This document shows positions 1 to 64,000 of a stretch of DNA of 64,000 bases, piece after piece. The position numbers and the translations under genes are program-made. The notes under the pieces were generated by a model that made no database searches, was not told where the DNA came from, and was given only the letters and a program-made list of their open reading frames with translations. The DNA is from an uncultured Acidobacteriota bacterium (lineage in GTDB: Bacteria; Acidobacteriota; UBA6911): positions 256,001 to 320,000 of the forward strand of contig CAWJKZ010000013.1 of the NCBI GenBank assembly GCA_963843575.1. Direction: 5' to 3'. How positions within the stretch are numbered: position 1 is the stretch's first letter; each line of letters starts with the position of its first letter.

Positions 1-54
1 ACCGCTGCGGGCCATAATTCGGACTGGGTCAAGGGTTCGAAAGGGAGAGGGTCC

Positions 55-900
55 ATGTCTATCCGCAGCACCAGGGTTCCCCTGGACTTCTTCAACGTCA
101 TTTTCATCGGCACGGTGCATCTGGCCGCCATCCTCGGCATCTTCACGTTTACCTGGGGCGCTCTCGGCGTCGGCGTCGCGCTCTGGTGGATCACCGGCAG
201 TCTGGGGATCGGTCTCGGCTTTCACCGGATGCTGACGCATCAGGGGTTTCGTTCGCCCCGCTGGGTCGAGAGGTTTTTGGTCGTGTGCGGCACCCTGGCG
301 GTGCAGGGCGGCCCAATCGCCTGGGTGGCAGGGCACCGGCTGCACCACGCCCACTCCGACCGCGAGCGTGACCCGCACAACTCCCGCAAGGGGTTCTGGT
401 GGGCTCACGTCGGCTGGATCATGTACCGCGATCCGCAGATGGGGACCTTTGCCAACTACAGCAAGTACGCCAAGGACCTGGTGGCCGACCCGTTCGTCCT
501 TTTCCTGGATCGGTGGTACGTCGTGTTGCAGGCGGCGCTCGGCCTGGCTCTGCTCGCCTGGGGCGGCTGGAGTTTCGTGATCTGGGGGATTTTCGTCCGC
601 CTGGTTTTCGGCTGGCACAGCACCTGGCTCGTCAACTCGGCCGCGCACAAGTTCGGCTACCAGACCTACGACTCGCGCGACGAGTCACGCAACTGCTGGT
701 GGGTGGCGCTGTTGACTTTCGGGGAGGGGTGGCACAACAATCACCACGCTTTTCCGCGCTCGGCGCGCCATGGCTTGAGATGGTGGGAGTTCGACCAGAA
801 CTACCTCACGCTAGCGGGACTGAAAAGGCTGGGGTTGGCCTGGGACGTACGCGTGTCCGATCATCTGAGGCTTTCCCGCGGGCACCGCCAGGCGGCCTGA
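55..900 (+). CDS. Delta-9 type membrane fatty acid (acyl-lipid/acyl-CoA) desaturase
   Basis: His boxes HRMLTH, HRLHH and GEGWHNNHH; hydrophobic segments; SD-like GGAGAGG upstream. Confidence 0.93.
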   Translation: MSIRSTRVPLDFFNVIFIGTVHLAAILGIFTFTWGALGVGVALWWITGSLGIGLGFHRMLTHQGFRSPRWVERFLVVCGTLAVQGGPIAWVAGHRLHHAHSDRERDPHNSRKGFWWAHVGWIMYRDPQMGTFANYSKYAKDLVADPFVLFLDRWYVVLQAALGLALLAWGGWSFVIWGIFVRLVFGWHSTWLVNSAAHKFGYQTYDSRDESRNCWWVALLTFGEGWHNNHHAFPRSARHGLRWWEFDQNYLTLAGLKRLGLAWDVRVSDHLRLSRGHRQAA

Positions 901-914
901 TCGGCGTAGACGCC

Positions 915-1626
915 CTATGGGACGTACATGTAGCCGCGCCCGCGCACGCTCACGAAATGGCGCGGCTGGTCGGGTTCCTCTTCGAAGTACCTGCGCAGCC
1001 TGAGGATGAAGTTGTCGACCGTGCGGGTTTCCACCTCGGAACTGTAACCCCAGACCTTTTCCAGCAGCTCGGCGCGCGACAGGACCCGGTTGGGCGCGGC
1101 GGTCAGCACCTCCAGCAGGTTCGCCTCCAGGGCGGTCAACTGAAGATCGCCTCGCGGGCCCGAACCAGTCAGCCTCTCCAGGTCGACACGGTAGCCGGCT
1201 ACCTCCAGTTCCCGGGACCGGCGGTTCCTGCCCGACGTACCACATGGTGCGCTGCAACATGCGACGTATGCGCAGCAACAACTCGGGGAGGTGGAAGGGC
1301 TTGATCATGTAGTCATCCGCGCCGATGGAAAGCCCCAGCACGCGGTCCCGCTCGGTCGATCGCGCGGTGAGCATCAGGATCGGGAGCCTCTGGTCCCTCT
1401 GGCGGATCTGCCGCGCGACCTCGAGGCCGTCCATCTCCTCGATCATGAGGTCCAGCAGCACCAGGTCGAAACGCTCGCTGGCGAGGAGGCCCAGGGCTTC
1501 GCGGCCGCTCGGGGTCGAGCGCACCTGGTAGCCCTCGTGCTCCAGGTTGAACTGGAGCGGCCGGGCGAGGTGGGCCTCGTCCTCGACGAGCAGGATCCTG
1601 GGGTCTTGCTTTGCCGCTTCGCCCAT
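915..1626 (-). CDS. OmpR-family response regulator (apparent frameshift at ~1140-1210)
   Basis: Receiver ILLVEDE...LLDLM...MLTAR...ADDYMIKPF lies in the 811..2613 frame. The winged helix SRAELLEKVWG...RTVDNFILRLR...VRGRGY lies in 915..1139. Confidence 0.88.
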
Positions 1627-2642
1627 CACGCCTGGGCCTCCGTCTGCTTGTGCGCGCGGCCGCCCTTCGGGCCGCTCCAGTACCGTGTCAGGCGCGGCAT
1701 GCGCACGCTGAATGTCGAGCCGCGGCCCGGGCCCGGGCTGACGGCCCAGACCTTGCCGCCGTGGTCCTTGACGATGTTGCGCACGATGTAGAGACCGAGG
1801 CCTGTCCCGCGCGCGTGCGCGCGATAGTTCTGCTCGCCGCGCCAGAACATCTTGAACACGTTCTTGAGGTCCTTGCGCCTGATCCCTTCGCCGTTGTCGA
1901 TCACGTCGAGGCGGCAGCTCCGAAGGTCCCGGTGCAGCCTGACCTTGATCGGAGAACCGCGGGGGGAGTAGCGCGCCGCGTTTTCGATGAGGTTCGACAG
2001 CACTACGTGCATGGCGGCCGTGTCCACCGCGACCCGCGCGTCGCCTCCCTTGGGATCGAACGTCACGACGTGGCCGTCCTTCTCGAACAGGTGGCGGTCC
2101 TGGTCGATGACGTCCTCCACGAAGCGCCGCATGCTGACCGGCTTGGGGCTGTAGCGGCTGCTCCTTCTCTCTATCCGGGCCGCCCCAAGGATGCGGTTGA
2201 TCAGGAGCGTCAGCCGCTCCGTGTCGTCGAGCATCATGCCCAGGAACTCCCGCTTCCTCTCCTCGGGTAGCTCGCGCATGGCCATGGTCTCCAAGGCCAG
2301 CTGTATCGAGGCTACCGGCGATTTGAGCTCGTGGGTCACGTTGGAAACGAACGTTCGCTGCATCTTGTTCAGGTGGTGCTGCTTGCTCCAGTAGATGAAG
2401 ATCATGGTGGCGCCGGCGAGGATCAAGGCCAACAACAGCCCGCCTTCCAGCAGCGGCAACCAGCCGGTCTCGACCTCGGCCTGCGTGCGCAAGCGCTCGG
2501 CCATCTCGCGCAGCTGGGCGTGCTTCTCCAGGTACCAGCGAATCCAGACGACGATCAGCAGGATCCAGAGCACCTGTATGAAGAGGAAGACCGTCACGGG
2601 GTGATAGAGCCACCTGGTGTTGAACCGGAACGGCTTTTTCAT
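1626..2642 (-). CDS. Sensor histidine kinase (HisKA + HATPase)
   Basis: Two TM helices; H-box VTHELKSP, N-box NLIENAARY, DNGEGI and GTGLGLYI; abuts the response regulator. Confidence 0.93.
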   Translation of the reverse strand: MKKPFRFNTRWLYHPVTVFLFIQVLWILLIVVWIRWYLEKHAQLREMAERLRTQAEVETGWLPLLEGGLLLALILAGATMIFIYWSKQHHLNKMQRTFVSNVTHELKSPVASIQLALETMAMRELPEERKREFLGMMLDDTERLTLLINRILGAARIERRSSRYSPKPVSMRRFVEDVIDQDRHLFEKDGHVVTFDPKGGDARVAVDTAAMHVVLSNLIENAARYSPRGSPIKVRLHRDLRSCRLDVIDNGEGIRRKDLKNVFKMFWRGEQNYRAHARGTGLGLYIVRNIVKDHGGKVWAVSPGPGRGSTFSVRMPRLTRYWSGPKGGRAHKQTEAQA

Positions 2643-2684
2643 CGGTCCATTCTAACCCCGCGGGAGCAAACTTCCCGCCGCCGA

Positions 2685-3875
2685 TCAGGCAGGCTCCGCC
2701 TGGTGCAGCAGCCGGAGAATCTCGTCGCCGAACTCGCGCACGCGCCAGCGGCGCATACCCTCGACGGCTTCGAGCGCCACCAGATCGGCAGGAGGAAAGG
2801 ACGCCAACGATTCGAGGAGATTGCCGGGGAATATGACCCCGACCGGGAGCTGTAATTGGAGGGCCTTGTTCGTCCTCCAGAGCCTAAGCGCCTCGAGCCT
2901 CTGCCGCGTTTCACGCGACGGGGCTCTCCAGAGCTTCGGCGCCTGCGGCATGACCGCATCGGATTCCTCCGCCCGCGCCCGTTCTATGGTCCTGAAGATC
3001 TCGCCGGCGTACTTGCGGGCGACGCGGTACGAAACTCCCGGCCGATGAAACATGTCGCGGGGAGAACGGGGCGGCTGGCGGCTCAGGTCGATCAGGACAG
3101 GAGTGTTCAGGACCTTGAAGGCGGGAACGTCCATCTCACGCGCGTACCGGTCGCGCAAGACGTAGAGCGCCCGCAGCACCCCAAGTTCCTGGAGCGACAG
3201 GTCACGGCTCCCTTTGATCCTGCGGTAACCTTCGGGGTCGAACTCCCGCTCCTGCAGGGCGGCCATCGCCTCTGTCTCGAATTCCTCCTGAGCCCACGAG
3301 AGGCGGTTCTTCTCGCGGAGCTGCTGTTCCAGCACATCCCGAAGATGCAACAGGTGGTGCGTGTCCATCGCCGCGTATTCGAGCTGCTCCGACGCCAGGG
3401 GACGGCGCGACCAGTCATCGCGCTGACGTCGCTTGGAATGGTTTATGCCGAGCAGTTTGTCCATCAGCGCGCTCAGGCCGAGCAGTTCATAACCGACCAG
3501 CTGGGCGGCCGCATGCGTGTCGAAGATCTTCGCAAAGGTGAACCCGTAATCCCGACGCAGGCAATGAATGTCATAGGTCGCCGCGTGGAAGACCTTCTCC
3601 ACCCCCAGGTCCGACATCAGAGGGCCGAGGGGATCCAGGTCCCGGATCACCAGCGGGTCCAGCACGAATGTTTCCCTGTCCGTCGAGATCTGGACGAGGC
3701 AGACCTTTTCAAAGTAGTGGTACAGGCTGTCCGCCTCGATGTCGATGGCCAGGCGGCCCGCAGGCCGGAGGCTTTCCATCATCGCCTGGAAGGTGTCCGC
3801 CGTGGCAACCCAGGTGTAGGGAGGGGCAGTCTCTTCGTTCCGGCCGGGTTCGGTGGCGCTAGAATTCATATACAA
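2685..3875 (-). CDS. rnd: Ribonuclease D (3'-5' exonuclease + HRDC domains)
   Basis: AIDIEADS, KVFHAA.YD, FDT, DDWSRRPL, YAAMD exonuclease motifs; two HRDC-like regions. Confidence 0.88.
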   Translation of the reverse strand: MYMNSSATEPGRNEETAPPYTWVATADTFQAMMESLRPAGRLAIDIEADSLYHYFEKVCLVQISTDRETFVLDPLVIRDLDPLGPLMSDLGVEKVFHAATYDIHCLRRDYGFTFAKIFDTHAAAQLVGYELLGLSALMDKLLGINHSKRRQRDDWSRRPLASEQLEYAAMDTHHLLHLRDVLEQQLREKNRLSWAQEEFETEAMAALQEREFDPEGYRRIKGSRDLSLQELGVLRALYVLRDRYAREMDVPAFKVLNTPVLIDLSRQPPRSPRDMFHRPGVSYRVARKYAGEIFRTIERARAEESDAVMPQAPKLWRAPSRETRQRLEALRLWRTNKALQLQLPVGVIFPGNLLESLASFPPADLVALEAVEGMRRWRVREFGDEILRLLHQAEPA

Positions 3876-3970
3876 ATCAGAGGTTAACAGAGAAAAAATA
3901 CATTATACAACCCCAACCGGAAAACACTCCGTCCGTGCGACAACTCACGCCGCTTTCTCTTCCGGCACGT

Positions 3971-5302
3971 TCAGGGTCTTCTCAGACCGTACTTGTGGAT
4001 CTTGTTGTAGAGGGTGACCCGGTCGATCTCGAGCACCTCTGCGGAACGCGATATGTTCCAGTTGTTCAGGGCCAGGACGCTCGTGATGTGACTCTTCTCC
4101 ACGGCGGCGAGCGAACCAGATTGCGGCACGTCGACGCGCTGGGACAGGCCGAAAGGGAGATCTTCCGGGCGAATCGCCGGTGGCTTTCCCACCACCATCG
4201 CGCGTTCGATGGCGTTTTCCAGCTCCCGCACATTGCCCGGCCAGTCGTACCGTACCAGGGCTTCCATGGCGCCGTGGGTAATCGAGTCAATCGGCTTGGC
4301 CATCTCGCCAGCGTACTTCCTGAGGAAGTAGTCGGCAAGCAGGGGGATGTCGGACTTGCGCTCGCACAGCGGCGGCAGTTCCACCGTGAATACGTTCAGC
4401 CTGTAGTAGAGGTCTTCCCGGAAGCTTCCTTCCTTGATCGCTTTTTCGAGGTCCTGGTTTGTCGCGCAGATGATCCTGAAGTCAACCTCGACGGTCCCGT
4501 TTCCGCCGACGCGTCTGGACTGCTTGGATTCGATGACCCGCAGCAGATCCATCTGCGTCTTCATGTCGATATGGCCGATTTCGTCCAGGAACAGCGTCCC
4601 CTGATCGGCAAGCTCCAGCTTCCCATTGCGCCTTTGTCCTCCTTCCGCCTCGCTGCCAAACAGTTCGCTTTCGACCACGAGCTCGGGCAGCGCCCCGCAG
4701 CTGACGGTGACGAACGGAAAGTTGCGCCGACTGCTGCCGTCGTGAATGGCCCCGGCGATGAGCCCCTTGCCCGTCCCGCTCTCGCCCCGGATCATGACGG
4801 TCGTGTCGGTCCGCGCCACCGTCTCGATCAGCTCGAAGACTCTCCGGATGGCGGGAGACTCGCCGACAATTTCCCTTCGTCCCGGGAACTGTGCGAGCTG
4901 TTCTTTCAACCTGAGGTTCTCGTTGACCAGTGCCCGCTGCCGGACCGCCTTGTCGATCAGGTGCGACAGGTAGTCGGGATCCACCGGTTTGGTTACGTAA
5001 TCGAACGCGCCCATCTTGAGTGCCTGAACGGCCGTATCGACCGAGGCGTGCGCTGTGATGAAGATGATCGTGGGGGGCGGGTCGATTCCCCTGATGCGCT
5101 GCTGGAGCTCCATCCCGTCCATGTCCGGCATTTTGATGTCGAGCAGGATGATGTCCCAACGCTCGGCCCGCACCAGCCGCATCGCCTCGGCCCCGTTCTC
5201 CGCCGTCCCCACCCGGTAGCCGTCTTCAATGAACCACTTGGCGAGCGATTCCCGGACGATCTTTTCATCGTCGACAACCAGGATCGAAGCGCGGGTTTTC
5301 AT
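3971..5302 (-). CDS. NtrC-family response regulator (receiver, AAA+, Fis HTH); GAFTGA loop absent
   Basis: LVVDDE receiver, GESGTGK, TLFLDEIG, FREDLYYRLNV, WPGNVRELEN, C-terminal HTH. Confidence 0.93.
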   Translation of the reverse strand: MKTRASILVVDDEKIVRESLAKWFIEDGYRVGTAENGAEAMRLVRAERWDIILLDIKMPDMDGMELQQRIRGIDPPPTIIFITAHASVDTAVQALKMGAFDYVTKPVDPDYLSHLIDKAVRQRALVNENLRLKEQLAQFPGRREIVGESPAIRRVFELIETVARTDTTVMIRGESGTGKGLIAGAIHDGSSRRNFPFVTVSCGALPELVVESELFGSEAEGGQRRNGKLELADQGTLFLDEIGHIDMKTQMDLLRVIESKQSRRVGGNGTVEVDFRIICATNQDLEKAIKEGSFREDLYYRLNVFTVELPPLCERKSDIPLLADYFLRKYAGEMAKPIDSITHGAMEALVRYDWPGNVRELENAIERAMVVGKPPAIRPEDLPFGLSQRVDVPQSGSLAAVEKSHITSVLALNNWNISRSAEVLEIDRVTLYNKIHKYGLRRP

Positions 5303-6928
5303 ACACGGCCCTCAGATGCGGGGTTCGCGCCCCCGGTGTGCCGCACGGCGGCCCCGGGGAACCTCAGGGTGAACGCCGTTCCCTCGCCCGGCTGAGATTC
5401 GACCGAGATGCTCCCGCCGTGCCGTTCCATGATCCCGAATACGACCGAGAGCCCCAGGCCCACGCCCTTACCCTCTTTTTTGGTGGTGAAAAACGGCTCG
5501 AAAACATGCTCCAGATCCCCTTGCGCGATGCCCACGCCTGTGTCCGACACCCTGATCTCGAGGTCGCCGGCCGCCGGGCGCGTGATCTGCAGGCGCAGGG
5601 TGCCGCCATTAGGCATCGCCTCCACCGCGTTTACGAACAGCGCCACGAGCGCCTGCTGGATCTGGTTCTCGCAGCACATCAGAGTGATATCCTGCGCGCT
5701 CGGCGATCAGCTCGAATCTGACATTCGAAATCCTGAAGTGGTGCTGCATCAGGGACACAACCCGCCGCACGACCGATTCAATCGGCACCGGTCCCATTTC
5801 ACCTACCTGTTTCCTGGAGAAAAGCAGCAGGTTCCTGACGATGTTTCCGCAGCGTTGGACTTCGTGGATGACCAGGTCGAGCTCCTCGATCGTCTGTTTG
5901 ACCGCGTCCGGAGGGTTCTCGCAACGGCGCAGCCGCTTTGCCATCACCTTGCCGTAGGTCAGGATCCCCTCCAGGGGGTTGTTCAACTCGTGCGCCACCG
6001 TGGCCGAAAGTTTTCCCAGCGAGGCCATTTTCTCGACCTGCAAGATCTGCAGGTGCGCCCGTTTCAACTCGAGGGTCTTCTCCTCCACGCGTCTCTCGAG
6101 CGTTTCCGACCAGTGCCGGTTTTCCGCTTCGACCCTTTCGAGATTCCGGGTCATCTCATTAAACGATCCCGCCAGCTGCCCCAGATCGTCCCGGGCAGAA
6201 ATCGATATGCGGTGCTCGAGGTTCCCCGATGAGACCTGCCTGGTACCCTCTATCAGGATCTTGACGGGGCGGTGGACGGCGAAAAAGAGGAACAACCCGG
6301 AGCCGATGGCGACCGTGACCGCCATGACCGCTCCGTACAGGATCAGTCTTCGCCGCGCGGCGGCAATACCGGCGTCCACTTGTTCCAGCGACATTCTCAC
6401 ATCCAGAACGCCCAGCACCGTAGTGCCCCCCGGATGCGCGTGGCAGGACGCCTCGGAACACGACCGCTCGTTGCGGATCGGGTTGATCAGCCCGACGACG
6501 CGCGTCTGCCTGGGCGTGGTATAGATGCGGGAACGACTCCCGGCCGGCAGGGAGCGGAGCGGTTCGGCACTGTTGTGGCAGGCGTAACACGCCTCGGCAT
6601 GCATGTCCACCACAGTGCCTCCCTCCCCCTTGGCAGTGGAGAACATGATCTCTCCGCGCTTGTTGTAAATGCGGATCCCTTCTACCCCGGGCTCCCGGGC
6701 GATCGTGCTGATGATCTGGTAGACGTCGCCGCGCCGATTCAGCAGCATGCTGTAACGTGTTGAATTTCTTATCACATCGCTGAAGCGCGCGGCGCTGTCC
6801 AGCACGTGGACCATCATCTGGCCGGTGTGCAGCCGGATGGCAAAGTAGGAGTAAAGGCCGAATAACGTGAACAGGAGCACACAGGATCCGGCAAGCACAC
6901 GGAAGGTAAGGGTATGCCAGACTCTCAT
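5299..6928 (-). CDS. Sensor histidine kinase with periplasmic c-type heme motifs and HAMP (apparent frameshift at ~5690)
   Basis: TM, then CYACH and CSEASCH, then TM, HAMP and VAHELNNPL. The HATPase (NAVEAM, DTGVGI, GVGLGLSV) continues in ORF 5299..5679. Confidence 0.87.
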
Positions 6929-7380
6929 TGCGCGCCTGTACGTCACCGTGCCCGAGTAACGGGATGTTATCACGAATTGGTACGGGGCGATAGGCTCTGA
7001 TTTTACGAGATTTGCGGAGGTTTTGAACTCAGAAGTCAGTTGCCTGCATGCACCCGAGCCCGGTGACGCGGATTCCGGCGCCGCAGCGCCGGTCCCAGTT
7101 ACTCTGCCGACTTGCCGGAGATGAACGCCTGGCGGTCATGACCCCGGGCCGGGAAGCCTGGGGCTGCCGGGGTCTTTTCGGCGGCATTCGCGCCACCGAC
7201 GCCCAGCCCGGCTGTAGAATATTTCATCGGCGAATGTCGTATTTTTCCGAATCAGTTCCCGGAGAAGACGCGATCGTTATTTCGTAGGCGGATCCGCCCG
7301 GATCGCAACCAACGGCATTGGCCGCGGAGGCTCGCGTAAGATCACGGATTGCCGGACGCGGCCGATCCGTGAATCCATTA

Positions 7381-7574
7381 GGGTCTGTCACAGAATAACA
7401 GGCCCACTTTGGCGCGAGCGCCGGGCGGGCAGATGCAAGGCGCCGCGACGCAGGCGATGTGGGGACATCGTCGAGGAGCGGCAACGCCGCAAGTGCCCGC
7501 CCGCCGCCGCGCCCCGGCGGGCTGCGGCCCTGAGGGCCTGCAGCAAAGTGGACCTGTTATTCTGTGACAGACCC
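7381..7574 (+). mobile_element. MITE copy A (194 bp), ~30-bp terminal inverted repeats, TTA target duplication
   Basis: Left GGGTCTGTCACAGAATAACAGGCCCACTTT, right AAAGTGGACCTGTTATTCTGTGACAGACCC; TTA at 7378-7380 and 7575-7577; core shared with copies B and C. Confidence 0.85.
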
Positions 7575-7588
7575 TTAGATCCGAATCC

Positions 7589-8332
7589 TCAGATGCGGAT
7601 GAGCATGTTGTCGGAGGCGAGCTCGATGTCGATCTCGCCGCGTCGGGACAGCACTTCGGCTCCAAGGTGGGTGAGAACCAGCCGGTCGGTGCCGAACCGG
7701 TTGCGGTTTCGGGCGATCTGCGGGTAATCGAGGTGGGTGGCGATGTGGGTTTCGAAAAAAGTGCATTCGCAGACAAACAAGTCGGTTCCCTGCGCGTGCT
7801 TTACGAGGTCCTCGGACCAGCCCGTGTCGCCGGAATAGAGGATTCTCCTCCCCCCGACCGTCACGTCGAGCGCGAGCGAAACGTCGGAAGTCTGGTGCGG
7901 CACCCGGAACGGGTGAATCTGAACGGACCCAATCCGGAGCTCTTCCCCGGGGAACATCTCGGTGAACTCGAGCGGAAAGGGAAGCGGCTCTGCGGCGGCG
8001 TCCCGGTACATGGCCCGGAACAGCGCGTCGACCCGTTCCTGGATTCCGGGGGGGCCGGCGACGACAAGAGGGCGGGTGCGGGCCGCCACGTATACTGAAT
8101 CCAGCAGCAAGAAAGGCAAACCGGCGAAATGGTCACCGTGCATGTGACTGATGAGTACGGTATCGATGGAGCCGGTAGAGAGGCCGGAGCGCTTGAGGGC
8201 GGCAAGCACCGTAGCCCCGCAATCCATCAGGAAGGTGGATGCGCCCTCCTCGACGAGGTAGCTTGCCTGTTGCGCGCCGGAGGCGCAGAAGGCGTCGCCC
8301 GTGCCGAGGAACCGGATCTGCAAGCCGCTCAT
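7589..8332 (-). CDS. MBL-fold metallo-hydrolase (RNase Z-like)
   Basis: FLGTGDAF, MDCG, SHMHGDHFAG, YSGDT, LTH. Confidence 0.88.
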   Translation of the reverse strand: MSGLQIRFLGTGDAFCASGAQQASYLVEEGASTFLMDCGATVLAALKRSGLSTGSIDTVLISHMHGDHFAGLPFLLLDSVYVAARTRPLVVAGPPGIQERVDALFRAMYRDAAAEPLPFPLEFTEMFPGEELRIGSVQIHPFRVPHQTSDVSLALDVTVGGRRILYSGDTGWSEDLVKHAQGTDLFVCECTFFETHIATHLDYPQIARNRNRFGTDRLVLTHLGAEVLSRRGEIDIELASDNMLIRI

Positions 8333-8429
8333 CCGGTGAGTATAGCATCCCTCCGGCAATGACGCCGTTCGCCGGGTTGCTGGCGTCCGGAGTCCGGGAC
8401 GGTGGTAGAATTGCGTCCGGTACGGCACG

Positions 8430-9257
8430 ATGGACACGACGCAGAAATTGAAGAAGAAGTTGCTTCGGGCCGTGGGCCGCGCCATCGCGGACTTCGGGAT
8501 GATCCGGGAGGGCGACCGGATCATGGCGTGTCTCAGCGGCGGCAAGGACAGCCATACCCTTCTCGACCTGCTCCGCGACCTGCAACTGCGGGCTCCGGTG
8601 CGGTTCGACCTGCTCGCCGTCAATCTCGATCAGAAACAGCCCGGATTCCCGGCCGAGGTCCTGCCTCGCTACCTTGTCGACATTGGCGTGCCTTTCCGGA
8701 TCGTGCAGAAAGACACCTATGCCTTAGTCAAGGCCAAGGTGCCCGAAGGCGAGACGACCTGCGCACTCTGCTCGAGGTTGCGTCGGGGAATTCTCTACAA
8801 CACGGCCGTCCGGGAAAGGTGCAACAAGATCGCCCTTGGCCACCATGCCGACGACATTATCCAGACGCTGCTGCTGAACATGTTTTTCAACGGCTCGCTC
8901 AAGGCGATGCCGCCGGTCCTGCGCAGCGACGACGGCCGGAACACCGTCATCCGCCCGCTGGCCTATTGCTGGGAATCAGACATCGAAGAGTACGCCGACT
9001 TGAGGGGGTTCCCGATCATTCCCTGCGATCTTTGCGGTTCGCAGCCAGACCTCGAGCGGAAACGGATGCGCCGCCTGATCGACGAACTGCAGCGTGACAT
9101 CCCGCGTGTCCGGGAGTCCGTGCTCGCCGCCCTGGGCCGGGTCGCGCCGTCGCACCTCATGGACCGGAAGCTGCACGATTTCTCGACGTTCCCGCCCGAG
9201 GTCGGGGACGTCGAGGCGGAATTGGATCGCGCCATCCTCCGGCCCGGACCCGCCTGA
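8430..9257 (+). CDS. ttcA: tRNA 2-thiocytidine(32) synthetase
   Basis: SGGKDS PP-loop, [30 protein letters not shown]. Confidence 0.95.
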
Positions 9258-9343
9258 TGCGGCCTGTCGCGAGGTCGATCCGTGGGGATCCGCGCCAATC
9301 CGCGTCCTTAAAAATACGTCAGCGTATTCTTGTACATCAGTAC

Positions 9344-9907
9344 TTAGCCGGGCTTGCCGCCTCCGCGCGTCCAGGGGCGATCGACCGCGAGATCGGGGTA
9401 CTGCCGGCGAAAGGCAGCCGCGATGTGGCAGTCCCAGCAGATCGGCTGGTGGGTTGCCAATACCTCCGGGAGCGTCTCCGGCGGTATCTGGGCCCACTCC
9501 GCCGTCTCGCCGCCAGGACCCCTGAGGGCCGGTTTGTGCTCCAGCCAATCGATGTGTCCGAGGGCTTTCCCGCACACCACGCAATTGCGGTCCGCATACC
9601 ACTGCGTCAGCATCGTTCGAACCAGGCAGTCCTCGGGTGAGGCTTCGATCTGTGCCAGGCATTCCTGGCCGCAGTTGCGTTTCTCGGGCCAGCGCGTGCA
9701 GGCACTCAGTTCGAGATCGCGGGTCCCGACGGTGGACAAGGCTGCGCGCAGGGCGTCGACCTGCACTGCCGCCGTTTTTTGATTCTCGGGGCACGTGACG
9801 ACACGCGTTCCGCGGAACCTCCGGTAGAGCCGGGCGAGAGGCATCAGGAGAAAGCAGATCGCGGCCACGGCCACGATTCCGGCGAGCAGATACATCACGG
9901 TACTCAT
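9344..9907 (-). CDS. Hypothetical membrane-anchored Cys-rich protein
   Basis: N-terminal TM helix, then TCPE, CTRWP...CGQEC, CVVC, CWDCH; GAGG upstream of ATG. Confidence 0.7.
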   Translation of the reverse strand: MSTVMYLLAGIVAVAAICFLLMPLARLYRRFRGTRVVTCPENQKTAAVQVDALRAALSTVGTRDLELSACTRWPEKRNCGQECLAQIEASPEDCLVRTMLTQWYADRNCVVCGKALGHIDWLEHKPALRGPGGETAEWAQIPPETLPEVLATHQPICWDCHIAAAFRRQYPDLAVDRPWTRGGGKPG

Positions 9908-10013
9908 GTCGGACCTCACTTCGTCGAAACCCGGGGCGTGAAGCCTGGTGGACAACGGGGCGTCCCGCCCCGGGACCGGAAAAACCGGACCAGCGGCGCA
10001 CCCATGGGAAGCT

Positions 10014-10904
10014 TCAGGCGGCGGAGGTTCCTGCGGCCAGCGCCGCGCTCAACCGGCGAATGTGCTCGGGAGTGGTGCCGCAGCAGCCGCCGATGACATT
10101 TGCGCCCGCGCTCCTGAGCATCCCGGCAAAGCCCGCAAACGTCGCCGCATCCTGCGGGTATTCCACCCCGCCTTCCTTCACGACGGGCATTCCGGCATTG
10201 GCTTTGATCCAGACCGGCAGCGTGGTGACGGCACGCATCCTCCGGCACACGGCCACGTAGTTCTCGGGACCCACCCCGCAGTTGGCTCCGACCATCCACG
10301 CTCCGGCGAGCTGCATGGCCGCGACCGCCTGCTCCGGCGTAACCCCCATCATGGTCCGGGCCCTGTCGCGCCCGGATTCGAACGTCATGCTGAGCACCAC
10401 CGGGAGAGGGGTGGCGTCGTGCGCCGCACGCGCGGCGATGCTCATCTCGGCGACGTCCACCATGGTTTCGATCAGGATCGCGTCCACCCCGCCGCGGTGG
10501 AGCGACGCTGCCTGAAGGCGATACGTGCCGTAGATCTCGTCCTCCGGCACGGTTCCCTCCATCAGGAGGACGCCCGTGGGCCCCATGGATCCGAAGATAA
10601 GGGCGGCGTCTCCAGCCGCTTCGCGGGATATGCGGGCGCCGTGCACGTTGATGTCCGCGAGTTTCCCCTCCAGCCCGTGGCGGCCGAGCACAAACCGGTT
10701 GCCGCCGAAGGTATTTGTCAGGACGACCTTCGAGCCTGCTTCCGCGTAAGAGCGCGCCACCCGCGCCACCCTGTCCGGATGTTCCAGGTTCCAGAGTTCC
10801 GGCGGGGAGCCGGGCGTCAGCCCCAGGACCTGCAGCTGCGTTCCCCAGGCGCCGTCGGAGGGTATGCACGTGGAGGCGTCGATGTCGGTCAACCGGAGTT
10901 TCAT
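10014..10904 (-). CDS. Homocysteine S-methyltransferase family protein (stand-alone MetH N-terminal domain)
   Basis: DGAWGT, TNTFG, GSMGPTG, GANCGVGP, NAGMP, IGGCCGTTPEHI. Confidence 0.92.
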   Translation of the reverse strand: MKLRLTDIDASTCIPSDGAWGTQLQVLGLTPGSPPELWNLEHPDRVARVARSYAEAGSKVVLTNTFGGNRFVLGRHGLEGKLADINVHGARISREAAGDAALIFGSMGPTGVLLMEGTVPEDEIYGTYRLQAASLHRGGVDAILIETMVDVAEMSIAARAAHDATPLPVVLSMTFESGRDRARTMMGVTPEQAVAAMQLAGAWMVGANCGVGPENYVAVCRRMRAVTTLPVWIKANAGMPVVKEGGVEYPQDAATFAGFAGMLRSAGANVIGGCCGTTPEHIRRLSAALAAGTSAA

Positions 10905-10971
10905 GATCCCATTCTAACCCGGCTTCCCGCAGCTTCGAAGAAGATGTGAAATAAAACAAGGCCCGATCTCA

Positions 10972-11211
10972 GGGTTCGCGCAAGAATAAGTTCACATTTT
11001 GGGGCGAGCGCCGGGCGGGCAGATGCAAGGCGCCGCGACGCAGGCGATGTGGGGACATCGTCGAGGAGCGGCAACGCCGCAGATGCCAGCCCGCCGCCGC
11101 GCCCAGGAGGGCCGACGGCTCCGCTAACAGCAATCTCCTATCGTTGCTTGCTGTAGGATCTGTTGGCTCGGGAGCCGTGAGCATAATGTGAAATTATTCT
11201 CGCGCGAGCCC
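10972..11211 (+). mobile_element. MITE copy B (240 bp), TCA target duplication
   Basis: Left GGGTTCGCGCAAGAATAAGTTCACATT, right AATGTGAAATTATTCTCGCGCGAGCCC; TCA at 10969-10971 and 11212-11214. Confidence 0.85.
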
Positions 11212-11368
11212 TCAGGCGGAGGCCGCGGCTGCAACCCTGCCCAGGAGCTCCCCTCCGGGTTCAGACGACTCCAAGGAGCTCGACGGATGCTCGGCCCGTG
11301 CCGGACTTCAAATGTTTCCGCTTTCGATTCTTGATCTGCGGGGACACTTCAATTAACTTTCCAGCCTC

Positions 11369-12013
11369 ATGCTGCGTTTCCTGCTGTTCGATCTCGACAA
11401 CACGCTCTACCCGCAGTCGTGCGGCCTCTGGGAAGCCATTGGCGACCGGATCAACCTTTTCATGACGGAACGGCTTGGTTTCGATCCCGCCGAAGTCACC
11501 GCAACCCGGGAGCACTACCTCAACGCCTTCGGTACGACGCTGAACGCCCTGCGCCACTATCACAACGTCAACCCGGACGAGTTTCTCGACTTCGTGCACG
11601 ACCTGCCGCTCGCGCAGTATATCGATCGTGATCCTTTGCTGGACGGTATGCTCGCCCGGATGCGGCTGCGCAAGGTGATCTTCACAAATGCCGACGCGCC
11701 GCACGCCGTGCGCGTGCTCGAGCGGCTCGGGATCGCGCACCACTTTGAGCGGATCATCGACATCCGCGCGCTGGAGTTCATCGTCAAGCCGGATCGGCGT
11801 GCCTACGAGAGGGCGCTGCGGATGATCGAAGCCCGCGCCGAGGAGTGCGTGTTCGTCGAGGACTCGCTCCTGAACCTGCTCCCGGCCCGCAAGATGGGCA
11901 TGCTCACCGTGCTGCTGCGCGACGGCGAAGTTGCCGGGGGCGCGGATGGCCAGATTTCCAGGATCACCGACCTGGAGCGGCTGCTGACCCCCCCAGTGCA
12001 TGCGGCGGACTGA
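11369..12013 (+). CDS. HAD-family pyrimidine 5'-nucleotidase-like hydrolase
   Basis: FDLDNTLYP, FTNA, KP, FVEDS..NL. Confidence 0.9.
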   Translation: MLRFLLFDLDNTLYPQSCGLWEAIGDRINLFMTERLGFDPAEVTATREHYLNAFGTTLNALRHYHNVNPDEFLDFVHDLPLAQYIDRDPLLDGMLARMRLRKVIFTNADAPHAVRVLERLGIAHHFERIIDIRALEFIVKPDRRAYERALRMIEARAEECVFVEDSLLNLLPARKMGMLTVLLRDGEVAGGADGQISRITDLERLLTPPVHAAD

Positions 12014-12875
12014 TCCCGGGCGGAAGGTATTTCCGGAATTCCGCGGGCGGCGGGATCTGGAACTGCACGCGCCGCCGATCGACAGGGTGGTCGAACCCCA
12101 GAAGAAACGCGTGCAGCCCGATGCGGCCAAACGGATCCATGGTGCTGCCGTAGGCGCGGTCCCCGACTATCGGGTGTCCGGCTTCTGCCATGTGCGCCCG
12201 GATCTGGTTCTTTCTGCCCGTCTCGAGCGTCACTTCGAGCGACGTGATGTTCGACAGGCGCCGCAGCACCCGGTAGTGGGTTACGGCGCGCTTGCCGGCG
12301 TCCGGGTCTTCCGTCGAGTGCATGCGCCGGTCCCGGGTTTCGGCGAGTCGGCTCTCGATCGTTCCGTGCTGAGCCGCCACGATTCCCTCGACGATGGCGA
12401 AATATTTCCTGTCGATGGAGTGTTTCCTGAACTGCGCCTGCAACGCCTCCTTTACCCCGGATCCCTTGGCGAAGACCAGGAGCCCGCTGACAAACTTGTC
12501 CAGCCGGTGCACGATGAAAAGCTTCTGGCGCGCATCCTGTTCTTTGAGGCGGAGCCGCAGAAAGGCGTAAACCGTCCGTTCGTGTTCGTGCGGTGTGGAG
12601 ACGGTCAGGAGACCGGCGGGTTTGTGCACGACGAGCAAGGCGCCGTCTTCGAACAGGATCTCGATCCCATGGACCCGGGTGGGCGCGTCGGTGCGCCCAC
12701 CGATCTCGACCACGTCGCCCCTCAGGACATGCCGGCGTGCGATCCTGCAAACCTCGCCGTTGACGCGCACGCGGCCCGCGTCCAGCATCTGGCGGAGGGT
12801 CCGGTTGGCCGCCCCCGGCACGAGCGAACGCAGGGCATCGAGCAGGGCACAGGCTTCCGGGAGGACTGCACGCAC
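11964..12875 (-). CDS. RluA-family pseudouridine synthase (start approximate)
   Basis: S4-like GRVRVNG, KPAGLL, VHRLDK, TGRKNQIRAHM, GHPIVGDRAY, LHA. Confidence 0.9.
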   Translation of the reverse strand: MRAVLPEACALLDALRSLVPGAANRTLRQMLDAGRVRVNGEVCRIARRHVLRGDVVEIGGRTDAPTRVHGIEILFEDGALLVVHKPAGLLTVSTPHEHERTVYAFLRLRLKEQDARQKLFIVHRLDKFVSGLLVFAKGSGVKEALQAQFRKHSIDRKYFAIVEGIVAAQHGTIESRLAETRDRRMHSTEDPDAGKRAVTHYRVLRRLSNITSLEVTLETGRKNQIRAHMAEAGHPIVGDRAYGSTMDPFGRIGLHAFLLGFDHPVDRRRVQFQIPPPAEFRKYLPPGISPPHALGGSAAAPGR

Positions 12876-12885
12876 CTGGGACGGC

Positions 12886-13308
12886 CTAGTTTGTTCTGTT
12901 GCAGACGAGCGTTCGTGTGGAATCGGCGAATCGGACGGTGATTTTGTTCGGGGCGGTGAAGGTCTGGACGCAGCCGAGCCCGAACGTGCTGTGCTCGATC
13001 CAGTCCCCTTCGCCAAAACTTCCCGCCATCGAATAGGTCTTGTGCGGCCTCCCCGACGCGTCCTGCATGATCTCGTCCCAGGATTGCCGCACCTTGCGGG
13101 TCGAGGTGGACTTGGCCTTTGATGCCGGCTTCTTGGCCGCGGCTTTCGCCACGGGTTTGGTCGGCCGGAAGTTGTGGTCGCCGCCGCAGGTGTTGCACTT
13201 CACGCGGCGCGGCTTGGCCCCCTGAACAGCCACAATCGTGTGCGCAAGCACCATCTTGCATTTCGTGCAATAGGCCTCGACGTCCGAACCAACCGCTATT
13301 TTTGTCAT
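12886..13308 (-). CDS. Hypothetical zinc-ribbon protein
   Basis: CTKC...CNTC pairs, Lys/Ala-rich linker, H.TFG.G motif; GAGG SD and TATAAT upstream. Confidence 0.75.
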   Translation of the reverse strand: MTKIAVGSDVEAYCTKCKMVLAHTIVAVQGAKPRRVKCNTCGGDHNFRPTKPVAKAAAKKPASKAKSTSTRKVRQSWDEIMQDASGRPHKTYSMAGSFGEGDWIEHSTFGLGCVQTFTAPNKITVRFADSTRTLVCNRTN

Positions 13309-13530
13309 CAGGTTTTACCTCGAAAGCATAAATTATAGCACAAAAAACCTCCGGAGCTAGGCGCCTGGGCGCATCCCGTCACACCCCGCTACCGGAAGTC
13401 CCGGCGCCTCGGCGCCACCACCAAAGCGGCATCGAGCCTTGGGCCTCATGCGCATCGTGAACCGGGGAAAACAAAAGCCGGCCACGGAAGGACCCGGAAA
13501 AACACGGAATCCAGCACGCGGCGTCGCTCA

Positions 13531-13771
13531 GGGCTCGCGCAAAAGTCATTTCACATTTTGCTGACGGCTCCCGAGCCGACAGATCCTACGGCAGGCAACG
13601 ATAGGAGATTGCTATTAACTGAGCCGTCAACCCTCCGGGGCGCGGCGGTGGGCGGGCAACTGCGGCGTTGCCGCTTCCCGACGATGTTCACCACATCGCC
13701 TGCGTCGCGGCGCCTTGCATCAGTCCGCCCGGCGCTCGCGCCTAAATGTGAACTTATTCTTGCGCGAACCC
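13531..13771 (-). mobile_element. MITE copy C (inverted, diverged copy of B)
   Basis: Reverse complement aligns with copy B along its length; TCA on the left, TTCA on the right. Confidence 0.8.
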
Positions 13772-13808
13772 TTCAGATGCTTGCCGGGGGGTACAGCGGG
13801 GAACCCGT

Positions 13809-14966
13809 TCAGAGCTTCCGCGCCAGCGTGTTCATGAAGGCGCGGATCTGGTCTAGGTTGTCGCGGATTGAGTGGACATCGTCCTCTATCGGCGGGCGCG
13901 AGTCTTCGGAGGGCGTTTCCAGCCCCTGCAGGCGCTGTTCGAGCGCCGCCAGCCGCGCGGCCATCTCCGCCGATTCCGATTCCAGGCTCGCCATCCCATT
14001 CTTCAGTTCGACCAGAACCGGGGTGTATTCTCCAACCCACTTCTTCAGGGCGGCGACGTCGTCGGCCAGGGCCCGCAGATCGGCCCCGTGCGCCGCAGTC
14101 GGCGCATCGAGCGCAGCGAGCTGCTTGAAGCTTTGGCGGACTTCCGCCCGCAACGCCAGCACCTCCGTCTGCAGCTCGTTCAGTTTTGCGGAGCCGCCGT
14201 TGAACGGGTCCTTCCTCACTGACTCGATTGCGTGTTGCAGGGACTCGACCTGGTTCTGAAGCACAAGCGCATTCTTCTTCAGATCGCCGATCTCCGAGTA
14301 CCTGATCGTGGCAGCCTGCACGGCGGGCCGCAGCTCCCCCAACTCCCGGAGCGCGCTTTCCAGGGCCCCGGCTCCCTTCGCCTCGGCGCCCTGCGCCGCG
14401 GCGATCTTGCCGTCGAGTTCACCCAGCCGGGATTCGAGCCTCGCCAGGGCGTCCGCAACCTGCGGGTCCGGCAGCGCGGATTGATCCTGCGCCGTCTTCT
14501 CCAGGGCCGCTTCAAGGCGATCGATCTTCTCCAGCAGAGGCCGCAGATCTTCTTCCCAAATCTGTTCCTTCAGGAGGTCCAGCGGCGGGTCCGGCGGCGT
14601 CTGCGGGATGTCGTCGACTCGCGACTCGAAATCCGCCAACCGCGCCCCCATCTGGCTGACCGCGTCACGCATTTTCTGATCGAGGCCGCGCAATTCGGAC
14701 CGGATCTGGTTTCTTTCGGCCCTCTCAAACTCGACCTCGCCGAACCGCCGGCTCAGCTCACGCACGGTCTGGCGCAACTCGGCCAGGTCGGTCGGCGGAA
14801 GCTCATCGGGTAGCGCGGGTTGCAGCGGGCTGCGCTGTTGGGCTGCCTGGGATTCCGGCCGGCTCGCCCTGTCGGTCAGGTGCAGAACATACTTGCTGAA
14901 AACGATCCCGCATTTCACGCAGTCGAGACGCTCTTCCTGGGGGTATCCGCATTTTGGGCAGTTCAC
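13809..14966 (-). CDS. Hypothetical protein, N-terminal zinc ribbon plus long coiled coil
   Basis: CPKCG...CVKCGIVF, then heptad-like Leu/Glu/Ala-rich sequence. Confidence 0.75.
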   Translation of the reverse strand: MNCPKCGYPQEERLDCVKCGIVFSKYVLHLTDRASRPESQAAQQRSPLQPALPDELPPTDLAELRQTVRELSRRFGEVEFERAERNQIRSELRGLDQKMRDAVSQMGARLADFESRVDDIPQTPPDPPLDLLKEQIWEEDLRPLLEKIDRLEAALEKTAQDQSALPDPQVADALARLESRLGELDGKIAAAQGAEAKGAGALESALRELGELRPAVQAATIRYSEIGDLKKNALVLQNQVESLQHAIESVRKDPFNGGSAKLNELQTEVLALRAEVRQSFKQLAALDAPTAAHGADLRALADDVAALKKWVGEYTPVLVELKNGMASLESESAEMAARLAALEQRLQGLETPSEDSRPPIEDDVHSIRDNLDQIRAFMNTLARKL

Positions 14967-15045
14967 AGCGACTCCGGTCCAATGAGTCGGGGGGACGCAT
15001 CTTCATGGGTGCCTGTTTTCAGATCGGCCGGATTGCCCGGCGACT

Positions 15046-15588
15046 TCAGACAAAGTTCATGCGGTACCAGAGCAGCCCCAGGATGGTTTTGGCGTCGGCG
15101 ATGTCCCCTTTCCGGATGCCCTCGAGGCACTCATCGAGCGTGTAGGGTTGCACCGTAATGTGCTCTCCCTCCTCGAGCTTCTGCGACTCAGCCTTGAGCC
15201 CGCGCGCCAGATACAGGTGGATCACCTCGTTGCTGATCCCCGGCGTCGAGTAGAACGACAGCTGGTACGTGATCTCGGAAGCGCGGTGGCCGGTCTCCTC
15301 CTCTATCTCCCGGGTAATCGTTTCCAGCGGGGTCAGGCCGGAGTCGAGCTTGCCGGCGGGCAGTTCGAGGATGAATTTGCCCAGCGGGTACCGGAATTGG
15401 CGGATCAGCAGGATACGTCCGTCGTCGAGTACCGGCACGGCGACAACTCCGCCCGGGTGAAGCACCACCTCGCGGATCGCCGTGCCCCCGGAAGGCAGCC
15501 GGATCGTGTCGACCTGAAGTGTGACGATCACACCGCGGTAGTACTCGTCATGCCGTAAAACCACAGTCTCGGGATTTTCAGAGGTCAT
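15046..15588 (-). CDS. NUDIX hydrolase, ADP-ribose pyrophosphatase (NudF)-like
   Basis: ELPAGKLD...REIEEETG Nudix box, RQFRYP, STPG, DAKT. Confidence 0.9.
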   Translation of the reverse strand: MTSENPETVVLRHDEYYRGVIVTLQVDTIRLPSGGTAIREVVLHPGGVVAVPVLDDGRILLIRQFRYPLGKFILELPAGKLDSGLTPLETITREIEEETGHRASEITYQLSFYSTPGISNEVIHLYLARGLKAESQKLEEGEHITVQPYTLDECLEGIRKGDIADAKTILGLLWYRMNFV

Positions 15589-15836
15589 GTGTGGGTCTCG
15601 TTTCAGCCCCGATCATATCAGGTTTGAGGAGCAGGTGTCGGGGATTGGACTGCGTCGGCCGGCACCGGTACCGGCGAGAGCGGCACAAGCGGCATTGTCG
15701 CATCTGTGCAGAACGTTTATAATCGGCGGCGCAAACGGGTTGACAGCCGGACGGCGACCCGACCCGGTGGAGTTCCGTCACATCCGATACCGACCCGCGG
15801 CGGTCGCGATTCCGCAGAGAGGACCCCTCCCAGTCG

Positions 15837-17216
15837 ATGCAATACCATCTCGAGAATGAGCTGTTTCAGATTGACGTCGGCCGGGAATGGATCGTGTATG
15901 CGCCCTTGAAGCGGATTGCCTTCCGGGCCAATGGACTGCTCGTCAACCTGCTCTGCGACATCCAGGACGGAGTCGCCATAGATCCAGAGAGTTGCGGCGA
16001 AGCTCTCGCGAAGCTGCAGGAATGCGGAGTCCTCGCCGCCACCCACGAAGAGTCCCCGTCCCGCGGCGTGCGTGATCTGTCCGAAGAGCCCTTCCAGCCC
16101 GTCAACCTCACGCTCTTCCTGACATCGGACTGCAACCTCGCGTGCCGGTACTGCTACGGTGACGGCGGAGCCCGGCGCGCCAGCATGCCCATGTCGGTCG
16201 GTTTGGCGGCAATCGACGTTCTCTTTCGGAACGCACGGCGGAAGGGAGCCCACAAGGTCCATCTCGGATTCCACGGGGGCGGAGAACCGACCCTGAGGAT
16301 GGACACCCTGAAGCGGCTGGTCCGGCATGCGCGCAGGCTGGCCCACGAGCACAAGATCGACCTTGCTCTCGGACTCACGTCAAACGGGGTGATGCCCGAA
16401 GAGGCAGCCAGGTGGATCGCGTGCAATATTCATCAACTCAACATCTCGCTCGACGGCCCCGGGGCCATGCAGGATTTCCAGCGGCCCATGAGAAACGGCG
16501 CCGGATCTTCCGAGAGAGTCGCCAGGACCCTTCGGATCCTGGAAGAGCAGGGAACCCCCTATCACCTCCGCGGCACCGTCACCCGTATCTCGGAGGAACG
16601 GATTCCGGAGATCGTGAGTTACCTCACCGGCAAGTTCTCTCCTGCCAGCATCCAGCTGGAACCCATGTTCAGCTCGAGTCGAGCGGAGAAGGCCGGCATT
16701 GGGAAGCCCGATGAGGGCAGCTTTGTGCGGGGGTTTCTTGCGGCGGGGGAGATTGCCAGGAAGAAAGGGATCCGCCTGCATTTTTCCGGCGACAGGTTCC
16801 CCGCGATTTCGAGCCGTTTCTGCAGCATCGGCTGGGAGACCTTTGCCGTTACCCCCGAGGGTCGCGCCACGGCGTGCTTTGAAGTGTTGCGGGAAGAGGA
16901 CTCCCGGTCGAAGATTTTTTTCTTCGGGACGTTCAGCGACGGGCACGGTTTTTCCTTTCAGCCGGACCGGATCCGACACCTGCGCGTCCTGTCCGAGACC
17001 GAGTTGCCCCACTGCCGCGACTGCTTTGCCAAGTTCCACTGCGCGGGCGATTGCCGGGCGAAAGGGCTCTACCCGGACAGCAGGGCGACGGAGGTACAGG
17101 GCACGAGTCGGTGTCGCATAATCCAGGCCCTGACGAAGGCCAGGTTGGTTGAACTCCTGGAGTCGGTGCCGCTGGTCCGACTGGAAAACGCCGGGGAGGC
17201 ACCGAACGAATGCTGA
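15837..17216 (+). CDS. Radical SAM/SPASM-domain protein 1
   Basis: CNLACRYC, FHGGGEPTL, SLDGP; SPASM-like C...GRATAC...CRDC.....CAGDC...C. Confidence 0.92.
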   Translation: MQYHLENELFQIDVGREWIVYAPLKRIAFRANGLLVNLLCDIQDGVAIDPESCGEALAKLQECGVLAATHEESPSRGVRDLSEEPFQPVNLTLFLTSDCNLACRYCYGDGGARRASMPMSVGLAAIDVLFRNARRKGAHKVHLGFHGGGEPTLRMDTLKRLVRHARRLAHEHKIDLALGLTSNGVMPEEAARWIACNIHQLNISLDGPGAMQDFQRPMRNGAGSSERVARTLRILEEQGTPYHLRGTVTRISEERIPEIVSYLTGKFSPASIQLEPMFSSSRAEKAGIGKPDEGSFVRGFLAAGEIARKKGIRLHFSGDRFPAISSRFCSIGWETFAVTPEGRATACFEVLREEDSRSKIFFFGTFSDGHGFSFQPDRIRHLRVLSETELPHCRDCFAKFHCAGDCRAKGLYPDSRATEVQGTSRCRIIQALTKARLVELLESVPLVRLENAGEAPNEC

Positions 17217-17288
17217 AGATTCCTCCGCCGGCACGAGTTGGCGGAGATAAGCCAACCCGCTCCTGGACTCGCACTTTCCCGGGTTAGA

Positions 17289-18698
17289 ATGATGGTTTCG
17301 GATGCACGCTACATCTACGCTATCCCCATCTCGGGGAAGCACCTCGTCTATGCCCCGCTAAAAAAGCTGGCAGCCCTGGTAAATGGGAAGGCCGTTGCCT
17401 CGCTTGGCGGGTGGCTCCGGGATGACGCGGGGGGAAAACAGCCGATTGCCGGGCTGGAGCCTCTGTGCGAAGGGGTGGAGGAGCCTGACGGGTACATGCC
17501 GGAAATGAAGACCGGCCCGATTTCCCCCGCTTTTCTGGGTATCATCCCGTCGCGCTCGTGCAACCTCGCCTGTTCGTACTGCAGTTTCGGGGCTGCGCAC
17601 GCGCCGCGCGAGCAGATGAACCCCCTCGTGGCGGCTTCGGCCGTCGAGTGGATGGCGGAGAATTGTGCGCAGCGCGGGGAAACGAGGCTCGAGGTTCACT
17701 TTTTTGGCGGTGAACCTCTGGTCGCCGCCGACGTCGTCGAGGTTGTCGTCCACAAGGCCCGGGCGATGGCCGAGAAACTCGGGCTGGTCCCGCACCTGGA
17801 GCTCAGTACCAACGGCCTATTCGATCAGGACTGGGCCGGTTTCGTGGGTGACTACTTCGACACGGTCGTGCTTTCGCTGGACGGGCCCGCCGACATCCAC
17901 GACCGGCAAAGGCCGAGGCCGGGAGGCGGGGGTAGCTTCGAGGCGGTCGTCGCCACCGCACGTTGTCTGGCCCAGTCGCAGGCCGAACTCTGTCTGCGCG
18001 GATGCATCAGTTCGGGCAGCGTCGCCCGCATGGAGGAGATCGCGGGCTGGTTTTGCGAAGCCTTCGATCCCAAGGCCGTCAATTTCGAGACGCTGCAACC
18101 CACCGTCCGCTCCGACAGCGCGGGCCTGCGACCGCCCGATCCCTATGAATTTGCCCGGCACTTCATCCGAGCGGAGAAGGTCGCACGGGAGGCGGGAGTC
18201 ACAACGGTCCATGCCTCGGCTGAAATCGGCAAGAACAGATTCAGCTTCTGCCCGGTCGGGACCGACACCCTGGTCGTCTCCCCGGACGGTCGCGTCAGCA
18301 GCTGTTACCTCCCCGAGCGTGAGTGGAAGGCCCGGGGGCTGGATTTCCATGTCGGCAGCGTCGGGCGGCGACGCACGTTCGGCATCGACCTCGAACACAT
18401 CGAAGCGCTGCGCGATTGCGTGACGACCGAGCCGGATCGGTGCGCGCGATGTTTCTGCCGCTGGACCTGCTCCGGGGGGTGCCGCGTCAACCACTCCTAT
18501 CCGGGCTGTTCACGCCATTACGACGACTTCTGCATTCAGACGCGGATCATCACGGCGTGCAGGCTCCTGCTGTCGCTTGGCCTGCCGGACCTCGTCGAGC
18601 CGCTGATCAGCCGTCGCGAAGACATGCAGTTGCTGGCGTTAAAAACCTCGGATCGGCTTGACGCTTGGGAGAACCAGGATGCCGGGCGTGACCTCTGA
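17289..18698 (+). CDS. Radical SAM/SPASM-domain protein 2 (paralog of 1; start approximate)
   Basis: CNLACSYC, FFGGEPL, SLDGP; CPVG...GRVSSC...CARC.....CSGGC...C; N-terminal VYAPLK motif shared with protein 1. Confidence 0.92.
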   Translation: MMVSDARYIYAIPISGKHLVYAPLKKLAALVNGKAVASLGGWLRDDAGGKQPIAGLEPLCEGVEEPDGYMPEMKTGPISPAFLGIIPSRSCNLACSYCSFGAAHAPREQMNPLVAASAVEWMAENCAQRGETRLEVHFFGGEPLVAADVVEVVVHKARAMAEKLGLVPHLELSTNGLFDQDWAGFVGDYFDTVVLSLDGPADIHDRQRPRPGGGGSFEAVVATARCLAQSQAELCLRGCISSGSVARMEEIAGWFCEAFDPKAVNFETLQPTVRSDSAGLRPPDPYEFARHFIRAEKVAREAGVTTVHASAEIGKNRFSFCPVGTDTLVVSPDGRVSSCYLPEREWKARGLDFHVGSVGRRRTFGIDLEHIEALRDCVTTEPDRCARCFCRWTCSGGCRVNHSYPGCSRHYDDFCIQTRIITACRLLLSLGLPDLVEPLISRREDMQLLALKTSDRLDAWENQDAGRDL

Positions 18699-18978
18699 GC
18701 ACGGGGCGAGCTTTCGTGTCGCTGCGCACGTGAGCTGGGCACCGGAGAGCTGTGGGATCCGTGTCGTCGACAGGCAGACGAACGGGGTCCGCGTTCTCGA
18801 TTACCCACGGGCTGCCGTCTGGGACTGCGTCGCCCGCGGGAGGACCTATGTCCAGGCACTACGATTGCTGTGCGCGCTGTATCCGGTCGACGAGTCCGGC
18901 GCGGAGCGCATGGTCCTGCAATGCCTCTCGGAGTGGATGAAGTGGGGCCTCGTGACACGCGTGAACGAGCATGACTAA
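18679..18978 (+). CDS. Stand-alone PqqD-like RiPP recognition element (RRE)
   Basis: 99 aa with beta strands followed by AAVWD...LLCALY.V......V...L......GLV; overlaps both neighbouring genes. Confidence 0.65.
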   Translation: MPGVTSEHGASFRVAAHVSWAPESCGIRVVDRQTNGVRVLDYPRAAVWDCVARGRTYVQALRLLCALYPVDESGAERMVLQCLSEWMKWGLVTRVNEHD

Positions 18979-20932
18979 CCTCTCCATCGTCGCGGACTGC
19001 AATCTGAATTGCCCGTACTGCTTTTCACGGTCCGCCTACCGCGGGGAGGCTGCCGTGCGCAGTATGCCGGCGCGCCGTTTCGATCTCATGCTGGAAATCC
19101 TGGTTCGGTCGGGACAGGACCGGGTGCGTCTGTTGGGCGGGGAGCCCACGCTTCATGCCGAGTTCCCCTCGCTCGCGGGCCAGGTGGTTGCCCGAGGCCT
19201 CGGTTTGCTCGTCTTTTCAAACGGATCGATCCCCGAATCCTCGCTGCGGGTTCTCGAGGAAATCCCCGGCCTGAGCGTCATGGTCAACATCGCGGCGACC
19301 ATGGGGCAGAACGGCGAGTTGCCGCCGCGCCAGCGCGAGGTACTCGGACGACTGCGCGCCCGTGTGTCCCTGGCTTTCACGATCTGCTCTCCCAACCCGC
19401 CGCTCGATCGCCTGCTGAACCTGGTCGAGGAATACGGGCTGGACAAGAGCGTCTGCCTGGGCCTGGCTCACGCCTGTCTCGCCGGTGGCAACAGGTTCCT
19501 CGATCCCATGCATTATCCGCGCGTGGGCGAGCAGATCGTCCTGTTCGCCCTTCGTGCGCGCCAGGAACGGGTGGCGCTCAATTTCGACTGCGGCTTCGTG
19601 CCCTGCATGTTTCCCTCTGAGAGCCGTGAAGTACTGGGCAAAGCTTTGGAGGAGATCGGAACCCATTGCGGCCCGATCCCCGATATCCTGCCCGATGGGG
19701 ACGCCGTCGCGTGCTATCCGCTTGCCCCTCTCGGCCGGCTGCCCGTCTCGCGCGAAACCACCACCGGAGACCTGAGGAAGGCCTTCGCACCTGTTCTGGA
19801 ACCTTACCGGCAGGTGGGCATATACCGGAAGTGCTCCGCGTGTGACTGGTCGAGAGAGGGAAAGTGCGCGGGAGGCTGTCTGGCCGACGCGATGAGACGT
19901 CTGCGCCAAGGCGGGACGGTATTCCAGGTCCCGGCACCTGCCAGAGACCGGATCACCACCTCTCGCGGCGGCGACCCGACGGCTCCGGACGCCACGGATG
20001 GTTCCGAAACCACAGCACGGGCAAAGTGGGTGGTCCCCTACATCGATCAGCCCCTCTCGTTCTGGGATGAGATCGCTCAGGATTTCCGGGACGACATCAA
20101 GGAAGTCTATTTCCCCCTTCCGGGCGACCTGCTGGGTTCGGGGCGGCCTCCGCAGCCCGCACGGCATCTGGAGGATTTCCTCGCTCGCTCGCTCCTGGGC
20201 CGCTCGGTGCTGATAAACCCCATAACCCTGCCCGGGCCGGTGGGGCAGCTCGCCCCGGCCATAATCGAACGACTTCGCGAACTCACCGGGCGATTTCAGG
20301 TGTCCAGTGTTACCGTCTCGAATCCCGAACTGGCCGAGCGGATCCGCGAGGCTCTCCCCGGCCTCTCGATCACCGCATCCGTCCTGATGGACATCGCTCA
20401 TCCAAGACAGGTCCTGATGCTGCACGGCGTTCTGGATGGACTGGTGCCATCGGGCCGGATCATGCGAAATCTCCCGGCCCTGCGCGAACTCCGCGCGGCT
20501 TTTCGAGGCCGCATCCGGCTGATCGTCAACGAGTCGTGCATTCCGGATTGTCCGTATCGCACACAGCATTTTTACGAGATGGCGCGCTGCCGCGTCGTCC
20601 CTCCGGGGACGCCCTGCGCCGCGTTGCTGGAGAGGACTCCCTGGCTTCGACTCACCGGCACCTGGGTCCTGCCGCAGCACCTGCACTTCTACCGGGGGGT
20701 CTACGACGAGTTGAAACTGGCAGGAAGGGTCACGCTGCGCAACCCCGGCGACTACGTGCGTGTCCTGCGCGCGTACACCCGTGGAGATCCCCTCTCCCCG
20801 CACGAAATCGGCGGAGGTCCGGCATCGGTGCTGGACAAGATGCTTGTCAGCGAGGCTCTTTTTGCCCAGACCCTGAGTTGTTCGAAACAGTGCCACGACT
20901 GTCGGATTTGCCGTGACTACTATGATCGGTAA
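18971..20932 (+). CDS. Radical SAM/SPASM domain fused to a C-terminal U32-family (UbiU/UbiV/TrhP/RlhA-like) domain
   Basis: N-terminal CNLNCPYC, LLGGEPTLH and CSAC......CAGGC. From ~20024: EVYFP...GSGR, ITASV, LIVNESCIPDCPYR..H, LKLAGR, CxxxCxxCxxC. Confidence 0.82.
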   Translation: MTNLSIVADCNLNCPYCFSRSAYRGEAAVRSMPARRFDLMLEILVRSGQDRVRLLGGEPTLHAEFPSLAGQVVARGLGLLVFSNGSIPESSLRVLEEIPGLSVMVNIAATMGQNGELPPRQREVLGRLRARVSLAFTICSPNPPLDRLLNLVEEYGLDKSVCLGLAHACLAGGNRFLDPMHYPRVGEQIVLFALRARQERVALNFDCGFVPCMFPSESREVLGKALEEIGTHCGPIPDILPDGDAVACYPLAPLGRLPVSRETTTGDLRKAFAPVLEPYRQVGIYRKCSACDWSREGKCAGGCLADAMRRLRQGGTVFQVPAPARDRITTSRGGDPTAPDATDGSETTARAKWVVPYIDQPLSFWDEIAQDFRDDIKEVYFPLPGDLLGSGRPPQPARHLEDFLARSLLGRSVLINPITLPGPVGQLAPAIIERLRELTGRFQVSSVTVSNPELAERIREALPGLSITASVLMDIAHPRQVLMLHGVLDGLVPSGRIMRNLPALRELRAAFRGRIRLIVNESCIPDCPYRTQHFYEMARCRVVPPGTPCAALLERTPWLRLTGTWVLPQHLHFYRGVYDELKLAGRVTLRNPGDYVRVLRAYTRGDPLSPHEIGGGPASVLDKMLVSEALFAQTLSCSKQCHDCRICRDYYDR

Positions 20933-23684
20933 CCCCATGGAAGAGGCGGAGCGGATACACCCGACCCTGCCTATATTCCTGGTGAACGCGGGCGAACGCC
21001 CCGTCATATACACTCCAGGACACCTGGCCGTGATCGGTCACCGGGACGCACACATGCTCCGCCGGGCGTGGGGAAACGGCGAGCCCCCTCCGGACAACTC
21101 GGTTGCCTTCGCCGTTGTCCCGTGGATCGAGATGCGGTCTTGTGAAGCCTGGTCCGAATGGGAGCGGCTGCTGAACGAACCTTTCGCCCCGGAGTGCCTG
21201 ACCATTTATCCGGGGAATCAATGCAACCTTGCCTGCCCATATTGCTACGCGGGGGGCGCGGCCGGCCGGCAAGCGGGCCGCACGATCGCCCCGGCCGCGG
21301 TTGAGTCCGCGGCCCGGCTCGTCGCAAGGAACTGCGCCGACAAGCGCAAGGCATTTCAACTCGTTCTCCACGGCGGGGGCGAGCCGACGCTTCACTGGGA
21401 CCTGGTCGAGAGGATAGTCCTGATCACACGCCGCGTCGCGGACGAGATCGGTGCCGAGTGGCTGGGGTATATCGCGACCAATGGGGTGCTTTCGGAGACC
21501 AGGGCGATCTGGCTCGCGCGGAATTTCACGGTCGGGCTTTCGTGCGACGGTCCACCGGAAATTCAGGACCGGCAACGGCCTCTGGCGGACGGGTCCCCGT
21601 CATCCGGCGTCGTGGAACGCACGGCCCGTCTCGTCGTGGACACCGGTGGGCGCCTCGAGGTGCGCGCGACCATAACGCCGGCTGCGATTCCCCGTCAACG
21701 CGAGATAGTCGAATACCTGCACCACAAGTTGGGAACCCGGCACATGCATTTCGAGCCGCTGTACCGCGCGTGGACGGCTGGGAGCGACGGGGCGTTCTCG
21801 TTGGATGACGTCGAGCCGTTTGCAGAGCACTTCCGCGCCGCCCAGGACGCCGCCAAAAGCCTGGGGGCCGAGCTTTTCCTGTCGGGTGTGCGGGTGCACG
21901 AGATCCACGGCCCGTATTGCGATTTAATCCGGCAGGTGTTGCGGCTCACCCCAGACGGCACCGCCACCGCCTGCTTTCTCGACACCGGCGGCGATGCCGG
22001 ACCGGAACGCGCGTGCAGGATCGGTGCGATGGACGAATCCACCGGCGAGTTCCTCCTGGACCGCGAGAGGATTGCACTGCACCGAATGGCTGTCGGGCGG
22101 ATCCCGCCGGGCTGCCACGGATGCCCGAATGTTTTCCACTGTGCCCGCGACTGCCCCGAGACCTGTTACGCCCGGGCGCAGGACGAACTCGGGTCTGCCG
22201 CTGGGGACGCGCCGGGCGGCCGCCGGGGTGTTCGTTGCCGGATAGCACAGCGCCTGTTCCTTTCGTGGATCCGGGATGCGGCCTTCGGCACCCGCGCATC
22301 GTCCACCGCCGAGTCGCGGGCGCGTTTCTCCACCCACGGGTGGACCACGTTGCTGTCCCAGTTGCAGCGCGCCGCTCCACGCATCGACGCGGACGCGATC
22401 GCTAGGCAATGGAGCGCATTGGGGCGGGGATATCGGGTCGGTGAACGCCGGCCGCCCATGCCGATATGGGCGAAGAGGGGTTTCGAGGACGGGGGGCCCG
22501 AGGCATGGCGCAAATTGGACGCGCAAAACAGCAACGCAACGGAAACCGCCCCTCTCTCGATATATGTACACATTCCCTTCTGCGACCGAAGGTGCGGCTA
22601 TTGCGATTGCCGCTCCGTCCTCATGCCCCGGCGCAATAGAATCGAAGAATCGTCCTACTGTCGTGTCCTGCTGGAGGAAATCGAGGCCTGGTCGAAAAAC
22701 GAACATCTATCCAGGCGGCCAGTGACGACCGTCCACTTCGGCGGCGGCACGCCGAACTATCTCGGCTTCGATCTCTTTGACCGGATCGTCGACGAGCTGC
22801 GGAGGCGTTTCAACACCGTTCGCGAAACGGAGTGGGCGCTCGAAACCACCGGATCGCTCCTGACCCGTGCGCACCTGGCACAGCTGAAGGATGCGGGTTT
22901 CACCCGGCTCCACGTGGGGGTGCAGACGCTGGAAGACGGACTGCGCCGTGCCATTGGGAGACGACAAAGCGGAGCGGGCATACTCGAGGGAATCGCCCTG
23001 GCCATCGAAATGGGTTTCGTGTCGTCGGTCGACGTCATCTACGGTCTCCCGGGCCAGGAACTACCTGGGTTCCTTGACTCCCTGGTGCGGCTCGCCGAGA
23101 GCGGCGCCCAGGGTTTCTCGCTCTACCGGCTGAACGTCTCGGCGCGGAACCTCCGGTTCATTCAGAAACGGATGACGCGGGGACGGGATCCTCTCCACGA
23201 TTACGCCCTTCTGCAGGCCGGTGAACAGCTGTTGCGCGCATCCGGGTACCGGAAGAACCATTTCACGCACTATGCCCTGGCGGCGGACCGGAACTTGTAT
23301 TTCACGCACCCGCAACGCGGGGAAGACCTCCTGGCGCTGGGCGCGAGCGCGGACGGGTTTTTCGGCCACTATCACTACAGGCACATGGATTACAGCGGCT
23401 ACGTCGGCCCCGGGGCCGGGGTTTTTTGCAGTTTGCAGGGGGGATTGCCGGAGACCGAGCGGGAGAAGAGGATTCGACCCGTCACGGCCTCACTGATGGG
23501 AGCCGGCATCAAGGCCGACTTGCTGCGGCGGTTCGGGCTGCAGGACCTGCTCGAGGAATGGAAGGAGTCCGCCCTGCTCGAGCCGGGTTCCGATCCCGGC
23601 ACCTTTGCCCTCACAGCCAACGGCTCGTGGTTTATCGATCGGATGATCGATGACGCGGAGTCTGTCCCGGTTTCCGGGGGCTGA
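20922..23684 (+). CDS. Double radical SAM protein: SPASM-type domain fused to a HemN-like domain
   Basis: Domain 1 has CNLACPYC, HGGGEPTL and CHGC.....CARDC. Domain 2 has IYVHIPFCDRRCGYC, HFGGGTP, GVQT and DVIYGLPGQ. Confidence 0.88.
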   Translation: MIGNPMEEAERIHPTLPIFLVNAGERPVIYTPGHLAVIGHRDAHMLRRAWGNGEPPPDNSVAFAVVPWIEMRSCEAWSEWERLLNEPFAPECLTIYPGNQCNLACPYCYAGGAAGRQAGRTIAPAAVESAARLVARNCADKRKAFQLVLHGGGEPTLHWDLVERIVLITRRVADEIGAEWLGYIATNGVLSETRAIWLARNFTVGLSCDGPPEIQDRQRPLADGSPSSGVVERTARLVVDTGGRLEVRATITPAAIPRQREIVEYLHHKLGTRHMHFEPLYRAWTAGSDGAFSLDDVEPFAEHFRAAQDAAKSLGAELFLSGVRVHEIHGPYCDLIRQVLRLTPDGTATACFLDTGGDAGPERACRIGAMDESTGEFLLDRERIALHRMAVGRIPPGCHGCPNVFHCARDCPETCYARAQDELGSAAGDAPGGRRGVRCRIAQRLFLSWIRDAAFGTRASSTAESRARFSTHGWTTLLSQLQRAAPRIDADAIARQWSALGRGYRVGERRPPMPIWAKRGFEDGGPEAWRKLDAQNSNATETAPLSIYVHIPFCDRRCGYCDCRSVLMPRRNRIEESSYCRVLLEEIEAWSKNEHLSRRPVTTVHFGGGTPNYLGFDLFDRIVDELRRRFNTVRETEWALETTGSLLTRAHLAQLKDAGFTRLHVGVQTLEDGLRRAIGRRQSGAGILEGIALAIEMGFVSSVDVIYGLPGQELPGFLDSLVRLAESGAQGFSLYRLNVSARNLRFIQKRMTRGRDPLHDYALLQAGEQLLRASGYRKNHFTHYALAADRNLYFTHPQRGEDLLALGASADGFFGHYHYRHMDYSGYVGPGAGVFCSLQGGLPETEREKRIRPVTASLMGAGIKADLLRRFGLQDLLEEWKESALLEPGSDPGTFALTANGSWFIDRMIDDAESVPVSGG

Positions 23685-23717
23685 GGTGCCCGGGGACGCT
23701 CGCGCGTCGTTCGCCCG

Positions 23718-24878
23718 CTATATCGTTTCGCAGCGCACCCATTTCCCCGGATCCCGGATGGAAAGCGGCGCTGTCCTCGCCAGCCTCACTATCGTGTGCC
23801 CCGGGTGCTTGCGGCGCACTTCCGCGAGTGTATCCGGGTGGAATAAGAAGTAATCCCGCGCATCCCTGAAGGCGCAGCAACTTTCCAGCAATCCCTCGTC
23901 CAGAAATTTCTCGTGCTCGGATTGCACGACGGGCGCGAGGCTGCGGCGCCGGCCTCGCAGCTGCCTCAGCTTGCTCTGCAGCGAGCAGTCGTTTACCGAA
24001 ATGCCCAGTTCGTCGTCCTGGACCCGCCGCATCACCTCAAAGGTCAGAGCACGGCTGTCTCGGGAGATGCTGCCACGGTGGCCGTCCGGGGTGACAAAGT
24101 CCCTCCGGGGCCCGGGCAGCGCGGCCGATCTGCTGCCTGCCTCGAACATCAGTTCGTGGAGGTTCAGGAACCTCACCCCCGCCGCGCTCCAGGGCGCCAG
24201 GCAGCCGAGGAGCTTTTCCGCGTGCTCGGGTATCGCCGGGATCTCCACGGTCACATTGGGAATGAGCGAGCCCGCGGTCGCCAGGTTTCGCATGACGCCC
24301 GGGTGGTCGTACCCGGTGGCGGCCATGTTGAAGCGGATCTCGTCGATGCCGAGTTCTCCCAGATACCGGAGCTTCCCTGCATCGGCGCGGAGTCCGTTCG
24401 TGTAGACCCAGAAATATTTCTCGGGATAGCGGGTCTTGAACCAGGCGACCCAGTCGAACAGCCCCTCCGGGTCCGCCAACGGCTCGCCGCCGGAAAAGCT
24501 GATCCCGGTAATACGGGTGCGGGCGTGATTTCCCGCGATCTGTTCGGGGGTCTCGCCGAATGCCGAACCGCGGTAGTCCTTCCGGAGATCCCGCGGGCTG
24601 CAACAGAAGGGACACTCGAGGTTGCAGCTTGTGCTCGTGAATATGCAGTCCCAGGTGCCTTCTTTGCAGGCCTCGCACCCGGGCGACAGCTCGCCCACGT
24701 GAAGGGTCTCCCCCTGCGCCGCGATCCGAACTCCAGGGATGTCCCTGGCGGCTCCGGCCACCTGTTCGTCCCAGGTCTGCCGAAGATCGTCGAAGCCGGT
24801 TTTATCGTGATTCCGAGAATGCAGCTGCCGCTGCACGGTCTCCAGAAACGGGGGCGAAGTTCTATCCTGGATCGACAT
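23718..24878 (-). CDS. Radical SAM protein (non-SPASM) with additional N-terminal CxxC
   Basis: LSPGCEAC..G...C.F....CNLECPFCC, FSGGEPL, YTNG, DEIRFN, VEIPAIP, NLHEL. Confidence 0.88.
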   Translation of the reverse strand: MSIQDRTSPPFLETVQRQLHSRNHDKTGFDDLRQTWDEQVAGAARDIPGVRIAAQGETLHVGELSPGCEACKEGTWDCIFTSTSCNLECPFCCSPRDLRKDYRGSAFGETPEQIAGNHARTRITGISFSGGEPLADPEGLFDWVAWFKTRYPEKYFWVYTNGLRADAGKLRYLGELGIDEIRFNMAATGYDHPGVMRNLATAGSLIPNVTVEIPAIPEHAEKLLGCLAPWSAAGVRFLNLHELMFEAGSRSAALPGPRRDFVTPDGHRGSISRDSRALTFEVMRRVQDDELGISVNDCSLQSKLRQLRGRRRSLAPVVQSEHEKFLDEGLLESCCAFRDARDYFLFHPDTLAEVRRKHPGHTIVRLARTAPLSIRDPGKWVRCETI

Positions 24879-24973
24879 AGGACGCGTGGTTCACCGGTAT
24901 GGGTCCCAGGAGTGCCGATGGGCCGGGCGCCCGCCACCTGCCGCAGCCCTGGTCTCCGGACGGCTTGCAGTCC

Positions 24974-25408
24974 TCAGGCTGGGTGATTGGACAGAGCGGC
25001 CCGCGCGCCGGTTTTCGCGAGGCTGTAGCAGGGGGTCATGCGGGCGATCTTCAGGTATCCCTGGCTTACCAGTGCCTCGACAAACTCGGTTACGTCGGCG
25101 GCGACAACCTCGTGTCCGAGGCTGAAATGCCGGCAGAGGATTTCCGCCACCCCATGGCAGTTCCTCCTGCCGTCGATCGCGTGCCAGATCGCGGCACCCG
25201 CTTCGTTCAGCGAGATGGACTCGCCCGAGCAGCTGGTGAGCACGGTCTCCCCTGCGACAACGGTGATGCGGACCTTGCCCGCGTGCACCGGCACCGGCGA
25301 TTTCTCCACCGGCAGAGGTCTTTCCCCGGCCGTCGCAGTTCGCGGTGCGGACAAAGCGGATCCGGCGGCGGACATCATTGCTGAAACGATGAAATGTCTG
25401 CGATTCAT
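24974..25408 (-). CDS. PqqD-family RRE protein with putative Tat signal peptide
   Basis: LNEAGAAIWHAIDG.....VAEILCRHF......DVTEFVEALVSQGYL PqqD pattern; N-terminus MNRRHFIV plus hydrophobic stretch; GAGG SD. Confidence 0.82.
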   Translation of the reverse strand: MNRRHFIVSAMMSAAGSALSAPRTATAGERPLPVEKSPVPVHAGKVRITVVAGETVLTSCSGESISLNEAGAAIWHAIDGRRNCHGVAEILCRHFSLGHEVVAADVTEFVEALVSQGYLKIARMTPCYSLAKTGARAALSNHPA

Positions 25409-25450
25409 GATCGGTGCCTCGCGAGCAAGTCCGGATCCCAGGATTCGCTC

Positions 25451-25777
25451 CTAGTTGGGATACCAGTAATGAGAATCCGACCCGCAACCGACGTACGAAA
25501 CGCACGAGCATTCCGTGTCGCAGGTGCAGACCTGGTTGCAAGTGCAGACCTGGTTGCACGTGCAGGTGGTTTCGCCCACCGCGTGACAGGCGCAGACGGA
25601 GTCACAGCAGCACTGGCCCGAGGCCTCCTGTGCCGGCGTCGGGGCGGCCTGGCGTTTGAACCCCGGTTTCTGATAACTTTCCTGCCCCCCGAGCTTAACC
25701 AGTCGGTAAAGTTGCGGCTCTTCCCCGCCCGGTTCCGGGGTGCGCTTCAGTCGGAACCGATTGTTTTTTTCTTCCAT
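25451..25777 (-). CDS. Putative RiPP precursor, 108 aa, Cys-rich CxC-repeat core with HYWYPN C-terminus
   Basis: GAAGG SD; hydrophilic Cys-free 55-aa leader; 14 Cys in the last 53 aa; directly upstream of an RRE and a radical SAM gene. Confidence 0.82.
   Translation of the reverse strand: MEEKNNRFRLKRTPEPGGEEPQLYRLVKLGGQESYQKPGFKRQAAPTPAQEASGQCCCDSVCACHAVGETTCTCNQVCTCNQVCTCDTECSCVSYVGCGSDSHYWYPN
25524..25565. repeat. 18-bp tandem repeat encoding CTCNQV units of the precursor
   Basis: GTGCAGACCTGGTTGCAA GTGCAGACCTGGTTGCAC GTGCAG. Confidence 0.9.
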
Positions 25778-25822
25778 GGAATGACCTTCGTATGAATTCC
25801 GTCCGCCGATTGGCGACACGAC

Positions 25823-28519
25823 TCAGTTCAGCGTTCTTACCAGGCGTAACCCCACATAGCCGTAACGGTCGTCGGACCGCTGGTAGCCGTAAGAGTAGCG
25901 ATGGGCCAGGCGCATCAGGTTGGCATCGCCAACATAGGGATTCGCCGAGCCCCCACGCGCCATCCTGTTACTGCTCGCGCCGGATGTCCCGAGATAATCG
26001 GTCACGGTCCCGGATGGATAGTAACCATCCCGATCCCAGCACCACTCCTCGGCGTTGCCGTGGACATCCTTGAGGTTCCAGGCGTTGGCCAGCTTCAGGC
26101 CGACCGGGTGGAGCGAGCCGCCGGAATTAGCGCAGAACCAGGCCACCGACTCCAGGGCCGGCAGCGCGCCTGCGGTGCAGCTGGTCTTCGTGGTGCTGTT
26201 GAATTTGGGCTCCTCGATGTGGAAGGGGCCCGAGCTGCCGGCACGGGCGAAGTACTCCCACTCACCCTCCGAGGGTAACCTGTAGCCGTTGGCGCTGAAG
26301 TTGCAGTAGATCGGATCGGACAGATAATTCGTCGCGTCGATCGGGGTGCGAAAATCGGCGTCCTTGTAGTAGCAACGCGTCAGACCGTTGCGCGCCGAGA
26401 GCAGGTTGGCGAAGAGGATCGCCTCGAACCACTTCACGCCGTCCACGGGCTCGGACATCGAGTGCGAGGTATCCAAAGGGTCGGCAGGGAGCGAGGGTTG
26501 TGCCGACCGCAAGTCCGCCCACATTTGCTGCGTTACCTCGGTCTCCATCACCGCGAAGCTCTTCGACAGGATGTGGGTGAACTGCGCCTCGTAGGAACTG
26601 TGGCCTATCTCCCCGCTGGGCGATCCCTGGGTGAATCCCGCCGACCCCGTGGCCGGGACAAACCGCATGTTGCCCACGATCCCATCAACGCTGTGCAGCC
26701 CTCCTCCCAGCCCTTCGGCGACCTTGACGGCCGTTATCGTCTGGCCCGACCTCGGGCAGTTGGTGGAACTGATCGTCAGGGTGCCCGTCATATGGGTCGA
26801 GTCTGTGAATGAGCCGCTGAAACTCAGGCCGCCCGAGCGCAGGTCGATCCGACTGGCCGATGTCGGGAGGCTGCCGATGGAGATCTTGCAGTTGTTGCAG
26901 TCGGTGGCGGAGACCTTGTAGGTGTGGACGAAATCGCGGATCGAACCGGAACTGTCCACGTTGAACGAAACGTCCGTCCCCTTCCAGCTTCCCCGGGTGG
27001 TCTGCGGGGTGGCGTCCGTCGTCGTGTGTGGCGGCACCCCGGTGTATTGCAGGCCGGTCGCCGTCATTTCCATTCTCAAGACGGTCATGCAGATGTTGGC
27101 CCCCGCCTCGACGGCCAGCGAGCCGACAAAGCCGTCCGGTATGCCGGAAAAAATCCCGCCCGCGCCGCAGAAGAACAGGGCGCTCTGTCCCGTGTATGGA
27201 ATCGTCTGCTGCTGGACCTGATTGCCCGCGGAGTCGTAGAGGGTGAACTTAACCTGAAACCCCGTGCCGGCGTAGGAGACGAAAGCCAGCCCCGTGTTCA
27301 CCATCGCCGATTTCTCGACTGGCAGCGTGAATGACCGGCCTTCGGGACTGTGGGCGATTCCGATCGAGTCGATCAGTTTGTTGCTGAACACATAGTTGTA
27401 GAAGAACGCCGTGGCTATCGAGCCCATCGGACTGCTGTCGCTCTGGATCGCGAGATAGCCGGAACGCACCTGGCTGTCGCCGACAAGGACGTATCTAGCC
27501 GTCGCCTTCGGTCCCAACGAAATGTCGAACGATGACGAACCGGTCATGTTGATGCTGTTCAACGTCCAGCCGCTGGACCAGGACTGGTCGTTCGCCCGGC
27601 GGAGCGTGGCCCGCCCCGCCCATATCGAGCTCGATTCATTCGAAACGATCAGGACCGTCTGGTACTCGCCCCCGAGGGCCAGCTGGGCGTAGGTAAATCG
27701 AGGGTCCGCCGACTGCGCGGCGGGGTGCGGCGGGAAACTCGTGTATTGCACGCCGTCGGGCGTGTTCTCCATGCGCAGGACCGTCATGCACAAGTTCTGG
27801 TCGGACTCGACGACCAGCGAACCGACGAACCCGTCGGCTATGCCCGGGAAGATGCCGCCCCCCGGGCCGGTGAAGAAGCGTGCGCTTTGCCCGTCGTAGT
27901 TGAGCGTCACCTGCTGGACCTGGCGGCCGACCCCGTCGAAGAGCGTGAATTTTATCGGGAAGCCTGTCTTTACGGAGGATACGTAAGCCAGCCCGGTGTT
28001 CACGCTGGCCGATTTCTCGGCCGCGAACGTGAATGCGCGGCCTTCATAGCTCGGGGGCACCCCGATCGAGTCGATCAGCTGATTCCCGACGATGTAATTG
28101 TAGAAAAATGCCGTGGCGATGTTGTTAATCGACGTGCTGCTCTGGATCGTCAAGTATCCGGAACGGGTGGTGTCGTCGCCGGCGAGGACGAACTTGCGGG
28201 TCGCCTTTGGGCCGAGCGAAATATCGAACGACGTTGAGCCCGTCTTCGCCGCGCCGTTCAGGGTCCATGCGGATGTCCACGACTGATCGTTTCCCTTTCG
28301 GAGGTTGGCCGTGCCGGACCAGGCCGTGCTCGACTCGTTGGAAACGACAAGGACGGTCTGGTACGACCCTCCCAGCGCCAGTTGGGCGTAGGTCAGACCG
28401 GCAGAAGTCTGGGCCTGATTGGTGTCGATCGCAAGACAAGCCAGTAGAATGGCGGACAGAATCCCCAGCGCTCTATATGCCACGGTACTCCTTTCCAGCC
28501 AGCGGACCGCAGCCATCAC
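25823..28519 (-). CDS. Secreted protein with two tandem ~225-aa repeats and a C-terminal FGE-sulfatase (SUMF1-like) domain
   Basis: Signal-like N-terminus; repeats TYAQLALGG...QYT..PPH at ~27724-28396 and ~27027-27697; ETEVT, YRLPSEGEWEY.ARAG, DVHGNAEEWCWD, RGGS, GLRLVR. Confidence 0.88.
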   Translation of the reverse strand: MMAAVRWLERSTVAYRALGILSAILLACLAIDTNQAQTSAGLTYAQLALGGSYQTVLVVSNESSTAWSGTANLRKGNDQSWTSAWTLNGAAKTGSTSFDISLGPKATRKFVLAGDDTTRSGYLTIQSSTSINNIATAFFYNYIVGNQLIDSIGVPPSYEGRAFTFAAEKSASVNTGLAYVSSVKTGFPIKFTLFDGVGRQVQQVTLNYDGQSARFFTGPGGGIFPGIADGFVGSLVVESDQNLCMTVLRMENTPDGVQYTSFPPHPAAQSADPRFTYAQLALGGEYQTVLIVSNESSSIWAGRATLRRANDQSWSSGWTLNSINMTGSSSFDISLGPKATARYVLVGDSQVRSGYLAIQSDSSPMGSIATAFFYNYVFSNKLIDSIGIAHSPEGRSFTLPVEKSAMVNTGLAFVSYAGTGFQVKFTLYDSAGNQVQQQTIPYTGQSALFFCGAGGIFSGIPDGFVGSLAVEAGANICMTVLRMEMTATGLQYTGVPPHTTTDATPQTTRGSWKGTDVSFNVDSSGSIRDFVHTYKVSATDCNNCKISIGSLPTSASRIDLRSGGLSFSGSFTDSTHMTGTLTISSTNCPRSGQTITAVKVAEGLGGGLHSVDGIVGNMRFVPATGSAGFTQGSPSGEIGHSSYEAQFTHILSKSFAVMETEVTQQMWADLRSAQPSLPADPLDTSHSMSEPVDGVKWFEAILFANLLSARNGLTRCYYKDADFRTPIDATNYLSDPIYCNFSANGYRLPSEGEWEYFARAGSSGPFHIEEPKFNSTTKTSCTAGALPALESVAWFCANSGGSLHPVGLKLANAWNLKDVHGNAEEWCWDRDGYYPSGTVTDYLGTSGASSNRMARGGSANPYVGDANLMRLAHRYSYGYQRSDDRYGYVGLRLVRTLN

Positions 28520-28840
28520 ATTGTCGGAATTGGTGGCTGGATCCTATATCCTTATCGGATGGGAGTCAATGATCCACACCCAAAGCCGTGAGAGATTTCG
28601 CGGAGCCCGCAATCCAAGGGGGGCGGACGGTCGGCGCGCCCCGGCTTCCTCAGTCGTTGCCTCTCCTGTCTCGAGCGTCGCTCTGCAAAGTGCGAGTGCA
28701 TCGCCGCGTTTTTTCCGGCTAAACGCAAAAATGACCCCTAAAATGAAAAATGAGGCCGGTTTTCGAGCTTGAAATACTGGTAAGCTGCTGTGCAGGGACG
28801 ATTTAACCAGGTCCGTCCCCGACATGGTACAATCTGGCCC

Positions 28841-31463
28841 GTGAATCGCAAACGCTTGTACCTCATCGACGGCATGTCGCACATCTATCGCGCGTACTAT
28901 GCCATACGCAACCTGCGCAGCTCCAAGGGTCTCCCGACCAACGCGATCTACGGTTTCACCTCGATGCTGCGCAAGCTCATGCAGGACGAGAAGCCCGATT
29001 ACATCGGCGTTGCCCTCGACCTGGAAGGGCCCAACCGTCCGCCACGAGAAGTACAGCGCCTACAAGGCCCAGCGCAAGCCCATGCCCGACGAGCTGACCC
29101 AGCAATTGCCCTACATCCGCAGGGTCTGCGACGCATTCTGCGTGCCGATGATCTCATTCCCGGGTTACGAGGCGGACGACGTGATCGGGACGCTCTCCCG
29201 CAAGGCGGCCGAACAGGGCCTGACCTCGATTGTGGTCACGAGCGACAAGGACATGCTGCAGCTCGTCGGCGACAGCATCCTGGTCCTCGACCCCATGAAG
29301 GACAACCTCATCCTGGACGCTGCCAAGGTGCAGGAGAAAATGGGGGTCAGACCGGAGCAGGTCGCGGACCTCCTCGGCCTGTGGGGCGACACGGTCGACA
29401 ATATCCCGGGCGCTCCCGGCATCGGCGAAAAGGGCGCGAAGGAACTGATCCAGACGTTCGGGACGCTGGAAAACTGTCTTCAGAATTGGGACAAGGTCAA
29501 GAGGAAGACCTACCAGGAGAGCCTGCGCCAGAATGTCGAACTCATCCGGACCAGCAGGGAACTGGCCACAATCCGGCAGGACTTGCCGATCGATCTCGAT
29601 CTGGCCTCGCTCAACGTCTGCGAGCCCGACCGGAAACTCGCATTCGAGCTGTTCTCCGAACTCGAATTCAAGAACCTGACGCGCGAGTTCCTCCAGGAGG
29701 AGGTGCGGGAACCGCTGAAGGCCGAACGACTCGGCGGCGCCGCCGCCGAGGCCTTCCTGCAAGGGCTGAGATGCCAGGACCGGGTCTATTTCGCGCTGGC
29801 CTATCGCCAGGCCGCCCTCTCCCGCAAGGCCGCGACGACCCTGTGCGTCCAGGGCGACACCGGCCCCGCGGCCATCCTCGATCTGCTGGACGACTCCGTC
29901 GCCCGAGCGTGGAACGGTCTCATGCAGCAGGATCTGTTGTTTGTCTGCTGGGATGCCAAGCTCTGCCGCCTGTCGCAGGAGGGGCGCCGCGTCTCTATGA
30001 ACGGCAGGGTCCAGGACGTGATGCTCCTGGCGTTTCTAACATCTCCCCACATCGGCGATTACTCCCTCAGGCGATGGGCGCTCGACCAGTTGCACGTCGA
30101 CCTGGCGGCGGAGACAGGGCAACGCGACCTCCTGGCCGGCCTTGACACCGAGGCGATCGGCGCGAGCCTCTGCCGCGAACTCGAGTCGATCCGCCGCCTT
30201 CATGAAATCCTGGAACCCCAGATCTGCAGCCTCGAGCTGCAGCCGGTGCTGGACAACATCGAGCGACCGCTCATCCCCGTCCTGGCAGATATGGAGCGGG
30301 CCGGCATAAAGGTCAATCCCGCGATGCTCCAGCAGCTTTCGACCCAGATGGAGAAACAGCTCGCGTGCCTCACCGAGTCGATACACGCCGCCGCGGGAAC
30401 CGAGTTCAACATCAATTCTCCCAAGCAGCTCGGGGAGGTGCTCTTCGAGAGGCTCAACCTTCCGACCTCCCGGAAGACCCGCAAGACCGGCGGCTACAGC
30501 ACCGACCAGGCGGTCCTCGAGGAACTGGCCCAGTCCTACGACCTGCCACGCCTCATCCTGGAGTTCCGCCAGATCTCCAAACTCAAGTCGACCTACGTGG
30601 ATTGCCTCCCCGCCCTCATCAACCCGGCGACGCGTCGCGTGCACACGTCCTTCAACCAGACCGGCGCGGCGACGGGAAGGCTGTCCAGTTCGGACCCCAA
30701 CCTGCAGAACATCCCGGTCAGAACGGATCTCGGGCGTCTTATCCGGGCAGCGTTTGTCCCGGAAGACGGCAATCTCCTCATCTCCGCCGACTACTCCCAG
30801 GTCGAGCTGCGGGTCCTGGCGCACCTGTCGGAGGATCCGGTGCTGATCGAGGCATTCCGGAACGACGAGGATATCCACGACCGGACGGCGCGTGAGGTTT
30901 TTACCGAGCAGGAGCGTGCCAACCGATCCGAGTGCCGGCGAATGGCCAAGGTGATCAACTTCGGGATCGTCTACGGGCTGTCGGCGTTCGGGCTGGCGCA
31001 GAAACTGGGCATATCGCGCGAGGCCGCGCAGACCTTTATCGACGCGTATTTCGAGCGGTACAAGGGCGTGCGGGCCTGGCTGGACCGGACCCTCGAAGAA
31101 GTGCGCGCGTCCGGCAGGGCGCGCACGATGTTCGGGCGCATCCGGCCCATCCCGGATATCCACAGCCGGGACTACACCACACGCCAGTTCGCCGAACGCA
31201 CCGCGGTCAATACTCCCATCCAGGGAACGGCCGCCGACATCATCAAAATAGCCATGATTCGAGTCCACCGCTCATTGCGGGATACGGGGACCTCCGCTAG
31301 AATTCTGCTTCAAGTGCACGACGAGCTGGTGCTCGAATCGCCGGCCCGCGAGGTCGATGGGATTCAGGACCTCGTGCGGCGCGAAATGGAAAACGCCGCG
31401 CAATTGCTTGTTCCCCTGAGAGTTGACATCAACGTCGCCGACAACTGGAAGGACATGAAATAA
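28841..31463 (+). CDS. polA: DNA polymerase I (apparent frameshift at ~29030)
   Basis: LIDGMSHIYRAYYA, EADDVIGT, DNIPG, TGRLSSSDPNLQNIP, ADYSQVELR, INFGIVYG, QVHDELV. Confidence 0.97.
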
Positions 31464-31531
31464 TCGGGAACGCGGCAAACCGGGAAGCGTTTAAGCATAT
31501 GGGTTTATGGAGACCGGGGAAGACGGGATTG

Positions 31532-32178
31532 ATGCCTGAGGCGCGGGGACGAGCGGTGGAACTCGACGGGTTCGAGGCAGGTCTGCAACAGGCCCCGTCC
31601 AACACCGACAATGACCTGGTACGTGATTTCATTGCCGGCAACGATGCTGCGTTTACCCAGCTCGTCACCAAGTACAAAGACGGCCTGACCAACTACCTGA
31701 ACGTCATGGTCGCAGACTACGACATCGCGGTCGATCTGTCCCAGGAAACGTTCCTGCGCGTCTACAAGAATATCGGAAAGTACAGTCATATCTATCAGTT
31801 CTCGACGTGGCTGTACCGTATCGCGACGAATCTCGCCATCGACGAGATGCGCTACCGGAAGAGACGAGGACAGGTTTTCTACCGAAACGTGTGGGGTGCC
31901 CGGCAGGGAAACGAATCCGACGCCCCCGAATTCGAGTTGCGCGACCGGCGCCGGGGTCCTGGCGACGAGGTGCTCCGCAAGGAGAGCTGGCCAAGTGCTC
32001 GGCGACGCCATCCGGTCACTGCCGGAGAAATACCGGACGGCTTTTATCATGAAAGAGATACAGGAGTTGCCCTACGAGGCGATCGCAAAGATCCTGAGCT
32101 TGCTCGGAAGGCACCATCAAGTCCAGGCTCCACCGTGCGCGTGAACTGCTGCAGCGGAAGTTGCAGCATTACTTGTAG
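31532..32178 (+). CDS. ECF (RpoE-like) sigma factor (apparent frameshifts at ~31990 and ~32100)
   Basis: AFTQLV, QETFLRVY, FSTWLYRIATN. Region 4 (LPEKYR...YEAIA...GTIKSRLHRAR) lies in shifted frames. Confidence 0.88.
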
Positions 32179-32204
32179 ACGGCACTTACTCGGGTACTGC
32201 GTTT

Positions 32205-32893
32205 ATGGATTGCCGGAGGTTTCATCACAACCTGGACGATTACCTGCAGGGGGGGCTCGACTTCGCGGGTCGCTTCGGCATGGAACGTCATGCGCAGCAG
32301 TGCTTCGGCTGCGGCAAGGATGTGGCCGACGCCCAGAAGCTGGGCCAGATGGCGCGGGAGTTGGGCAGGGTGAAGGCCCCACCGAACTTCGAAGCGGCCG
32401 TACTGACCAGAATCCAGGCACGCAAGGCCACGCGCAGACGCTACTGGATGCCCTGGATTTACCGCTGGGACTGGTTTTCCTGGCGCTCGGCCGCTGTCGG
32501 CATCTCGGTTGCCGCCGGCGTTCTGCTGGCCGTCCTCCTGACGCCATGGACGCCCTTCCAGAGCCGGCCCGCTTCTCCCGATTCGGCCGGCGGTTGTGGC
32601 CAAGGAGTCCGTCGGTGGCGGGAAGGGAATCGACAACCCGGCCTTCGCGGTGCGGCCGCCCGCGGCGAGGGAAGCCGACAGCCCGCTCGCGTTCTCCGAG
32701 CCCCGGCTCCCCACCCTCGTGGGGGAGGACACGCCGGTCCCGATCGATGCGGAACCCGGAGATGCGGGTTTTGTCGAGTACATGGTACCCGGGCCGGGGG
32801 ATCGTCCTGTGATCATGCGCCTGCCCAAGTCGGTGCGGATGCGCTACGGCCCGCCCGTCGGAAGAGTACTTCATGCGCAACGTGAGCCACTGA
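32205..32893 (+). CDS. Zinc-binding anti-sigma factor (apparent frameshifts at ~32590 and ~32855)
   Basis: MDC...HAQQCFGC (HxxxCxxC) followed by a TM helix; directly after the ECF sigma. Confidence 0.82.
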
Positions 32894-32900
32894 CCGCGCC

Positions 32901-34296
32901 ATGAGATACCAGGCCGAAGTGAAGAGCAGCAGCCTGGCCCACCTTGCTGGCCGTCGCGTTCTGCCTTGCCGCTGCGGGCGGCGCCCGGGGACAGGAAGGC
33001 GCACCCAACCGCGCCGCCGTGGAACCGTCGCTGGTCCGGGTCAATATCGTCTCCGAGATCCGGCTCCCGGGCAACTTCGAGGTCTACGGCAAACGCATAC
33101 CCGAGTATCAGCCCAAGATCATCCAGGTGTTCCCTTCCACGGGCGTGGTCATCGACGACAAAGGCCACGTGCTTACCTTCCTCGGCTACCGCTGGGTGGA
33201 TATCCAGTCGGCGGATCCCCGCATCGACATAATCACCGGCGAGGGCCGCAGATACCGGGGCAAGCTTGTCGGCATCGACCAGAGCATGGGTGTCGCCGTC
33301 GTCGTTTCCCCTGACAGCAAGCTCAGGAAGACGCCGCTGTGCCGGAACTGCGAGATCCGCGACGGAGCCACCGTCGCGGCGCCGGTAAACTCCGGGTCCG
33401 GGATCCCGGAATTCCGCAGCGCCCAGGTTCTCTCGGTCGCCGGCGCCCCTCAGGAGCCCGGCGTGTTCAGGTTTACCCTTACGTTCAACGGCGTGCCCGG
33501 CGTCGGCGAGCCGATCCTCAATACGGACCGATACGTCATGGGCTTCGTCGCCAGCCGGGAACCGGCGCGCGACGATGGGGCCGGGTCCAGCGTCGCTTTC
33601 TACCCGATCTCGCAGCTGCTGAGCTCGGCGGAGAAGATCCTGAAGGCGGGGGGCGACATCCGGACAGGCTGGCTGGGAGTGTACCTGGCAGCCGATCCCG
33701 GCAAAGAACGGGCTGCCTCCGGAGTCGCCGTCACGGCCGTCCAGGAGGGGAGTCCCGCCCAGAAGGCGGGCCTGCTCCCGGACGACGTCATCCTGAAATG
33801 GCACAAGACCGCCATCCGTGACCCGCGCCAGTTCATCCGCCTGGTCCAGGACACACCGATCGGATCGACCGTGGACATGGAGATCGTGCGGCAGGGTCGG
33901 CCGGCCACCCTGTCCGCCCTCATCGAGAGCCGGAAGCCCGAGGAGGCTATCCAGCGCCTCGCTCTCCGTTTCCCGGAAGTAATGCCCTTCACCGCCGCAG
34001 AAGCCGTCGATACGTCGTTGCTCGGGATCAACGCCGTGCCCCTGACGCCACAGCTTTCCGAGGCGCTGCAGATGCCCGGGCAGTCCGGGCTGCTGGTCGT
34101 GTCGGTCGAGCCGCAGACCCCGTTCGCGCGCGCCGGCGTGCTCGAAGGGGACGTCATCCTCTCCGCCGACGCGCAGCAGGTGCCCGACACCGGGTGGCTC
34201 GTCAGCCGCCTTAGGAGCCGCGGGGCGCGCGCTGCGGTCGTCCTCAGACTGCTGCGCAAGGGCGTCGAACGCGTCGTCACCGTCAACTTCCACTGA
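32901..34296 (+). CDS. HtrA/DegP-like protein with two PDZ domains, catalytic triad apparently absent (start region frameshifted)
   Basis: TGVVIDDKGHVLT trypsin-like pattern; GWLGV, GSPAQKAGL..DDVI and AGVLEGDVI PDZ motifs. Confidence 0.82.
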
Positions 34297-34523
34297 ACCA
34301 AGCGCGTCGGTCTGATCTGGAGTGCGGTGCCTCGGCGGCCTCGGCGCCGCTGTCACGTGCCCCTGCGGCCGGAATGCCCGGCGCCTCGGCGCCACGTCGA
34401 ATTGCGAGACGCAACCCGGCAACCTCGGCCTGCTGCGGCCGGCGCCTTCACTCAAAACCCGGTGCTTTTGACGGTCGCGCGGCGTATATTTCGGACGAGG
34501 GACGATCTTTCTGGAGGGGGGCG

Positions 34524-34934
34524 ATGGCCTACTGGTTGCTTCTCGCCGATCCGGCGTCATATGGATTCCAGGATCTGCTGCGCGACGGCAAGACGGTGTG
34601 GGACGGTGTCGCAGGTGCCGCCGCCCAGAAACACCTGCGCGCGTTTCGTAACGGGGACCAGGCGCTTGTCTACAACACCAGCCCGGACAAGGCCGTTGTC
34701 GGCGTGGCAAAGGTCGTGTCCGCCCCGTACCCGGACCCATCCGACCCGGAAGCGAAGCGGGTCGTCGTCGACCTTGAAGCGTCGGCGGCCCTGAAAGCGC
34801 CTGTACCTTTGTCGGCCCTGCGGCAGAACCCGAAGCTGTCCGGGATGGCGTTCCTCAAAATCCAACGTATCGCGGTCTCACCCCTCGGCGGCGAAGAGTT
34901 CGCCGAGATACTCGAGATGGGCCGGGGGCGCTGA
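34524..34934 (+). CDS. EVE domain protein
   Basis: MAYWLL..DP..Y, WDGV, GD.AL.Y, VVGVAKV; GGAGG SD. Confidence 0.85.
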   Translation: MAYWLLLADPASYGFQDLLRDGKTVWDGVAGAAAQKHLRAFRNGDQALVYNTSPDKAVVGVAKVVSAPYPDPSDPEAKRVVVDLEASAALKAPVPLSALRQNPKLSGMAFLKIQRIAVSPLGGEEFAEILEMGRGR

Positions 34935-34982
34935 GCCGGAAACCTTTTTGCCTTTTCTGGATCTTATGGGTATAGGCACGGC

Positions 34983-36407
34983 ATGCCGCTACGGAGGCTT
35001 GGAATGCAGCACCACAGAAAGTCGACGGGGATAACCCGCCCCGTCCGCTCACTCACGGCGGCCCTGGGCGTATTGCTGTTGTTCGCCCCGCTTGCGTTCG
35101 CCCAGCGGACTCGCATCAAGCCGGGTTGGAACCTGTTCAGCCCGCAGCAGGACGTCGAGGTCGGGCGCCAGGTGGCGCAGGACGCGGAACGACAGCTACC
35201 GATGCTGAACGACCGTAAGGTCGACGACTACCTGAACCGGCTCGGGCGGCGGCTGGCGCAGAAGGCGCCCGGCGAGAAGTACCCATACCAGTTCAAGGGC
35301 GTGAACGACCCGTCCATCAATGCCTTCGCGCTTCCCGGGGGCTTCCTCTACGTCAACCGCGGCACCATCGAGGCCGCGGACGACGAAGCGCAACTCGCCG
35401 GTGTCATCGGCCACGAGATTGCCCACGTCGCCCTGCGCCACGGCACGAATCAAGCCAGCAAGGCCTACGCCGCCCAGGCGCCTCTCGCGCTGCTCGGCGG
35501 CATCCTCGGCAGCAATTCGATCGGTGGCGTCCTGGCCCAGGTGGGGGCCGGGTTTGCCGCAAACTCCGTCCTGCTAAAGTATTCGCGCGACGCGGAAAGA
35601 CAGGCAGACATTATCGGGTCCCAGATCATGTACGACAACAACATGGATCCCCGGGCGATGGCGCAGTTTTTCGAGAAGCTGGAGGCCGAAGGCAAAGGGC
35701 GCTCACCGGAGTTTTTCAGCAGCCACCCCAATCCTGAGAACAGGATTACCCTGATCAATTCGGAAATCAGCAAGCTCGGCGGGCAGCGCAGCTACAGGAA
35801 CGACTCCAGCGAATTCCGGGACATTCAGCGTTACCTGCGCTCGCTCCCCGCTGCCCCGCGTCAGTCGACAAGCCAGACGCGGAACGCCTCCGACACCGGG
35901 GGAGCGATCAGGACTCCGGAGCGGCCTTCTAGCCGCACCCGGAACTACTCCAACAACGTCCTCGACCTTCGTTACCCGGACAACTGGCGGGTGTCGAGCC
36001 AGGGGGATTCGTTCACGATCGCGCCGGACGGTGGTATCGCCTCCAGCAACGGCGACGCCGCCCTGGCCTATGGCGTGATCATGGCGGTGTTCGAGTCGCA
36101 GGACAGCGGCAGCACAGCGCCGCGTCTTGAAGACGCGACCGACGATCTCATCGCCGGATTGCGGAAATCGAACACGAATATGCGGGTGACGCGGGAACGC
36201 GACAGGGTGAAGATCGGCGGACAGGATGGCATGTCGACGATGCTGTCGAACGAGTCCCCGGTCGGCGGACGCGAAACGGACTGGCTGGTCACGGCGCAAC
36301 GGCCCGAAGGCCTGGTGTACCTTGTCTTCGTCGCCCCCGAACGCGAGTATTCCACCTATCAGGCTGCGTTCGAAGCCATCGTCTCCTCGATCCGCTTCTC
36401 CAGGTAA
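34983..36407 (+). CDS. M48 family metallopeptidase
   Basis: INAFALPGG, GHEIAHV, YSRDAERQAD, SSHP; signal-like segment. Confidence 0.9.
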   Translation: MPLRRLGMQHHRKSTGITRPVRSLTAALGVLLLFAPLAFAQRTRIKPGWNLFSPQQDVEVGRQVAQDAERQLPMLNDRKVDDYLNRLGRRLAQKAPGEKYPYQFKGVNDPSINAFALPGGFLYVNRGTIEAADDEAQLAGVIGHEIAHVALRHGTNQASKAYAAQAPLALLGGILGSNSIGGVLAQVGAGFAANSVLLKYSRDAERQADIIGSQIMYDNNMDPRAMAQFFEKLEAEGKGRSPEFFSSHPNPENRITLINSEISKLGGQRSYRNDSSEFRDIQRYLRSLPAAPRQSTSQTRNASDTGGAIRTPERPSSRTRNYSNNVLDLRYPDNWRVSSQGDSFTIAPDGGIASSNGDAALAYGVIMAVFESQDSGSTAPRLEDATDDLIAGLRKSNTNMRVTRERDRVKIGGQDGMSTMLSNESPVGGRETDWLVTAQRPEGLVYLVFVAPEREYSTYQAAFEAIVSSIRFSR

Positions 36408-36471
36408 GGAGTGCGGCGCCTCGGCGCCATACGGGCTTGCGCCCTGCGGCGTCGTCGAGCCGCCGCACTCC
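36408..36471. repeat. REP-like inverted pair (GGAGTGCGGCG...CGCCGCACTCC) between convergent genes
   Basis: 11-bp perfect inverted repeat; family members at 13401-13438, 34313-34393, 40796-40820, 46232-46246, 48610-48710 and 61726-61754. Confidence 0.8.
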
Positions 36472-36481
36472 ACAGCTGGCT

Positions 36482-37303
36482 TCACTTCGCCATTTCCGGC
36501 GGGATGGGAAGGGTGACGGCGCCGGTGGCGGCCCACTCGGCTCCGCGGGTGAATGTCACCACGAAGGCCGGGGTCTGGACGGCCGGTATGTCGTGTCCCA
36601 GAGCGGTGGTGAACACCCTCCCTTTGCCATATTCCGTCGTCCAGAGCATCGGCTGATCGATCCCCGCGCCCGGAGTCGGCTGTTTAGCCTTGCCGCCGTA
36701 GAGGGCGTGATCGTCCCACGCGGTCGCGAGTACGTGGTAGGTGCCCGCTGGCTGCCAGCGGAGATTCGCGTACAGCTCGTCTTTCGGCTGGGGGAACGAC
36801 GCCTTCACCCCCCGGGTGATCGGGTGATCGGCGTCCTTGATGTCGACCGTGAAGTCGTGCCCCGCCGAGTGGTGACCGTTTCCAGGTCTCCAGTTGCCGG
36901 CCGATAGCTTCTCGTACTCGCCCCAGCCTTCGAACGCGGCGACGGAGAAGTGGTAGACGACGATGCCCTTTCCCGAGCGGGCAAAGTCCAGGAGTGCGTT
37001 GTCGGCCCGCTCACCCCAGCGCAATTCCGGCTTTTTCAGCTCGTAGTAGTTCAGGACGACCAGGTCGTAGGGGGCCAGGGTTTCCGGTCCGGCGCCCCGG
37101 AATTCCTCGGTGACCCGGACTGCGAACCTGCCGGTGTCTTCGAGTGCTTTGCGCAGCAGCGGGGTGGTGCCGCGCCAATCGTGCCCATTCTGTCCGGTGA
37201 TGATCAGGGTCTGAATTTTCGCGGGCCCGGACGGCGCCTGGGCGAAGAGGAAACAACCGAGCCCGAGGAGAACCGGGATCGCGATGACAATGCGCTTCTT
37301 CAT
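36482..37303 (-). CDS. ThuA-domain secreted protein
   Basis: Signal peptide, ITGQNGHDW, HPITRG, DELY, GKGRVFTTALGHD. Confidence 0.85.
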   Translation of the reverse strand: MKKRIVIAIPVLLGLGCFLFAQAPSGPAKIQTLIITGQNGHDWRGTTPLLRKALEDTGRFAVRVTEEFRGAGPETLAPYDLVVLNYYELKKPELRWGERADNALLDFARSGKGIVVYHFSVAAFEGWGEYEKLSAGNWRPGNGHHSAGHDFTVDIKDADHPITRGVKASFPQPKDELYANLRWQPAGTYHVLATAWDDHALYGGKAKQPTPGAGIDQPMLWTTEYGKGRVFTTALGHDIPAVQTPAFVVTFTRGAEWAATGAVTLPIPPEMAK

Positions 37304-37488
37304 GAGTTCCTCCCGAGGGTTTTGAGTCCGAGAAAACATGCCCACAGCCTAGCCCCGCTTCGGATTTATCGCCAGCAATTTGAATACCCCGCCCGGAGAA
37401 TCGGCGCGTCGGGGCGGGCGGCCTCGTGCTGAAAAAAGACACGAATTTATGCCACGTTACTACAGTATTATTGGTTCGGGGGTTTCCT

Positions 37489-38112
37489 ATGACCGGCTTG
37501 CAGAATCTGGGGTTCGTTCTCGGAACCTCGTTCGCTTCTGGTCTCAATTTGTACGCCACCATCTCGGTGCTGGGCCTGCTCCAACGCTTCGGCTTCGTCC
37601 GGTTGCCGCCGTCCCTCGAATTTGTGGCGCATCCCGTAGTGCTCGGCATCGCCCTGGCGCTCTACGTCGTCGAGTTCGTGGCGGACAAGATCCCGTACGT
37701 CGACACCGTGTGGGACACGATCCACACCTTCATCCGCCCGCCCGCAGCCGGCATCCTGGCCTACGCCTCGTTCGGCCAGGTGCCCGAAGCCTGGAGGGTC
37801 GCCGCCGGACTGCTCGCAGGGGGTGTGGCGCTGACATCGCACGGCACCAAGGCGACGGCACGCGTCGCTGCCAACACGAGCCCCGAACCGTTCAGCAACT
37901 CCATTCTGAGCCTTGGCGAAGACGGGCTCGCGATCTTCCTGGCCTGGCTGGCGGCGGAACACCCGTACCTCACCCTCTTTCTGGTCCTGGCGCTGCTCGC
38001 CGCCTCGACCTACCTGCTCGTAAAACTCTTCCGCTTCGCCAGGGTGGTGCTGCGACGTATTTTCCCCAGCGACGCGCCGGTTGCGGGGACGGCCCCGCCA
38101 GGCGCTGAATAG
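37489..38112 (+). CDS. DUF4126-like membrane protein
   Basis: ASGLNLYAT, EFVADKIPYVD, FIRPPA, SPEPFSN. Confidence 0.85.
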   Translation: MTGLQNLGFVLGTSFASGLNLYATISVLGLLQRFGFVRLPPSLEFVAHPVVLGIALALYVVEFVADKIPYVDTVWDTIHTFIRPPAAGILAYASFGQVPEAWRVAAGLLAGGVALTSHGTKATARVAANTSPEPFSNSILSLGEDGLAIFLAWLAAEHPYLTLFLVLALLAASTYLLVKLFRFARVVLRRIFPSDAPVAGTAPPGAE

Positions 38113-38243
38113 GCTGGAATAGAGGGATCGGAGCGAGAACGGCCGGGCCGCGTCGGGCCGCCGCGGCCCACTCTGCCGCCGGTGCCCACTCCGCTCCAAG
38201 CCAGCGCTTGACATTTTTTTCGGATTGTGTCGGATTGATCCGC

Positions 38244-39887
38244 ATGGCGGACGCACTCTCTGCGGACCTGTTGGTCATTGGCGGTGGCATCACCGGGGCG
38301 GGTATCGCACAAGACGCCGCTGCGCGGGGCATCAAGACTATCCTGGTCGACAAGAACGATTTCGCCTCCGGAACGAGTTCCCGCAGTTCCAAGCTGGTTC
38401 ACGGAGGATTGCGTTACCTCGAGCATTTCAGCCTCGGGTTGATGCGGGAATCGATCTCCGAAAGACACACGCTGGCGCGGCTCGCGCCCGGCCTGGTGCG
38501 CTGGTCCCCTTTTCTCCTCCCGTTCTATCGCGGCAGAACAAGCCGCTGGCTCTACTCGTCGGGCCTGTGGCTCTACGATCACCTCGCGCGCACCACGCGG
38601 GAGCGCAGGCACCACGTACTCGGCCCAACGGCCACGCTCGAGTTGGTTCCCGGGCTGCGCGCACAGGACCTCACGGGCGGCGCCCTCTTCTATGACTGCG
38701 TCACCGACGACGCGCGGCTGGTGCTCAGCCTGGTCCTGGATGCGCAGGCGCGGGGCGCCCGCGTCTACAACTATGCCGCGGCCGAGCAGCTGATCCTGCG
38801 TAACGGCCGCGTCGCCGGGGCGCTGATACGGGACGCTCTCACCGGGGAGTGCTGGGAGGCGAGGGCTGACCAGGTGATCGTGGCGGCGGGCCCCTGGACG
38901 GACCTGACCCTGCAGCGCCTGGGGAGAAGTTCGCGGCACGACCGGATCCGGCCCGCCAAGGGAGTCCACATTGTGCTTCGCGCCGGCCGCCTGCCGCTCC
39001 GACACACCACCCTGATCCCCTCGGCGCATGACAGGCGATTCCTCTTCGTCATCCCGTGGTATGAAGGGATCGTCGTCGGGACGACCGACACCGAATACCC
39101 CGGTGACCCGGATACCGTCGGCCCGGAGCGCGCCGACGTCGAGTATATCCTCGACGCGCTGAACTGGGCTTTCCCGAATGCCCACCTCGGCTTCCCCGAC
39201 CTGGTTTCGAGCTATGCCGGCATACGGCCGCTGATCAACGCCCCGGGCCGGAAGACCGCCGACGTCCCCAGGGAATACAAGGTCTTCGAGTTCGACGACG
39301 GCCTGATTTCCGTGGCAGGCGGCAAGCTGACGACGTACCGGGTGATGGCGAAAACGGTGGTCGACCGGATCGTGCGCCGCCTCAGGACGTTCGATCGCGA
39401 CCGGGCGCTGATGCCGAGCTGGACCCACCGTATCGCACTGGGCGCCGCCCCGGATGCCTCATTCAACCCTTTCTCCCACGTGGACCTGCCGGAGGACGTC
39501 CGCGACCACCTTGTCGCCGACTACGGGCTGTGGGCCCGCCAGATCGTCTCGATCCTGGAAGTCCACCCCGAGTGGAGCAGACGAATCGCGGATGGGCTGC
39601 CCTACATCCTCGCCGAAGCCTATTTTGCTGTCACGCGGGAGCGGGCTCGCACCCTCGTGGACGTCCTTGACCGGCGGACCCGGGTGACTCTGCTGGACCC
39701 CGGGCGGGGCGAATCGTCGCTCCAGCTGGTCTGCGACGTGGTGGCCGGCGCGCTTGGCTGGTCGGCCGAAGAGGCCGGCCGCCAGAAAGACGACTACATT
39801 GAAACCGTACGCCGGCAGTTCCCCGGGCCGCGCGAGTTCCAGCCCCGCGCCGACCCGGTGGGGACCCGTCCGCCCGATCGAGGATGA
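38244..39887 (+). CDS. glpD: FAD-dependent glycerol-3-phosphate dehydrogenase
   Basis: IGGGITGAG, GTSSRSSKLVHGGLRYL, DDARL, KGVHI, GGKLTTYR. Confidence 0.93.
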   Translation: MADALSADLLVIGGGITGAGIAQDAAARGIKTILVDKNDFASGTSSRSSKLVHGGLRYLEHFSLGLMRESISERHTLARLAPGLVRWSPFLLPFYRGRTSRWLYSSGLWLYDHLARTTRERRHHVLGPTATLELVPGLRAQDLTGGALFYDCVTDDARLVLSLVLDAQARGARVYNYAAAEQLILRNGRVAGALIRDALTGECWEARADQVIVAAGPWTDLTLQRLGRSSRHDRIRPAKGVHIVLRAGRLPLRHTTLIPSAHDRRFLFVIPWYEGIVVGTTDTEYPGDPDTVGPERADVEYILDALNWAFPNAHLGFPDLVSSYAGIRPLINAPGRKTADVPREYKVFEFDDGLISVAGGKLTTYRVMAKTVVDRIVRRLRTFDRDRALMPSWTHRIALGAAPDASFNPFSHVDLPEDVRDHLVADYGLWARQIVSILEVHPEWSRRIADGLPYILAEAYFAVTRERARTLVDVLDRRTRVTLLDPGRGESSLQLVCDVVAGALGWSAEEAGRQKDDYIETVRRQFPGPREFQPRADPVGTRPPDRG

Positions 39888-40798
39888 CCAAACTGTTCGT
39901 AATCGCTCACGGCAAACGGCAGGGCCCCGTCTGGGACCGCATCGTGCCCTTACTGCGGGCGTTAGCCGGGAACGCCGTTACCCTTCAGTTTACCTCGGGC
40001 CCTGGCGACGCGACCCGCATGGCGCGCGAGGCCATCGGCGCCGGGGCCGGGTGGATCGTGGCGGCCGGCGGCGACGGGACGTTCAACGAGGTCGTAAACG
40101 GCTATTTCGGCGGCGGCGGAGTTATCGAAGCCCGGACGCCCCTCAGCTTCCTCCCCTTTGGTTCCGGCAACGACTGGGTGCGGACGCTGGGAACGCCGCA
40201 GGACCCCCTGCGGGCCGCCGCGGCGCTGGAGGCCGCCCGCACGCGCCCCGTTGATGTGGCGGTTGCCCAATTCCGCAACCGACGAGGCGCGACGGAGCGG
40301 CGGGCGTTTCTGAATTTCGCGGAGGCAGGCGTCGGCGCGCAGTCCGTGCGGCACCTGAACCGCCTCCCCCAATGGGCCCGGACCGGCAGCGTATACCTCG
40401 TGACCGCCGTCGCAACCGCCTTCCCCTATCAACCGCGTGCCCTCGAACTCGCCTGCGACGGCGCGGCCCCATACGCGACCGAGCCCCTGCTCAGCCTGAT
40501 CGTCGCCAACGGACGCTTTTTCGGGGCAGGGATACAGTGCGCCCCAATGGCACAGCACGATGACGGCCTCCTCGACGTCATCACGATCGGCTCTTTCGGC
40601 ACTCTCGAAGTACTGCGCAAGGTCGGGACCTTTGTGCGCGGGTGCTACCTGGGCGAGAGCAAGGTAACCCACAGGACCGTGCGCTCCGTCGCGATAATGT
40701 CCGCATGGCCCGTGCCCTTCGAACTCGACGGCGACTTCGTGGGGACGCTGCCCGCGACCGTCACCGTCCTGCCCGGGGCACTCCAAATCAGGTGCTGA
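39884..40798 (+). CDS. Diacylglycerol kinase family lipid kinase
   Basis: AAGGDGTFNEVVNG, GSGND, NGRFFGAG, DG. Confidence 0.9.
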   Translation: MTKLFVIAHGKRQGPVWDRIVPLLRALAGNAVTLQFTSGPGDATRMAREAIGAGAGWIVAAGGDGTFNEVVNGYFGGGGVIEARTPLSFLPFGSGNDWVRTLGTPQDPLRAAAALEAARTRPVDVAVAQFRNRRGATERRAFLNFAEAGVGAQSVRHLNRLPQWARTGSVYLVTAVATAFPYQPRALELACDGAAPYATEPLLSLIVANGRFFGAGIQCAPMAQHDDGLLDVITIGSFGTLEVLRKVGTFVRGCYLGESKVTHRTVRSVAIMSAWPVPFELDGDFVGTLPATVTVLPGALQIRC

Positions 40799-41036
40799 TC
40801 TGGAGTGCGGCGCCTCGGCGACGCTAACCCATTTTTCGGGACGCGGATGCGCGCGGATCCCCACAGATCGACCTGGCGACAGGCCGCGGTCGATCCGCGT
40901 GAATCCGTTGGATCCGCGGAATCTGCGTTCTGTTTTGGCTTTTGTTTTTCAACGAGCGAGCAACGCAGTCAGCGGGCCGACGCGCTCCGTGTGAAGAATC
41001 ACCCAGTCGAAGATGCGTATGGTATCCTGCGACGTC

Positions 41037-42644
41037 ATGGCCTCCAGGCTCCAAGTCGCTCTCGCCGGCCTCCTGCTCTCCGGTCTCGCCTCGGGCGCGT
41101 CGCGGCGCGACGTCGCGGGGCTCAAGACGCGCCCCGAACGCACCGGCTACGCCGAGACCAGCCGCTATGACGACGTCAACGAGTATCTCAAGGCCGTCTC
41201 CGCAGCCTCGCCCCGCATTCGCCTGACCTCGTTCGGCTATTCGTTCGAGGGGCGGCCGCTTCCGCTGGCCGTTGTCGGAAAGACCGCGGACACGCGGCCC
41301 GAGTCGATCGCCGCGACTGGCAAGACGCGGGTCTACATCCAGGCGAACATCCACGCGGGCGAGGTGGAGGGCAAGGAGGCCATGCTCGAGCTTCTGCGCT
41401 CCGTCGCCTCGGGCGAGCACGCCGCATGGCTGGACTCGATGGTGCTCCTCGTTGCCCCGGTCTTCAACGCGGACGGCAATGAGCGGGTGAACCTGGCCAA
41501 CCGGCCCGCGCAGCATGGACCCGTCGGCGGGATGGGGCAGCGCGCGAATGCGCAGGACTACGACCTGAACCGCGACCACGTCAAGCTCGACTCGCCCGAG
41601 GCCCGCTCACTCGCCGACCTGCTCAACCGCTACGACCCGCACCTGACGATCGACCTGCACACGACCGACGGAACGCGGCACGCCTATCACCTGACCTACG
41701 AACCTCCGCTGCACCCGAACACGGACCCCGGGATCGTGGATTTTCTGCGGAAGGACCTCCTGCCGGAAGTCACGCGCGTCCTCAAGGACAGGGAGGGGTG
41801 GGATCTCTACTATTACGGCAATGTTCCGGGACGGAACTCCAGGCTGGAGCGCGCCTGGTACACGTCGGAGCCCCACCCGCGCTTCAACAACAACTACATC
41901 GGGTTGAGAAACCGGCCGGCCATCCTCAGCGAAGCCTACGCCTACCTCACGTTCGAGGAGCGCATCCGCGTCACGCGGCGGTTTGTCGAGGAGATATTGA
42001 ATTACGTGCAGATTCACGGTGAGCGACTGAGGCAACTGGTCCGCGAGGCGGATGTGCTGTCGGTCGTCGGACGGGAACTTGCCGTGCGCGCCGACCTGGA
42101 GCGGTCACCCGCTCCGGTCCGCATCCTGATGGGCGAGACCACGGAGGAACGGAATCCCTATACGGGCGCGGTAATGCTGCGCCGGCTCGACGTCAGGAGA
42201 CCGGAGATGATGCCCGAGTTCGGCACCTTCCGGGCGGCGGAGACCGTGCGTGCGCCGCGTGCCTACCTCGTCCCCGCGCGGCTGGCGCGGGTCGTCGATC
42301 GGCTGCAGGCCCACGGCATCCGGTTCACGCGACTCGCGAAGGCGGTCGTGTGGCCCGTGGAGCGGTTCCGCATCACCCGATCCGCCGTGGCGGAGCGCCC
42401 GTACCAGGGACACTACCAGAGGACGCTCGAAGGGGTGTGGGAGCCTCCCGGCGAGCAGCAGCTGCCGGCCGGCACGCTCGTAGTCCAGGTGGCGCAACCG
42501 CTCGGCCGCCTGGCGTTTTCCTTGCTGGAACCCCGTTCCGAAGACGGACTGCCCACGTGGAATTTCATGGACGACGAGCTCAAAGAGAACCAGGACTTTT
42601 ATCCGGTGTTCCGGATGCACGGCGAGCTGCCGGCTCCCCGTTGA
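41037..42644 (+). CDS. M14 family zinc carboxypeptidase
   Basis: IHAGEVEG (HxxE), NADG, DLNRD, DLH; signal-like N-terminus. Confidence 0.87.
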   Translation: MASRLQVALAGLLLSGLASGASRRDVAGLKTRPERTGYAETSRYDDVNEYLKAVSAASPRIRLTSFGYSFEGRPLPLAVVGKTADTRPESIAATGKTRVYIQANIHAGEVEGKEAMLELLRSVASGEHAAWLDSMVLLVAPVFNADGNERVNLANRPAQHGPVGGMGQRANAQDYDLNRDHVKLDSPEARSLADLLNRYDPHLTIDLHTTDGTRHAYHLTYEPPLHPNTDPGIVDFLRKDLLPEVTRVLKDREGWDLYYYGNVPGRNSRLERAWYTSEPHPRFNNNYIGLRNRPAILSEAYAYLTFEERIRVTRRFVEEILNYVQIHGERLRQLVREADVLSVVGRELAVRADLERSPAPVRILMGETTEERNPYTGAVMLRRLDVRRPEMMPEFGTFRAAETVRAPRAYLVPARLARVVDRLQAHGIRFTRLAKAVVWPVERFRITRSAVAERPYQGHYQRTLEGVWEPPGEQQLPAGTLVVQVAQPLGRLAFSLLEPRSEDGLPTWNFMDDELKENQDFYPVFRMHGELPAPR

Positions 42645-42668
42645 GCCGTGCCGCTGAAAGGAGAGAGT

Positions 42669-42977
42669 ATGTTGATCGTACACGTCCACGTTCGTGTCAA
42701 GCCCGACCGGGTTGCGGACTTCATTGCCGCCTCGGTTGAGAACGCGTCGCACAGCGTCGAGGAGCCGGGCATAGCCCGCTTCGACGTGGTGCAGCAGAGC
42801 GACGATCCATCCCGTTTCGTGCTGGTGGAAGTGTACCGGACGGCGCAGGACCCCGCTCGCCACAAGGAAACGAACCACTACCAGCGCTGGCGCGACGCCG
42901 TCGCGAACATGATGCAGGAGCCGCGCACCAGCGTGAAATACACCAACATGTTCCCCGACGAGAAGGGGTGGGGCTAG
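42669..42977 (+). CDS. ABM-domain (LsrG-like) protein
   Basis: [25 protein letters not shown]. Confidence 0.85.
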
Positions 42978-42982
42978 ACACC

Positions 42983-44143
42983 ATGCAATTCGAGTTCGCA
43001 ACCGCGACGCGCATTCTGTTCGGCCCGGGGCGCCTGCGGGAGACCGCCCCCCTTGTCGCAGGGATGGGGCGCCGGGCCCTGCTGGTGACCGGAGGTTCGA
43101 CCACAGCCGCGGGAAGCCTCGAATCCGGTCTGCACGATGCAGGCGTCGAGAGCCAACGCTACTCCGTTTCCGTCGAACCCACGATCGAAATGATCGTCGA
43201 GGCGACGCGGCTGGCGCGTGCCGCCGGGACCGAGGTCGTGATCTCGATGGGAGGGGGGAGCGCGATCGACGCGGGCAAGGCTGTGGCTGCCCTGCTGGCC
43301 AACGGCGGCGACCTGCTCGACTACGTCGAAGTGATCGGGGCCGGCAAGAATATCGCGAGGCCGTCGGTTCCCTACGTCGCGATCCCGACCACCGCGGGGA
43401 CCGGCTCCGAAGTGACCCGCAACGCCGTCCTCGCATCCCCGGCCCACCGCGTCAAGGTGAGCCTGCGCAGCCCGCTCATGCTGGCCCGTCTCGCCGTGGT
43501 GGACCCTGAACTGACCAAGACGGTGCCCCCTCCCGTCACGGCGAGCACCGGACTCGACGCCCTCACGCAGCTCATCGAACCCTACGTCTGCAACGCGCCC
43601 AACCCGCTGACGGATGCGCTCTGCCGGGAGGGGATCGGCCGCGTCGCCCGTTCACTAAGGTGCGCGTACGGTGACGGCGCCGACATGGCAGCCCGGGAAG
43701 ACATGGCGCTCGCCAGCCTCTTCGGCGGCTTCGCCCTCGCCAACGCGCGACTCGGTGCCGTGCACGGTCTGGCCGCCCCCCTCGGAGGGATGTTTCCGGC
43801 CCCGCACGGCGCCGTGTGCGCGCGCCTGCTCCCGCTGGTGCTGCGGACCAACGTCCAGGCGCTCGATGCGCGGGCGCCCGGATCGTCGGCACTCCGGCGG
43901 TACAGGGAAGTCGCGCAGATCCTCACTGGGGACGACCGCGCAGCCGCCGAGGACGGCGCGACCTGGGTCGCGCGCCTTTGCGCGGACCTCGAGATCGCGC
44001 CGTTGTCCGATTACGGGCTGAGCGAAGCTGAAATCCCCGCCGTCGTCGGACAGTCCAGGAAAGCCAGCAGCATGAAGGGAAACCCGATCCCCCTTACCGA
44101 CGAGGAGATTGCCGGTATCCTGCGGCACAGCCTCGTTCCGTGA
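42983..44143 (+). CDS. Iron-containing alcohol dehydrogenase
   Basis: GGGSAIDAGKA, IPTTAGTGSEVT, DALTQ, GAVH, PHG. Confidence 0.92.
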   Translation: MQFEFATATRILFGPGRLRETAPLVAGMGRRALLVTGGSTTAAGSLESGLHDAGVESQRYSVSVEPTIEMIVEATRLARAAGTEVVISMGGGSAIDAGKAVAALLANGGDLLDYVEVIGAGKNIARPSVPYVAIPTTAGTGSEVTRNAVLASPAHRVKVSLRSPLMLARLAVVDPELTKTVPPPVTASTGLDALTQLIEPYVCNAPNPLTDALCREGIGRVARSLRCAYGDGADMAAREDMALASLFGGFALANARLGAVHGLAAPLGGMFPAPHGAVCARLLPLVLRTNVQALDARAPGSSALRRYREVAQILTGDDRAAAEDGATWVARLCADLEIAPLSDYGLSEAEIPAVVGQSRKASSMKGNPIPLTDEEIAGILRHSLVP

Positions 44144-44180
44144 GCTGTCGGATCCGCTGCGATTTCGTATGGAGCCATCC

Positions 44181-46169
44181 ATGCCGAACGTTCTCGAACT
44201 TCTCCGACTCACCCCGTCGCCACAGTCCGTCGACTATGTGACAGGCAAGCAGCAGTTCCACCTGTTCAACCTGCTGACCGAACAGCGGCACCCTCGCACC
44301 TGGAACCTGAGTTCGACGATCCAGTCCGACGTCGAGGTCGGCCTGCGGCTGCTTTTGTCGGTCGACGAGGACATCTCCCGGAGGTTTGCGGAGCTGGCCC
44401 GCGATCCCCGGGACCTGGAGCGGGCGGCCGCGGCCGTCGCCGACGCCCTCCGGAGCGGGCGCCGGATCTACGTCTACGGCTGCGGCGCCACCGGCAGGCT
44501 GGCGAAGCAGATGGAGAGCACCTTCTGGCGCCCGTTCTGGGCCGGGCTGCAGCATCATCCCCTGTGGTCCCGGCTGCGGCCGAAACTGCCCGCCAATGTC
44601 GGAGAGCTTCTCGTGGGCGAAATGACAGGAGCCGACCGCGCCCTCGTCAGCTCCCTCGAAGGCTTCGAGGACCTCCAACTGATCGGCAGGCTGCAGCTGG
44701 CCGATCACGGCATCGCCAGGGGTGACGTCGTGATTTGCGTGACCGAAGGGGGGGAAACTTCCTCGGTGATCGGGACGGCGCTGGCCGCGCTCGACCAGTA
44801 TGGGCCGCTGGACGACTCGGTTCGCGAGGAGGCCCGCAGACACCTGTATTTCGTCTACAACAACCCGGACGACGTGCTGCGGCCATTTCACCGCAGCGCG
44901 GCCGTGATCGACAACCCGGCGATCACTAAGATCAACCTGACGACCGGGCCCCAGGCGATCACAGGGTCCACCCGCCTGCAGGCTACCACCAGCGAGACGT
45001 TCGTGGTGGGGATCGTCCTGGAGGAAGCCATCGGAAGAGTGCTGGCCGAGACCCTCGAACCCGGTGAATTGCGGGAACTGGGCCTGGAACCGCGCGGGAT
45101 CGCCTCCAGGCTCTGCGATTTCGGCGCCGTCAAGGCCCGCGTCGACGACGCAGCGGCCGCCATGGCCCGGTTCACCGCCCTCGAGGCCGCAACCTATCGC
45201 CGCGGCCGGTTCGCGACCTATTTCGCCAAGACCGCCCTCATCACCGTCTTCATCGACAGCACCGAACGCAGCCCCACGTTCCGGCTGTTCCCCCTCGACA
45301 GGATCGACGACAAGGAGCGCCGCTGCTGGGTCCAGGTCTGGACCGAGGCATCCGATTCCAGCCAGGCATGGCGCACGTTCCTGGGGCGGCCTTTCAAGGG
45401 CCTCCATCCCTCGTCGTACCGCGAACCGTTCGAAACGCTCGTCGACGATCCTTACCTGAAAGAGGCAGCCCTGAAAAGCCTGCAGAACGCGGGCGACGAT
45501 CAGGAAATGCTCTACGATTTCTCCTTCGCGGCGCGAAACCTGACCACGCGCGGCCCGTCCGAGGGCGACCTTGGGGTGCTGGTTCTCGTGGACGGGGAAT
45601 TGAGGGAGATGGAACAGCCGGGCTCGGCCCCGCGACGCTTCCTCGAGCTGTTCCACCGGAAGGGCGGAAACGTGGCCGTGCTCCTCGTCACGGGCCCCGT
45701 ACCGGCCCACTCTACGGGCTCCCTGCAGGCGCTCCTCGGTCCGGGCGACTCGTTCACCCACATCGCACTGGACGAGGGACCGGACCCGCTGACCCTGAAG
45801 CGCCAGATCGCATTGAAAATGATGCTCAACGCCCACTCGACCGGCATTATGGCGGTGCTCGGTCGCGTGGTCGGAAACACCATGACAAACGTCAGCCCCA
45901 GCAACCTGAAGCTGATCGGCCGGGCCACGTACCTGGTCATGACGCACGTGAACGACGCGCTGCCCGGGGCCGTTACATTCGCCGAGGCCAACGCCGTTGT
46001 GATGGATGCGATCGAGTACGTGCGGGCCGAGCAGATGGGGCAGACCGCGGAGGTGGCGTTGAGCATCATCCGGATCGTGGAGGCCGTCCGGCGCGGCGCA
46101 TGCGTGAGCTGGCCGGAGGCGCGGCAGATCCTGGACGCGCAGGGCCTGGCCCAGTTTCTGCGACGCTGA
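44181..46169 (+). CDS. Large SIS-domain protein, MurQ/glucokinase-regulatory-protein-like
   Basis: [42 protein letters not shown]...GN.M......KL..RA; GGAG SD. Confidence 0.75.
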
Positions 46170-46233
46170 TCTGAGGCGCGGCGCATGCGTGAGCTGGCAC
46201 GAAGCGCGGCAGATCCTGGACGCACAGGGCTTG
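46090..46233 (+). repeat. 59-bp direct repeat duplicating the 3' end of the SIS gene
   Basis: 46090-46148 vs 46175-46233, 5 mismatches. Confidence 0.9.
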
Positions 46234-46248
46234 ATCTGGAGTGCGGGG

Positions 46249-48529
46249 CTATTTCTCCCCGCCCGCTCGTGCTTTCTTCTCCTTCTGCTGCACGTCGCAG
46301 ACGGCGAGCGCCGTGATGTTGACGATGTCGCTGACGTCGTTGCCCGGGATAAGCAGATACACCGGTTTGCGGATTCCGAGCAGCATCGGTCCGATGGCCG
46401 TCGCTCCACCCAGTCTGGTCAGCAGCTTGTAGGCGATGTTGGCCGAGGTCAGATCGGGGCAGATCAGGGTGTTGGCGCCCTCCTTCAGCGTACTGAACGG
46501 GTAGAGTTCGTTGACGATGTCCGGCACCACGGCTGTGTCGGCCTGCATTTCGCCGTCGATCACCAGCCCCGGGGCCGCCTTCTTGACCAGGCTCACCGCC
46601 CGCTGCACCTTCTGGGCCAGGGGGTGCGGCGTGCTGCCGAAATTGCTGAACGACAGCAGGGCAATCCGGGGCTCGATGTCGAACTGGCGCACCTTCTCGG
46701 CAGTGAGCAGGGCGATTTCCGCCAGGTCCTCGGCGCTCGGTTCGATGTTGACGGTCGCGTCGCCGATGAAGAAGGTCTGATTCTTGAAGACCAGCATGTA
46801 GAGGCCCGCGATCTTGCTGACCCCGTCCCTCTTGCCGATGATCTGCAACGCCGGGCGGACCGTTTCGGGATAATGCTGGGTTAGCCCGGAAATCGAGGCC
46901 GTCCGCGTCACCGCGCCGCACCATGACCATGCCGAAGATATTGCGCGTCTTCATCTTGCGCTCGGCCTCGAACCGGGTCACGCCCTTGCGCTGACGGTCC
47001 TCGTAGTAGGTCGAGACGTACGATTCGAATTTGTCCGATTCCGCGGGCGCGATCATTTCGACCCCATCGAGGTCGAGCCCCAGGTCTGCAATCTTCTGAC
47101 GGAGCACGGCCTTGTCGCCGAGAAGGATCGGGAGGGCGATCTTCTCGTCCACGAGGATCTGGGCGGCCCGCAGGATCTTTTCCTCGTCCCCTTCCGGGAA
47201 GACGATGCGCTTGGGATGCTGCTGCGCCTTGTGAATGAAGAAGCGCATGACTTCGCGCGACTTGCCCAGCCTGGCCTCGAGCGCGTCGCGGTAGGCCTCG
47301 AAGTCCGCGATCGGCTGCCGGGCGACGCCGGAGTCAATCGCGGCCTTGGCGACTGCGGGCGCCTCCCAGAGCAGCACGCGCGGGTCGAAGGGCTTGGGGA
47401 TGATGTACTGCCGGCCGAACTCGATGCGATTGCCGCCGTAGGCGCGCAAGACGGAATCCGGTACATCCTCCTTGGCCAGGTTCGCGAGGGCGCGCACGGC
47501 GGCGATCTTCATCTGGTCGTTGATGGCCCGGGCGCGCACGTCGAGTGCGCCACGGAAGATGAACGGGAACCCGAGAACGTTGTTCACCTGGTTCGGGTAA
47601 TCCGAGCGGCCGGTGGCGATTATCACGTCGGGACGCGCCTGGGTGGCATCCTCGTAAGTGATCTCCGGGTCCGGGTTGGCCATCGCAAACACGATGGGAT
47701 CGTCCGCCATCGTACGCACCATCTCCCCCGTGACGATTCCCTTTGCGGAGACCCCGCAAAACACATCCGCCCCCTTCAGCGCGTCGGCGAGGGTGCGCGC
47801 CTCGGTGTCCTGCGCGAAATACTCCTTGTAGGGATTCATCCCTTCGCTGCGCCCCTTGAACACGACCCCTTTCGTGTCGACCAGGGTGACGTTCTCGTGC
47901 CTGACCCCGAGCTGCTCGTACAACTTGGCGCAGGCGATGCCAGCCGCGCCGGCTCCGCTGAAGACGACCCGAACCTGCTCGATCTTCTTGCCGACGATCT
48001 CGACGGCGTTCAGGAGGGCAGCCCCGCTGATGATCGCCGTGCCGTGCTGGTCGTCGTGGAACACGGGGATGTTCATCAGGCTCTTGAGCTTTTCTTCGAT
48101 GTAGAAGCACTCCGGGGCCTTGATGTCCTCCAGGTTGATGCCGCCGAACGTGGGTTCGAGCAGCAGGACGGCCTTGATGATGTCGTCCGGGTCGTGGGAG
48201 TTCAGCTCGATATCGAAAACGTCCACGTCGGCGAAGCGCTTGAACAGGACCCCTTTGCCTTCCATGACAGGCTTGCCGGCCAGCGGGCCAATGTCGCCCA
48301 GGCCGAGCACGGCGGTGCCGTTGGACACCACGGCTACCAGGTTCCCCTTCGAGGTGTACAGGTAGGCGTCGTCCGGGTTCGCCGCGATTGCCAGGCACGG
48401 CTCGGCGACCCCGGGAGTGTAGGCCAGCGACAGGTCGCGTTGAGTCTGGCAGGGTTTTGTGGCGACGACTTCGATCTTTCCCCGCCGGCCTTGTGAATGA
48501 TAGTCAAGCGCATCTTGTTTGCGGATCAT
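46249..48529 (-). CDS. maeB: NADP-dependent malic enzyme with PTA-like domain (apparent frameshift at ~46890)
   Basis: [43 protein letters not shown]; DGEMQAD in ORF 46249..46911. Confidence 0.95.
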
Positions 48530-48609
48530 GGCGGTATACCTCTCGAGATGGTGGACGAACCAGGGGCAGACAATTCACCATACTCCCTTCGCGCCATCCA
48601 TTTCAATCT

Positions 48610-48710
48610 GGAGTGCGGCGCCTCGGCGCCGCTTTCCCCTTGCGTCCCGCGGCCGAAATTTCCGGCGCCCGGACGCCCCCCCAAGAGACGGCGTCGAGTC
48701 GCCGCACTCC
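48610..48710. repeat. REP-like inverted pair in the maeB/lactate permease intergenic region
   Basis: GGAGTGCGGCG...CGCCGCACTCC. Confidence 0.8.
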
Positions 48711-48767
48711 CACGAGTTTCAAACATCCTTGACGCGGCCGCCATCGTCAGTTTATGGTCGCCAGACC

Positions 48768-50373
48768 ATGTGGCAACAGACCTATACCCCCCTGGCCGGC
48801 AGCCTGGCCCTGTCCACTCTTGTGGCTGCGCTCCCCATCTTCGTTCTCCTGTACCTGCTCGGCGTCCGCCGCACCGCGTCGTGGATGGCTGCGCTCGCCG
48901 GACTCGGGTCGGCAGGCCTGGTCGCCGTGTTCGCGTACGGGATGCCGTTCCGCAACGTCGTCGCATCCGCCGCCTACGGTGGCGCATTCGGGCTCTTCCC
49001 GATCGGCTGGATCGTCTTCTGGGCCATCATCCTGTACCGCATCACGGTCACGACTGGGAAGTTCGAAATCCTGAAGTCGTCGGTCGGGAGCCTGACGGAC
49101 GACCCGCGCCTGCAGGCGCTGCTGATCGCGTTTGCGTTCGGCGCCTTCATCGAGGGGGCTGCCGGATTCGGGACGCCCGTTGCCGTCGCAGCCGCCATGC
49201 TTGCGGGGTTGGGCTTCACGCCGTTCTATGCGGCCGGCATCTGCCTGCTGGCCAACACGGCTCCCGTGGCCTTCGGGTCGATTGGGATTCCCGTCGTCAC
49301 CCTGGCGGGAATCACGGGCCTGAATCTGATGGATCTGAGCGGCGCAGTGGGCCGCATTTGCGCCCCCGTCTCCCTCTTCGTGCCGAGCTATCTCGTGATG
49401 GTCATGAGCGGCTGGAAAGGCGTGGCGCGGCGTAATGCCGGCCGCACTGCTCTGCGGCGGCACCTTTGCCGCTGTCGCAATTCCTGGTTTCCAACTACAT
49501 CGGTCCCCAGCTCACCGACATCATCAGCTCGCTCGCCGCGCTTGGTTCCCTGGTCGTGCTGCTGAGGTTCTGGCGGCCGAAAGAACGTTTCTCGCTGGAA
49601 GGACACCGCCGGATCATCCCGGAACGTCACTCGTTCGCGCAGACGTTCGTGGCGTGGACGCCTTACTTCCTCCTGGTGCTGCTGGTGCTGATCTGGGGGC
49701 AGGAAGGGGTGCGCACGGTGCTGAATCGGGCCACGGTGCAGATCGCGTGGCCCGGCCTGCACAACGAGGTGCTCCGCGCCCAGCCGCTGGTGCCCCAGCC
49801 TTCCCCCTATCCCGCTGTTTTCACGCTGAACTGGCTTTCGGCCGCCGGCTCAGCCTGCATGTTCGCCTGCTTCCTGTCGATGCTCGCGCTGCGGGTGACC
49901 CCGCGCCAGGTTGGCGAAATATTCAAGACCACCGCACGCCAGCTGTTTCTTTCCATGGTCACCATCGCCTCGGTGCTGGCCCTGGCGTTTCTGATGAACT
50001 ATTCGGGGGCGACCGTCACCCTCGGCCTGGCTTTCGCCGCCACCGGCGTCGCTGTTCCCGTTCTTCAGCGCCCTGCTCGGGTGGCTCGGGGTCTTTCTCA
50101 CGGGCAGCGACACTTCCGCCAACGCGCTGTTCGGCAACCTCCAGGTCGTGACGGCCAACCGATTGAACCTCGACGCGGTCCTGATGGCGGCGTCAAACTC
50201 CAGCGGCGGGGTGATGGGGAAGATGATCAGCCTGCAGAGCATCGCGGTCGCGGCCGCCGCGACCGGGATGGCCGCGTCCGAGGAGTCGCGAGTTGTTCCG
50301 CTTCACCCTGCGTCACAGCATCGTGCTCGCCTCCCTGATCGGCCTCATCGTGGTGGCCTACGCCTACCTGTGA
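48768..50373 (+). CDS. lctP: L-lactate permease (several apparent frameshifts)
   Basis: [36 protein letters not shown] (shifted frame), GGVMGKMIS. Confidence 0.9.
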
Positions 50374-50678
50374 TGGGGACGGACCTGGTTAAATTGATAC
50401 AAATCAGGCGTTTATAGTCGAAATGTGACCCCCCAAACGGCCTTATTTCCATTTTTCGAGGGTATTTTCTGCAAATAAGACCGAAGCGCCGGCATCCCGG
50501 GCCTTGACCCGTCGGAGCGGCGGCTTAAAATGAGTTTTCTGGCCCAAAAAGCTGAAATAAGCCCCGTTTTGGACTGCATCTTTCCCGCAATCTATTGCAG
50601 TACAAAAGATTCGCCGGGTCCGTCCCCGAGGTTGACGCGCACCGCAGCGCACCGTAAAATTGTTCGTTTGGCCTCCAC

Positions 50679-53481
50679 ATGCTAGACAAGATAGAGGTGC
50701 GCGGCGCGCGCCAGCACAACCTGAAAAACATCAGCCTCGACATCCCGCGGCACAAACTGACCGTCGTCACGGGGCTATCCGGCTCGGGCAAGTCAAGCCT
50801 CGCCTTCGACACCATATACGCCGAGGGGCAGCGCCGGTATATCGAGTCGCTCTCCGCCTACGCGCGCCAGTTTCTCGAGCAGATGGAGAAGCCGGACGTC
50901 GACAGCGTCGCCGGGCTGTCGCCGGCAATCAGCATCGAGCAGAAGACGACCAGCCGGAGTCCGCAGATCTACGGTCGGGACCGTCACCGAGATCTACGAC
51001 TACATGCGGCTGCTTTTCGCTTCCATCGGCAAGCCGCACTGCCACATCTGCGGACGGCCGATATCGCACCAGAAGCTCGACCAGATCGTCGACGCGATCG
51101 CAGCCTACCCGCAAGACACGCGGGTCATGATCCTGGCCCCCGTGGTCCGCGACCGCAAGGGGGAGTTCAAAAAGCTTTTCGAGAAGTACGTCAAGAAAGG
51201 ATACGTCCGGGTGCGTGTCGACGGGCGGATTTACGATCTCGAAGAGCAGATCCCGCTCTCGAAGACGCGCAACCACACGGTCGAGGTGATCGTCGACCGC
51301 GTCCTCATCAAGCCGGGCATCCGGCGCCGGCTCGAGATGTCCGTCAAGGCGGCGATGCAATTGGCCGAGGGGCTCGTCTCGGTCGCCGCCGTCGACATCG
51401 AGGAGAAGCTGTTCTCGGAGCGGCAGGCCTGCATCGACTGCGGGGTCAGCATCCCGACGCTCGAGCCGCGCTCGTTTTCCTTCAACTCGAAGCACGGCGC
51501 GTGCCCGGAGTGCGACGGCATGGGGACCAGCATGGTGCTCAACCCCGCGAGCCTCGTCCGCGACCCGGGCCAGCCCGTCGGGTCGCTGGAATTCGCGATC
51601 GAGAATCCCAGGGTCAGCGGCTACCTGCGCGATTCGCTCGCGACCATCGCCCGCCATTTCAAGTGTGACCCCGGCACCCCTTTCAACAAGCTGCCGGAGC
51701 GGGCCCGGCAGGCGCTGCTGCACGGCACCGACGAGCCCATTACCCACTATTTCGGCGATTTCGGGTACACCGCCGAATTCCGCGGGATCGTCCCGTGGCT
51801 CGAGGCCGTGTGCCGAGACGAAGGGAACCCGAAGCTGCAGGAGGAGGTGTCCTCCCTGTTTTCGATTCAGGAATGCCCGGTCTGCGGCGGTTCGAGGTTG
51901 CGCCCGGAAAGCCGCGCCGTGCGCCTCAACGGCATGACCATCTCGGAGTTTGCCCGAGCCCCGCTCGAGAGCGCACTGCGGGCGTTCCAGCGCCTCAAAT
52001 TGACGGACCGCGAGGAGGAGATCGCTGGCCGGATCATGGCCGAGATATGCGAGCGGCTGCAGTTCCTGCTCAACGTCGGCGTCGGATACCTGTCGCTCGA
52101 CCGGCCTGCGGCCTCGCTGTCCGGCGGGGAAGGGCAGCGGATCCGGCTGGCCACCCAGATCGGTTCCAGGCTGCGCGGCGTCCTCTACGTCCTCGACGAA
52201 CCTTCCATCGGACTTCACCCGCGCGACAACCGGCGCCTGCTCGACACCCTGGCAGAGCTGCGGGACCTGGGGAACACCATCCTCGTCGTCGAACACGACG
52301 AGGAGACGATCCGCAGCGCCGACCACGTCGTCGATCTGGGGCCCGGCGCCGGCCGAGCGGGCGGCGAGGTCGTCGTGGCGGGAACCGTGGACGAGGTGCA
52401 GCGGAGCGCCCCGTCGCTCACCGGTCAGTATCTCAGCGGCCGCCTCCGGATCGAGTACCCGTCGCGGCGGCGCAAGGGAAACGGGAAACGGCTGGTCGTC
52501 AAGGGGGCCCGTCACCACAACCTGCAGGACCTCACGGTCGAGTTTCCCCTCGGCTTGTTCATCTGCGTCACCGGCGTCTCGGGCTCGGGCAAGTCCTCCC
52601 TGGTCGACGACATACTGTTCAAGACGCTCAGCCGCAAGCTGCACCACGCCCTGTGCGAACCCGGGGCACACGACGAGATCGTCGGGCTGGAACACCTCGA
52701 CAAGGTCATCGAGATCGATCAGTCCCCCATCGGGAGAACCCCCAGATCGAATCCCGCGACCTACACCGGCCTCTTCGCCCCTATCCGGGAGCTCTTCGCG
52801 ATGCTCCCGGATTCGCGCATCCGCGGCTACAGGCCCGGACGGTTCAGCTTCAACGTCAAGGGCGGACGGTGCGAGACCTGCCAGGGTGACGGGCTGCGGC
52901 GGATCGAAATGAACTTCCTGCCCGATGTGTACGTGCTGTGCGAGACCTGCCGGGGAAAGCGATACAACCACGAAACCTTGACCGTGAAGTACAAGGGGTA
53001 CTCGATCGCCGACCTTCTGGAGATGAATATCAGCGACGCCCAGTCCCTTCTGGAGAATATTCCACCCATCGTGCAGAAACTGCAGACTCTCAACGACGTG
53101 GGGCTGGGTTACGTGCAGCTTGGCCAGCCCGCCACTACGCTCTCGGGGGGCGAGGCGCAGCGCGTCAAGCTCGCCAGGGAACTCAGCCGCCGCGCCACGG
53201 GGCGCACCCTCTACATCCTGGACGAGCCCACGACCGGGCTGCATTTCCACGATGTGAAGAAGCTGCTGGACATCCTCAACAGCCTGGTCGATCTCGGGAA
53301 CAGCGTCGTCGTGATCGAACACAACCTCGATGTCATCAAGATGGCCGATTGGATCATCGACCTCGGCCCCGAGGGGGGCGAGCACGGCGGACGTGTCGTG
53401 GCGGCCGGGAACCCGGAACGCGTGGCGCGTGTCAAATCTTCCGCCACGGGCCAGGCCCTCCGCCGCGTCCTCGTCCAGTAA
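50679..53481 (+). CDS. uvrA: Excinuclease ABC subunit A (apparent frameshift at ~50965)
   Basis: [55 protein letters not shown]. Confidence 0.97.
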
Positions 53482-53487
53482 GAGGGA

Positions 53488-53515
53488 GTGGGCGGGGGCG
53501 GCCCGCCCCCGCCCC
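53488..53515. repeat. Second REP-like GC hairpin family (GTGGGCGGGGGCGG...)
   Basis: 11-bp stem with GCC loop; copies at 58296-58322 and, inverted, 63683-63708, each just after a stop codon. Confidence 0.72.
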
Positions 53516-53532
53516 GACAAGCCGAAACATAC

Positions 53533-54177
53533 CTACGTCAAAGCCAGGTCCGCGACGGTCACATCGGCGATCGTGCGGCGGACCAGGTCGGCGTGGGAGA
53601 GCAGCTCGGCGGGAAAGGTCTGGGCGACGGCGACGCAACGCATCCCTGCAGCCTTGGCGGCATCAACGCCGTTGACCGCGTCCTCCACCACGGTGCAGCG
53701 CGCCGGCTGGAGTTTCAGCCGCGCGGCGGCGGTCAGGAAGAGGTCCGGGGCCGGCTTTCTTCGTGTTACGTCGAAGGCCGTGACCACCGCGTCCCAGGTT
53801 TCCGGCGGAAGCCCGATCCTGCGGAGGTTGGCCTCGATTTTGACCGGGTCGGCGCTCGAGGCGACCGCGGTCTTCAAGCCGGCCTCGCGGCAGAGCTGCA
53901 CCAGTTCCCGGGCGCCGGGGAAGGCGCGGAGGTGGTCGGGCACCAGACCGAGGTATATCTCGTACGTCCTGCGCTTCGCCTCCGGGAGATCGATGCCAAA
54001 GGCATACCTCTCTGCGACCCCGCCGATATAGCGGTTCTCCCCGGCGCCGACGAAGGGGAGGAAATCCTCGGGCCGGACCGCAAGCCCCTTCTCCGCAAAC
54101 ATCTCGATGGCGGCCCGATTGATGAGGGGCTCCGAATCTGTCAGAACCCCGTCCATGTCGAAAATGACACCCGTCAT
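53533..54177 (-). CDS. HAD-family phosphatase (beta-phosphoglucomutase-like)
   Basis: FDMDGVL.DSE, VASS, KPAPD, VEDA..G. Confidence 0.9.
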   Translation of the reverse strand: MTGVIFDMDGVLTDSEPLINRAAIEMFAEKGLAVRPEDFLPFVGAGENRYIGGVAERYAFGIDLPEAKRRTYEIYLGLVPDHLRAFPGARELVQLCREAGLKTAVASSADPVKIEANLRRIGLPPETWDAVVTAFDVTRRKPAPDLFLTAAARLKLQPARCTVVEDAVNGVDAAKAAGMRCVAVAQTFPAELLSHADLVRRTIADVTVADLALT

Positions 54178-54347
54178 AAGCAATGCAGCGCCTCCCGCCC
54201 GGACTTTATACGCAACCTCGGCACGTCTGCACGAGAATTCGAAACACGCGGAATCTCGCAAGTGCGGCCGCGTTCCGCTCGCGTTCTCAGGCCCGAACAC
54301 CCGGCGCCTCGGAGCCACACGGGAATGGCGCCAAATTCAGTTCGCCA

Positions 54348-54385
54348 TTGACAGACACCGAATAATGGATTAAAAGGTCTATTAT
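54348..54385 (+). promoter_or_regulatory. Sigma70-type promoter with overlapping palindromic operator for the Rrf2 operon
   Basis: TTGACA-17 nt-TAAAAG; imperfect inverted repeat ATAATGGATT-AAAA-GGTCTATTAT at 54362-54385. Confidence 0.6.
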
Positions 54386-54842
54386 GTTATTTTCAAGGCC
54401 GGCCGAATACGCTGTCCGCGCCATGACCTTCCTCGCGACCCTCCCGGCAGGCCGCCTCGCCGGCGCTCGGGAAATCTCCGAGGCGGAACGCATCCCCATG
54501 CCCTTCCTCTGGAAAATCCTCCACTCGCTCGCCCGCCGCAAACTCGTCCGCTCCTTCAAGGGCGTGCACGGCGGATATGAACTCGCCCTGCCCTCCGACC
54601 AGATCACCATCGACATGCTCCTTGAGGCGGTCGACAGCAAAGACCGGTTCGGCAGCTGCGTCCTCGGCCTTCCCCGCTGCGGCGAGGAAAACGCCTGCCC
54701 GCTGCACGAGACCTGGCAGCAGTTGCGGGCCCGCATGGCGGCCATGCTCGAAGACAACACCCTTGCCGACCTCGCCCGCATCACCGCGGCACGGACTGCG
54801 GCGCGCAAAGACACCACGATCACCGACCGAGTCGACCATTGA
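54384..54842 (+). CDS. Rrf2-family transcriptional regulator
   Basis: EYAVRAM, FLWKIL, S.KG.HGGY.L, CVLG...C.....CPLH. Confidence 0.92.
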   Translation: MLFSRPAEYAVRAMTFLATLPAGRLAGAREISEAERIPMPFLWKILHSLARRKLVRSFKGVHGGYELALPSDQITIDMLLEAVDSKDRFGSCVLGLPRCGEENACPLHETWQQLRARMAAMLEDNTLADLARITAARTAARKDTTITDRVDH

Positions 54843-54858
54843 CCATGGAGGTACTGTA

Positions 54859-55431
54859 ATGGAATTCGCCACCCAAACCCTGCGGCGTGAACACGAGGCC
54901 ATACTGGAAATGCTCGCAGTCGCCGCCGAACTCGCGTCGCGCCTCGAAGAGGGAACCCCCGTCCCCGCCGAGCAGCTGCGCGACACGATCGAGTTCTTCA
55001 CGGTCTTCGCCGACCGCTGCCACCACGCCAAGGAAGAGGAGCTGCTTTTCCCGGCCCTCGAACAGAAAGGCATGCCGCGCGCGGGAGGCCCCATCGCCGT
55101 CATGCTTCACGAGCACGATGTCGGCAGGGCCGCCGTCCGCCGCATGAGCGCCGCCGCCGAGGCCTATCCCGCCGATCCCGCCGCCGGTCCCGCCTGGGCC
55201 GCCGCCGCGCGCGACTACACCGCGCTGCTGCACGGCCACATCCAGAAGGAGAACAACGTCCTGTTTGTGATGGCCGAGCGGCTGCTCTCCGACGCCGAAC
55301 AGGCCAGGCTGGGTGCGGATTTCGAGACCGTCGAAGCCCTGAAGATGGGCGCCGGCACCCACGAACGACTCCACGGCCTGATCCGGAGACTGACCTCGGA
55401 AGTCCTCCCCGGGGCGAAAGACGCCCACTAG
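54859..55431 (+). CDS. Hemerythrin-like domain protein
   Basis: EH, HHAKEEELLFP, MLHEH, HIQKENNVLF; GGAGG SD. Confidence 0.9.
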   Translation: MEFATQTLRREHEAILEMLAVAAELASRLEEGTPVPAEQLRDTIEFFTVFADRCHHAKEEELLFPALEQKGMPRAGGPIAVMLHEHDVGRAAVRRMSAAAEAYPADPAAGPAWAAAARDYTALLHGHIQKENNVLFVMAERLLSDAEQARLGADFETVEALKMGAGTHERLHGLIRRLTSEVLPGAKDAH

Positions 55432-55440
55432 GAGAGCACC

Positions 55441-56524
55441 GTGGCTACCGCACCCCAGACCATGCCACGCCCCGACGCTGCCGCCCCGGCTCCTCGCGTT
55501 GCCCCGCGGAAGAAAATGCTCGTCCGCAAATCCGGCCGCGACCACTCTCAGGCGCTGCGCCTCGCCTTGCAGCTCTCGTTTCTCCTGCTGAATCTCGGGA
55601 TCGGCCTGCAGTTCTACCTGTTCGTGCGCCACTTCGAGTCTGGAGGGCAGACGCTCCGCGTCCCCCGGCCCGCCGGCGTCGAAGGCTGGCTCCCCATCGC
55701 CGGCATGATGAACCTGAGGTACTTCCTCGAGACGTGGCACGTGCCCTCGATACACCCCGCCGCCATGTTCCTGCTGGTCGCGTTCCTGCTCATGTCGTTC
55801 GTGTTCCGCAAGGCCTTCTGCGGCTGGCTCTGCCCGGTGGGGACGATCTCTGAAGGCCTCTGGAAACTGGGGCGGCGCCTGCTCAGGACCAACCTCCGGT
55901 TCCCCGGGTGGGCCGACATCCCCCTGCGCGCCGTGAAATACCTGCTCCTGTTTCTCTTCGTCTACGCGGTGGCCGGCATGTCGGCAAGGTCGGTCGCAGG
56001 CTTTCCTCGAAAGCCCGTATGGCGTCGTCGCCGACGTCAAAATGCTCAACTTCTTCCGCCACATGGGCCAGACCGCCGCCATAACCCTGGCGGCGCTCGT
56101 GGTCCTGTCCGTGCTGGTCAAGAACTTCTGGTGCCGCTACCTCTGTCCCTACGGCGCATTAATGGGGCTCGCCGCGCTCCTGAGCCCGTCCCGGATCCGC
56201 CGCGATCCGGCCCGCTGCATCGACTGCGCGAAGTGCGCCCGGGCCTGTCCCGCGCTGCTGCCGGTCGACAAGCTCGCCACCGTGCGCTCGGCCGAGTGCA
56301 TGGCCTGTCTTGAGTGCGTAGCCGTCTGCCCGGCAGACGGAGCCCTGCGCATGTCGCTCCCCCGCCGACGCGCACTCCCGGCTTGGGCGCTTGCCGCCGG
56401 GATAACGACGTTGTTCCTCGGCGTCGTTTTTGCGGCAAAGGCCACCGGCTCCTGGCAAACCCTCGTCCCCCACGATGTCTACCGCGAACTCGTCCCCAGA
56501 TCCGGCGAGTTCGGCCACCCGTAG
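55441..56524 (+). CDS. Membrane 4Fe-4S protein (YccM/NapH-like; apparent frameshift at ~56000)
   Basis: FCGWLCP, WCRYLCPYG, CIDCAKCARACP, CMACLECVAVCP. Confidence 0.88.
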
Positions 56525-56540
56525 AAACGGAAGCCCCCAT

Positions 56541-56920
56541 CGCATCGATTGAGCATTTCGATGCGGGGCAGCCGCGCCTTCCGGCTTCGGGATCCCAGCC
56601 GTCACTACGGAAGCCGGGAGCCGGGAGCCAGGGAACAGCCCTTCCGCATCGATTGAGCGTTTCGATGCGGGCAGGCGCCTTCCGGCTTCGGGATCCCAGC
56701 CGTCACTACGGAAGCCGGAAGCCGGGAGCCAGGGAACAGGCCCTTCCGCATCGATTGAGCGTTTCGATGCGGGGCAGCCGCGCCTTCCGGCTTCGGGATC
56801 CCAGCCGTCACTACGGAAGCCGGAAGCCGGGAGCCAGGGAACAGGCCCCTCCGCATCGATTGAGCATTTCGATGCGGGACGGCCCCGCCTGCCGGCTTCC
56901 GGCTTCGGGCTCCCGGCTTC
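56541..56920. repeat. Tandem array of ~104-bp units with alternating hairpins (BIME-like)
   Basis: Units start at 56541, 56645, 56747 and 56852 (partial); hairpins CGCATCGA-N9-TCGATGCG and CTTCCGGCTTC...GAAGCCGGAAG. Confidence 0.9.
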
Positions 56921-56945
56921 TGCCTCTCTTAGGTATACTGAAAGG

Positions 56946-57917
56946 ATGTCCAGATATCCGGTGGGGCCGTTTGGTGCTTCGGGGATCCGGACCTATCCGC
57001 TGAAGGATAGGCCCAGCAGGGTCGACGTCGGACGTTTCGGGAGGCCCCACACCAAGGGGGCTTCGGTCTCCGAGTTCCTCGAAGGGCTTCCTGGCATCCT
57101 TGCGGCCCAGGGGTTGCGCGATCTTGCCCACACCATCGCCGCTGCGCCCCCCGCGGGAAAACCGGTGCTGTGGGGGATGGGCGGGCACGTGATCAAGACC
57201 GGTCTTGCCCCCATCCTCATCGACCTGATGGACCGCGGTTTCGTGTCGGGTGTCGCGCTGAACGGGTCGGGAATTGTCCACGATTTCGAGATCGCCCTGG
57301 TCGGTTCCACCAGCGAGGACGTGCAGGCGCAACTCGAGCAGGGAGCCTTCGGCATGGCCGAGGAGACGGGGCAGCAGATCAACCAGGCCATCAGCGACGG
57401 GGTTGCGGACGGTCTCGGCATCGGGGAGGCGCTCGGCCGCTATCTCGCACACGCCCGGCCCCCTTTTGCGCGCCACAGCATCCTGACCGAGGCTTACCTG
57501 CGCCGCATTCCAGTCACGGTGCACGTGACCATCGGGGCAGACATCGTTCATAACCACCCTTCGTTTTCGCCCTCCGACACGGGAGAAGGCTCCTACCGCG
57601 ACTTCCGCGTTTTTGCCGGCCTCGTCGCGCGGCTCAATGGCGGGGGCGTCTACGTCAACTGCGGCTCCGCCGTGACGCTTCCGGAAGTTTTCCTGAAGTG
57701 CGTCTCGCTGGTGCGCAACTGCGGCAACGCGCTCGAGGGCTTCACGACCGCGAACCTCGACTTCGTCCAGCACTATCGCCCGACCGAAAACGTGCTGCGC
57801 CGACCGGTCGGCAAGAGCGGGCGCGGCATCGCCATCACCGGACACCACGAACTGGTCATCCCGTTGCTGGCGGCGTGGCTGGTCGAACTCTCCCCCGGAA
57901 CCCGCTCCGATGCCTGA
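56946..57917 (+). CDS. Hypothetical protein, possibly deoxyhypusine-synthase-like fold
   Basis: GGHVIKTG, NGSG.VHDFE, FGMAEETG, GSAVTLPEVFLK, GHHE. Confidence 0.65.
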   Translation: MSRYPVGPFGASGIRTYPLKDRPSRVDVGRFGRPHTKGASVSEFLEGLPGILAAQGLRDLAHTIAAAPPAGKPVLWGMGGHVIKTGLAPILIDLMDRGFVSGVALNGSGIVHDFEIALVGSTSEDVQAQLEQGAFGMAEETGQQINQAISDGVADGLGIGEALGRYLAHARPPFARHSILTEAYLRRIPVTVHVTIGADIVHNHPSFSPSDTGEGSYRDFRVFAGLVARLNGGGVYVNCGSAVTLPEVFLKCVSLVRNCGNALEGFTTANLDFVQHYRPTENVLRRPVGKSGRGIAITGHHELVIPLLAAWLVELSPGTRSDA

Positions 57918-58290
57918 GCCCCCGCTCGGCCCCGACGCCCTGGCGCAACTCGAACTCGGCGTGACGCAGTTCAACCGCGGCCAATTCTTCGAATGCCACG
58001 ACACGCTCGAGGAGGCCTGGCAGGCGACGCGCGGGCCGGCGCGCGATTTTCTCCAGGGACTCATCCAGGTGGCGGTTGGTTTCTATCACCTCGACGCCGG
58101 AAACCTGCGCGGGAGCGAGAGCCAGTTCGAGAAAGGGCTGGCCCGGCTGGAACCTTACGGGGAGGGCTATCTCGGCGTCGATCTCGGCGCCCTGCGGCGG
58201 GATGCCCGCTCCTGGCTCGCCCGGATCAAGGCGGGGGACGATCTGCGGGCTGCTGCGGCGCCGCCGCGCCTGCACTACAAGCCCACCTAG
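57910..58290 (+). CDS. DUF309 family protein
   Basis: FN.G.FFECHD.LE..W, QGLIQ.AV..YH. Confidence 0.88.
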   Translation: MPEPPLGPDALAQLELGVTQFNRGQFFECHDTLEEAWQATRGPARDFLQGLIQVAVGFYHLDAGNLRGSESQFEKGLARLEPYGEGYLGVDLGALRRDARSWLARIKAGDDLRAAAAPPRLHYKPT

Positions 58291-58371
58291 CCGGCGTGGG
58301 CGGGGGCGGCCCGCCCACGCCCCAATCACCAGCCACCGGGCATCGAGAAATCCGCTGGCGGCCCGCCCGGC

Positions 58372-59184
58372 TCACGGCTTGGCGATCAGGGTCGCCGTCT
58401 TCATGAAGGCTAGGAAGCGCTGGTCTTCGCGGATCGGGTCGAAATCGGGTTCCTTTCTTATCGCATCGATGTCAGAAAAGCCCGAGCTGAGAGCCTGCTT
58501 GAGGCTCTCGACGGCCCGCTCGGCATCGCCCATCGAGGCGAAAAGTCGTGCCAGAAAGTAGGCGCGTTCGGTTGGCGACCTCTGCGCGCCCGCGGCCGAC
58601 AGGCTGATGCCCTCCGATTTGCCCATGATCGCCGGATCGATCGCGAGCCCCTTGCGCAGTTCCGCCATCCCCTTCTGCATCTTTCCCAGTTCGAAGTACA
58701 GCGTTCCGAGATTGACGTGAAATGAGGCGATGTCGGGCGCGAGGCTAATCGCCTTTTTGAAGTGTTTCTCGGCCTGGTTTTTCTCCCCGACCGCAAAGTT
58801 GACCGTGCCGAGGTTGTTGTAGGCGTATGGGTACTTTGGGTTCAGCCCGATCGAGCGCTGGAACGCGTTGGTCGCTTCCGGATAATACTTCAGCTGCGAA
58901 TAGGAGATCCCGAGTTTGTTGCTGATGAATTCGCTGTTGGGATTCAGCCTCGCGGCTTCGAGGTACTTGATCAGGGCGGCGTAAAAATCGCGGCGCGCGA
59001 ACGCGAGGTCCGCGTCCCGGGCGCACTCGTTGGCCTTGATGATGTCTTGCGCCGGGACCGGAACCCGGACCACGCGCTGGGGGCCGCACGCGAAAAGCAG
59101 CAGAACGAAGCAGGCGCACAGCAACGGCGTCGTTCTGCTGCTCGAAAACAGGCGCCGGCCCGGACGTGCCCGGTTGCCCGGCAT
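58372..59184 (-). CDS. TPR-repeat lipoprotein
   Basis: Lipobox LLFAC, repeated N.LG...Y..A...F TPR motifs. Confidence 0.82.
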   Translation of the reverse strand: MPGNRARPGRRLFSSSRTTPLLCACFVLLLFACGPQRVVRVPVPAQDIIKANECARDADLAFARRDFYAALIKYLEAARLNPNSEFISNKLGISYSQLKYYPEATNAFQRSIGLNPKYPYAYNNLGTVNFAVGEKNQAEKHFKKAISLAPDIASFHVNLGTLYFELGKMQKGMAELRKGLAIDPAIMGKSEGISLSAAGAQRSPTERAYFLARLFASMGDAERAVESLKQALSSGFSDIDAIRKEPDFDPIREDQRFLAFMKTATLIAKP

Positions 59185-59327
59185 CCCTCTCCCCCCGTCC
59201 TGTGGCGCAATCATTACATCTATCTTAGACCGGCACACCCGGCGGGTTCAAGAAATCCGCGGGAGGACATCCATCGCAGGAGAGAGCAGCCCGGGAAGGC
59301 CGGGGGATCGAGGCTTTGCACGTGCCC

Positions 59328-59729
59328 CTACAGGCGTCCTATGAAGCTCGAGGCCTTCAGGTCGAAATCCACCGGCCTCTCGAACAGCAGGAAATCGATG
59401 GGGGTGGTGTAGTGGATCTTCACGAAGATCTGTCCTGCCAGGTGCTCCACCTTGACATCGTCGCCCTTCAGGGTCAACTCGTTGCGTTTGGCGAGATCGA
59501 CGATGTTCTTCACCAGGGTCTCGTCGCTGTAAAAGTGCGCGCCCGCCCGGCTCACCTCGGTCCGCATGTCGGCCTCGAAGCTCTTGACCGCGTAGTACAC
59601 CGGGACCACGCGGATGCCGGCTATCACGACGACCGCTATCAGGGCGAGTGAGAAGAGGCAGCCGACCGTGCCTCTCCCTTCAGCGTTGCGGAGGAATCCA
59701 GGACTCGTGCGGAATAAGTGCAGGCTCAT
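59328..59729 (-). CDS. Hypothetical membrane-anchored protein (DUF4845-like)
   Basis: G-x-x-x-G-C-L pilin-like N-terminal TM, then P.YY. Confidence 0.6.
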   Translation of the reverse strand: MSLHLFRTSPGFLRNAEGRGTVGCLFSLALIAVVVIAGIRVVPVYYAVKSFEADMRTEVSRAGAHFYSDETLVKNIVDLAKRNELTLKGDDVKVEHLAGQIFVKIHYTTPIDFLLFERPVDFDLKASSFIGRL

Positions 59730-59843
59730 TGATCGTACCCGTCTCTCGGTGGTCCGTTTATATAATCGGCGCCGGAACGGATTTGCTTTACCGTGGATGG
59801 GGGCCGGGCCGAAGATATTATCGCGGCGGCGGCCCGTGCGGGA

Positions 59844-61646
59844 CTACTGCTCGACCTTCAGGACGGCGAGGAAGGCCTCCTGCGGGATTTCGACCTTGCC
59901 CAGGCGCTTCATCCGCTTCTTGCCTTCCTTCTGTTTCTCGAGCAGCTTGCGTTTGCGGGTGATGTCGCCGCCGTAGCACTTGGCCAGCACGTTCTTGCGG
60001 ATCGGGCGGACCACTTCGCGGGCGATAACCTTGCTGCCGATGGCTGCCTGGATGACCACCTCGAACATCTGCCGCGGGATCAGTTCCTTCATTTTGGCGG
60101 CCAGGGCGCGGCCCCTGGCCGGGGCATTCTCCTGGTGGACGATCAGGGATAGGGCGTCGACCGGTTCCCCGCCGACCAGGATGTCGAGCTTCACGAGGGG
60201 AGATTCCTTGTAGCCGGAGAAGTGGTAATCCAACGAGGCGTACCCGCGCGAGGCGGACTTGAGCCGGTCGTAGAAATCGAGGACGATCTCGTTCAGCGGC
60301 AGTTCGTAGGTGATGAGGACACGGTTCGAGGTCACGTACTCAAAGCCCTTCTGAACCCCGCGTTTCTCCTCGGCGAGCTTCAGGATCGGGCCGACGTACT
60401 CGTCGCTCGACAGGATCATCGCGGTGATCATCGGCTCTTCGAACTTCTCGATTTCACCGGCCGGCGGGAGTTTCGACGGGTTGTGGATTTCCGCGACCTC
60501 CCCTTTTTTGTTGGTGACCCGATAGCGCACGCCGGGCGCGGTCGTGATCAGCGACAGGTTGAACTCGCGCTCGAGGCGTTCCTGGACGATCTCCATGTGC
60601 AGTAGGCCCAGGAAGCCGCAGCGGAAGCCGAAGCCCAGGGCCCCGGAGGTGTCAGGCTCGTAGAAAAACGACGAGTCGTTGAGCTTCAGCTTCTCGAGGG
60701 CGTCGCGCAGGTCTTCGTACTGGGCGTTGTCGGTCGGATACAGCCCGGCGAACACCATGGGCTTGATCTCCTGGAATCCCGGGAAGGGTTCCGGGGTCGG
60801 CCTGGCGTCCTCCGTGACCGTGTCGCCGATTTTTGTGTCGGACACCCGCTTGATGCCGGCTACGATGAAGCCCACCTCGCCCACCGACAGCTCGTCGATC
60901 TCGAGGAACTTGGGGGTGATGACCCCGACCTGCTCGACCGTGAACGACTGCTGGGCGGCCACGAGACGCACACGGGTCCCCTTGCGCACGGTCCCGTCGA
61001 TGACGCGCACCAGCACGATGACCCCGCGATAGGCGTCGAACCAGGAGTCGAAAATCAGCGCTTTCAGCGGCTTTTCGTATTCGCCCTTGGGCGGCGGGAG
61101 CCTGTGGACGATTGCCTCGAGGATCTCTTCGGTGCCGATGCCCTCCTTGGCGCTGGCCAGGATCGCGCCGGAGGCGTCCAGCCCGATGATGTTTTCGATC
61201 TGCTCCTTGATCCGCGGTATCTCGGCGCTCGGGAGATCGATCTTGTTGATGACCGGGACGATTTCGAGATGGTGGTCGAGGGCCAGGTAGGTGTTGGCCA
61301 GCGTCTGAGCCTCGACCCCCTGCGAAGCGTCCACCACCAGCAGCGCCCCTTCGCAGGCGGAGAGGCTGCGCGAGACCTCGTAGGAGAAGTCCACGTGCCC
61401 CGGGGTATCGATCAGGTTCAGGATGTAGTCGTGCCCGTCTTTCGCACGGTAGTTCAGGCGGACGGAATGTGCCTTGATCGTGATGCCCCGCTCGCGCTCC
61501 AGGTCCATGGCATCGAGCACCTGATCGGACATCTCGCGGGCCGTCAGCGCCCCCGTCGCTTCGAGCAGGCGGTCTGCCAGCGTCGACTTGCCGTGGTCGA
61601 TGTGGGCGATGATGGAAAAATTGCGGATGGCGTTTTTGTCGCTCAA
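59844..61646 (-). CDS. lepA: Elongation factor 4
   Basis: [60 protein letters not shown]. Confidence 0.98.
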
Positions 61647-61798
61647 TGACTCGTGCCGACCTCTTGATTGAACTGAGATGATACACGGTGCAACAGGCCC
61701 GCACAATAAAAGGCACCACGAGCTGTGGAGTGCGGCGGCTCGACGCCGCTTTGGGGTCGGCGCCCGGGCGCCGACCTTGGGCCGTCCATTCTGAGTGC

Positions 61799-62460
61799 TT
61801 ACCGGGAGCGTTTCAGGCCGATCCGGGGACAGAACCGGGAGATCGGGCAGCGACTGCACCAGGGCGACACCGGGACACAGAGGTTCTGGCCGAAGGTCAC
61901 GAGCAGATCGTTGAACTCCCGCCAGTAACGGCGCGGCAGCCTTGCCCGCAACGCGGTCTCGGTGTCGTCGGGCGTCCTGGTCGCGACGTAACCCCAGATG
62001 TTTGTGATCCGGTGGACGTGGGTGTCGACGCAGATGCCGTAATCGCCGAACCCGACCGTTACGACGAGGTTCGCGGTCTTTCGGCCGACCCCGGGCAGTT
62101 TCAGCAGTTCGTCGAGCCGCCGCGGCACGGCTCCGCCATACTGCTCGACGAGAATACCGCAGGTCCTGCGCAGGTTCCCGGCCTTCGTCCGGTAGAAGCC
62201 GACCGGGTAGATGAGGCGGGCGATTTCCGTTTCGGGCAGGGAAGCGATGGCCGCCGGGGTTCCCGCGGCCGAAAGGAGGCGTCGCGAAGCCTCGCCCGTG
62301 ACCGCGTCCTTGGTCCGGAGCGACAGTATGGTGCTGACGAGCGTCTCAAACGGCCGGTCCGCCGCCGCGTCGGCGATGGCGCCGACGGCCGGGACTTTCC
62401 AGCGGCGGATTTCCCGCCGCAGTATGCCCAACACCTCGCCGATGGTGCCCTCGACCCAGG
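61799..62460 (-). CDS. nth: Endonuclease III (start uncertain)
   Basis: [12 protein letters not shown] HhH motif, CVDTHVHR, C.....PWCSRCP....C Fe-S motif. Confidence 0.92.
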
Positions 62461-62535
62461 GCTCCGGACGTGCGCGGGAGGCGCTCTCACGGCCCCGCGA
62501 TTTCGGAGTTCCCGGAGAGGCAGGGGGCCCGGCCT

Positions 62536-63573
62536 TCAATCGGCGAGCCTGCGCTTGTAGAGCGAGGCGCTTTCCACCAGCTTGCTTTCGCCCCCGGTGT
62601 TGACGCAGTAGCGCGACTGGTACAGCGAGGCACCGCCGTACTCCCCCTTCTTGTTCACGGCGTAGTAGCTCAGGTTGAAGTTGGGCTTCCCGTCCGGGCC
62701 GAGCAGCCGCTTCTCCTTCGTGGTTCGCGCCACTCGTTCCAGGGTCTCGACGCAGGCCTGCTCCGGCGTCTTCCCCTGCCGCATCAGCTCGACCACCGTG
62801 TGGGCGCCGCAGACCTTTATGTTGGCCTCGCCACGCCCCGTGGAACCGGCGGCGCCGACCTCGTTGTCCACATAGCACCCGGCGCCGATGATCGGCGAGT
62901 CGCCGACGCGGCCCGGGATCTTCCAGGAAAGTCCGCTGGTGGTCGTCGTGCCGGCCAGGTTGCCGCTGACATCCAGGGCCAGGCAGTTGATCGTCCCGTA
63001 ATGCTTGATCACCTCGCCGAACGCAGTCCCGTCGAACTCCTCGGAGAGCCAGTTGTCGGTGGCCGAGAGCTTCGACCTCCACTCGAGCCACCTTCGGCGC
63101 GAGGTTTCGGTGAGCAGGTCTTCCTTCTGGAAGCCCATCCTCAGCGCGAACTTCAGCGCCCCTTCTCCCACGAGAAAGATGTGATCGGTCCGCTCCATGA
63201 CGAGGCGGGCTACCTTGGACGGCGTCTTGATGTTTTTCAGCGCCCCGACGGCCCCGCACCGGCAGGTCAGCCCGTCCATCACGCTGGCGTCCAGCTCGAC
63301 TTCCCCTTCCTCGTTCGGGAGGCCGCCGTACCCTACACTCGTGTCGTTCGGGTCTTCCTCGACGATGTTGACCCCCGCGATCACGGCGTCGAGCGGCTTG
63401 CCGCCGGACTTAAGTATCTCCATCGCCTTCGCGGTCGCCTTCATCCCGTTCGCGCTGGAGACAACCACCGGGATGGACGCCGGCGGCGCCGCGGCCGTCG
63501 ACGCGCCCGCCGATAGGATGCCGCCGGCCACGCCCGCGGCAGATGTCATTTTGAGGAAATCGCGTCGCTCCAT
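62536..63573 (-). CDS. Glycosylasparaginase (N4-(beta-N-acetylglucosaminyl)-L-asparaginase), Tat-exported
   Basis: MERRDFLK, SVGYGGLPN, LDASVMDG, GTI nucleophile, TTTSGL, GRVGDSPI.GAG. Confidence 0.92.
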   Translation of the reverse strand: MERRDFLKMTSAAGVAGGILSAGASTAAAPPASIPVVVSSANGMKATAKAMEILKSGGKPLDAVIAGVNIVEEDPNDTSVGYGGLPNEEGEVELDASVMDGLTCRCGAVGALKNIKTPSKVARLVMERTDHIFLVGEGALKFALRMGFQKEDLLTETSRRRWLEWRSKLSATDNWLSEEFDGTAFGEVIKHYGTINCLALDVSGNLAGTTTTSGLSWKIPGRVGDSPIIGAGCYVDNEVGAAGSTGRGEANIKVCGAHTVVELMRQGKTPEQACVETLERVARTTKEKRLLGPDGKPNFNLSYYAVNKKGEYGGASLYQSRYCVNTGGESKLVESASLYKRRLAD

Positions 63574-63708
63574 TTGCGGACCCATGCCAGCAGCCTCCTT
63601 CAAGACCGCCCACCCTTGCAGGTGAGCCGTCGAACAGCCGGATTCAAACACACGTTCAGGGGCGGTACAATCGCAAAGCAACGGGCGGGGTGAGCCGCCC
63701 CCGCCCAC

Positions 63709-64000
63709 CTATGCCCCGCAGCACTTCTTGTACTTTCTGCCGCTGCCGCAAGGGCATGGCCCGTTGCGTCCCGGGGCGCCCGCACCGGTCCGGCTCTCCT
63801 CTCGGGCGCGCACCCAGTCCATGACGTTGGCGGGTGGCCTTTCGTTGCGCAGCTCCTCGGCCATGAACCTCATGTAGGGATCGATGTGCCGGAAAAACAG
63901 CTTGTAGCCCGGGCATAGGTAATTCAGCCCTCCTTCTCCGTCCGGCGTGCGCGTGAAACGGTGCTTCGGGCACTCGCCGTTGCACGCGAAGCGGAACTCG
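63709..64000 (-). CDS. Anaerobic sulfatase maturase-like radical SAM protein, C-terminal part with SEC-C motif (truncated by window edge)
   Basis: Read manually as [12 protein letters not shown]...[13 protein letters not shown]...[20 protein letters not shown]. Confidence 0.85.

Follow-up and report, generated by a model that had tools for sequence, protein, structure and literature searches.

The window, i.e., the whole stretch of 64,000 nucleotides from an uncultured Acidobacteriota bacterium that was analysed, holds at positions 15837-28519 nine genes arranged in two converging operons (Table 1), between a NUDIX gene (15046-15588) and polA (28899-31463). An earlier note, made without database searches, had described nine ORFs in operons that meet at 23684/23718, six radical SAM domains, and housekeeping flanks around a block without peptidase or ABC exporter, all of which was confirmed, every ORF being verified at its coordinates. 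In the + operon, B overlaps C, C overlaps D and D overlaps E. The six CX3CX2C motifs lie at residues A99, B108, D10, E104, E557 and F85, Pfam Radical_SAM exceeds its threshold in A, B, D and F and, over two stretches, in E, and a SPASM-type CX2CX5CX3C motif is present in A (393), B (402) and the first half of E (401).

Table 1. Genes of the block, with window coordinates, strand and proposed product
Gene	Position	Strand	Proposed product
A	15837-17216	+	Radical SAM/SPASM maturase, 459 aa
B	17238-18698	+	Radical SAM/SPASM maturase, 486 aa; TTG start uncertain
C	18658-18978	+	Small PqqD-like protein without signal, 106 aa; candidate cytoplasmic leader-binding element
D	18971-20932	+	Dn, radical SAM (residues 1-~320), fused to Dc, U32-fold Fe-S (~340-653)
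E	20913-23684	+	En, radical SAM/SPASM (1-~480), fused to Ec, HemN-like radical SAM (~510-923)
F	23718-24878	-	Small radical SAM protein, 386 aa
G	24974-25408	-	RR-motif N-terminus and hydrophobic stretch, then PqqD/RRE domain; 144 aa
H	25451-25777	-	Precursor peptide, 108 aa from ATG 25777; ORF open from 25819
I	25823-28519	-	Secreted accessory protein, 898 aa; FGE-fold domain; outside the conserved core

Pfam Radical_SAM scores were 60.5 bits for A, 49.5 bits for B, whose SPASM score of 19.5 bits stays under the 21.5 threshold, and 44.5 bits for F, which also matches Fer4_12 (42.4 bits). The NCBIfam matches were the SCIFF maturase (A, 123.6 bits; B, 117.2 bits; cut-off 425), PapB (A, 112.5 bits, cut-off 340; En, residues 95-288, 84.7 bits) and, as the best one for F, NrdG (35.4 bits, cut-off 126); the neighbours of F in the ESM Atlas are unnamed radical SAM clusters. 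The SPASM enzymes also resemble QhpD at 1e-23, with 82-84 bits against a cut-off of 453. As for the HemN-like domain that had been read in E, Ec (residues 512-913) matches ChuW/HutW at E=4.3e-48 over profile positions 7-412 of 419, i.e., the whole length, and HemN at 2.4e-40, with HemW likewise matched, though under the cut-offs (164.2 bits against 400 for ChuW/HutW; 139 against 325 and 132 against 205 for the other two). Because no enzyme of the block reaches any NCBIfam cut-off, all matches being far below, each reaction assigned here rests on distant resemblance. The U32 domain claimed for D is weak by sequence but holds by fold: its Pfam U32 score (PF01136, E=0.021, 14.6 bits) is under the 22.4 threshold, while the structure model of Dc (pLDDT 90.7) has in fold comparison the U32 peptidase Mk0906 (5d88) as its top PDB match (E=3.6e-8, TM 0.70), so that Dc can be called a U32 domain by predicted fold only. 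Seven Cys of Dc are invariant across 22 sequences, and the profile of Dn matches CteB, SkfB and anSME. Scoring of 8000 candidates gave 216 relatives of D at E≤1e-5; relatives of the fusion occur in 135 species genomes, from which 80 loci were fetched via this enzyme.

The two proteins that had been taken for RREs are supported to different degrees. The PqqD domain of G is above the Pfam threshold (46.8 bits); C, without any NCBIfam match, reaches 20.8 bits, just short of the 23.4 cut-off, and a counterpart of it (tblastn) sits between B and D in many loci. Another cluster of ~97-aa PqqD-like ORFs, from 16 loci, was found among the neighbours. From its RR motif onward, G is homologous (hhalign probability 94.9%, E=4.7e-8) to the J family, present in 39-43 of the 80 loci, whose model is predicted to fold as an RRE, with TbiB1, PqqD and lasso B1 bound to leader peptides as top PDB matches. 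The twin-arginine signal attributed to G (N-terminus MNRRHFIVSAMMSAAGSALSAP) is recognized by eye only, with no PF10518 match, and a Sec signal or a membrane anchor is an alternative reading of this N-terminus. RR-x-F is also invariant in the J proteins, where a charged amphipathic helix stands in place of the hydrophobic stretch, so the RR may serve a purpose other than Tat targeting.

The proposed substrate in the window is the stand-alone peptide H, which consists of a leader (residues 1-55, including EEPQLYRLVK) and a core (residues 56-108) that holds 14 Cys, six CxC and four [DN]xxC and ends in HYWYPN; GAAGG lies 7 nt upstream of its ATG. A search of 5.8 billion proteins gave one near-length homolog (62% identity). 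Among 86,994 open frames of the window's genome, H is the only one that ends in YW[YHRF]P[NTCSD], and because this ending also recurs beside the same enzymes elsewhere, the Cys-rich peptide proposed earlier is no mere chance ORF. A search with the tail profile gave 280 representative proteins, and the tail domain consists of C-[TS]-C-[DN]-x-V hexads (2 to 11 per tail), a Gly-rich spacer and a final [HT]YW[YHRF]P[NTCSD]-COOH. Over 490 CxC units, T or S fills x in 67%, D, N or V follows at +1 in 90%, and V or I stands at +3 in 64%; the units are most often spaced by 6, and at the extreme C-terminus Y, W and P do not vary among 43 aligned tails. In four ORFs an HYW[YH]PN ending comes with fewer than two CxC, so the tail may hold two separable targets; two ORFs of D-family loci carry HYWYPN without any CxC.

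Across the loci, the set A, B, C, Dn, Dc, En, Ec is seen again in this order, as fused or as separate genes: the complete E fusion is found in three genomes (G021, G027 and G002), En and Ec being separate genes elsewhere, and Dn and Dc are separate in some loci. Among 39 loci of at least 20 kb, B (orthologs with 37-54% identity) was found in 38, Dn in 37, A in 34, En in 32, Ec in 30 and F in 10. YW[YHRF]P[NTCSD] endings occur in 94 of the 17,271 open frames of the 80 loci, and 90 of these frames, spread over 62 loci, have at least two CxC; the 18 loci that lack such an ORF comprise 7 under 7 kb and 11 of 12-22 kb. When 301 genomes of the phylum were surveyed, tail matches (E≤1e-10) and Dc matches (E≤1e-116) were limited to the same 5 genomes, where they share contigs, with one weak tail-like match (G068, E=2.5e-4) and four weaker Dc-like matches left unpaired. 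These thresholds were picked after the scores had been seen, and related genomes are not independent samples. Homologous radical SAM enzymes without the peptide, which the earlier note had named as refuting evidence, are therefore not what these two surveys gave, and its statement that no described pathway combines these parts also stands, as the NCBIfam scores are far under the cut-offs and full-text literature searches found no description of this system.

Peptide maturation, as proposed in the earlier note, is likewise supported, but the label of a RiPP pathway is too narrow, because most substrates of the relatives are WD40 proteins of 400-570 aa or lipoprotein-like proteins of ~150 aa with the same tail. 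Peptide substrates of about 110-145 aa occur in the window and four other loci, and 97 of the 150 best tail proteins have fewer than 300 aa, some being fragments. The substrates of the relatives share a leader, EEPEVYAI...SRRxFL, within a twin-arginine signal, and in 73 of 90 tail ORFs P-x-[VILM]-[YF] keeps a constant distance to RR-x-F and a hydrophobic stretch, many with a lipobox-like Cys. Among ten N-termini tested against PF10518, one substrate was over the cut-off (24.1 bits) and six more matched below it, at the RR site. H lacks a twin-arginine signal and the adjacent G carries one by eye; all five loci with signal-less substrates (the window, G030, L035, L043 and L089) have an adjacent G-type PqqD protein with RR and hydrophobic stretch. 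No protease family, immunity gene or dedicated exporter recurs among the neighbours of the 80 loci (no exporter family in more than 7), and the lack of peptidase and exporter in relatives too would be explained if the leader lies within the Tat signal.

The FGE-domain protein had been included in the proposed system, and the domain is there, but membership of the conserved core is not supported, since the protein was found in only 1 of the 80 loci, besides G030, where its counterpart adjoins A and the peptide, and the window. I has a signal-like N-terminus, two ~230-aa repeats (internal duplication 27026-27161/27725-27860, 72% identity), a middle domain that weakly resembles a small ORF of L035 (E=3e-7), and the FGE-fold domain (Pfam FGE-sulfatase, 95.7 bits, residues 629-895). 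Its best solved relative is a binding protein, TvpA (Treponema variable protein; 2y3c, E=3.1e-25). True FGE has a catalytic Cys pair near the C-terminus, and since no Cys is found in I after residue 827, i.e., in its last 70 residues, the pair seems to be missing.

We consider it probable that the block represents, in this genome, a conserved and so far undescribed system that matures Cys-rich C-terminal tails by the following course. The genes present, their folds, the conserved motifs, the co-occurrence and the split arrangement have been observed; the chemistry of each step, the binding of the leader and the way of export are inferred, without expression data, and so are the cross-links and the +16 and +14 changes proposed in the earlier note. 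The PqqD-fold proteins C and G would bind the H leader EEPQLYRLVK, and the SPASM-type enzymes A, B, En and probably Dn would turn many Cys into thioether cross-links, most likely from Cys-S to the beta-carbon of the Asp or Asn three residues upstream ([DN]xxC, four sites in H), a chemistry that would match that of NxxcB and PapB. HemN-like radical SAM methyltransferases occur in thiopeptide pathways, and it is from these examples that a C-methylation by Ec, near the C-terminus of the substrate, is inferred. F may perform a further radical step, and Dc would carry out an O2-independent hydroxylation of one aromatic residue in the terminal HYWYPN, U32 proteins being described in PMC10990095 as Fe-S proteins for O2-independent, prephenate-dependent hydroxylation of aromatic rings. 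The matured product would exit via the Tat pathway (TatC is encoded in the window's genome). Most members would have the leader within the n-region of a twin-arginine signal that belongs to the substrate itself, from where signal peptidase would remove it, so that no dedicated protease or exporter would be needed; in the window the signal would be on G, which would carry H out.

Parts of this course are familiar from other systems. Ranthipeptides (SCIFF/CteB, PapB-freyrasin, NxxcB-NxxcA) also rely on SPASM radical SAM enzymes acting on Cys-rich precursors with repeated acceptor motifs, and the four [DN]xxC of H may be compared with the Asn20-x-x-Cys23 of NxxcA and the six Cys-Asp links of freyrasin, both beta-thioethers according to PMC8326336. 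The ranthipeptide families are the best NCBIfam matches of A, B and En, but the scores are 84-124 bits against cut-offs of 340-425, and, unlike them, the block has three paralogous SPASM enzymes, three more radical SAM domains, a U32 domain and two PqqD-fold proteins, while the substrates are mostly exported proteins of 150-570 aa that carry a leader of the Tat type and end in a fixed HYWYPN. In the QhpD system a SPASM enzyme makes several Cys thioethers in a protein destined for the periplasm (PMC8326336), as would be the case here, but the cut-off of the QhpD model is missed as given above, and the tail motif and leader are unrelated. With UbiU/UbiV, TrhP and RlhA, Dc shares the TIM-barrel U32 fold and the possession of a conserved Cys cluster, which may match that of UbiU/UbiV; it differs in being fused or adjacent to a radical SAM domain in a peptide-maturation cluster, in its subthreshold PF01136 score and in the proposed substrate. 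To our knowledge, no U32 protein acts on a protein side chain. Ec aligns end to end with ChuW/HutW, of the class C radical SAM proteins that include HemN and HemW, but is fused to a SPASM maturase and scores under the cut-offs. Tat substrates can be proofread by chaperones of the TorD/DmsD type, and a signal-less subunit can leave with a signal-bearing partner, the 'hitchhiker' co-export. Here too, modification would finish in the cytoplasm before export of the product in folded or cross-linked form, the signal/leader region would be bound by a small protein, and in the window the signal would be on the partner G and not on the cargo H; unlike TorD-type chaperones, the binding module has the PqqD/RRE fold.

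An unlikely, if still conceivable, outcome is a protein-derived cofactor or redox/metal centre, in which HYWYPN would become a quinone-like or cross-linked aromatic cofactor without O2 and thioether-caged Cys hexads would serve as scaffold or metal binder, in analogy to cysteine tryptophylquinone of the quinohemoprotein amine dehydrogenase gamma subunit, PQQ and mycofactocin. In that gamma subunit an aromatic residue becomes the cofactor and the partner subunit is a beta-propeller, and many substrates here have a WD40 propeller; however, such repeats are a generic scaffold type, and the passenger domain is variable or absent, as the many short tail proteins (some of them fragments) indicate, so that no conserved enzyme partner is evident. 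The invariant Y, W and P of the C-terminus, the two HYWYPN ORFs without CxC and the host labels of the D-relative genomes, mostly anaerobes, all suit a cofactor, yet a number of hexads that varies from 2 to 11 is more in keeping with a structural repeat than with a fixed pocket for a cofactor. The same reading draws on the U32-fold domain, of a kind linked to O2-independent aromatic-ring hydroxylation in PMC10990095, and on the likeness to QhpD, which PMC8326336 presents as the maker of Cys-Asp/Glu thioethers in a protein, although the QhpD cut-off is missed by far.

It is quite unlikely that H is cross-linked and freed of its leader to yield a small diffusible RiPP of the ranthipeptide/sactipeptide kind named in the earlier note, with an antimicrobial or signalling role. 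A short Cys-rich precursor next to SPASM maturases and PqqD-like partners would be expected of such a pathway, peptide-sized substrates are known from the five loci mentioned, and the distribution is patchy, since among 40 relatives three have the full E fusion and two more partial sets, the best match in a same-genus genome (1.4e-25) covering only the HemN-like half. Nevertheless, most members are large WD40 or lipoprotein-like proteins, expected to remain cell-bound, the 80 loci show no recurring protease, immunity gene or dedicated exporter, and the G+C of the block (0.63-0.65) does not differ from that of its surroundings. We find it very improbable that two unrelated operons merely abut, the + enzymes acting on an unknown substrate elsewhere and I, H, G and F being a separate small system: the operons are convergent and not co-transcribed, and I occurs in few related loci, but in other genomes (e.g., L017, L020, L056 and L035) the same parts stand in one string beside a tail ORF, H is the only tail-bearing open frame of its genome, and A, on the + strand here, adjoins the peptide in G030 (where it is the nearest relative, 48% identity), L035, L043 and L089. 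The tail maturation system favored above is widespread in uncultured bacteria, where exported proteins seem to have their C-terminal tails cross-linked and decorated by it.

The block at window 15837-28519 had been described in the earlier note as nine open reading frames in two converging operons between a NUDIX gene and polA, and this description is accurate. Direct reading gives six CX3CX2C motifs, at A99, B108, D10, E104, E557 and F85, and the Pfam Radical_SAM family was placed in A, B, D, E (two stretches) and F, while the SPASM-type motif CX2CX5CX3C lies at A393, B402 and En401, that is, in A, B and the first half of E (En). A compositional island was ruled out, as the G+C content of the block (0.63-0.65) equals that of its surroundings. 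A sequencing-run search for window 18600-28550 listed no RNA run and eight DNA runs, each containing only 5-8% of the sampled words.

Genes of the block and its two flanks (window positions)
Gene	Position	Strand	Product	Layout
NUDIX gene	15046-15588	-		flank of block
A	15837-17216	+	radical SAM/SPASM maturase	ORF in plus-strand operon
B	17238-18698	+	radical SAM/SPASM maturase	overlaps C
C	18658-18978	+	small PqqD-like protein	overlaps B and D
D	18971-20932	+	radical SAM (Dn) fused to predicted U32-fold domain (Dc)	overlaps C and E
E	20913-23684	+	SPASM radical SAM (En) fused to HemN-like radical SAM (Ec)	overlaps D
F	23718-24878	-	small radical SAM protein	fourth in minus-strand transcription order
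G	24974-25408	-	RR-motif PqqD/RRE protein	third in minus-strand order
H	25451-25777	-	Cys-rich precursor peptide	second in minus-strand order
I	25823-28519	-	secreted FGE-fold protein	first in minus-strand order
polA	28899-31463	+		flank of block

Elsewhere in the window, polA is apparently frameshifted near its start (28790-29100), by an assembly error or in reality: the 5'-3' exonuclease domain starts in an ORF from 28790, which carries its first part (LYLIDGMSHIYRAYYA...), and the main ORF runs in another frame, its Pfam 5_3_exonuc_N match beginning at profile position 59. An unidentified intergenic repeat of about 120-250 nt is present in at least three copies (7405-7524, 10971-11215 and 13527-13772), the direct pair being 94% identical and the inverted pairs 87-94% complementary, and 56532-56902 consists of tandem units of about 105 nt, each with a short palindrome (CGCATCGA...TCGATGCG).

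None of the block proteins reached a curated NCBIfam cut-off, and H and C match no NCBIfam model. A and B scored 123.6 and 117.2 bits against SCIFF (TIGR03974, cut-off 425 bits) and 112.5 and 107.2 bits against PapB (NF047865, 340 bits), for which En gave 84.7 bits; the motif criterion of the SCIFF/PapB type, CX3CX2C plus the SPASM Cys motif, is met by A (99/393), B (108/402) and En (104/401), and Pfam SPASM is listed for B alone, at 19.5 bits, under its threshold of 21.5. The QhpD model (TIGR03906, 453 bits) was missed by A (82.0), B (83.6) and En (60.1 bits), and the GeoRSP models (TIGR04302 and TIGR04303, 100 and 400 bits) by G (30.0) and D (24.3 bits). Over its whole length, the second half of E can be aligned with ChuW/HutW, HemN and HemW, and it stays below the cut-offs for HemN, HemW and ChuW/HutW (TIGR00538, TIGR00539 and TIGR04107; 325, 205 and 400 bits) at 138.7, 132.0 and 164.2 bits, respectively. 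Matches to F in the ESM Atlas are unnamed radical SAM clusters only. The Pfam PqqD/RRE threshold (PF05402, 23.4 bits) is met by G and just missed by C at 20.8, and that of Peptidase_U32 (PF01136, 22.4 bits) is not met by D (14.6 bits, E=0.021, over 44 residues), one homolog of which, P0038, has a precomputed PF01136 match. The structure model of Dc (pLDDT 90.7) has as its best PDB match by Foldseek the U32 peptidase Mk0906 (5d88; E=3.6e-8, TM on the target 0.70, rmsd 3.7), and as modelled Dc meets the criterion of a U32 TIM-barrel fold; it carries several Cys invariant across D relatives, which would at most be candidates for the four-Cys 4Fe-4S motif that marks the family and UbiU/UbiV. No published account of the system was found in open-licence full text (PubMed Central and bioRxiv), subscription journals and supplementary tables not being excluded; a term search of the main text of a radical SAM compendium (PMC10288494) found none, and its supplementary table could hold one. 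The earlier note knew of no described pathway with this combination of parts, and none was found here, with the defining score of every described family missed and no account in the open-licence literature. The kind of system is already known, namely one in which radical SAM/SPASM enzymes with RRE partners mature a Cys-rich precursor. What is new is that six radical SAM domains are combined, that fusions of the rSAM-U32 and SPASM-HemN-like types are present, and that the substrates are protein-sized and of Tat type; the tail and leader motifs and the RR-motif RRE family are likewise new.

A search with E found the full fusion in 3 of 40 related genomes and partial sets in two more, the best match in a same-genus genome (1.4e-25) being confined to the HemN-like half. 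One unpublished genome, G034, is counted here and among the 301 phylum genomes below; it is one of those lacking the system and supports no claim. D has at least 216 full-length relatives, whose names are generic only. Scanning its alignment against 185,579 species genomes gave 135 genomes, from which 80 loci were fetched (the substrates of L053, L055 and L056 are identical to those of separately fetched stretches and were counted once, within the 80). The D-positive genomes, nearly all titled as MAGs, are labelled, among others, Acidobacteriota, Chloroflexota, Desulfobacterota, Bacteroidota, Planctomycetota, Actinomycetota, Armatimonadota, Verrucomicrobiota and KSB1; the carriers are labelled in their record titles as members of anaerobic, soil, sediment and gut groups. 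Among named relatives, MAGs of Bryobacterales and Solibacteraceae are the closest, from which an acidobacterial origin of the window is inferred as probable. A, B, C, Dn, Dc, En and Ec recur in the loci, Dn/Dc and En/Ec being fused or encoded by separate genes. Among the 39 loci of at least 20 kb, Dc is present in all by construction, B in 38, Dn in 37, A in 34, En in 32, Ec in 30 and F in 10. The conserved set comprises three paralogous SPASM maturases, the rSAM-U32 protein, the HemN-like radical SAM enzyme, an optional small radical SAM protein and two RRE-type proteins. In the related genome G030, a stand-alone peptide resembling H is flanked by an A ortholog (48% identity) on one side and a G-like protein on the other, with an FGE-domain protein adjoining. 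The same locus encodes a B12-binding radical SAM protein (L016:7184-8857; Pfam B12-binding 56.9 bits, Radical_SAM 70.8 bits) and two extra D-like radical SAM genes without the U32 half, so the enzyme set differs between loci. Large NHL-repeat beta-propeller proteins are encoded within some clusters (L009:8876-11263 in G021, and L020:12005-14215).

That these enzymes belong with this type of peptide, as the earlier note proposed, was borne out by the neighbourhoods of D. The 80 loci contain 17,271 open frames of at least 40 aa, of which 94 end in YW[YHRF]P[NTCSD]; 90 of them have at least two CxC in the last 120 residues, these Cys-rich tails being spread over 62 of the 80 loci (46 with the narrower ending motif tried first); in the control, the window's whole genome, a single frame in 86,994 has this ending, and it is H. 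Seven of the 18 loci without a CxC tail ORF are shorter than 7 kb, one (L085) has a tail ending in HYWYQ, and two (L060 and L062) retain an HYW[YH]PN ending without CxC. Among 301 genomes sampled from the phylum, a tail profile at E<=1e-10 and a Dc profile at E<=1e-116 each select the same 5, on the same contigs, leaving unpaired one weak tail-like and four weak Dc-like matches; the thresholds were picked after the scores had been seen, and related genomes are non-independent samples. Against 1.84 billion representative proteins the tail profile retrieved 280 at E<=0.001; among the best 150 of these, 138 end in the motif, 97 are shorter than 300 aa and 53 have 300-570 aa, some being fragments. 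As leads only, the loci being incomplete and related, F is present in 7 of 10 loci with CxCHxV tails (CACHAV in the window) versus 11 of 52 without; A is absent from both loci with CxC-less tails, but also from three with 3-6 CxC, which is likewise no more than a lead.

H has 108 aa counted from the ATG at 25777, which is preceded by GAAGG 7 nt upstream. Its residues 1-55 contain EEPQLYRLVK, and residues 56-108 hold 14 Cys, six CxC and four [DN]xxC before the C-terminal HYWYPN; a word-based search across 5.8 billion proteins gave two homologs, one close to H in length (62% identity) and one longer. In related loci the CxC repeats and an HYWYP[NT] ending form the C-terminus of WD40-repeat proteins of 430-540 aa, which begin with EPxIY followed by SRRxFF and a hydrophobic stretch. 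The 90 tails hold 490 CxC units, most commonly spaced by six residues, with T/S as the middle residue in 67%, D/N/V after the second Cys in 90% and V/I three positions after it in 64%, which gives the repeat unit C-[TS]-C-[DN]-x-V, reiterating [DN]xxC. The commonest ending is HYWYPN (33 of 94), with TYWYPN, HYWHPN, HYWYPT and HYWRPN next. At the other end, 73 of the 90 substrates share the consensus eE-PEVYAikr---gwkLsRR-FLaAaaA with fixed spacing, the hydrophobic stretch being frequently closed by a lipobox-like Cys; [DN]R[LI] upstream of PxVY was rejected as a general second leader motif, being found in only 10 of 73 leaders. Many short substrates are barely more than leader, signal, lipobox and tail, which points to the tail as the functional part and to the WD40 propeller as optional. 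Tyr-rich endings were also seen, namely ...SYYTYYQTYYQTYYVYYS, without the Trp-Pro motif, in the G030 peptide (L016:9418-9780), YTYTYTYYYTYYYTYWYPN in a WD40 protein of G040 (L014:14054-15661) and often YYYTYWYPN in Bacteroidota. Four ORFs (L017:12036-12218, L060:16060-16236, L062:14857-15336 and L024:10467-10784) have an HYW[YH]PN ending and at most one CxC; among them are a peptide of about 50 aa encoded immediately after D, an ORF lacking Cys repeats and a fusion of a PqqD-like domain to the ending, and no A gene was seen in the flanks of L060 and L062. The occurrence of such endings beside the same enzymes suggests, from motif patterns alone, that the terminal motif may be a modification target of its own.

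Clustering of neighbouring ORFs yielded a further RRE family of about 150 aa, J, in 39 of the 80 loci, and in approximately 43 when ORFs starting at the RR motif were compared with the cluster. Its members open with RRxF, which is invariant, and continue with a charged amphipathic helix, and the model of the C-terminal domain matches the leader-bound RRE structures TbiB1, PqqD and lasso B1 (top PDB matches RRE/PqqD, E about 1e-3, TM 0.62-0.73); PF05402 was detected at E<=0.01 in 3 of 31 members. Starting at the RR motif, G shares homology with J (hhalign probability 94.9%), but has a hydrophobic stretch after RR. G-type proteins rank top in hydrophobicity and come from five loci only, those with a substrate that has no RR and hydrophobic stretch of its own (the window, G030, L035, L043 and L089; 5/5). 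With the J model nothing was found at E<=0.01 in the window's genome, which is 88% complete, so that absence is not shown by this alone; TatC is present. The name Tat-signal RRE, given to G in the earlier note, stands for the RRE part (PqqD, 46.8 bits), and the RR and hydrophobic stretch are seen by eye in G, as in 73 of 90 substrates, but PF10518 lists no match. Of ten N-termini tested with that model (TAT_signal, 22.7 bits), one substrate, L025, exceeded the cut-off at 24.1 bits and six more matched below it at the RR site with 11-21 bits. A complex prediction of G 40-144 (5-row alignment) with H 1-55 (6 rows) scored 0.15 against a mark of 0.32 in the absence of controls, a value that counts neither for nor against binding. 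The block was rightly said to hold no peptidase or ABC exporter, and its relatives are alike in this respect: no protease family recurs among the neighbours of the 80 loci, and no exporter family appears in more than seven of them.

The FGE domain proposed for I was recovered (FGE-sulfatase, 95.7 bits), but no Cys occurs beyond residue 827 of 898, in the last 70 residues, and the catalytic Cys pair of FGE sits near the C-terminus. The best solved relative of I is the Treponema variable protein TvpA (2y3c), and TvpA is a retroelement target; a diversity-generating retroelement at I was rejected, as a repeat scan of the whole window gave no template/variable pair for its 3' end and, for I, only its internal duplication. 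The protein has two internal repeats; a C-terminal part of the G021 NHL-repeat protein is a weak match to the N-terminal repeats of I (E=0.012). In L035, a small secreted ORF next to A shows weak similarity to the middle segment of I. With FGE-domain matches in one of the 80 loci, G030 and the window, I is, on gene content, not part of the conserved core, and we read it as a secreted binding protein accompanying the stand-alone-peptide form, its role being otherwise open.

We propose that the conserved enzyme set acts on the defined C-terminal tail domain, with chemistry, binding and export all inferred. Beta-thioethers have been described for NxxcB (Asn20-Cys23) and PapB (Cys-Asp), and cross-linking in a protein for QhpD (PMC8326336). 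The [DN]xxC repeats would fit both chemistries, by analogy of motif; of the thioether from Cys sulfur to a non-alpha carbon that marks SCIFF/PapB-type products, the sequence shows this motif alone. U32 proteins are Fe-S proteins linked to O2-independent, prephenate-dependent hydroxylation of aromatic rings (PMC10990095). The invariant C-terminal Tyr-Trp would be the obvious target of a U32-type hydroxylation. HemN-like enzymes methylate sp2 carbons in other pathways. The leader motif presumably lies in the n-region of a Tat-type signal, and the rigid cross-linked product may be exported folded and freed by signal peptidase; a leader inside the signal would explain why protease and transporter are missing. 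In the window, the signal would have passed to G, the RRE partner, and joint export of the two proteins, H and G, is suggested by this. A wider reading, which we regard as unlikely, is that this is not a natural-product pathway and is instead a general O2-independent protein maturation, in a dozen or more phylum-level groups, with a RiPP-style leader built into the Tat signal and J and G as proofreading or escort chaperones, that installs thioether cages and a new hydroxylated, methylated quinone-like group at HYWYPN of extracytoplasmic proteins and lipoproteins.

If the proposal is true, a maturation system whose single cluster has the unusually high number of six radical SAM domains joins the record, and includes two fusion types seen in no paper found, rSAM-U32 and SPASM-HemN-like. 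U32-type anaerobic hydroxylation would then reach beyond quinones and RNA to protein side chains, and a RiPP leader and a Tat signal would be a single element, so that the exit of heavily cross-linked products from the cell would need no protease or transporter of its own. The family is recognisable by its terminal motif, its leader motif and the D fusion, and is widespread in uncultured bacteria.

Follow-up and report, generated by a model that had tools for sequence, protein, structure and literature searches.

Proteins of the U32 superfamily are the sole known means of hydroxylating a substrate without O2 by using an organic molecule as oxygen donor (PMC10990095). UbiU/UbiV, TrhP (YegQ) and RlhA (YdcP) are Fe-S U32 proteins that serve O2-independent, prephenate-dependent hydroxylation of ubiquinone precursors, of U34 in tRNA and of C2501 in 23S rRNA, respectively, and the original prediction for the locus described here agrees on this background with the papers that report it (PMC6599085, PMC5727448, PMC6747719, PMC10990095). 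The characterised U32-dependent hydroxylations reported in these sources all act on aromatic or heteroaromatic rings (PMC10990095, PMC6599085, PMC5727448). A canonical cysteine motif, CX6CX15CX3/4C, is reported for eight of ten U32 families and binds a [4Fe-4S] cluster, with UbiU carrying CX6CX16CX38C (PMC6747719), and an essential glutamate lies eight residues before the first of these cysteines (E162 in TrhP, E161 in RlhA; PMC6599085). According to PMC10990095, most U32 subfamilies are uncharacterised, and direct in vitro hydroxylase activity has yet to be demonstrated for any U32 protein.

Thioether formation and aromatic hydroxylation also meet on a polypeptide, in the maturation of quinohemoprotein amine dehydrogenase, where QhpD makes radical SAM thioethers on QhpC. 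The flavin monooxygenase QhpG dihydroxylates a tryptophan for cysteine tryptophylquinone (PMC7876137). Within the window, which is the whole 64,000-nucleotide stretch of an uncultured Acidobacteriota genome analysed here, a single open reading frame joins a radical SAM module, probably of SPASM type (rSAM/SPASM), to a U32-like domain, surrounded by further radical SAM genes and a gene for a cysteine-rich precursor peptide. The features are as follows.

15837..17216, + strand: rSAM/SPASM maturase A, 459 aa, SCIFF/PapB-like, below every NCBIfam cut-off; relative in 57 of 80 loci
17238..18698, + strand: rSAM/SPASM maturase B, 486 aa; relative in 69 of 80 loci
18658..18978, + strand: small PqqD-like protein, 106 aa (PF05402, E 4.9e-4, below cut-off)
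18971..20932, + strand: the fusion ORF, 653 aa with an ATG start, comprising rSAM/SPASM module, linker and U32-like, probably Fe-S-binding, TIM barrel
18971..19906, + strand: N-terminal radical SAM domain of the fusion, probably of SPASM type, aa 1-312, without an N-terminal RRE (PF04055, profile alignments)
19907..20011, + strand: flexible linker of the fusion, aa 313-347, of variable length (pLDDT, gapped alignment)
20021..20929, + strand: U32-like TIM barrel of the fusion, aa 351-653, with seven invariant cysteines (profile homology, AF2 fold)
20913..23684, + strand: rSAM/SPASM protein fused to a HemN/HutW-like radical SAM domain, 923 aa; its start overlaps the 3' end of the fusion ORF
23718..24878, - strand: radical SAM protein, activase/HxsC-like, 386 aa; relative in 14 of 80 loci
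24974..25408, - strand: PqqD-family protein, 144 aa (PF05402, E 3.7e-12)
25451..25819, - strand: precursor peptide, probable start 25777 (108 aa), with a Cys-rich core of C-x-C-[DN]-x-V repeats and the ending HYWYPN

The N-terminal module of the fusion protein belongs to the radical SAM superfamily, with PF04055 covering residues 6-106 (E 1.3e-11, 45.4 bits against a cut-off of 29.5). Its CX3CX2C motif (C10/C14/C17) is at least 90% conserved in an alignment of 40 full-length homologues, GGEP occupies residues 56-59, and eight further cysteines (C207, C212, C233, C248, C288, C291, C299 and C303) are invariant in the same alignment. The profile of the module aligns end to end with PqqE (6c8v), SuiB (5v1q) and anSME (4k37), and its residues 241-320 align to the SPASM region of CteB. 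SPASM domains follow a seven-cysteine pattern, CX9-15GX4C ... CX2CX5CX3C ... C; the fusion protein has C233-x9-G-x4-C248 and C288-x2-C291-x7-C299-x3-C303, thus x7 where the pattern has x5, and the Pfam SPASM model PF13186 is not reported in it at E <= 0.01. Its scores against the curated maturase families lie far below the cut-offs, at 24.3 bits for TIGR03974 (SCIFF, cut-off 425) and 26.6 bits for NF047865 (PapB, cut-off 340). The original prediction placed the end of the rSAM and auxiliary cysteine motifs near 19900 and a linker beyond it, and both placements hold: the last invariant cysteine, C303, is encoded at nt 19877-19879, and residues 313-347 have a pLDDT below 50 in the full-length model and form a gapped stretch of differing length among the 40 homologues. 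Given this disordered linker and a whole-protein pTM of 0.52, no shared active site is predicted for the two modules. A 598-aa open reading frame on the opposite strand (19217..21013) was considered as the real gene and rejected, the homology evidence lying entirely in the + frame.

The C-terminal domain is a divergent TIM barrel of the U32 superfamily. As the original prediction proposed, both profile homology and fold place it there, though it misses the Pfam cut-off: the match to PF01136 (E 0.018) reaches 14.7 bits against a required 22.4 and spans profile positions 13-56 only. The domain alone gave no match in NCBIfam and no significant phmmer match in the PDB, and 18 of 28 of its distant relatives pass the PF01136 cut-off. 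Searched against the PDB, the profile of the domain family finds 5d88, the U32 protein Mk0906 of Methanopyrus kandleri, at E 4.2e-18, with the runner-up at 0.014, and hhalign aligns the family with 14 canonical U32 proteins over 230 columns (99.1% probability, E 5e-19). An AF2 model of the domain (pLDDT 94.6) has the same entry as its top Foldseek match (E 2.2e-8), and VIA-align gives it a Z of 17.8 against 12.2 for the runner-up entry. Mk0906 is thus the best match by profile and by structure, at an rmsd of 3.1 A over 217 residues and 15% identity; it is the only U32 structure found in these searches, and its sequence-profile match to the family stops before the region of the Cys motif. Aligned in the same way with E. 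coli UbiV, the family profile gave no match (1.7% probability).

All the C-domain motifs named in the original prediction are present, namely NESCIPDCPYR at 520-530, H533, LKLAGR at 581-586 and the terminal C637-x3-C641-x2-C644-x2-C647. Seven cysteines (C523, C527, C549, C637, C641, C644 and C647) are invariant in the 40-sequence alignment, as are N520, E521, R530, H533, K582, G585 and R586; the seven cysteines probably bind either a single Fe-S cluster or two. What the domain shares with UbiU/UbiV, TrhP and RlhA, beyond superfamily and fold, is a set of positions that can be read from the alignment with the 14 canonical sequences. UbiU Y25, R35, N66 and S115, invariant in the canonical set, correspond to Y380, R392, N416 and S470, which are invariant or nearly so in the family of the fusion protein; K270, G273 and R274 correspond to K582, G585 and R586, a strand motif of the K-I-E-G-R type (K-x-x-G-R) that is invariant on both sides; and the cluster ligand C169 corresponds to C523. 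No other cysteine of the fusion protein aligns with a canonical ligand in hhalign, and the spacing departs from the canonical one, with CX3CX21C in its place and an extra CX3CX2CX2C at the C-terminus. The essential glutamate is likewise displaced: the UbiU E161 position aligns to R516, and the invariant E521 stands five residues on, two before C523. Unlike UbiU and UbiV, the protein has no paired U32 partner, and no other U32 gene was found in its genome.

The fusion is not an assembly artefact, a risk that the original prediction had itself raised. Among 8000 candidates scored with the fusion protein as query, 216 fell at E <= 1e-3; the best 120 of these 216 are all at E <= 1.6e-170, the majority aligning over 90-100% of the query length. 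Of 73 related loci, 42 encode both modules in a single ORF, and these are spread over many phyla and many independent assemblies; in 61 of the 73 the rSAM module is followed by the U32-like region. Elsewhere the U32-like module has a gene of its own or is joined to a HemN-like domain (L064, L066). In five of 80 loci (L075, L076, L077, L079 and L080) an N-module-like gene is present, but the flanking sequence retrieved contains no U32-like region. Most of the related records belong to lineages named as anaerobes, for example Desulfobacterota, Anaerolineae, Bacteroidales, Coriobacteriia and Smithellaceae, which fits chemistry free of O2 and is a setting shared with UbiU/UbiV, TrhP and RlhA.

Around the fusion lies a conserved cassette of two rSAM/SPASM maturases, a PqqD-like protein, the fusion itself and the rSAM/SPASM protein with HemN-like module, found across at least ten phyla; we hold this assignment, together with that of the domains, with very high confidence. 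The stop of the small PqqD-like gene overlaps the start of the fusion ORF by 8 nt, and tblastn places a relative at the corresponding site in 38 of 80 loci; the 106-aa product is likely a peptide-binding chaperone. The N-terminus of the 144-aa PqqD-family protein resembles, by eye, a twin-arginine signal. Modules of the rSAM/SPASM plus HemN-like type come immediately after the U32-like region in 36 of 73 loci and are fused to relatives of the fusion protein in P0129, P0131 and L022.

The precursor is the sole ORF of its kind in the 6.68-Mb genome, and with it the RiPP-type setting of the original prediction is borne out: the fusion belongs to a peptide-maturation cassette that includes a Cys-rich precursor. 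Here the precursor is a short peptide, whereas in most other genomes it is the tail of a WD40 or Ig-like protein with an export-signal-like segment, which follows the leader in most precursors of the related loci (by eye, with one weak Pfam TAT-signal match). Forty-eight of 52 ORFs with Cys-rich tails, from 45 of the 80 loci, end in x-Y-W-x-P-x; Y104, W105 and P107 are invariant among eight short precursors, and the tails offer many invariant cysteines beside the invariant Y-W. The D/N-x-x-C spacing of the core presumably recalls known thioether motifs. The combination of a Cys-rich precursor with several rSAM/SPASM maturases and a PqqD-type protein is shared with SCIFF/ranthipeptide and related systems (ScfB/CteB, PapB, QhpD), and in NCBIfam the neighbouring maturases match TIGR03974, NF047865 and TIGR03906 best, with the QhpD family among the matches. 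However, these maturases score far below the curated cut-offs of the SCIFF/PapB equivalogs (at most 123.6 bits against 425), the precursors, in many cases entire WD40 or Ig-like proteins, terminate in x-Y-W-x-P-x, and the cassette adds U32 and HemN-like modules. The resemblance to quinohemoprotein amine dehydrogenase maturation, an analogy and no more, would lie in rSAM/SPASM thioethers on a Cys-rich polypeptide combined with aromatic hydroxylation, the latter putative here. QhpG, in contrast, is an O2-requiring flavoprotein where the candidate hydroxylase of this locus is a U32 protein of Fe-S type, and amine dehydrogenase genes are absent.

We propose that the fusion protein is a two-module maturase of a multi-radical-SAM cassette that would act on the Cys-rich C-terminal tail of the precursor. 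Its rSAM module has no recognition domain of its own and would presumably receive its substrate from the PqqD-like protein encoded directly upstream, while the U32 module may oxidatively modify, without O2, one of the aromatic side chains of the terminal Y-W, which is nearly invariant. The most likely reaction would be hydroxylation with oxygen from prephenate, as has been suggested for UbiU/UbiV, TrhP and RlhA, and the tethered rSAM module might either supply the oxidising step or install a cross-link on the same tail. The peptide Y-W is a candidate site because the characterised U32 hydroxylations act on aromatic or heteroaromatic rings, and prephenate should be available since the genome encodes a chorismate mutase. 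Fusion to an rSAM/SPASM module and a presumed substrate in the form of a peptide tail, not of RNA or a quinone, set the protein apart from those precedents. That the U32 module hydroxylates the precursor peptide, with Fe-S binding, peptide substrate and reaction each deduced from homology and context, is a tentative reading that we regard as possible rather than probable. Counting against a hydroxylase are the missed Pfam cut-off, the different Cys spacing, the displaced glutamate, the unmatched UbiV and the lack of a predicted active site shared by the two modules, as well as the standalone relatives described below with their non-peptide context, the five loci without a U32-like region and the in vitro hydroxylation that PMC10990095 gives as undemonstrated for U32 proteins.

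The same U32 homology and cassette linkage would count equally for oxidation without oxygen transfer, in which the U32 module oxidises the ring and a thiolate of a tail cysteine takes the place of the prephenate-derived hydroxide, giving a Cys-Trp or Cys-Tyr cross-link, or in which the outcome is dehydrogenation or C-terminal decarboxylation. The many invariant cysteines next to the invariant Y-W would suit such a reaction, the displaced hydroxylase glutamate and different Cys motif would fit an altered chemistry, and the mechanism proposed for U32 proteins passes through a ring cation that is quenched by a nucleophile (PMC10990095). Still, no U32 protein is known to act in this way, and the two SCIFF/PapB-like maturases already account for Cys cross-linking; the retention of R392, N416, S470, K582 and R586, moreover, may equally point to a preserved co-substrate site. 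We consider this reading unlikely.

Somewhat more doubtful is a noncatalytic role, in which the U32 module is an Fe-S electron-transfer or scaffold partner of the rSAM/SPASM and HemN-like modules, returning their clusters to the reduced or the oxidised state, or a holder of the tail. The seven invariant cysteines are consistent with it, as are the occurrence of the module fused to either of two radical SAM partners or free beside them, the lack of a fixed interface in the full-length model, and the suggestion that U32 clusters may serve an electron-transfer chain (PMC10990095). Yet a full TIM barrel with the pocket-type residues of catalytic U32 proteins exceeds the needs of a relay, SPASM domains have auxiliary clusters already, and the domain is strongly constrained, at 46-65% identity across phyla.

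A non-peptide substrate, such as a small aromatic metabolite or RNA, with the U32 module merely co-encoded with the maturases, we judge very unlikely. It draws on the nearest standalone relatives examined, a single lineage (P0202-like) on which the context of distant standalone relatives rests: in 11 loci, none of 41 adjacent ORFs encodes a radical SAM or PqqD protein, and the neighbours are Mo-hydroxylase subunits, aldehyde:ferredoxin oxidoreductase, URO-D-like proteins, MFS transporters, methyltransferases and TilS, with no peptide-maturation gene among them. This U32 subfamily is thus not intrinsically peptide-directed. In the cassettes, however, 42 of 73 loci have the domain covalently fused to a peptide maturase, and others have it fused to the HemN-like maturase; the U32 domains from cassettes group in one clade (SH-like support 100) apart from the standalone group, and the genome holds no second U32 gene. 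Least credible of all is that the U32 module is a leader or processing protease, in keeping with the original 'collagenase PrtC' naming of U32, the reported collagenase activity of PrtC and HP0169 (PMC5727448), the JGI naming of several homologues as 'collagenase-like PrtC family protease' and the absence of another evident protease gene among nine cluster genes scanned, because a signal peptidase could remove the leader in most precursors of the related loci, which have an export-signal-like segment after it, the invariant Cys, Lys and Arg residues are those of Fe-S U32 proteins, and every U32 protein with a genetically defined role in the cited sources is a hydroxylation factor (PMC6599085, PMC6747719, PMC10990095).

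Hydroxylation of the tail could also be one part of a larger scheme, which we offer as speculation and think improbable as a whole. The cassette may build, without O2, a quinone-type or hydroxylated cross-linked redox centre at the terminal Tyr-Trp of thioether-stapled tails, on exported WD40 or Ig-like proteins and on short peptides, with rSAM oxidation coupled to U32 delivery of prephenate-derived oxygen. If true, this would provide the first peptide or protein substrate of any U32 enzyme, the first rSAM module to serve as the 'unknown oxidant' in hydroxylation by U32 proteins, and a means of reconstituting U32 hydroxylase chemistry in vitro on a soluble peptide.

The rSAM-U32 fusion and its cassette are apparently undescribed. 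As the original prediction had supposed of U32 proteins in RiPP biosynthesis, a literature search found no paper on U32 proteins in RiPP or peptide modification; nor did it find a description of an rSAM-U32 fusion, the papers listed that join U32 and radical SAM being on tRNA modification, reviews or, by title and abstract, unrelated. No paper related to the HYWYP tails was found in the literature, and no radical SAM/SPASM system with WD40 or Cys-rich precursors of the present type was found by title or abstract. In this locus a U32 module is part of the same polypeptide as a peptide maturase, and the substrate on which it likely acts is a short peptide encoded by a gene, which would be far easier to handle in vitro than tRNA, rRNA or membrane-bound quinone intermediates. 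If the proposed hydroxylation is true, it would add a reaction type to the anaerobic chemistry of RiPPs and protein tails, and would open a first way to the function of a cassette carried by at least ten phyla.

The open reading frame at 18971-20932 on the forward strand is real, 653 amino acids long from an ATG start, and the original prediction was right about both its position and its motifs. The first 106 residues match the Pfam Radical_SAM model (E 1.3e-11; 45.4 bits, cut-off 29.5) and carry CX3CX2C as C10/C14/C17. In an alignment of the target with 39 homologues, picked from the best 120 of 216 matches, eight more cysteines in residues 207-303 are all invariant, among them C233-x9-G-x4-C248 and C288-x2-C291-x7-C299-x3-C303. 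The profile of this family alignment matches solved SPASM enzymes end-to-end (PqqE 6c8v over residues 6-311, SuiB 5v1q over 9-307, anSME 4k37 over 8-307) and the SPASM region of CteB (5wgg) over residues 241-320; the Pfam SPASM model has no match to the target at E <= 0.01. The C-terminal motifs named in the prediction, NESCIPDCPYR..H (520-533), LKLAGR (581-586) and the terminal CxxxCxxCxxC (637-647), are likewise present, with their key residues invariant across the family.

The C-terminal domain belongs to the U32 superfamily, as a divergent member. By direct searches alone it would not convincingly be U32: PF01136 reaches E 0.018 and 14.7 bits, under its cut-off of 22.4, an NCBIfam scan gives no match, and phmmer finds no significant similarity among PDB sequences. 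When residues 351-653 were used in an exhaustive phmmer search of 1.84 billion representatives, 492 proteins matched at E <= 1e-3 (129 of them at <= 1e-10, 53 at <= 1e-30); they comprise close relatives, fused or standalone (40-59% identity), and a large set of standalone proteins of 310-370 aa matched over the whole domain (22-36%). Of 28 distant relatives scanned with Pfam, 18 exceed the PF01136 gathering cut-off, five match more weakly and five not at all; none of four close standalone relatives scanned exceeds it. A profile from 53 relatives of the domain picked out 5d88, a U32 structure, at E 4.2e-18 (next match 0.014), and profile-profile comparison gave probabilities of 90.9% against E. 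coli UbiU and 99.1% (E 5e-19, 230 columns) against UbiU aligned with 13 canonical U32 sequences taken from this phylum, with no match to UbiV alone. The confident AF2 model of the domain (pLDDT 94.6, pTM 0.92) has 5d88 as its top Foldseek match in the PDB (E 2.2e-8), and an independent all-vs-representatives structure alignment places 5d88 at Z 17.8 (rmsd 3.1 Å, 217 residues), followed by an entry at Z 12.2 and then generic TIM barrels on a plateau near 11. One of the three ESM Atlas clusters nearest to the domain is labelled ‘putative Peptidase family U32’. The predicted U32 label thus stands at superfamily level and does not stand as a direct PF01136 assignment.

Alignment by hhalign, together with lists of invariant residues, shows that several positions invariant in canonical U32 proteins are retained: UbiU Y25, R35, N66 and S115 correspond to Y380, R392, N416 and S470 of the target; hhalign also pairs the cluster ligand C169 with C523 and K270-x-x-G273-R274 with K582-x-x-G585-R586. 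The domain would work most like the UbiU/TrhP/RlhA class, yet two defining sequence features are missing. The glutamate that excerpts of PMC6599085 give as essential in TrhP (E162) and RlhA (E161) falls on R516, and an invariant E521 sits two residues N-terminal to C523. The cysteine spacing is CX3CX21C, unlike the CX6CX15CX3/4C that excerpts of PMC6747719 ascribe to eight of ten U32 families, and four further invariant cysteines form a CX3CX2CX2C array at the extreme C-terminus. The seven invariant cysteines would allow one cluster with spare ligands, or two clusters. In the profile alignment with standalone relatives, the spacing of the terminal C637-x3-C641-x2-C644 (window 20879-20911) is identical to that of the radical SAM cluster motif, and this array might hold a site-differentiated [4Fe-4S] cluster. 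We file the domain outside every characterised U32 subfamily.

The fusion is conserved and modular, and cannot be an assembly artefact. When 5.8 billion proteins were searched under a length restriction, 216 matched the target, the best 120 nearly all full-length, with Bryobacterales, Armatimonadota, Vecturithrix, KSB1 and Desulfatibacillaceae among the named sources of the matches listed. Scanning one genome per species for related loci gave 120 pattern matches, 116 with an encoded relative, from which 80 loci were kept; 73 contain a U32-like region, and in five of the 80 an N-module-like gene has no such region in the fetched flanks. The predicted fusion recurs in other genomes as a single ORF with the rSAM/SPASM module (42 of the 73 loci, three with a HemN-like extension as well); elsewhere the region is a separate ORF (29) or is fused to a HemN-like domain only (two, L064 and L066). 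Longer fusions occur among the representative proteins, such as P0129 (1577 aa) and P0131 (1563 aa). The rSAM/SPASM-1, U32-like, rSAM/SPASM-2 and HemN-like modules recur in many combinations across genomes, shuffled, split or fused, up to a single ORF of ~1590 aa (window 20913-23684 on the forward strand, proteins P0129 and P0131, loci L022, L026, L027, L064 and L066); this shuffling is a Rosetta-stone type hint that the four modules may act together. In a quick FastTree phylogeny, with SH-like supports only and a long-branch warning, all 74 cassette-linked U32 domains form one clade (support 100), separate from 46 distant standalone and 14 canonical sequences; fused and split states interleave with at least nine parsimony changes, only one or two of them forced by well-supported branches. 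The full-length AF2 model (mean pLDDT 87.4, pTM 0.52), with both domains well folded and residues 313-347 disordered, suggests two tethered modules with no predicted fixed interface.

Genes around the target, with relatives among the 80 related loci (tblastn of window proteins, non-overlapping best assignments)
15837-17216, forward: maturase A, SCIFF/PapB-like rSAM/SPASM; 57/80
17238-18698, forward: maturase B, SCIFF/PapB-like rSAM/SPASM; 69/80
18658-18978, forward: small PqqD-like protein, 106 aa; 38/80
18971-20932, forward: target
20913-23684, forward: 923-aa protein, rSAM/SPASM domain (54/80) and HemN/HutW-like radical SAM domain (51/80)
23718-24878, reverse: fifth radical SAM protein, 386 aa; 14/80
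24974-25408, reverse: PqqD-family protein (PF05402, E 3.7e-12); 0/80
25451-25819, reverse: Cys-rich precursor, 122 aa, C-x-C-[DN]-x-V repeat core, HYWYPN end
25823-28519, reverse: 898-aa FGE-sulfatase (SUMF1-like) protein (C-terminal PF03781, E 4.6e-27); weak partial matches only, 2/80 (L007, L042)

The target lies directly between the small PqqD-like ORF, which it overlaps by 8 nt, and the 923-aa protein, and is translationally coupled to both; the two maturases lie farther upstream, and the reverse-strand genes converge on this operon. In 61 of 73 loci the U32-like region is immediately preceded by the rSAM module, and in 36 it is immediately followed by one or other part of the 923-aa protein. 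The reverse-strand PqqD-family protein begins with MNRRHFIVSAMMSAAGSALSAP, which resembles a twin-arginine export signal and would be odd for a cytoplasmic peptide chaperone. The 898-aa protein, directly upstream of the precursor, has by eye an N-terminal hydrophobic segment and two internally repeated regions of ~270 aa; it is probably not core to the cassette, because its relatives are so few and weak.

The precursor, whose likely start is the Met at 25777, is the sole HYWYPN-ended Cys-rich ORF in the 6.68-Mb genome. Scanning the 80 loci without reference to the motif revealed 52 ORFs with Cys-rich tails in 45 loci, 48 of them ending x-Y-W-x-P-x (HYWYPN 16 times, HYWYPT 11 times) and three in close variants; the remaining one is unrelated. 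Eight aligned short precursors all retain Y104, W105 and P107 as well as the Cys and Val of the repeats, and the terminal Tyr-Trp are the only invariant aromatics of the substrate family. The family's architecture is unusual. Most precursors in other genomes are proteins of 300-600 aa; eight of these scanned with Pfam comprise five WD40 propellers (PF00400, E <= 4e-55) and three with Ig-like N_BRCA1_IG domains. By eye, the longer forms share an N-terminal leader-like segment of E-P-E-V-Y type and then an RRxF hydrophobic stretch, a putative twin-arginine signal (one weak Pfam TAT-signal match among the eight), the layout continuing with, usually, the WD40 or Ig-like domain, the C-x-C-[DN]-x-V repeats and the x-Y-W-x-P-x end. 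The window precursor is a short form without signal or propeller.

The target is single-copy and the only PF01136 signal in its genome, where no canonical U32 gene (UbiU/UbiV, TrhP or RlhA type) was found in an assembly estimated to be 88% complete. Of 401 genomes sampled evenly across the phylum, 10 (the target's own among them) have a member of the close family at E <= 1e-55, and 31 others have only weaker, canonical-type U32 matches. The literature searched, which left out the supplementary tables of U32 surveys, yielded no description of an rSAM-U32 fusion or of U32 proteins in RiPP pathways, nor was any description of HYWYP-tailed precursors found.

We tentatively read the U32 module as an O2-independent peptide hydroxylase. 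Oxidative cross-linking with a Cys thiolate as nucleophile is a somewhat unlikely alternative. The cassette is similar to thioether systems of the SCIFF, ranthipeptide and QhpD types, with all NCBIfam matches far under cut-off. Several observations count against our reading: the Cys motif is non-canonical with the Glu displaced, no domain interface is predicted, and in five loci the fetched flanks of an N-module-like gene contain no U32-like region. A U32 module confined to electron transfer or scaffolding is rather unlikely in our judgement. A further point against comes from the one distant standalone lineage covered, the P0202-like proteins (59 metagenome loci, L113-L171), which has the CX3C...CX3CX2CX2C pattern in common with the target and, among 41 neighbouring ORFs at 11 loci, no radical SAM or PqqD gene. 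Its neighbours include Mo-hydroxylase subunits (xanthine-dehydrogenase-type FAD, 2Fe-2S), aldehyde:ferredoxin oxidoreductase, URO-D-like proteins, MFS transporters, methyltransferases, TilS and a 3-dehydroquinate synthase, which hints at anaerobic small-molecule (perhaps aromatic) metabolism; that the target's module acts on a non-peptide substrate is improbable, and that it is the leader protease is highly so.

In excerpts of four sources (PMC10990095, PMC6599085, PMC5727448, PMC6747719), the U32 proteins with a defined role (UbiU/UbiV, TrhP, RlhA) are all required for O2-independent (hetero)aromatic ring hydroxylation, prephenate is the oxygen donor of UbiU/UbiV, an unidentified oxidant is needed, and no in vitro activity of a U32 protein is reported. 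The genome encodes a chorismate mutase, so prephenate is available; with so near-universal an enzyme this counts as weak evidence. In its logic the cassette comes closest, by analogy, to quinohemoprotein amine dehydrogenase maturation, which combines rSAM thioethers with Trp dihydroxylation by the O2-dependent flavoprotein QhpG (abstract of PMC7876137). The peptide-hydroxylase idea is reasonable, if unproven: the U32 module would hydroxylate, or otherwise oxidise, the Tyr or Trp ring of the terminal Tyr-Trp without O2, and the tethered radical SAM/SPASM module would either act as source of the oxidising equivalents or introduce a cross-link into that tail.

Follow-up and report, generated by a model that had tools for sequence, protein, structure and literature searches.

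A natural fusion of SPASM-type and HemN-like radical-SAM enzymes, candidate signature of a maturation system for C-terminal protein tails

Gene content of the locus

The window analyzed here is a stretch of 64,000 nucleotides from an uncultured Acidobacteriota bacterium (contig CAWJKZ010000013.1), and it holds a cluster of 5 radical-SAM proteins with 6 radical-SAM domains. The features are listed below by position in the window.

15837 to 17216, forward strand: rSAM1, a SPASM maturase (domain profile matches)
17238 to 18698, forward strand: rSAM2, a SPASM maturase (domain profile matches)
18658 to 18978, forward strand: small PqqD-like protein, start codon uncertain
18971 to 20932, forward strand: rSAM3, N half radical SAM, C half (19991-20929) a U32-like TIM barrel
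20913 to 23684, forward strand: fusion gene, a single open reading frame of 923 aa without interruption
20940 to 21182, forward strand: probable RiPP recognition element (aa ~10-90), strands and helices in the secondary structure of the model
21195 to 21902, forward strand: first radical-SAM core, CX3CX2C at 21222-21245
21918 to 22238, forward strand: SPASM-type auxiliary-cluster region, from its Cys pattern, conservation, and CteB/anSME fold match
22245 to 22412, forward strand: variable linker (aa ~445-500), where natural split forms part
22425 to 23663, forward strand: HemN-like radical-SAM domain, CX3CX2CXC at 22581-22610, YxHxPFC, GGGTP, and a HemN-type C-terminal domain
23718 to 24878, reverse strand: rSAM5, a small radical-SAM protein (domain profile matches)
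24974 to 25408, reverse strand: PqqD-family protein (Pfam PqqD, 46.8 bits)
25451 to 25777, reverse strand: putative precursor of 108 aa with CxC repeats, ending in HYWYPN
25823 to 28519, reverse strand: FGE-sulfatase-domain protein, neighbor of the precursor

The small PqqD-like protein was conserved in 25 loci and matched Pfam PqqD at 20.8 bits, under the cut-off of 23.4. The U32-like half of rSAM3 contains invariant cysteines, scored 14.7 bits against a cut-off of 22.4 with Pfam PF01136 (E 0.019), and was modeled with a pLDDT of 88.9; its top Foldseek match was the U32 peptidase Mk0906 (E 6.1e-8, TM 0.69), with generic TIM barrels next in rank, and PDB sequence searches with this half gave no match. 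The rSAM5 cluster (c14) was present in 12 sources, and domain profile searches identified no protease adjoining the cluster in the window. By eye, the N-terminus of the PqqD-family protein at 24974 to 25408 looks twin-arginine-like (MNRRHFIV...). The TGA stop of the FGE-sulfatase-domain gene is in frame with the precursor reading frame, and an Rfam search over 25400-25950 returned neither a SECIS element nor any other family scoring better than chance.

The fusion gene, whose 5' end overlaps the stop codon of rSAM3, translates without a single internal stop in 923 codons, and the ATG at 20922, taken as the start in the first-pass annotation, gives a product of 920 aa that is 100% identical to a database copy (P0002, 920 aa). 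The earlier description of 2 radical-SAM domains in 1 polypeptide is therefore borne out, with CNLACPYC near 21222 and CDRRCGYC near 22581 both in place, and the stop or indel that was feared at the junction was not found. Short contigs from 3 public runs, which together cover only 21900-22001, 22138-22511, and 22716-22783, span 22154-22490 without a gap, and 22491-22550 lay outside contig support. Among the public runs matched by sequence words, none contained half of the words of the stretch, and no RNA run was among these matches. Read-through of the same junction in 36 of 73 genomic loci is stronger evidence than the contigs, and the search for the fusion elsewhere that had been called for yielded at least 119 full-length homologue clusters, a lower bound for clusters spanning 90-100% of the query. 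An assembly or frameshift artefact joining 2 genes has nothing in its favor beyond the contig-free positions 22491-22550 and, with an open frame, the conserved fusion, and the gap-free contigs against it, carries a negligible probability. One intact gene joins 2 different radical-SAM enzymes.

The 2 halves of the fusion protein

Pfam Radical_SAM (PF04055) matched 2 stretches of the fusion protein (125.1 bits against a cut-off of 29.5, E 4.1e-36), and the 6 motif cysteines of the 2 radical-SAM halves were invariant in 28 aligned homologues. In the N-terminal half, the CNLACPYC cysteines are C104, C108, and C111, and the domain ahead of them at aa ~10-90 is, judging from the structure model, a probable RiPP recognition element. 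The canonical SPASM pattern is CX9-15GX4C ... CX2CX5CX3C ... C. The N-terminal half fits it with C336-X12-G349-X4-C354 and C401-X2-C404-X5-C410-X3-C414, then C418 and C442; the cysteines from C354 to C442 were invariant and C336 was kept in at least 90% of the 28 aligned homologues. Pfam SPASM (PF13186) was not reported for the fusion protein at E <= 0.01, and 1 homologue (P0018) carries a precomputed match to it. In Foldseek, the best structural match of this half was CteB (E 2.3e-16), with anSME at E 1.7e-13, and the best NCBIfam matches for aa 94-288 were PapB, nif11, and anSME, with none of the PapB, SCIFF, anSME, or cyclophane-forming equivalogs above its cut-off (best PapB, 84.7 bits against 340). 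Its proposed resemblance to rSAM1 and rSAM2 was confirmed at 35% (residues 86-416) and 29% identity (residues 87-414), respectively; this half is SPASM-type and paralogous to both.

The C-terminal half has the HemN signatures previously ascribed to it, including the fold with its C-terminal domain, the CX3CX2CXC motif (C557, C561, and C564, followed by a fourth cysteine, C566; pattern in 28 of 28 family members), and the tyrosine of YxHxPFC at the SAM-II-stacking position (Y551), which was invariant in 28 homologues and aligned to HemN Y56. A published account (PMC12871812) describes this tyrosine as stacking on SAM-II and as apparently shared by the HemN-like methylases of the radical SAM superfamily. 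The closest solved relative was HemN, both in the PDB sequence search (1OLT, 1.3e-27; NocN, 1.4e-17) and in Foldseek on the model (1OLT, E 1.3e-24, TM 0.76). HemN itself catalyzes a decarboxylation and no methylation, which, like the score far under the ChuW/HutW cut-off, counts against the chemistry favored below. The best NCBIfam matches for aa 512-913 were ChuW/HutW, HemN, and HemW, all of them below cut-off: 164.2 bits against 400 for TIGR04107 (anaerobilin synthase), 138.7 against 324.95 for TIGR00538 (oxygen-independent coproporphyrinogen oxidase), and 132 to 134 against 205.4 for TIGR00539 (heme chaperone).

The concern that this half might cluster with housekeeping HemW or HemN was not realized, and we rejected that assignment. 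HNxxYW, the motif defining HemW homologues according to PMC13495026, was found in 0 of 28 family members, and the genome encodes its own HemW on another contig (248 bits with TIGR00539) with SRHNMKYW. A HemW-like heme chaperone or heme-handling enzyme serving an exported carrier protein would suit the HemW and ChuW/HutW scores and the TAT-type carriers described below, and is nevertheless very unlikely given the sub-threshold scores, the missing HemW motif, and the printed tails, in which no CxxCH heme-binding motif was seen by eye.

Tail family, distribution, and covariation

The putative precursor lies 1.8 kb from the fusion gene, and its C-terminal core reads CCCDSVCACH...CTCNQVCTCNQVCTCDTECSCVSYVGCGSDSHYWYPN before the stop. 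It is the only open reading frame with a HYWxPN-type tail among 122,703 open segments of its own genome, and no Pfam or NCBIfam model matched the tail. From its position and its end, we infer that this 108-aa peptide is the substrate of the fusion in this genome. Across loci, the tail family adjoins the 2 halves: we collected 60 tails from 45 of 74 sources, in which Y, W, P, and N were each present in 60 of 60, position -6 was His in 57 and Ser in 3, and the motif stood invariably at the very C-terminus. In 44 loci, the same tail terminates TAT-signal WD40 or other carrier proteins.

The analysis turned up 227 related stretches, and the system was found in well over 10 phyla, as judged from record titles. 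Besides the 36 loci with both halves in 1 frame, which are spread over many phyla, 24 of 73 loci encode them as separate genes in the same cluster (12 adjacent-split, 12 apart), and 3 homologues are additionally fused to rSAM3. One locus (L010) has the fusion and no tail gene within 10 kb, a point against the tail-maturation reading given below, and in another (L008) the cluster consists of the fusion as sole maturase with a WD40 carrier bearing a Cys-free tail. rSAM1 tracks Cys-rich tails, being present in 35 of 40 Cys-rich loci vs. 0 of 4 Cys-poor loci. rSAM2 and rSAM3 stand beside 3 of 4 Cys-free tails, so both may act on HYWxPN as well.

We identified the HemN-like half in 43 of 43 His-type sources and in 0 of 2 Ser-type loci. 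All 3 HemN-less genomes with a visible tail had SYWYPN, and none encoded a HemN-like orthologue elsewhere (best 62-107 bits). In a matched pair, 1 locus with the HemN-like domain (L030) ends in ...CTCVPVHYWYPN and 1 genome lacking it (G003) in ...CSCVPVSYWYPN. A Fisher test on the co-occurrence counts gave 6.6e-5 with sources counted as unrelated; a quick fusN tree left the backbone unresolved and independent losses uncountable, so the HemN-less form could have a single origin, and few evolutionary events may underlie the covariation. The U32-like half was also missing in 4 of the 5 HemN-less genomes searched (the match in G003 is on another contig), and the link to His could therefore belong to that half instead. 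With these qualifications, the His/Ser covariation supports the suggested link of the HemN-like half to the aromatic tail.

The functional coupling of the 2 halves, also suggested from the sequence at first, finds support in their constant co-occurrence and in the existence of naturally fused and split forms. Were the halves instead to act on separate sites or at separate steps, with fusion merely ensuring equal expression or complex assembly, the 24 loci with separate genes, half of them non-adjacent, would be readily understood, as would the fusion model (pLDDT 85.3, pTM 0.59), in which the domains are positioned uncertainly with respect to each other and the linker is modeled at low confidence (pLDDT <50 at aa 461-472). 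We regard such uncoupled action as improbable, since the fused form is retained in 36 loci, the halves co-occur in every His-type source, and the L008 cluster is made up of this enzyme and a tail only.

Proposed chemistry and comparison with known systems

The reading that we favor, at a probability of roughly 55%, is a natural 2-enzyme fusion that acts as signature enzyme in a conserved system for maturing the C-terminal tails of proteins. This tail-modifying system would be widespread and undescribed, with a radical crosslink plus 1-carbon (C1) transfer on the aromatic end of the tail as its putative chemistry. The PqqD-type partners, together with the RRE-like domain at the N-terminus, would hold the precursor. 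Hydrogen abstraction by the SPASM half could lead to an oxidative step within HYWxPN or to a crosslink there that is not a thioether; the Cys-free tail of L008, served by the fusion alone, makes a thioether product of this half unlikely. The HemN-like half would bind 2 SAMs, generate a SAM-methylene radical, and transfer a 1-carbon unit onto one of the sp2 carbons in the aromatic triad, with His(-6) as the target or, by analogy with NosN/NocN, as the nucleophile trapping the intermediate. The CxC repeats may be crosslinked by rSAM1.

An unlikely though credible alternative is that the HemN-like half performs HemN-type radical chemistry with no carbon transfer, such as oxidative decarboxylation followed by a crosslink, at the free C-terminal Asn or an acidic side chain, much as MftC acts on the C-terminal Tyr in mycofactocin. 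HemN as the closest solved relative, the constant C-terminal position of the motif with its invariant Asn (60 of 60 tails), and the way in which PqqD partners and a SPASM enzyme parallel the logic of mycofactocin and PQQ all agree with it. It leaves unexplained why His(-6) changes to Ser and Asn is kept when the domain is absent, and ChuW/HutW, the best match of the domain in NCBIfam, transfers a methyl group. A further and tentative reading, which we consider doubtful, is that the cluster builds a protein-tethered, peptide-derived aromatic cofactor or redox-active crosslinked center from the invariant C-terminal His-Tyr-Trp, sited in beta-propeller proteins that mostly anaerobic bacteria export by the TAT route. 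There, the SPASM half would supply the radical crosslink, the HemN-like half a SAM-derived C1 insertion, and the U32-like half an oxygen-independent hydroxylation, with the CxC repeats, thioether-stapled or metal-binding, as a scaffold. If true, this would be an anaerobic, protein-bound counterpart of PQQ, mycofactocin, or CTQ.

Under the favored reading of a tail-maturation system, the decoration of exported WD40 and other carriers makes a common, overlooked post-translational modification possible, one that may be common in anoxic soils, sediments, and reactors. The family offers a defined substrate in the short invariant HYWxPN end, and natural controls in the Ser-type tails of genomes without the HemN-like domain and in the split and fused forms.

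A handful of natural-product pathways are known to employ class C (HemN-like) radical-SAM enzymes. In the literature found, no class C enzyme was described as fused to a SPASM maturase or as acting on a protein tail, and our search returned no paper on this fusion, on the tail motif, or on the gene cluster. The words fused, fusion, SPASM, and RiPP are all absent from one review (PMC10114718), and the main text of PMC10288494 mentions neither HemN nor WD40; members may be among the 15,108 enzymes listed in its supplement.

The maturases CteB, PapB, and anSME and those of SCIFF peptides have in common with the fusion the radical-SAM core, the 7-to-8-Cys SPASM pattern, a recognition-type domain at the N-terminus, and PqqD partners encoded in the cluster, whereas here a second radical-SAM enzyme lies on the same chain. 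In the mycofactocin (MftA/B/C) and PQQ (PqqA/D/E) pathways, the target of a PqqD-type chaperone and a SPASM enzyme is a short, conserved motif of aromatic residues, located in mycofactocin at the very C-terminus. The present cluster differs in its 5 radical-SAM proteins, U32-like domain, and CxC repeats, in having no adjoining protease in the window, and in a tail that in most cases belongs to a large exported protein. FbiC (fused CofG/CofH) is a precedent for 2 radical-SAM domains on 1 chain; its product is a small-molecule cofactor, and neither domain is known to be of the SPASM or HemN-like type.

CrpC/CrpA of Methanococcus voltae provides a case in which the substrate of a SPASM radical-SAM enzyme is a cysteine-rich protein and not a short peptide (PMC13692751). 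A single enzyme is reported to install ranthionine there, with no HemN-like partner or HYWxPN end described. HemN of E. coli (1OLT) and the class C C1-transferases NosN/NocN, TbtI, C10P, and ChuW/HutW have in common with the C-terminal half a partial TIM barrel with a C-terminal domain, CX3CX2CXC, the SAM-II-stacking tyrosine of YxHxPFC, and GGGTP. Unlike these enzymes, the domain described here follows a SPASM maturase and scores under every curated cut-off, and it presumably acts on a ribosomal protein tail, not on a porphyrin or the side ring of a thiopeptide.

Frame, domains, and recurrence of the fusion

Genes of the cluster (+ strand genes in order; - strand genes converge on them)
15837-17216, +: rSAM1, radical-SAM gene
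17238-18698, +: rSAM2, radical-SAM gene
between rSAM2 and rSAM3, +: small PqqD-like gene
18971-20932, +: rSAM3, radical-SAM gene
19991-20929, +: C half of rSAM3 (aa 341-653), U32-like TIM barrel
20913-23684, +: the fusion, double radical-SAM protein
23718-24878, -: rSAM5, radical-SAM gene
24974-25408, -: PqqD protein
25451-25777, -: precursor, 108 aa
stop at 25823-25825, -: FGE-sulfatase-domain protein, 898 aa

The fusion was translated as 1 open frame of 923 codons with 0 internal stops, and the ATG at 20922 gives a 920-aa form 100% identical to the database protein P0002. Both motifs reported by the first-pass annotation were found where it placed them (CNLACPYC from nt 21222, CDRRCGYC from nt 22581), and its 2 radical-SAM domains in one polypeptide are upheld by the uninterrupted frame and a Pfam Radical_SAM match in 2 stretches (125.1 bits, E 4.1e-36). 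Residues ~94-314 matched NCBIfam SPASM peptide maturases (PapB, 84.7 bits; also nif11-type, anSME, and HxsB) and residues ~512-913 HemN-like models (ChuW/HutW 164.2, STM4012 141.4, HemN 138.7, and HemW 132 bits), all scores on both halves being far under the curated cut-offs. The N half was 35% identical to rSAM1 and 29% to rSAM2, in keeping with the resemblance noted earlier, and is, judged by sequence, a paralogue of these upstream genes.

In an alignment of 28 homologues, C104, C108, and C111 were invariant in the first radical-SAM core, as were the SPASM cysteines C354, C401, C404, C410, C414, C418, and C442 (C336 at least 90%) and, in the HemN-like half, Y551, H553, P555, C557, C561, C564, C566, T606, and the GGG (G610 to G612) of the GGGTP motif. 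The AlphaFold2 model (pLDDT 85.3, pTM 0.59), compared with the PDB by Foldseek, matched HemN 1OLT (E 1.3e-24, TM 0.76 on target), the sactisynthase CteB (E 2.3e-16), and anSME (E 1.7e-13), followed by ChlB, TigE, SkfB, and SuiB. The HemN signatures claimed for the second domain are borne out by the HemN-like NCBIfam matches, the 1OLT fold match, and a CX3CX2CXC motif in 28/28 members.

Against the HemW model, the fusion scored 134 bits and the host genome's own HemW, on another contig, 248 bits (cut-off 205.4). HemW homologues are defined by a CXHNX2YW motif, according to PMC13495026; it was identified in 0/28 fusion-family members, which carry DRNLY[YF] or similar at the equivalent place, and this position reads SRHNMKYW in the host's HemW. 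A housekeeping HemW/HemN identity, the earlier concern, was rejected on the sub-cut-off score, the missing motif, and the separate genomic HemW. A heme role for the C half, with its HemW and ChuW/HutW model matches on one side and these results on the other, appears very improbable.

A search of 5.8 billion proteins (8,000 candidates scored) gave 171 matches at E ≤ 1e-3; the best 120 comprised the window's own protein and 119 near-full-length others, with 38-49% identity and 90-100% query coverage. Scanning one genome per species yielded 227 related stretches, with 73 loci retained, in which the halves were located by tblastn. They shared one continuous frame in 36/73 loci, were adjacent genes in different frames in 12 (mostly Chloroflexota), and lay apart within one cluster in 12; 10 loci had only the N half and 3 only the C half, several of these being truncated by contig ends. 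Natural split forms divide at query residues ~457-491, coinciding with a variable linker of low model confidence (pLDDT < 50 at 461-472). The proposed search for the fusion elsewhere was thus positive, and the suspected hidden stop at the junction was absent, this region being in-frame in all 36 fused loci. Read-level confirmation of the junction (~22280-22550) succeeded in part: short contigs from 3 public runs crossed 22154-22490 gap-free, and none covered 22491-22550. An assembly artefact is excluded on comparative grounds by the fusion's occurrence in other genomes, and with these contigs its probability is negligible.

Among the matches listed, 3 homologues (P0078, P0079, and P0093) measured ~1,520-1,580 aa. 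Of these, P0078 was compared further: its N-terminal extra part corresponded to the rSAM3 product (45% identity over 615 residues), so that a single chain holds 3 radical-SAM domains and a U32-like part. The modelled C half of rSAM3 (pLDDT 88.9) matched the U32 peptidase Mk0906 best (E 6.1e-8), then generic TIM barrels; its Pfam U32 match was weak (E 0.019), and it carried invariant cysteines, including a terminal C-X3-C-X2-C-X2-C. In Chloroflexota loci, this half is a separate gene. The U32 members UbiU/UbiV, RlhA, and TrhP are oxygen-independent hydroxylases, a possible lead to what this half does.

The precursor and the HYWxPN tail family

The window precursor ends ...CTCNQVCTCNQVCTCDTECSCVSYVGCGSDSHYWYPN, matched no Pfam or NCBIfam model, and was the sole ORF with a YWxPN end when 122,703 open segments of the host genome (6.68 Mb) were screened. 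It has its own ATG with GAAGG upstream. The FGE-sulfatase-domain protein stops at a TGA whose frame is shared by the precursor ORF in the stretch downstream (25451-25822), a 1-in-3 coincidence; the host encodes tRNA-Sec, a 9-bp hairpin begins 2 nt past this TGA, and an Rfam search around it and the precursor found no SECIS. Readthrough would give a carrier-plus-tail protein, as in other genomes.

Counting the window together with the 73 loci, 60 ORFs from 45 sources ended in the tail motif. Tyr, Trp, Pro, and Asn were each present in 60/60, position -3 was Y, H, R, or F, and position -6 was His in 57/60 and Ser in 3/60. Ahead of most tails lay C[TSV]C[DNV] units; 4 loci had tails with at most 1 Cys. 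The 27 large tail-bearing ORFs scanned carried WD40 propellers (19), Ig-like (4), SH3_3 (2), or ConA-like (1) domains, with 1 giving no match, and the window precursor was one of 7 short forms. Further, HYWYPN was joined directly to a PqqD domain in L047:13782-14258 (-) (57.2 bits) and L056:16320-16778 (+) (48.3 bits). The tail, borne by such diverse carriers, is therefore a portable C-terminal module. In these 2 loci, chaperone and substrate share one chain. An Armatimonadota variant (L002:6123-9933, +) has an extra B12-binding radical-SAM protein, a GT2 glycosyltransferase, and a PMT_2-type protein adjoining 4 tail-bearing WD40 genes.

A twin-arginine-like motif lay near the start of 44/47 uncut large carriers. 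By eye, the window PqqD protein (family cluster c2, 45 loci) begins similarly (MNRRHFIV...), and the NCBIfam TAT model did not match it; the short precursor lacks the motif, unlike this adjacent partner, on which it could hitch-hike for export.

Assignment of roles across loci

rSAM1 was identified in 0/4 Cys-poor loci versus 35/40 Cys-rich loci, the 5 exceptions lying at short or cut flanks, which suggests that rSAM1 crosslinks the Cys residues. At one locus (L008), the tail of the WD40 carrier was free of Cys and the fusion was present, with no further radical-SAM gene within 10 kb; from this minimal set, the fusion most likely acts on HYWxPN.

Both fusion halves were present in 43/43 His-type sources. 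At L043 and L045 (SYWYPN tails), neither the HemN-like half nor the U32-like part of rSAM3 was present. No HemN-like orthologue was found in the whole genomes of L043, L045, L027, L028, and L063 (best 62-107 bits, 28-36% identity, compared with at least 187 bits for C halves of other loci and > 280 in all but one), and searches for the U32-like half were negative in 4 of these 5. L027 has a single tail in its genome, ending ...CSCVPVSYWYPN; that of L030, which has the HemN-like half, ends ...CTCVPVHYWYPN. Presence versus absence of the HemN-like half was 43/0 for His and 0/3 for Ser (exact p 6.6e-5, uncorrected for relatedness). In a quick tree of the N half, HemN-less rows were scattered and the backbone was unresolved; a single origin of the HemN-less form is possible. 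That the 2 halves act uncoupled, with the split loci on one side and their joint presence in His-type sources on the other, is distinctly unlikely.

Proposed mechanism and known systems

We propose, with a probability of roughly 0.55, that the tail would be presented jointly by the RRE-like N-terminus and the PqqD partners, that the SPASM half would perform a non-thioether radical step within HYWxPN, and that the HemN-like half would use 2 SAMs to place a C1 unit onto an sp2 carbon. The His at -6 may be the target or a trapping nucleophile, by analogy with class C chemistry as reviewed in PMC12871812. HemN-type decarboxylation without C1 transfer is a minor possibility. Among solved chains, HemN was nearest to the C half by sequence (1.3e-27), along with NocN (1.4e-17), a class C methylase.

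The fusion was identified in 2/30 relatives (G006-G035; 40% and 42% identity), the only match in G033, a genome used for no other claim, being weakly HemN-like, and was not found in a same-genus genome (81% complete); this patchiness suggests an accessory, horizontally moved cluster. A literature search for the fusion, tail strings, and cluster, which covered the main text of PMC10288494, returned no description. The enzyme kinds are already known; the architecture, substrate class, and system are undescribed within reach of that search. Y551 aligned to HemN Y56, a tyrosine that stacks on SAM-II and is apparently conserved in HemN-like radical SAM methylases (PMC12871812). The four-Cys CX3CX2CXC motif of E. 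coli HemN is likewise shared by every member of the fusion family aligned.

Follow-up and report, generated by a model that had tools for sequence, protein, structure and literature searches.

Several described maturation systems resemble parts of the locus analysed here. In SCIFF/thermocellin (CteA and CteB), a Cys-rich core follows a leader, and the maturase carries an N-terminal RRE region and a seven-Cys SPASM domain. In freyrasin (PapA/PapB) and the QHNDH gamma subunit (QhpC/QhpD), SPASM enzymes form repeated Cys-to-Asp/Glu thioethers; PapA has a Cys-x3-Asp spacing, which differs from that of the precursor described below, and QhpC combines its thioether staples with a Trp-derived (Cys-Trp) quinone. 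PQQ (PqqA/D/E) and mycofactocin (MftA/B/C) each involve a small peptide with aromatic residues at or near its C-terminus, a PqqD-type chaperone and an rSAM/SPASM enzyme, while the motif of triceptides is aromatic-X-X. Class C rSAM enzymes include methylases, and the twin-arginine route exports proteins that have already folded and acquired their cofactors. In streptococci, NxxcB forms a thioether between Cys and the beta-carbon of Asn, with Asp accepted as well (PMC9389541). CrpC of Methanococcus voltae, an rSAM/SPASM enzyme, introduces ranthionine-type links into the repetitive Cys-rich C-terminal region of CrpA, a protein with a leader-like N-terminus that is itself suspected of a metal role (PMC13692751).

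The locus lies in a 64,000-nucleotide stretch of DNA (the window) from an uncultured Acidobacteriota bacterium, where a block of 11 genes (15837-28519) surrounds a small Cys-rich reading frame. Five rSAM proteins, with six rSAM domains among them, two PqqD-type proteins and one protein with an FGE-sulfatase domain are encoded in this block. The small frame (25451-25777, minus strand) specifies 108 aa plus stop, from an ATG at 25777 to a stop codon at 25453-25451. An alternative, longer frame from a GTG at 25819 would yield 122 aa; the position equivalent to the ATG is the start in both homologs. An SD-like GAAGG (25785-25789, minus strand) lies 7 nt upstream of the ATG, which is evidence of the consensus type only. 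The translation is identical to that given in the preliminary description, with a Cys-free leader, the same order of hexads, 14 Cys and an HYWYPN end. It has the layout of a RiPP precursor, a 55-aa Cys-free leader (residues 1-55; 25613-25777, minus strand) preceding a 53-aa core, with maturase genes and an RRE gene nearby: a PqqD gene begins 42 nt downstream and five rSAM proteins are encoded within 10 kb, a layout repeated in another genome, G030.

The closest homolog of the peptide is a 112-aa metagenome protein with 62% identity, and the G030 genome encodes a peptide with 44% identity. The alignment of these three sequences (A1) has 35 invariant columns and an identical Cys pattern; no homolog was found in the same-genus genome G001, which is 81% complete. 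Within its own genome the peptide stands alone. Its 13 Cys in 40 aa are unique among frames of the window, where the six others listed at 7 or more reach a maximum of 8, and it is the only frame ending in YW[YF]P[NT] in the whole 6.68-Mb genome. A second frame with a CxC-hexad pair, on contig C19, is low-complexity, rich in C, F and S, and looks non-coding. No paralog or other candidate substrate for the cassette was found in the window or the genome. From these comparisons we judge that the frame probably encodes a genuine ribosomal precursor peptide and that a multi-rSAM cassette, widespread but uncharacterised, has this peptide as its sole substrate in the genome.

The core (residues 56-108) reads CCCDSV CACHAV GETT CTCNQV CTCNQV CTCDTE CSCVSY VGC GSDS HYWYPN. 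Six CxC hexads and a lone Cys, together holding the 14 Cys, make up the CxC zone (residues 56-98; 25484-25612, minus strand). Thr/Ser is conserved at hexad position 2 and Asp/Asn at position 4, and a [D/N]-x-x-C spacing runs throughout the hexads (NQVC, DSVC, DTEC). The N/D-x-x-C spacing in every hexad recalls NxxcA/NxxcB, a likeness of spacing only; unlike the core here, the NxxcB product is a short peptide with a single link, and no NxxcB-family model appears among the NCBIfam rows shown for the cluster enzymes. Tandem Repeats Finder (period 18) placed 2.6 copies of an 18-bp tandem repeat, with 92% matches, at 25520-25565 (minus strand), encoding CTCNQV CTCNQV CTC. The two CTCNQV units differ by one synonymous base and therefore match at 17 of 18 bases, which confirms the tandem duplication of two units reported earlier. 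The associated suggestion that core length changes by slippage holds in part. Nearly all of 125 family substrates have between 3 and 11 CxC units; the window precursor and its closest homolog do not differ in unit number, and near-identical pieces (at least 99%, 151 nt) from one soil run carry the repeat without indel, at low depth and in short pieces. Relatives in two wetland runs, also seen at low depth and in short pieces, have the 43 nt at 25471-25515 replaced by 4 nt, giving a shorter core in another organism.

The proposed maturase of the CxC zone is a 459-aa CteB-like rSAM/SPASM enzyme (15837-17216, plus strand), with orthologs beside CxC substrates. In the window about 8 kb separate its gene, which belongs to the convergent operon, from the precursor; in most other loci the two are adjacent. 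Its best solved relative is CteB (5wgg, E 2e-26), a likeness at superfamily level only. In an eight-sequence alignment (A2), the Cys of its CxxxCxxC motif (C99, C103, C106) and seven SPASM Cys (C329, C347, C393, C396, C402, C406, C426) are invariant. A seven-Cys SPASM domain has been described for the thioether synthases QhpD, CteB, Tte1186 and CrpC, a count that comes from PMC10352776 and PMC13692751, and the 459-aa enzyme shows the features expected of thioether-type SPASM enzymes, namely CxxxCxxC plus a seven-Cys SPASM domain of the kind that leaves an open iron on AuxI. Scores against NCBIfam models set it apart from each known system: 123.6 bits for its best match, the SCIFF maturase (cut-off 425), 112.5 for PapB (340), 82.0 for QhpD (453) and 58.4 for TIGR04463 (525). 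The enzyme thus stays below the cut-off of each of these ranthisynthase models, and the peptide matches no precursor family of Pfam or NCBIfam at E 0.01.

The substrates differ as well. The precursor has no SCIFF model match, and SCIFF offers no counterpart to the CxC hexads, the aromatic tail or the four to five further rSAM enzymes; many family substrates here are moreover large proteins. In being a protein rather than a short peptide, CrpA is like many members of this family. It is unlike them in having a TIGR04463 enzyme, a 17-residue repeat with C-x-x-Q/D, no YWYPN tail and a single rSAM in the cluster (PMC13692751). The PapB and QhpD models are among the best matches in the cluster, but all scores lie below cut-off and no QhpG-type flavoprotein was recognised in it. 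Two other candidates were rejected, the FxSxx peptide-processing system (PMC7159879), with a different peptide and enzyme, and Bacteroidales BGC8 (PMC10352776), with a different precursor.

The second recognisable element of the core is its C-terminal tail, HYWYPN (residues 103-108; 25454-25471, minus strand), which recurs across the loci of the tail scan described below. We use the term tail module for the four genes at 17238-23684. The first encodes a 486-aa rSAM/SPASM enzyme, SPASM486 (17238-18698, plus strand), placed in the module by tree clade and co-occurrence; its top NCBIfam scores, below cut-offs, are against the SCIFF, nif11 and PapB models. It is followed by a small PqqD-like protein of 106 aa (18658-18978, plus strand; Pfam PqqD at E 4.9e-4, below cut-off, with homologs elsewhere). 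The third gene (18971-20932, plus strand), the one most tightly linked to the tail, encodes a 653-aa protein with an rSAM N half and a U32-peptidase-like C half (19988-20929). The fourth (20913-23684, plus strand) encodes a 923-aa fusion of an rSAM/SPASM domain (about residues 14-470) and a HemN/ChuW-like rSAM domain (about 512-913), halves that are separate genes in some loci. The C half of this fusion scores 164.2 against ChuW/HutW (cut-off 400), 138.7 against HemN (325) and 132 against HemW (205), a clear HemN-like likeness at superfamily level with no equivalog. Its N half weakly matches DynA, YhhB and FxsB (58-64 bits, cut-offs 370-450), and the three SPASM-type proteins reach at best 41-59 bits against the triceptide maturase models XyeB, GrrM, FxsB and YhhB (cut-offs 310-450). 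The aromatic tripeptide contexts YWY, WYP and YPN of the tail also recall triceptides and darobactin/dynobactin, whose SPASM enzymes crosslink aromatic residues, a resemblance trivial for any aromatic-rich tail. All NCBIfam scores are far below the family cut-offs, so no reaction can be transferred by equivalence.

The U32 relation of the 653-aa enzyme appears remote and indirect. Its C half matches PF01136 at E 0.02 and 14.6 bits, under the cut-off of 22.4, and 10 of 15 members of the U32-like family match Pfam U32 below threshold. Of ten distant stand-alone relatives retrieved by profile, seven lie above the U32 cut-off; three JGI names read 'collagenase-like PrtC family protease', and for one relative PF01136 is on record. 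A profile search of the domain against the PDB found no match, and hhalign gave a U32 probability of only 27%. The characterised U32 relatives UbiU and UbiV are described as oxygen-independent aromatic hydroxylases (PMC6747719, PMC10990095).

Three further genes on the minus strand complete the neighbourhood. A 386-aa rSAM protein (23718-24878) has no SPASM match and no close characterised relative; homologs with 30-61% identity turned up at 11 loci of the tail scan, of which 10 combine CxC with the tail. The 144-aa PqqD-type RRE protein (24974-25408; Pfam PqqD at E 3.7e-12, homolog in G030) carries a twin-arginine-like signal. Directly upstream of the precursor lies the gene for an 898-aa protein (25823-28519) with a Sec-like signal, an internal repeat unit of about 230 aa that occurs twice and a C-terminal FGE-sulfatase domain (PF03781, E 4.6e-27); a homolog of this protein adjoins the precursor cluster of G030. 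In that genome, from a different family of the same class, the cluster runs in the order FGE-sulfatase protein, SPASM enzyme, precursor, PqqD and four more rSAM genes. No protease or transporter was recognised in 15837-28519, nor any immunity gene or leader protease.

Across many phyla, a CteB-like ortholog adjoins nearly every CxC-repeat substrate found, and a full-length CteB-like homolog (29-48% identity) is present in all seven tested loci found through the peptide alone. The earlier reading of the frame as a precursor associated with rSAM and RRE genes is borne out by homologs linked to such genes in many phyla. A 165-row tree separates the orthology classes cleanly, with clades of 37 rows for SPASM486 (support 99), 34 for the N half of the 923-aa fusion (99) and 8 for a generic outgroup (96). 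A tail-module gene occurs in 7 of 8 loci with a YW-type tail, compared with 1 of 16 where the CxC substrate ends differently and 0 of 9 without a CxC ORF, the loci in this comparison having been ascertained by the peptide or the CteB-like enzyme. Two exceptions are L014, which has the tail VYWLPCV and only the CteB-like enzyme, and G030, where a homolog of the rSAM-U32 N half is present though the tail is Tyr-rich and not YWYPN.

A scan with a DNA pattern for HYWYPN plus stop, blind to neighbours, returned 118 loci. Loci in this analysis are not fully independent, since a contig or MAG can contribute more than one and three contigs entered twice. The tail recurs in 89 of the 118, 80 with CxC repeats and 9 without. 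Of the 80 CxC-tail loci, 70 have a cassette homolog within at most 8 kb (66 a tail-module gene); the other 10 have no cassette gene within the fetched stretch of at most 8 kb. Among scan loci without such a CxC-tail ORF, only 1 of 24 has a tail-module gene. With hardly any variation in sequence, the tail invariably forms the extreme C-terminus, and the loci bearing it span at least 13 named phyla (Chloroflexota 53 of 87, Acidobacteriota 11 of 87). Four tail substrates are Cys-poor (L143, L160, L184, L203), their last 60 residues containing 0-1 Cys, and three of the four consist of a PqqD domain joined to the tail. All four are flanked by homologs of the rSAM domain that forms the N half of the rSAM-U32 enzyme, those of its C half also being present in L143 and L203, and no convincing CteB-like enzyme was found at any of them.

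By co-occurrence, then, the CxC repeats appear to track one SPASM clade and the YWYPN tail a separate four-gene module. The idea that two substrate zones might explain the several maturases is supported to that extent, through the 7 of 8 against 1 of 16 loci and the four tail-only substrates. A conserved protein of about 150 aa without a Pfam match also occurs in 41 of 87 tail loci; it shows no significant relation to the 144-aa PqqD protein of the window (hhalign probability 0.2%) and no homolog in the window's genome.

Most HYWYPN carriers are twin-arginine-signal WD40 proteins with the CxC core and tail as a C-terminal appendage. Carriers are mostly WD40 or SH3 proteins of 250-1,270 aa, with up to five tandem paralogs. 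That core and tail are mostly appended to such large proteins weakens a simple reading as a secreted small natural product. The leader of the window precursor has conserved positions at N6, F8, R9 and L10, an EEPQLYRLV motif and YQKPGF. An HMM built from 58 distinct leader segments of large carriers ranks the precursor 11 of 108,977 genome frames (E 37); the EEPQ[VL][YF] motif that leaders appear to share, too short for significance, is a lead only. A complex prediction for the 144-aa PqqD protein and leader residues 1-56 scored 0.15 against a mark of 0.32 and counts neither way. An RR follows the leader-like motif within 30 aa in 63 of 105 complete substrate frames. The 144-aa PqqD protein begins MNRRHFIVSAMMSAAGSALSA (MNRRHFIV plus a hydrophobic stretch), matching RR-x-F-[LI], and its G030 counterpart begins MQRRHFIRASLGMALGAL, also of twin-arginine type; these signals, like those of the large carriers, were judged by eye only.

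We propose that one or more of the RREs would bind the precursor leader and that the CteB-like enzyme would staple the CxC zone with Cys thioethers, with Thr/Ser (hexad position 2) or Asp/Asn (position 4) as the likely acceptors. The tail module could then modify the aromatic end by crosslinking, by C-methylation (HemN-like half) or by oxygen-independent hydroxylation (U32-like domain). The twin-arginine-type signal of the PqqD protein, the Sec-type signal of the FGE-sulfatase protein and the twin-arginine WD40 carriers elsewhere suggest that the finished product probably works outside the cytoplasm.

Two alternatives to this two-zone scheme deserve weight, each unlikely in our view. In the first, the Cys zone is the target of every rSAM enzyme, in several thioether topologies, with HYWYPN left unmodified as a recognition or docking motif. 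A near-invariant, strictly C-terminal tail fits a binding handle, and two of the extra enzymes lie in a thioether-type SPASM neighbourhood (SPASM486 with SCIFF, nif11 and PapB). However, the four tail substrates with 0-1 Cys still have an rSAM-U32 homolog and further genes of the module next to them, so that the target there should be something besides Cys, though a Ser/Gly-rich linker could serve, and HemN-like and U32-like domains are not thioether-type catalysts.

The second alternative, which we would back only at long odds, makes the tail a peptide- or protein-bound aromatic redox cofactor like PQQ, mycofactocin or the QHNDH Cys-Trp quinone, with the CxC zone as a rigid scaffold. It draws on the invariant aromatic C-terminal residues, the PqqD-type partners (some fused to the tail), the fusion of rSAM to a U32-like domain, the twin-arginine-signal carriers, and a cluster with neither protease nor exporter. 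Unlike PQQ and mycofactocin, this locus has no PqqB/C/F or MftD/E-type gene, its scores are below cut-off, and the tail sits mostly on large exported proteins. The evidence is purely architectural and the U32 relation remote. No partner dehydrogenase is conserved across the tail loci, whose recurrent unmatched gene clusters have no family assignment, and WD40 propellers are not known to be redox enzymes. In its broadest form, likewise a speculation of low probability, this reading makes HYWYPN the starting material of a new aromatic cofactor bound to a peptide or protein. Its synthesis would need no oxygen and would fall to the rSAM-U32 fusion as a hydroxylase-type enzyme, together with a SPASM crosslinker and a methylase of HemN type. 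The CxC zone, stapled by thioethers, would serve as its scaffold, and the product would be taken out of the cell, elsewhere on twin-arginine-signal WD40 proteins and here as a free peptide, possibly escorted by the signal-bearing PqqD protein. On this reading maturation may also gate export, given the position of the presumed RRE-binding leader motif directly before the twin-arginine signal.

A bacteriocin of the usual secreted kind, whether antimicrobial ranthipeptide or sactipeptide, would account for the leader-core architecture, the RRE and the CteB-like synthase, but is improbable given a cluster in which no transporter, immunity gene or leader protease was recognised and a core and tail found mostly on large WD40/SH3 proteins, a misfit for a diffusible toxin. 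We give still less credence to a metallothionein-like or Fe-S/metal-binding peptide with free Cys, the rSAM genes serving another substrate. CxC spacing is typical of metal-binding peptides, and a metallothionein-like role had been offered as an alternative at the outset. Family models do not back it, though metal binding as an end function is conceivable: no Pfam or NCBIfam model matched the 108-aa peptide at E 0.01, those for metallothioneins and SCIFF precursors included, and none matched the CxC regions of nine relatives at E 1. The window and genome offer no other substrate, and CxC substrates are linked to CteB-like enzymes across many phyla. A chance open frame in GC-rich DNA, conceivable where 158 ORFs of at least 40 aa crowd 18 kb and many in such high-GC DNA are spurious, is almost certainly not the explanation, being contradicted by 62% and 44% protein identity with an identical Cys pattern, by conserved synteny and by a tail motif conserved across at least 13 named phyla.

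We found no prior description of the cassette or tail system in the openly available literature; supplementary precursor lists of PMC10288494 and PMC13692751 may include members, Supplemental Data set 1 of the latter listing rSAM-associated Cys-rich proteins. If the two-zone reading is true, the locus would represent an undescribed rSAM maturation system of wide phylogenetic range, with up to six rSAM enzymes exerting two separable chemistries on one substrate. It would also blur the boundary between RiPPs and post-translationally modified proteins, since one core-tail unit is found both on a peptide of 108 aa and on WD40 proteins as long as 1,272 aa. The version in the window offers the most convenient entry, since with one short substrate, one cassette and no paralogs each enzyme's product should be readable by mass spectrometry. 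Hydroxylation without oxygen is known for ubiquinone and RNA bases; with the rSAM-U32 fusion, peptide side chains could join these targets.

The precursor is encoded on the minus strand by an open reading frame of 108 residues, running from an ATG at 25777 to a stop codon at 25453-25451, with GAAGG located 7 nt 5' of the ATG. Residues 1-55 form a leader without cysteine, MEEKNNRFRLKRTPEPGGEEPQLYRLVKLGGQESYQKPGFKRQAAPTPAQEASGQ, and residues 56-108 form a core with 14 Cys, CCCDSV CACHAV GETT CTCNQV CTCNQV CTCDTE CSCVSY VGC GSDS HYWYPN. A longer frame starting from a GTG at 25819 is unlikely, because both homologs begin at the position equivalent to the ATG. Tandem Repeats Finder reported a period-18 array at 25520-25565 (2.6 copies, 92% matches), and the two CTCNQV units are a single synonymous base apart. 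In a window-wide frame scan, the precursor reached 13 Cys in 40 aa, and none of the six further frames listed exceeded 8. These ORF, repeat, and density checks bore out the preliminary description throughout, from the leader, the 14 Cys, and the hexads to the 18-bp duplication and the tail. The peptide matched no Pfam or NCBIfam model, and a scan of the 6.68-Mb, 27-contig genome found the C-terminal end YW[YF]P[NT] on no frame besides the precursor. Elsewhere in this genome, contig C19 holds a 194-aa open frame (333126-333707, minus strand) consisting of little but runs of C, F, S, and L, which looks like a low-complexity non-coding artefact.

Pfam and NCBIfam scans revealed two convergent operons around the precursor, in a block flanked by a NUDIX gene and polA, within which no protease or transporter was recognised. 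Directly before the precursor on the minus strand lies an 898-aa protein (25823-28519) that has a Sec-like signal and two internal repeats and ends in an FGE-sulfatase domain; the same strand carries a 144-aa PqqD-family protein (24974-25408) and a 386-aa radical-SAM (rSAM) protein (23718-24878). The plus strand encodes rSAM/SPASM enzymes of 459 aa (15837-17216) and 486 aa (17238-18698), a weak 106-aa PqqD (18658-18978), a 653-aa rSAM protein (18971-20932, C half 19988-20929), and a 923-aa fusion of an rSAM/SPASM half with a HemN/ChuW-like rSAM half (20913-23684). All cassette enzymes score far under the NCBIfam curated cut-off of each named family. The internal repeats of the FGE-sulfatase protein span ~230 aa each (roughly residues 40-265 and 265-500), with paralogous repeats on contigs C23, C22, and C25. 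Because this protein is shared only with G030, a relative with a related precursor cluster, besides a 32% partial match in locus L187, it may be an addition specific to this lineage or simply an unrelated neighbour.

An index of 5.8 billion proteins yielded one close relative of the precursor, a 112-aa metagenome protein (62% identity, E 5e-38) identical to it in unit number and HYWYPN end. Amongst 40 related genomes, G030, from the same class and a different family, encodes a 44%-identical peptide that keeps the leader motifs and CxC units and has a Tyr-rich tail. The G030 genes run in the order FGE-sulfatase protein, SPASM enzyme, precursor, PqqD, and four more rSAM genes (two B12-type), and the linkage of peptide, PqqD, rSAM, and FGE-domain genes is therefore conserved between two families. 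In genomes G002, G027, and G021, open frames of 523, 541, and 353 aa carry CxC repeats with HYWHPN or HYWYPT as their end; no precursor homolog was found in G001 (same genus, 81% complete).

Scanning with an alignment of the three peptides, at one genome per species, gave eight loci, including Verrucomicrobiota, Bacteroidota, Polyangiaceae, Lachnospiraceae, and Leptospirales, among others. Six of these were tested for the 459-aa enzyme together with L009, the locus holding the G030 peptide, and a full-length homolog (29-48% identity) adjoined the CxC ORF in all seven. The alignment of 459-aa-type enzymes (A2) retrieved 451 relatives among 598 pattern matches; amongst the loci of the best 80 of these 451, a strict pattern found CxC-repeat ORFs in 12, and looser inspection of 19 remaining loci added four. 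Substrates come either as leader-bearing peptides of roughly 90-190 aa or as C-terminal tails of 250-1270-aa proteins, joined via a conserved YTLPCGSPIPPGAVCxCNCV, and their tail types include (H/T)YWYP(N/T), C-x-C-[AV]-P-V-H, and others. Differing Cys-rich substrates also lie beside relatives of the 459-aa enzyme (L038 5148-5948, L044 7310-7563, and L027 7358-7600, all on the plus strand); these substrates carry PCxCD-x-x-x-P repeats or CDxxCD runs, or take the form of a short CC-rich peptide. Several kinds of repeat seem to be handled by this enzyme clade.

Among solved structures, the 459-aa enzyme is closest to the ranthipeptide synthase CteB (5wgg, E 2e-26, residues 56-410); SCIFF maturase, nif11-type, and PapB are its top NCBIfam models, and its CxxxCxxC motif and seven SPASM Cys are unchanged across the eight aligned orthologs (A2). 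A seven-Cys SPASM domain is shared by the thioether synthases QhpD, CteB, Tte1186, and CrpC, and CrpC is predicted to have an open iron able to bind substrate Cys, according to PMC10352776 and PMC13692751. Across 594 CxC units from 125 substrates, nearly all of which contain 3 to 11 CxC, the commonest spacing of units is 6; Thr or Ser occupies position 2 in 67% of units, Val, Asn, or Asp occupies position 4 in 87%, and Val occupies position 6 in 48%. These statistics make Thr/Ser at position 2 or Asp/Asn at position 4 candidate thioether acceptors. CteB links Cys to Thr, and here Thr/Ser sits at hexad position 2; the [D/N]-x-x-C spacing of the hexads matches that used by NxxcB, an enzyme that joins Cys to the Asn beta-carbon and also takes Asp (PMC9389541).

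The preliminary description had proposed a search for short ORFs carrying the motif, followed by examination of their neighbours. We scanned the same genome collection with a DNA pattern for H-Y-W-Y-P-N followed by T-R-R, ignoring Cys and enzymes, and obtained at least 118 loci. The first 80 gave 86 matches with a true stop, 72 of which contain 4 or more Cys within their final 60 residues. Among the matches listed, 80 of the 118 loci hold an ORF with both CxC (at least 3 in the last 60 residues) and the tail, 9 hold a tail with fewer than 3 CxC, 5 hold an unrelated CxC-rich frame only, and 24 hold neither and look like chance matches. By tblastn (E 1e-5 or better, up to 8 kb of DNA per locus), 70 of the 80 CxC-tail loci hold at least one homolog of the window's rSAM proteins, versus only 1 of the 24 chance loci, among the matches listed. 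By type, again among the matches listed, the 80 loci contain the 459-aa enzyme (54), the 486-aa enzyme (37), the rSAM and C halves of the 653-aa enzyme (39 and 14), the N and C halves of the fusion (37 and 28), the 386-aa type (10, with up to 61% identity in tail-scan loci), and the small PqqD (11). Such counts point to the entire window cassette, including the 386-aa rSAM, as a recurrent unit. Tail-bearing loci span at least 13 named phyla, with Chloroflexota contributing 53 and Acidobacteriota 11 of 87 among the matches listed; these counts overstate independence, because three contigs entered twice (L023/L098, L041/L099, L021/L146) and a number of contigs or MAGs contribute more than one locus. 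One Anaerolineales contig (L139 1830-7974, minus strand) has a tandem array of five paralogs with twin-arginine signals, all of which finish in CxC units and HYWYPN; one is a WD40 protein by Pfam, and a single cassette gene lies in the 8 kb covered.

We then consider how the enzymes divide over the substrate. In a 165-row FastTree, the paralogous SPASM enzymes separate cleanly: the 486-aa type (37 rows) and the fusion N half (34 rows) each form one clade with support 99, eight generic SPASM enzymes form the outgroup (support 96), and the remaining rows are of the 459-aa type. Where the peptide or the 459-aa enzyme had led to the locus, a tail-module gene (17238-23684, from the 486-aa enzyme to the fusion) is present in 7 of 8 loci with CxC and a YW-type tail, the exception being L014, which ends VYWLPCV; in 1 of 16 with CxC and other tails, namely L009 (G030; Tyr-rich tail), which has a homolog of only the rSAM half of the 653-aa enzyme; and in none of 9 without a CxC ORF. 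Four tail substrates have 0-1 Cys in the last 60 residues: a 58-aa peptide in L160 and three PqqD-HYWYPN fusions of 147-155 aa with a Ser/Gly linker (L143 2217-2675, plus; L203 4472-4915, plus; L184 5069-5536, minus), with PqqD confirmed by Pfam in L143 and L203. All four have a neighbour homologous to the rSAM half of the 653-aa enzyme; the U32-like C half is also present in L143 and L203, L143 has both fusion halves, and L203 has the 486-aa and 386-aa types. None of the four has a convincing 459-aa-type enzyme, L143 offering a 24% partial match only. The idea in the preliminary description that two substrate zones, the CxC repeats and the aromatic tail, could explain the several maturases predicts this split, and the two-zone reading is supported by co-occurrence. 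The three fusions place recognition element and substrate on one chain, and their linker is conserved as KP..[EQ][EQ]HE..T.[IV]TAGT, then Ser/Gly.

The best conserved piece of the system is the C half of the 653-aa enzyme, where column identity averages 66% in an alignment of 15 sequences drawn from several phyla. Pfam Peptidase_U32 was matched by 10 of 15 members, always short of the threshold (best E 2.8e-4); the C half gave no PDB match in a profile search and reached an hhalign probability of only 27% against two U32 proteins. With the E threshold set at 0.001, a profile search of 1.84 billion representatives retrieved 1,451 relatives, of which 525 reached 1e-10 and 70 reached 1e-30; 7 of 10 distant stand-alone relatives exceed the U32 cut-off, and JGI names three close ones 'collagenase-like PrtC family protease', one with PF01136 on record. 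We take the C half as a probable divergent U32-superfamily domain. Its invariant cysteines are 184, 188, 210, 298, 302, 305, and 308 (alignment A3), and source databases call members of this large family (70 representatives at E 1e-30) 'radical SAM protein', 'hypothetical', or 'PrtC-like' and nothing more specific. The C half of the 923-aa fusion is HemN/ChuW-like by NCBIfam; HemN-like class C enzymes methylate sp2 carbons. The characterised U32 members UbiU/UbiV perform oxygen-independent aromatic hydroxylation, according to PMC6747719 and PMC10990095, and by analogy the C half of the 653-aa enzyme might do likewise.

Eight large carriers scanned with Pfam comprise seven WD40 propellers and one SH3_3 domain. 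Carrier N-termini run in order through an acidic stretch, E-P-Q-V-F-A-V, W-K-L-S-R-R-D-F-L, a hydrophobic stretch, and often a Cys, a predicted twin-arginine-type signal after a leader-like motif; in 63 of 105 complete substrate frames, a leader-like motif has RR within the next 30 residues. The window precursor has EEPQLYRLV at the matching place and lacks the signal; the shared motif is statistically insecure (rank 11 of 108,977 frames, E 37). Both the 144-aa PqqD adjoining the precursor, MNRRHFIVSAMMSAAGSALSA (MNRRHFIV plus a hydrophobic stretch), and its G030 homolog (L009 11871-12539, minus strand), MQRRHFIRASLGMALGAL, have a twin-arginine-type start. Recognition elements of the PqqD type seldom carry an export signal, which suggests that this one is exported together with the peptide. 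The product is probably destined for an extracytoplasmic location; the signal-bearing PqqD could escort the peptide, and RRE binding beside the signal could conceivably delay export until maturation is complete. A ~150-aa conserved protein with an RRxF motif (L168 953-1408, minus; L189 1959-2432, plus; L158 5456-5914, plus; L171 870-1331, plus) occurs in 41 of 87 tail-bearing loci among the matches listed, with no Pfam family, no detectable kinship to the window PqqD, and no homolog in the window's genome. A ~275-aa protein starting VVISWWSNCL, with no Pfam match, recurs in 9 tail-bearing loci among the matches listed (L144 4217-5038, plus; L155 5981-6805, plus; L105 49-1134, minus; L168 1401-2288, minus).

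In comparison with known systems, the CxC zone would work like a ranthipeptide or sactipeptide pathway, and the tail zone resembles peptide-derived cofactor pathways in its PqqD partner and conserved aromatic C-terminus. For large substrates, the nearest published analogy is CrpA/CrpC (PMC13692751), which differs in rSAM family and repeat. No test run at NCBIfam cut-offs gave membership of a curated family, and no published description of the tail, repeat, or cassette was found in a search mainly of open-access article text. The precursor finding is real. On sequence grounds, we rate the system as probably belonging with rSAM-matured Cys-rich peptides and proteins, and the window version is a compact, single-substrate representative of a broad, unnamed multi-rSAM system.
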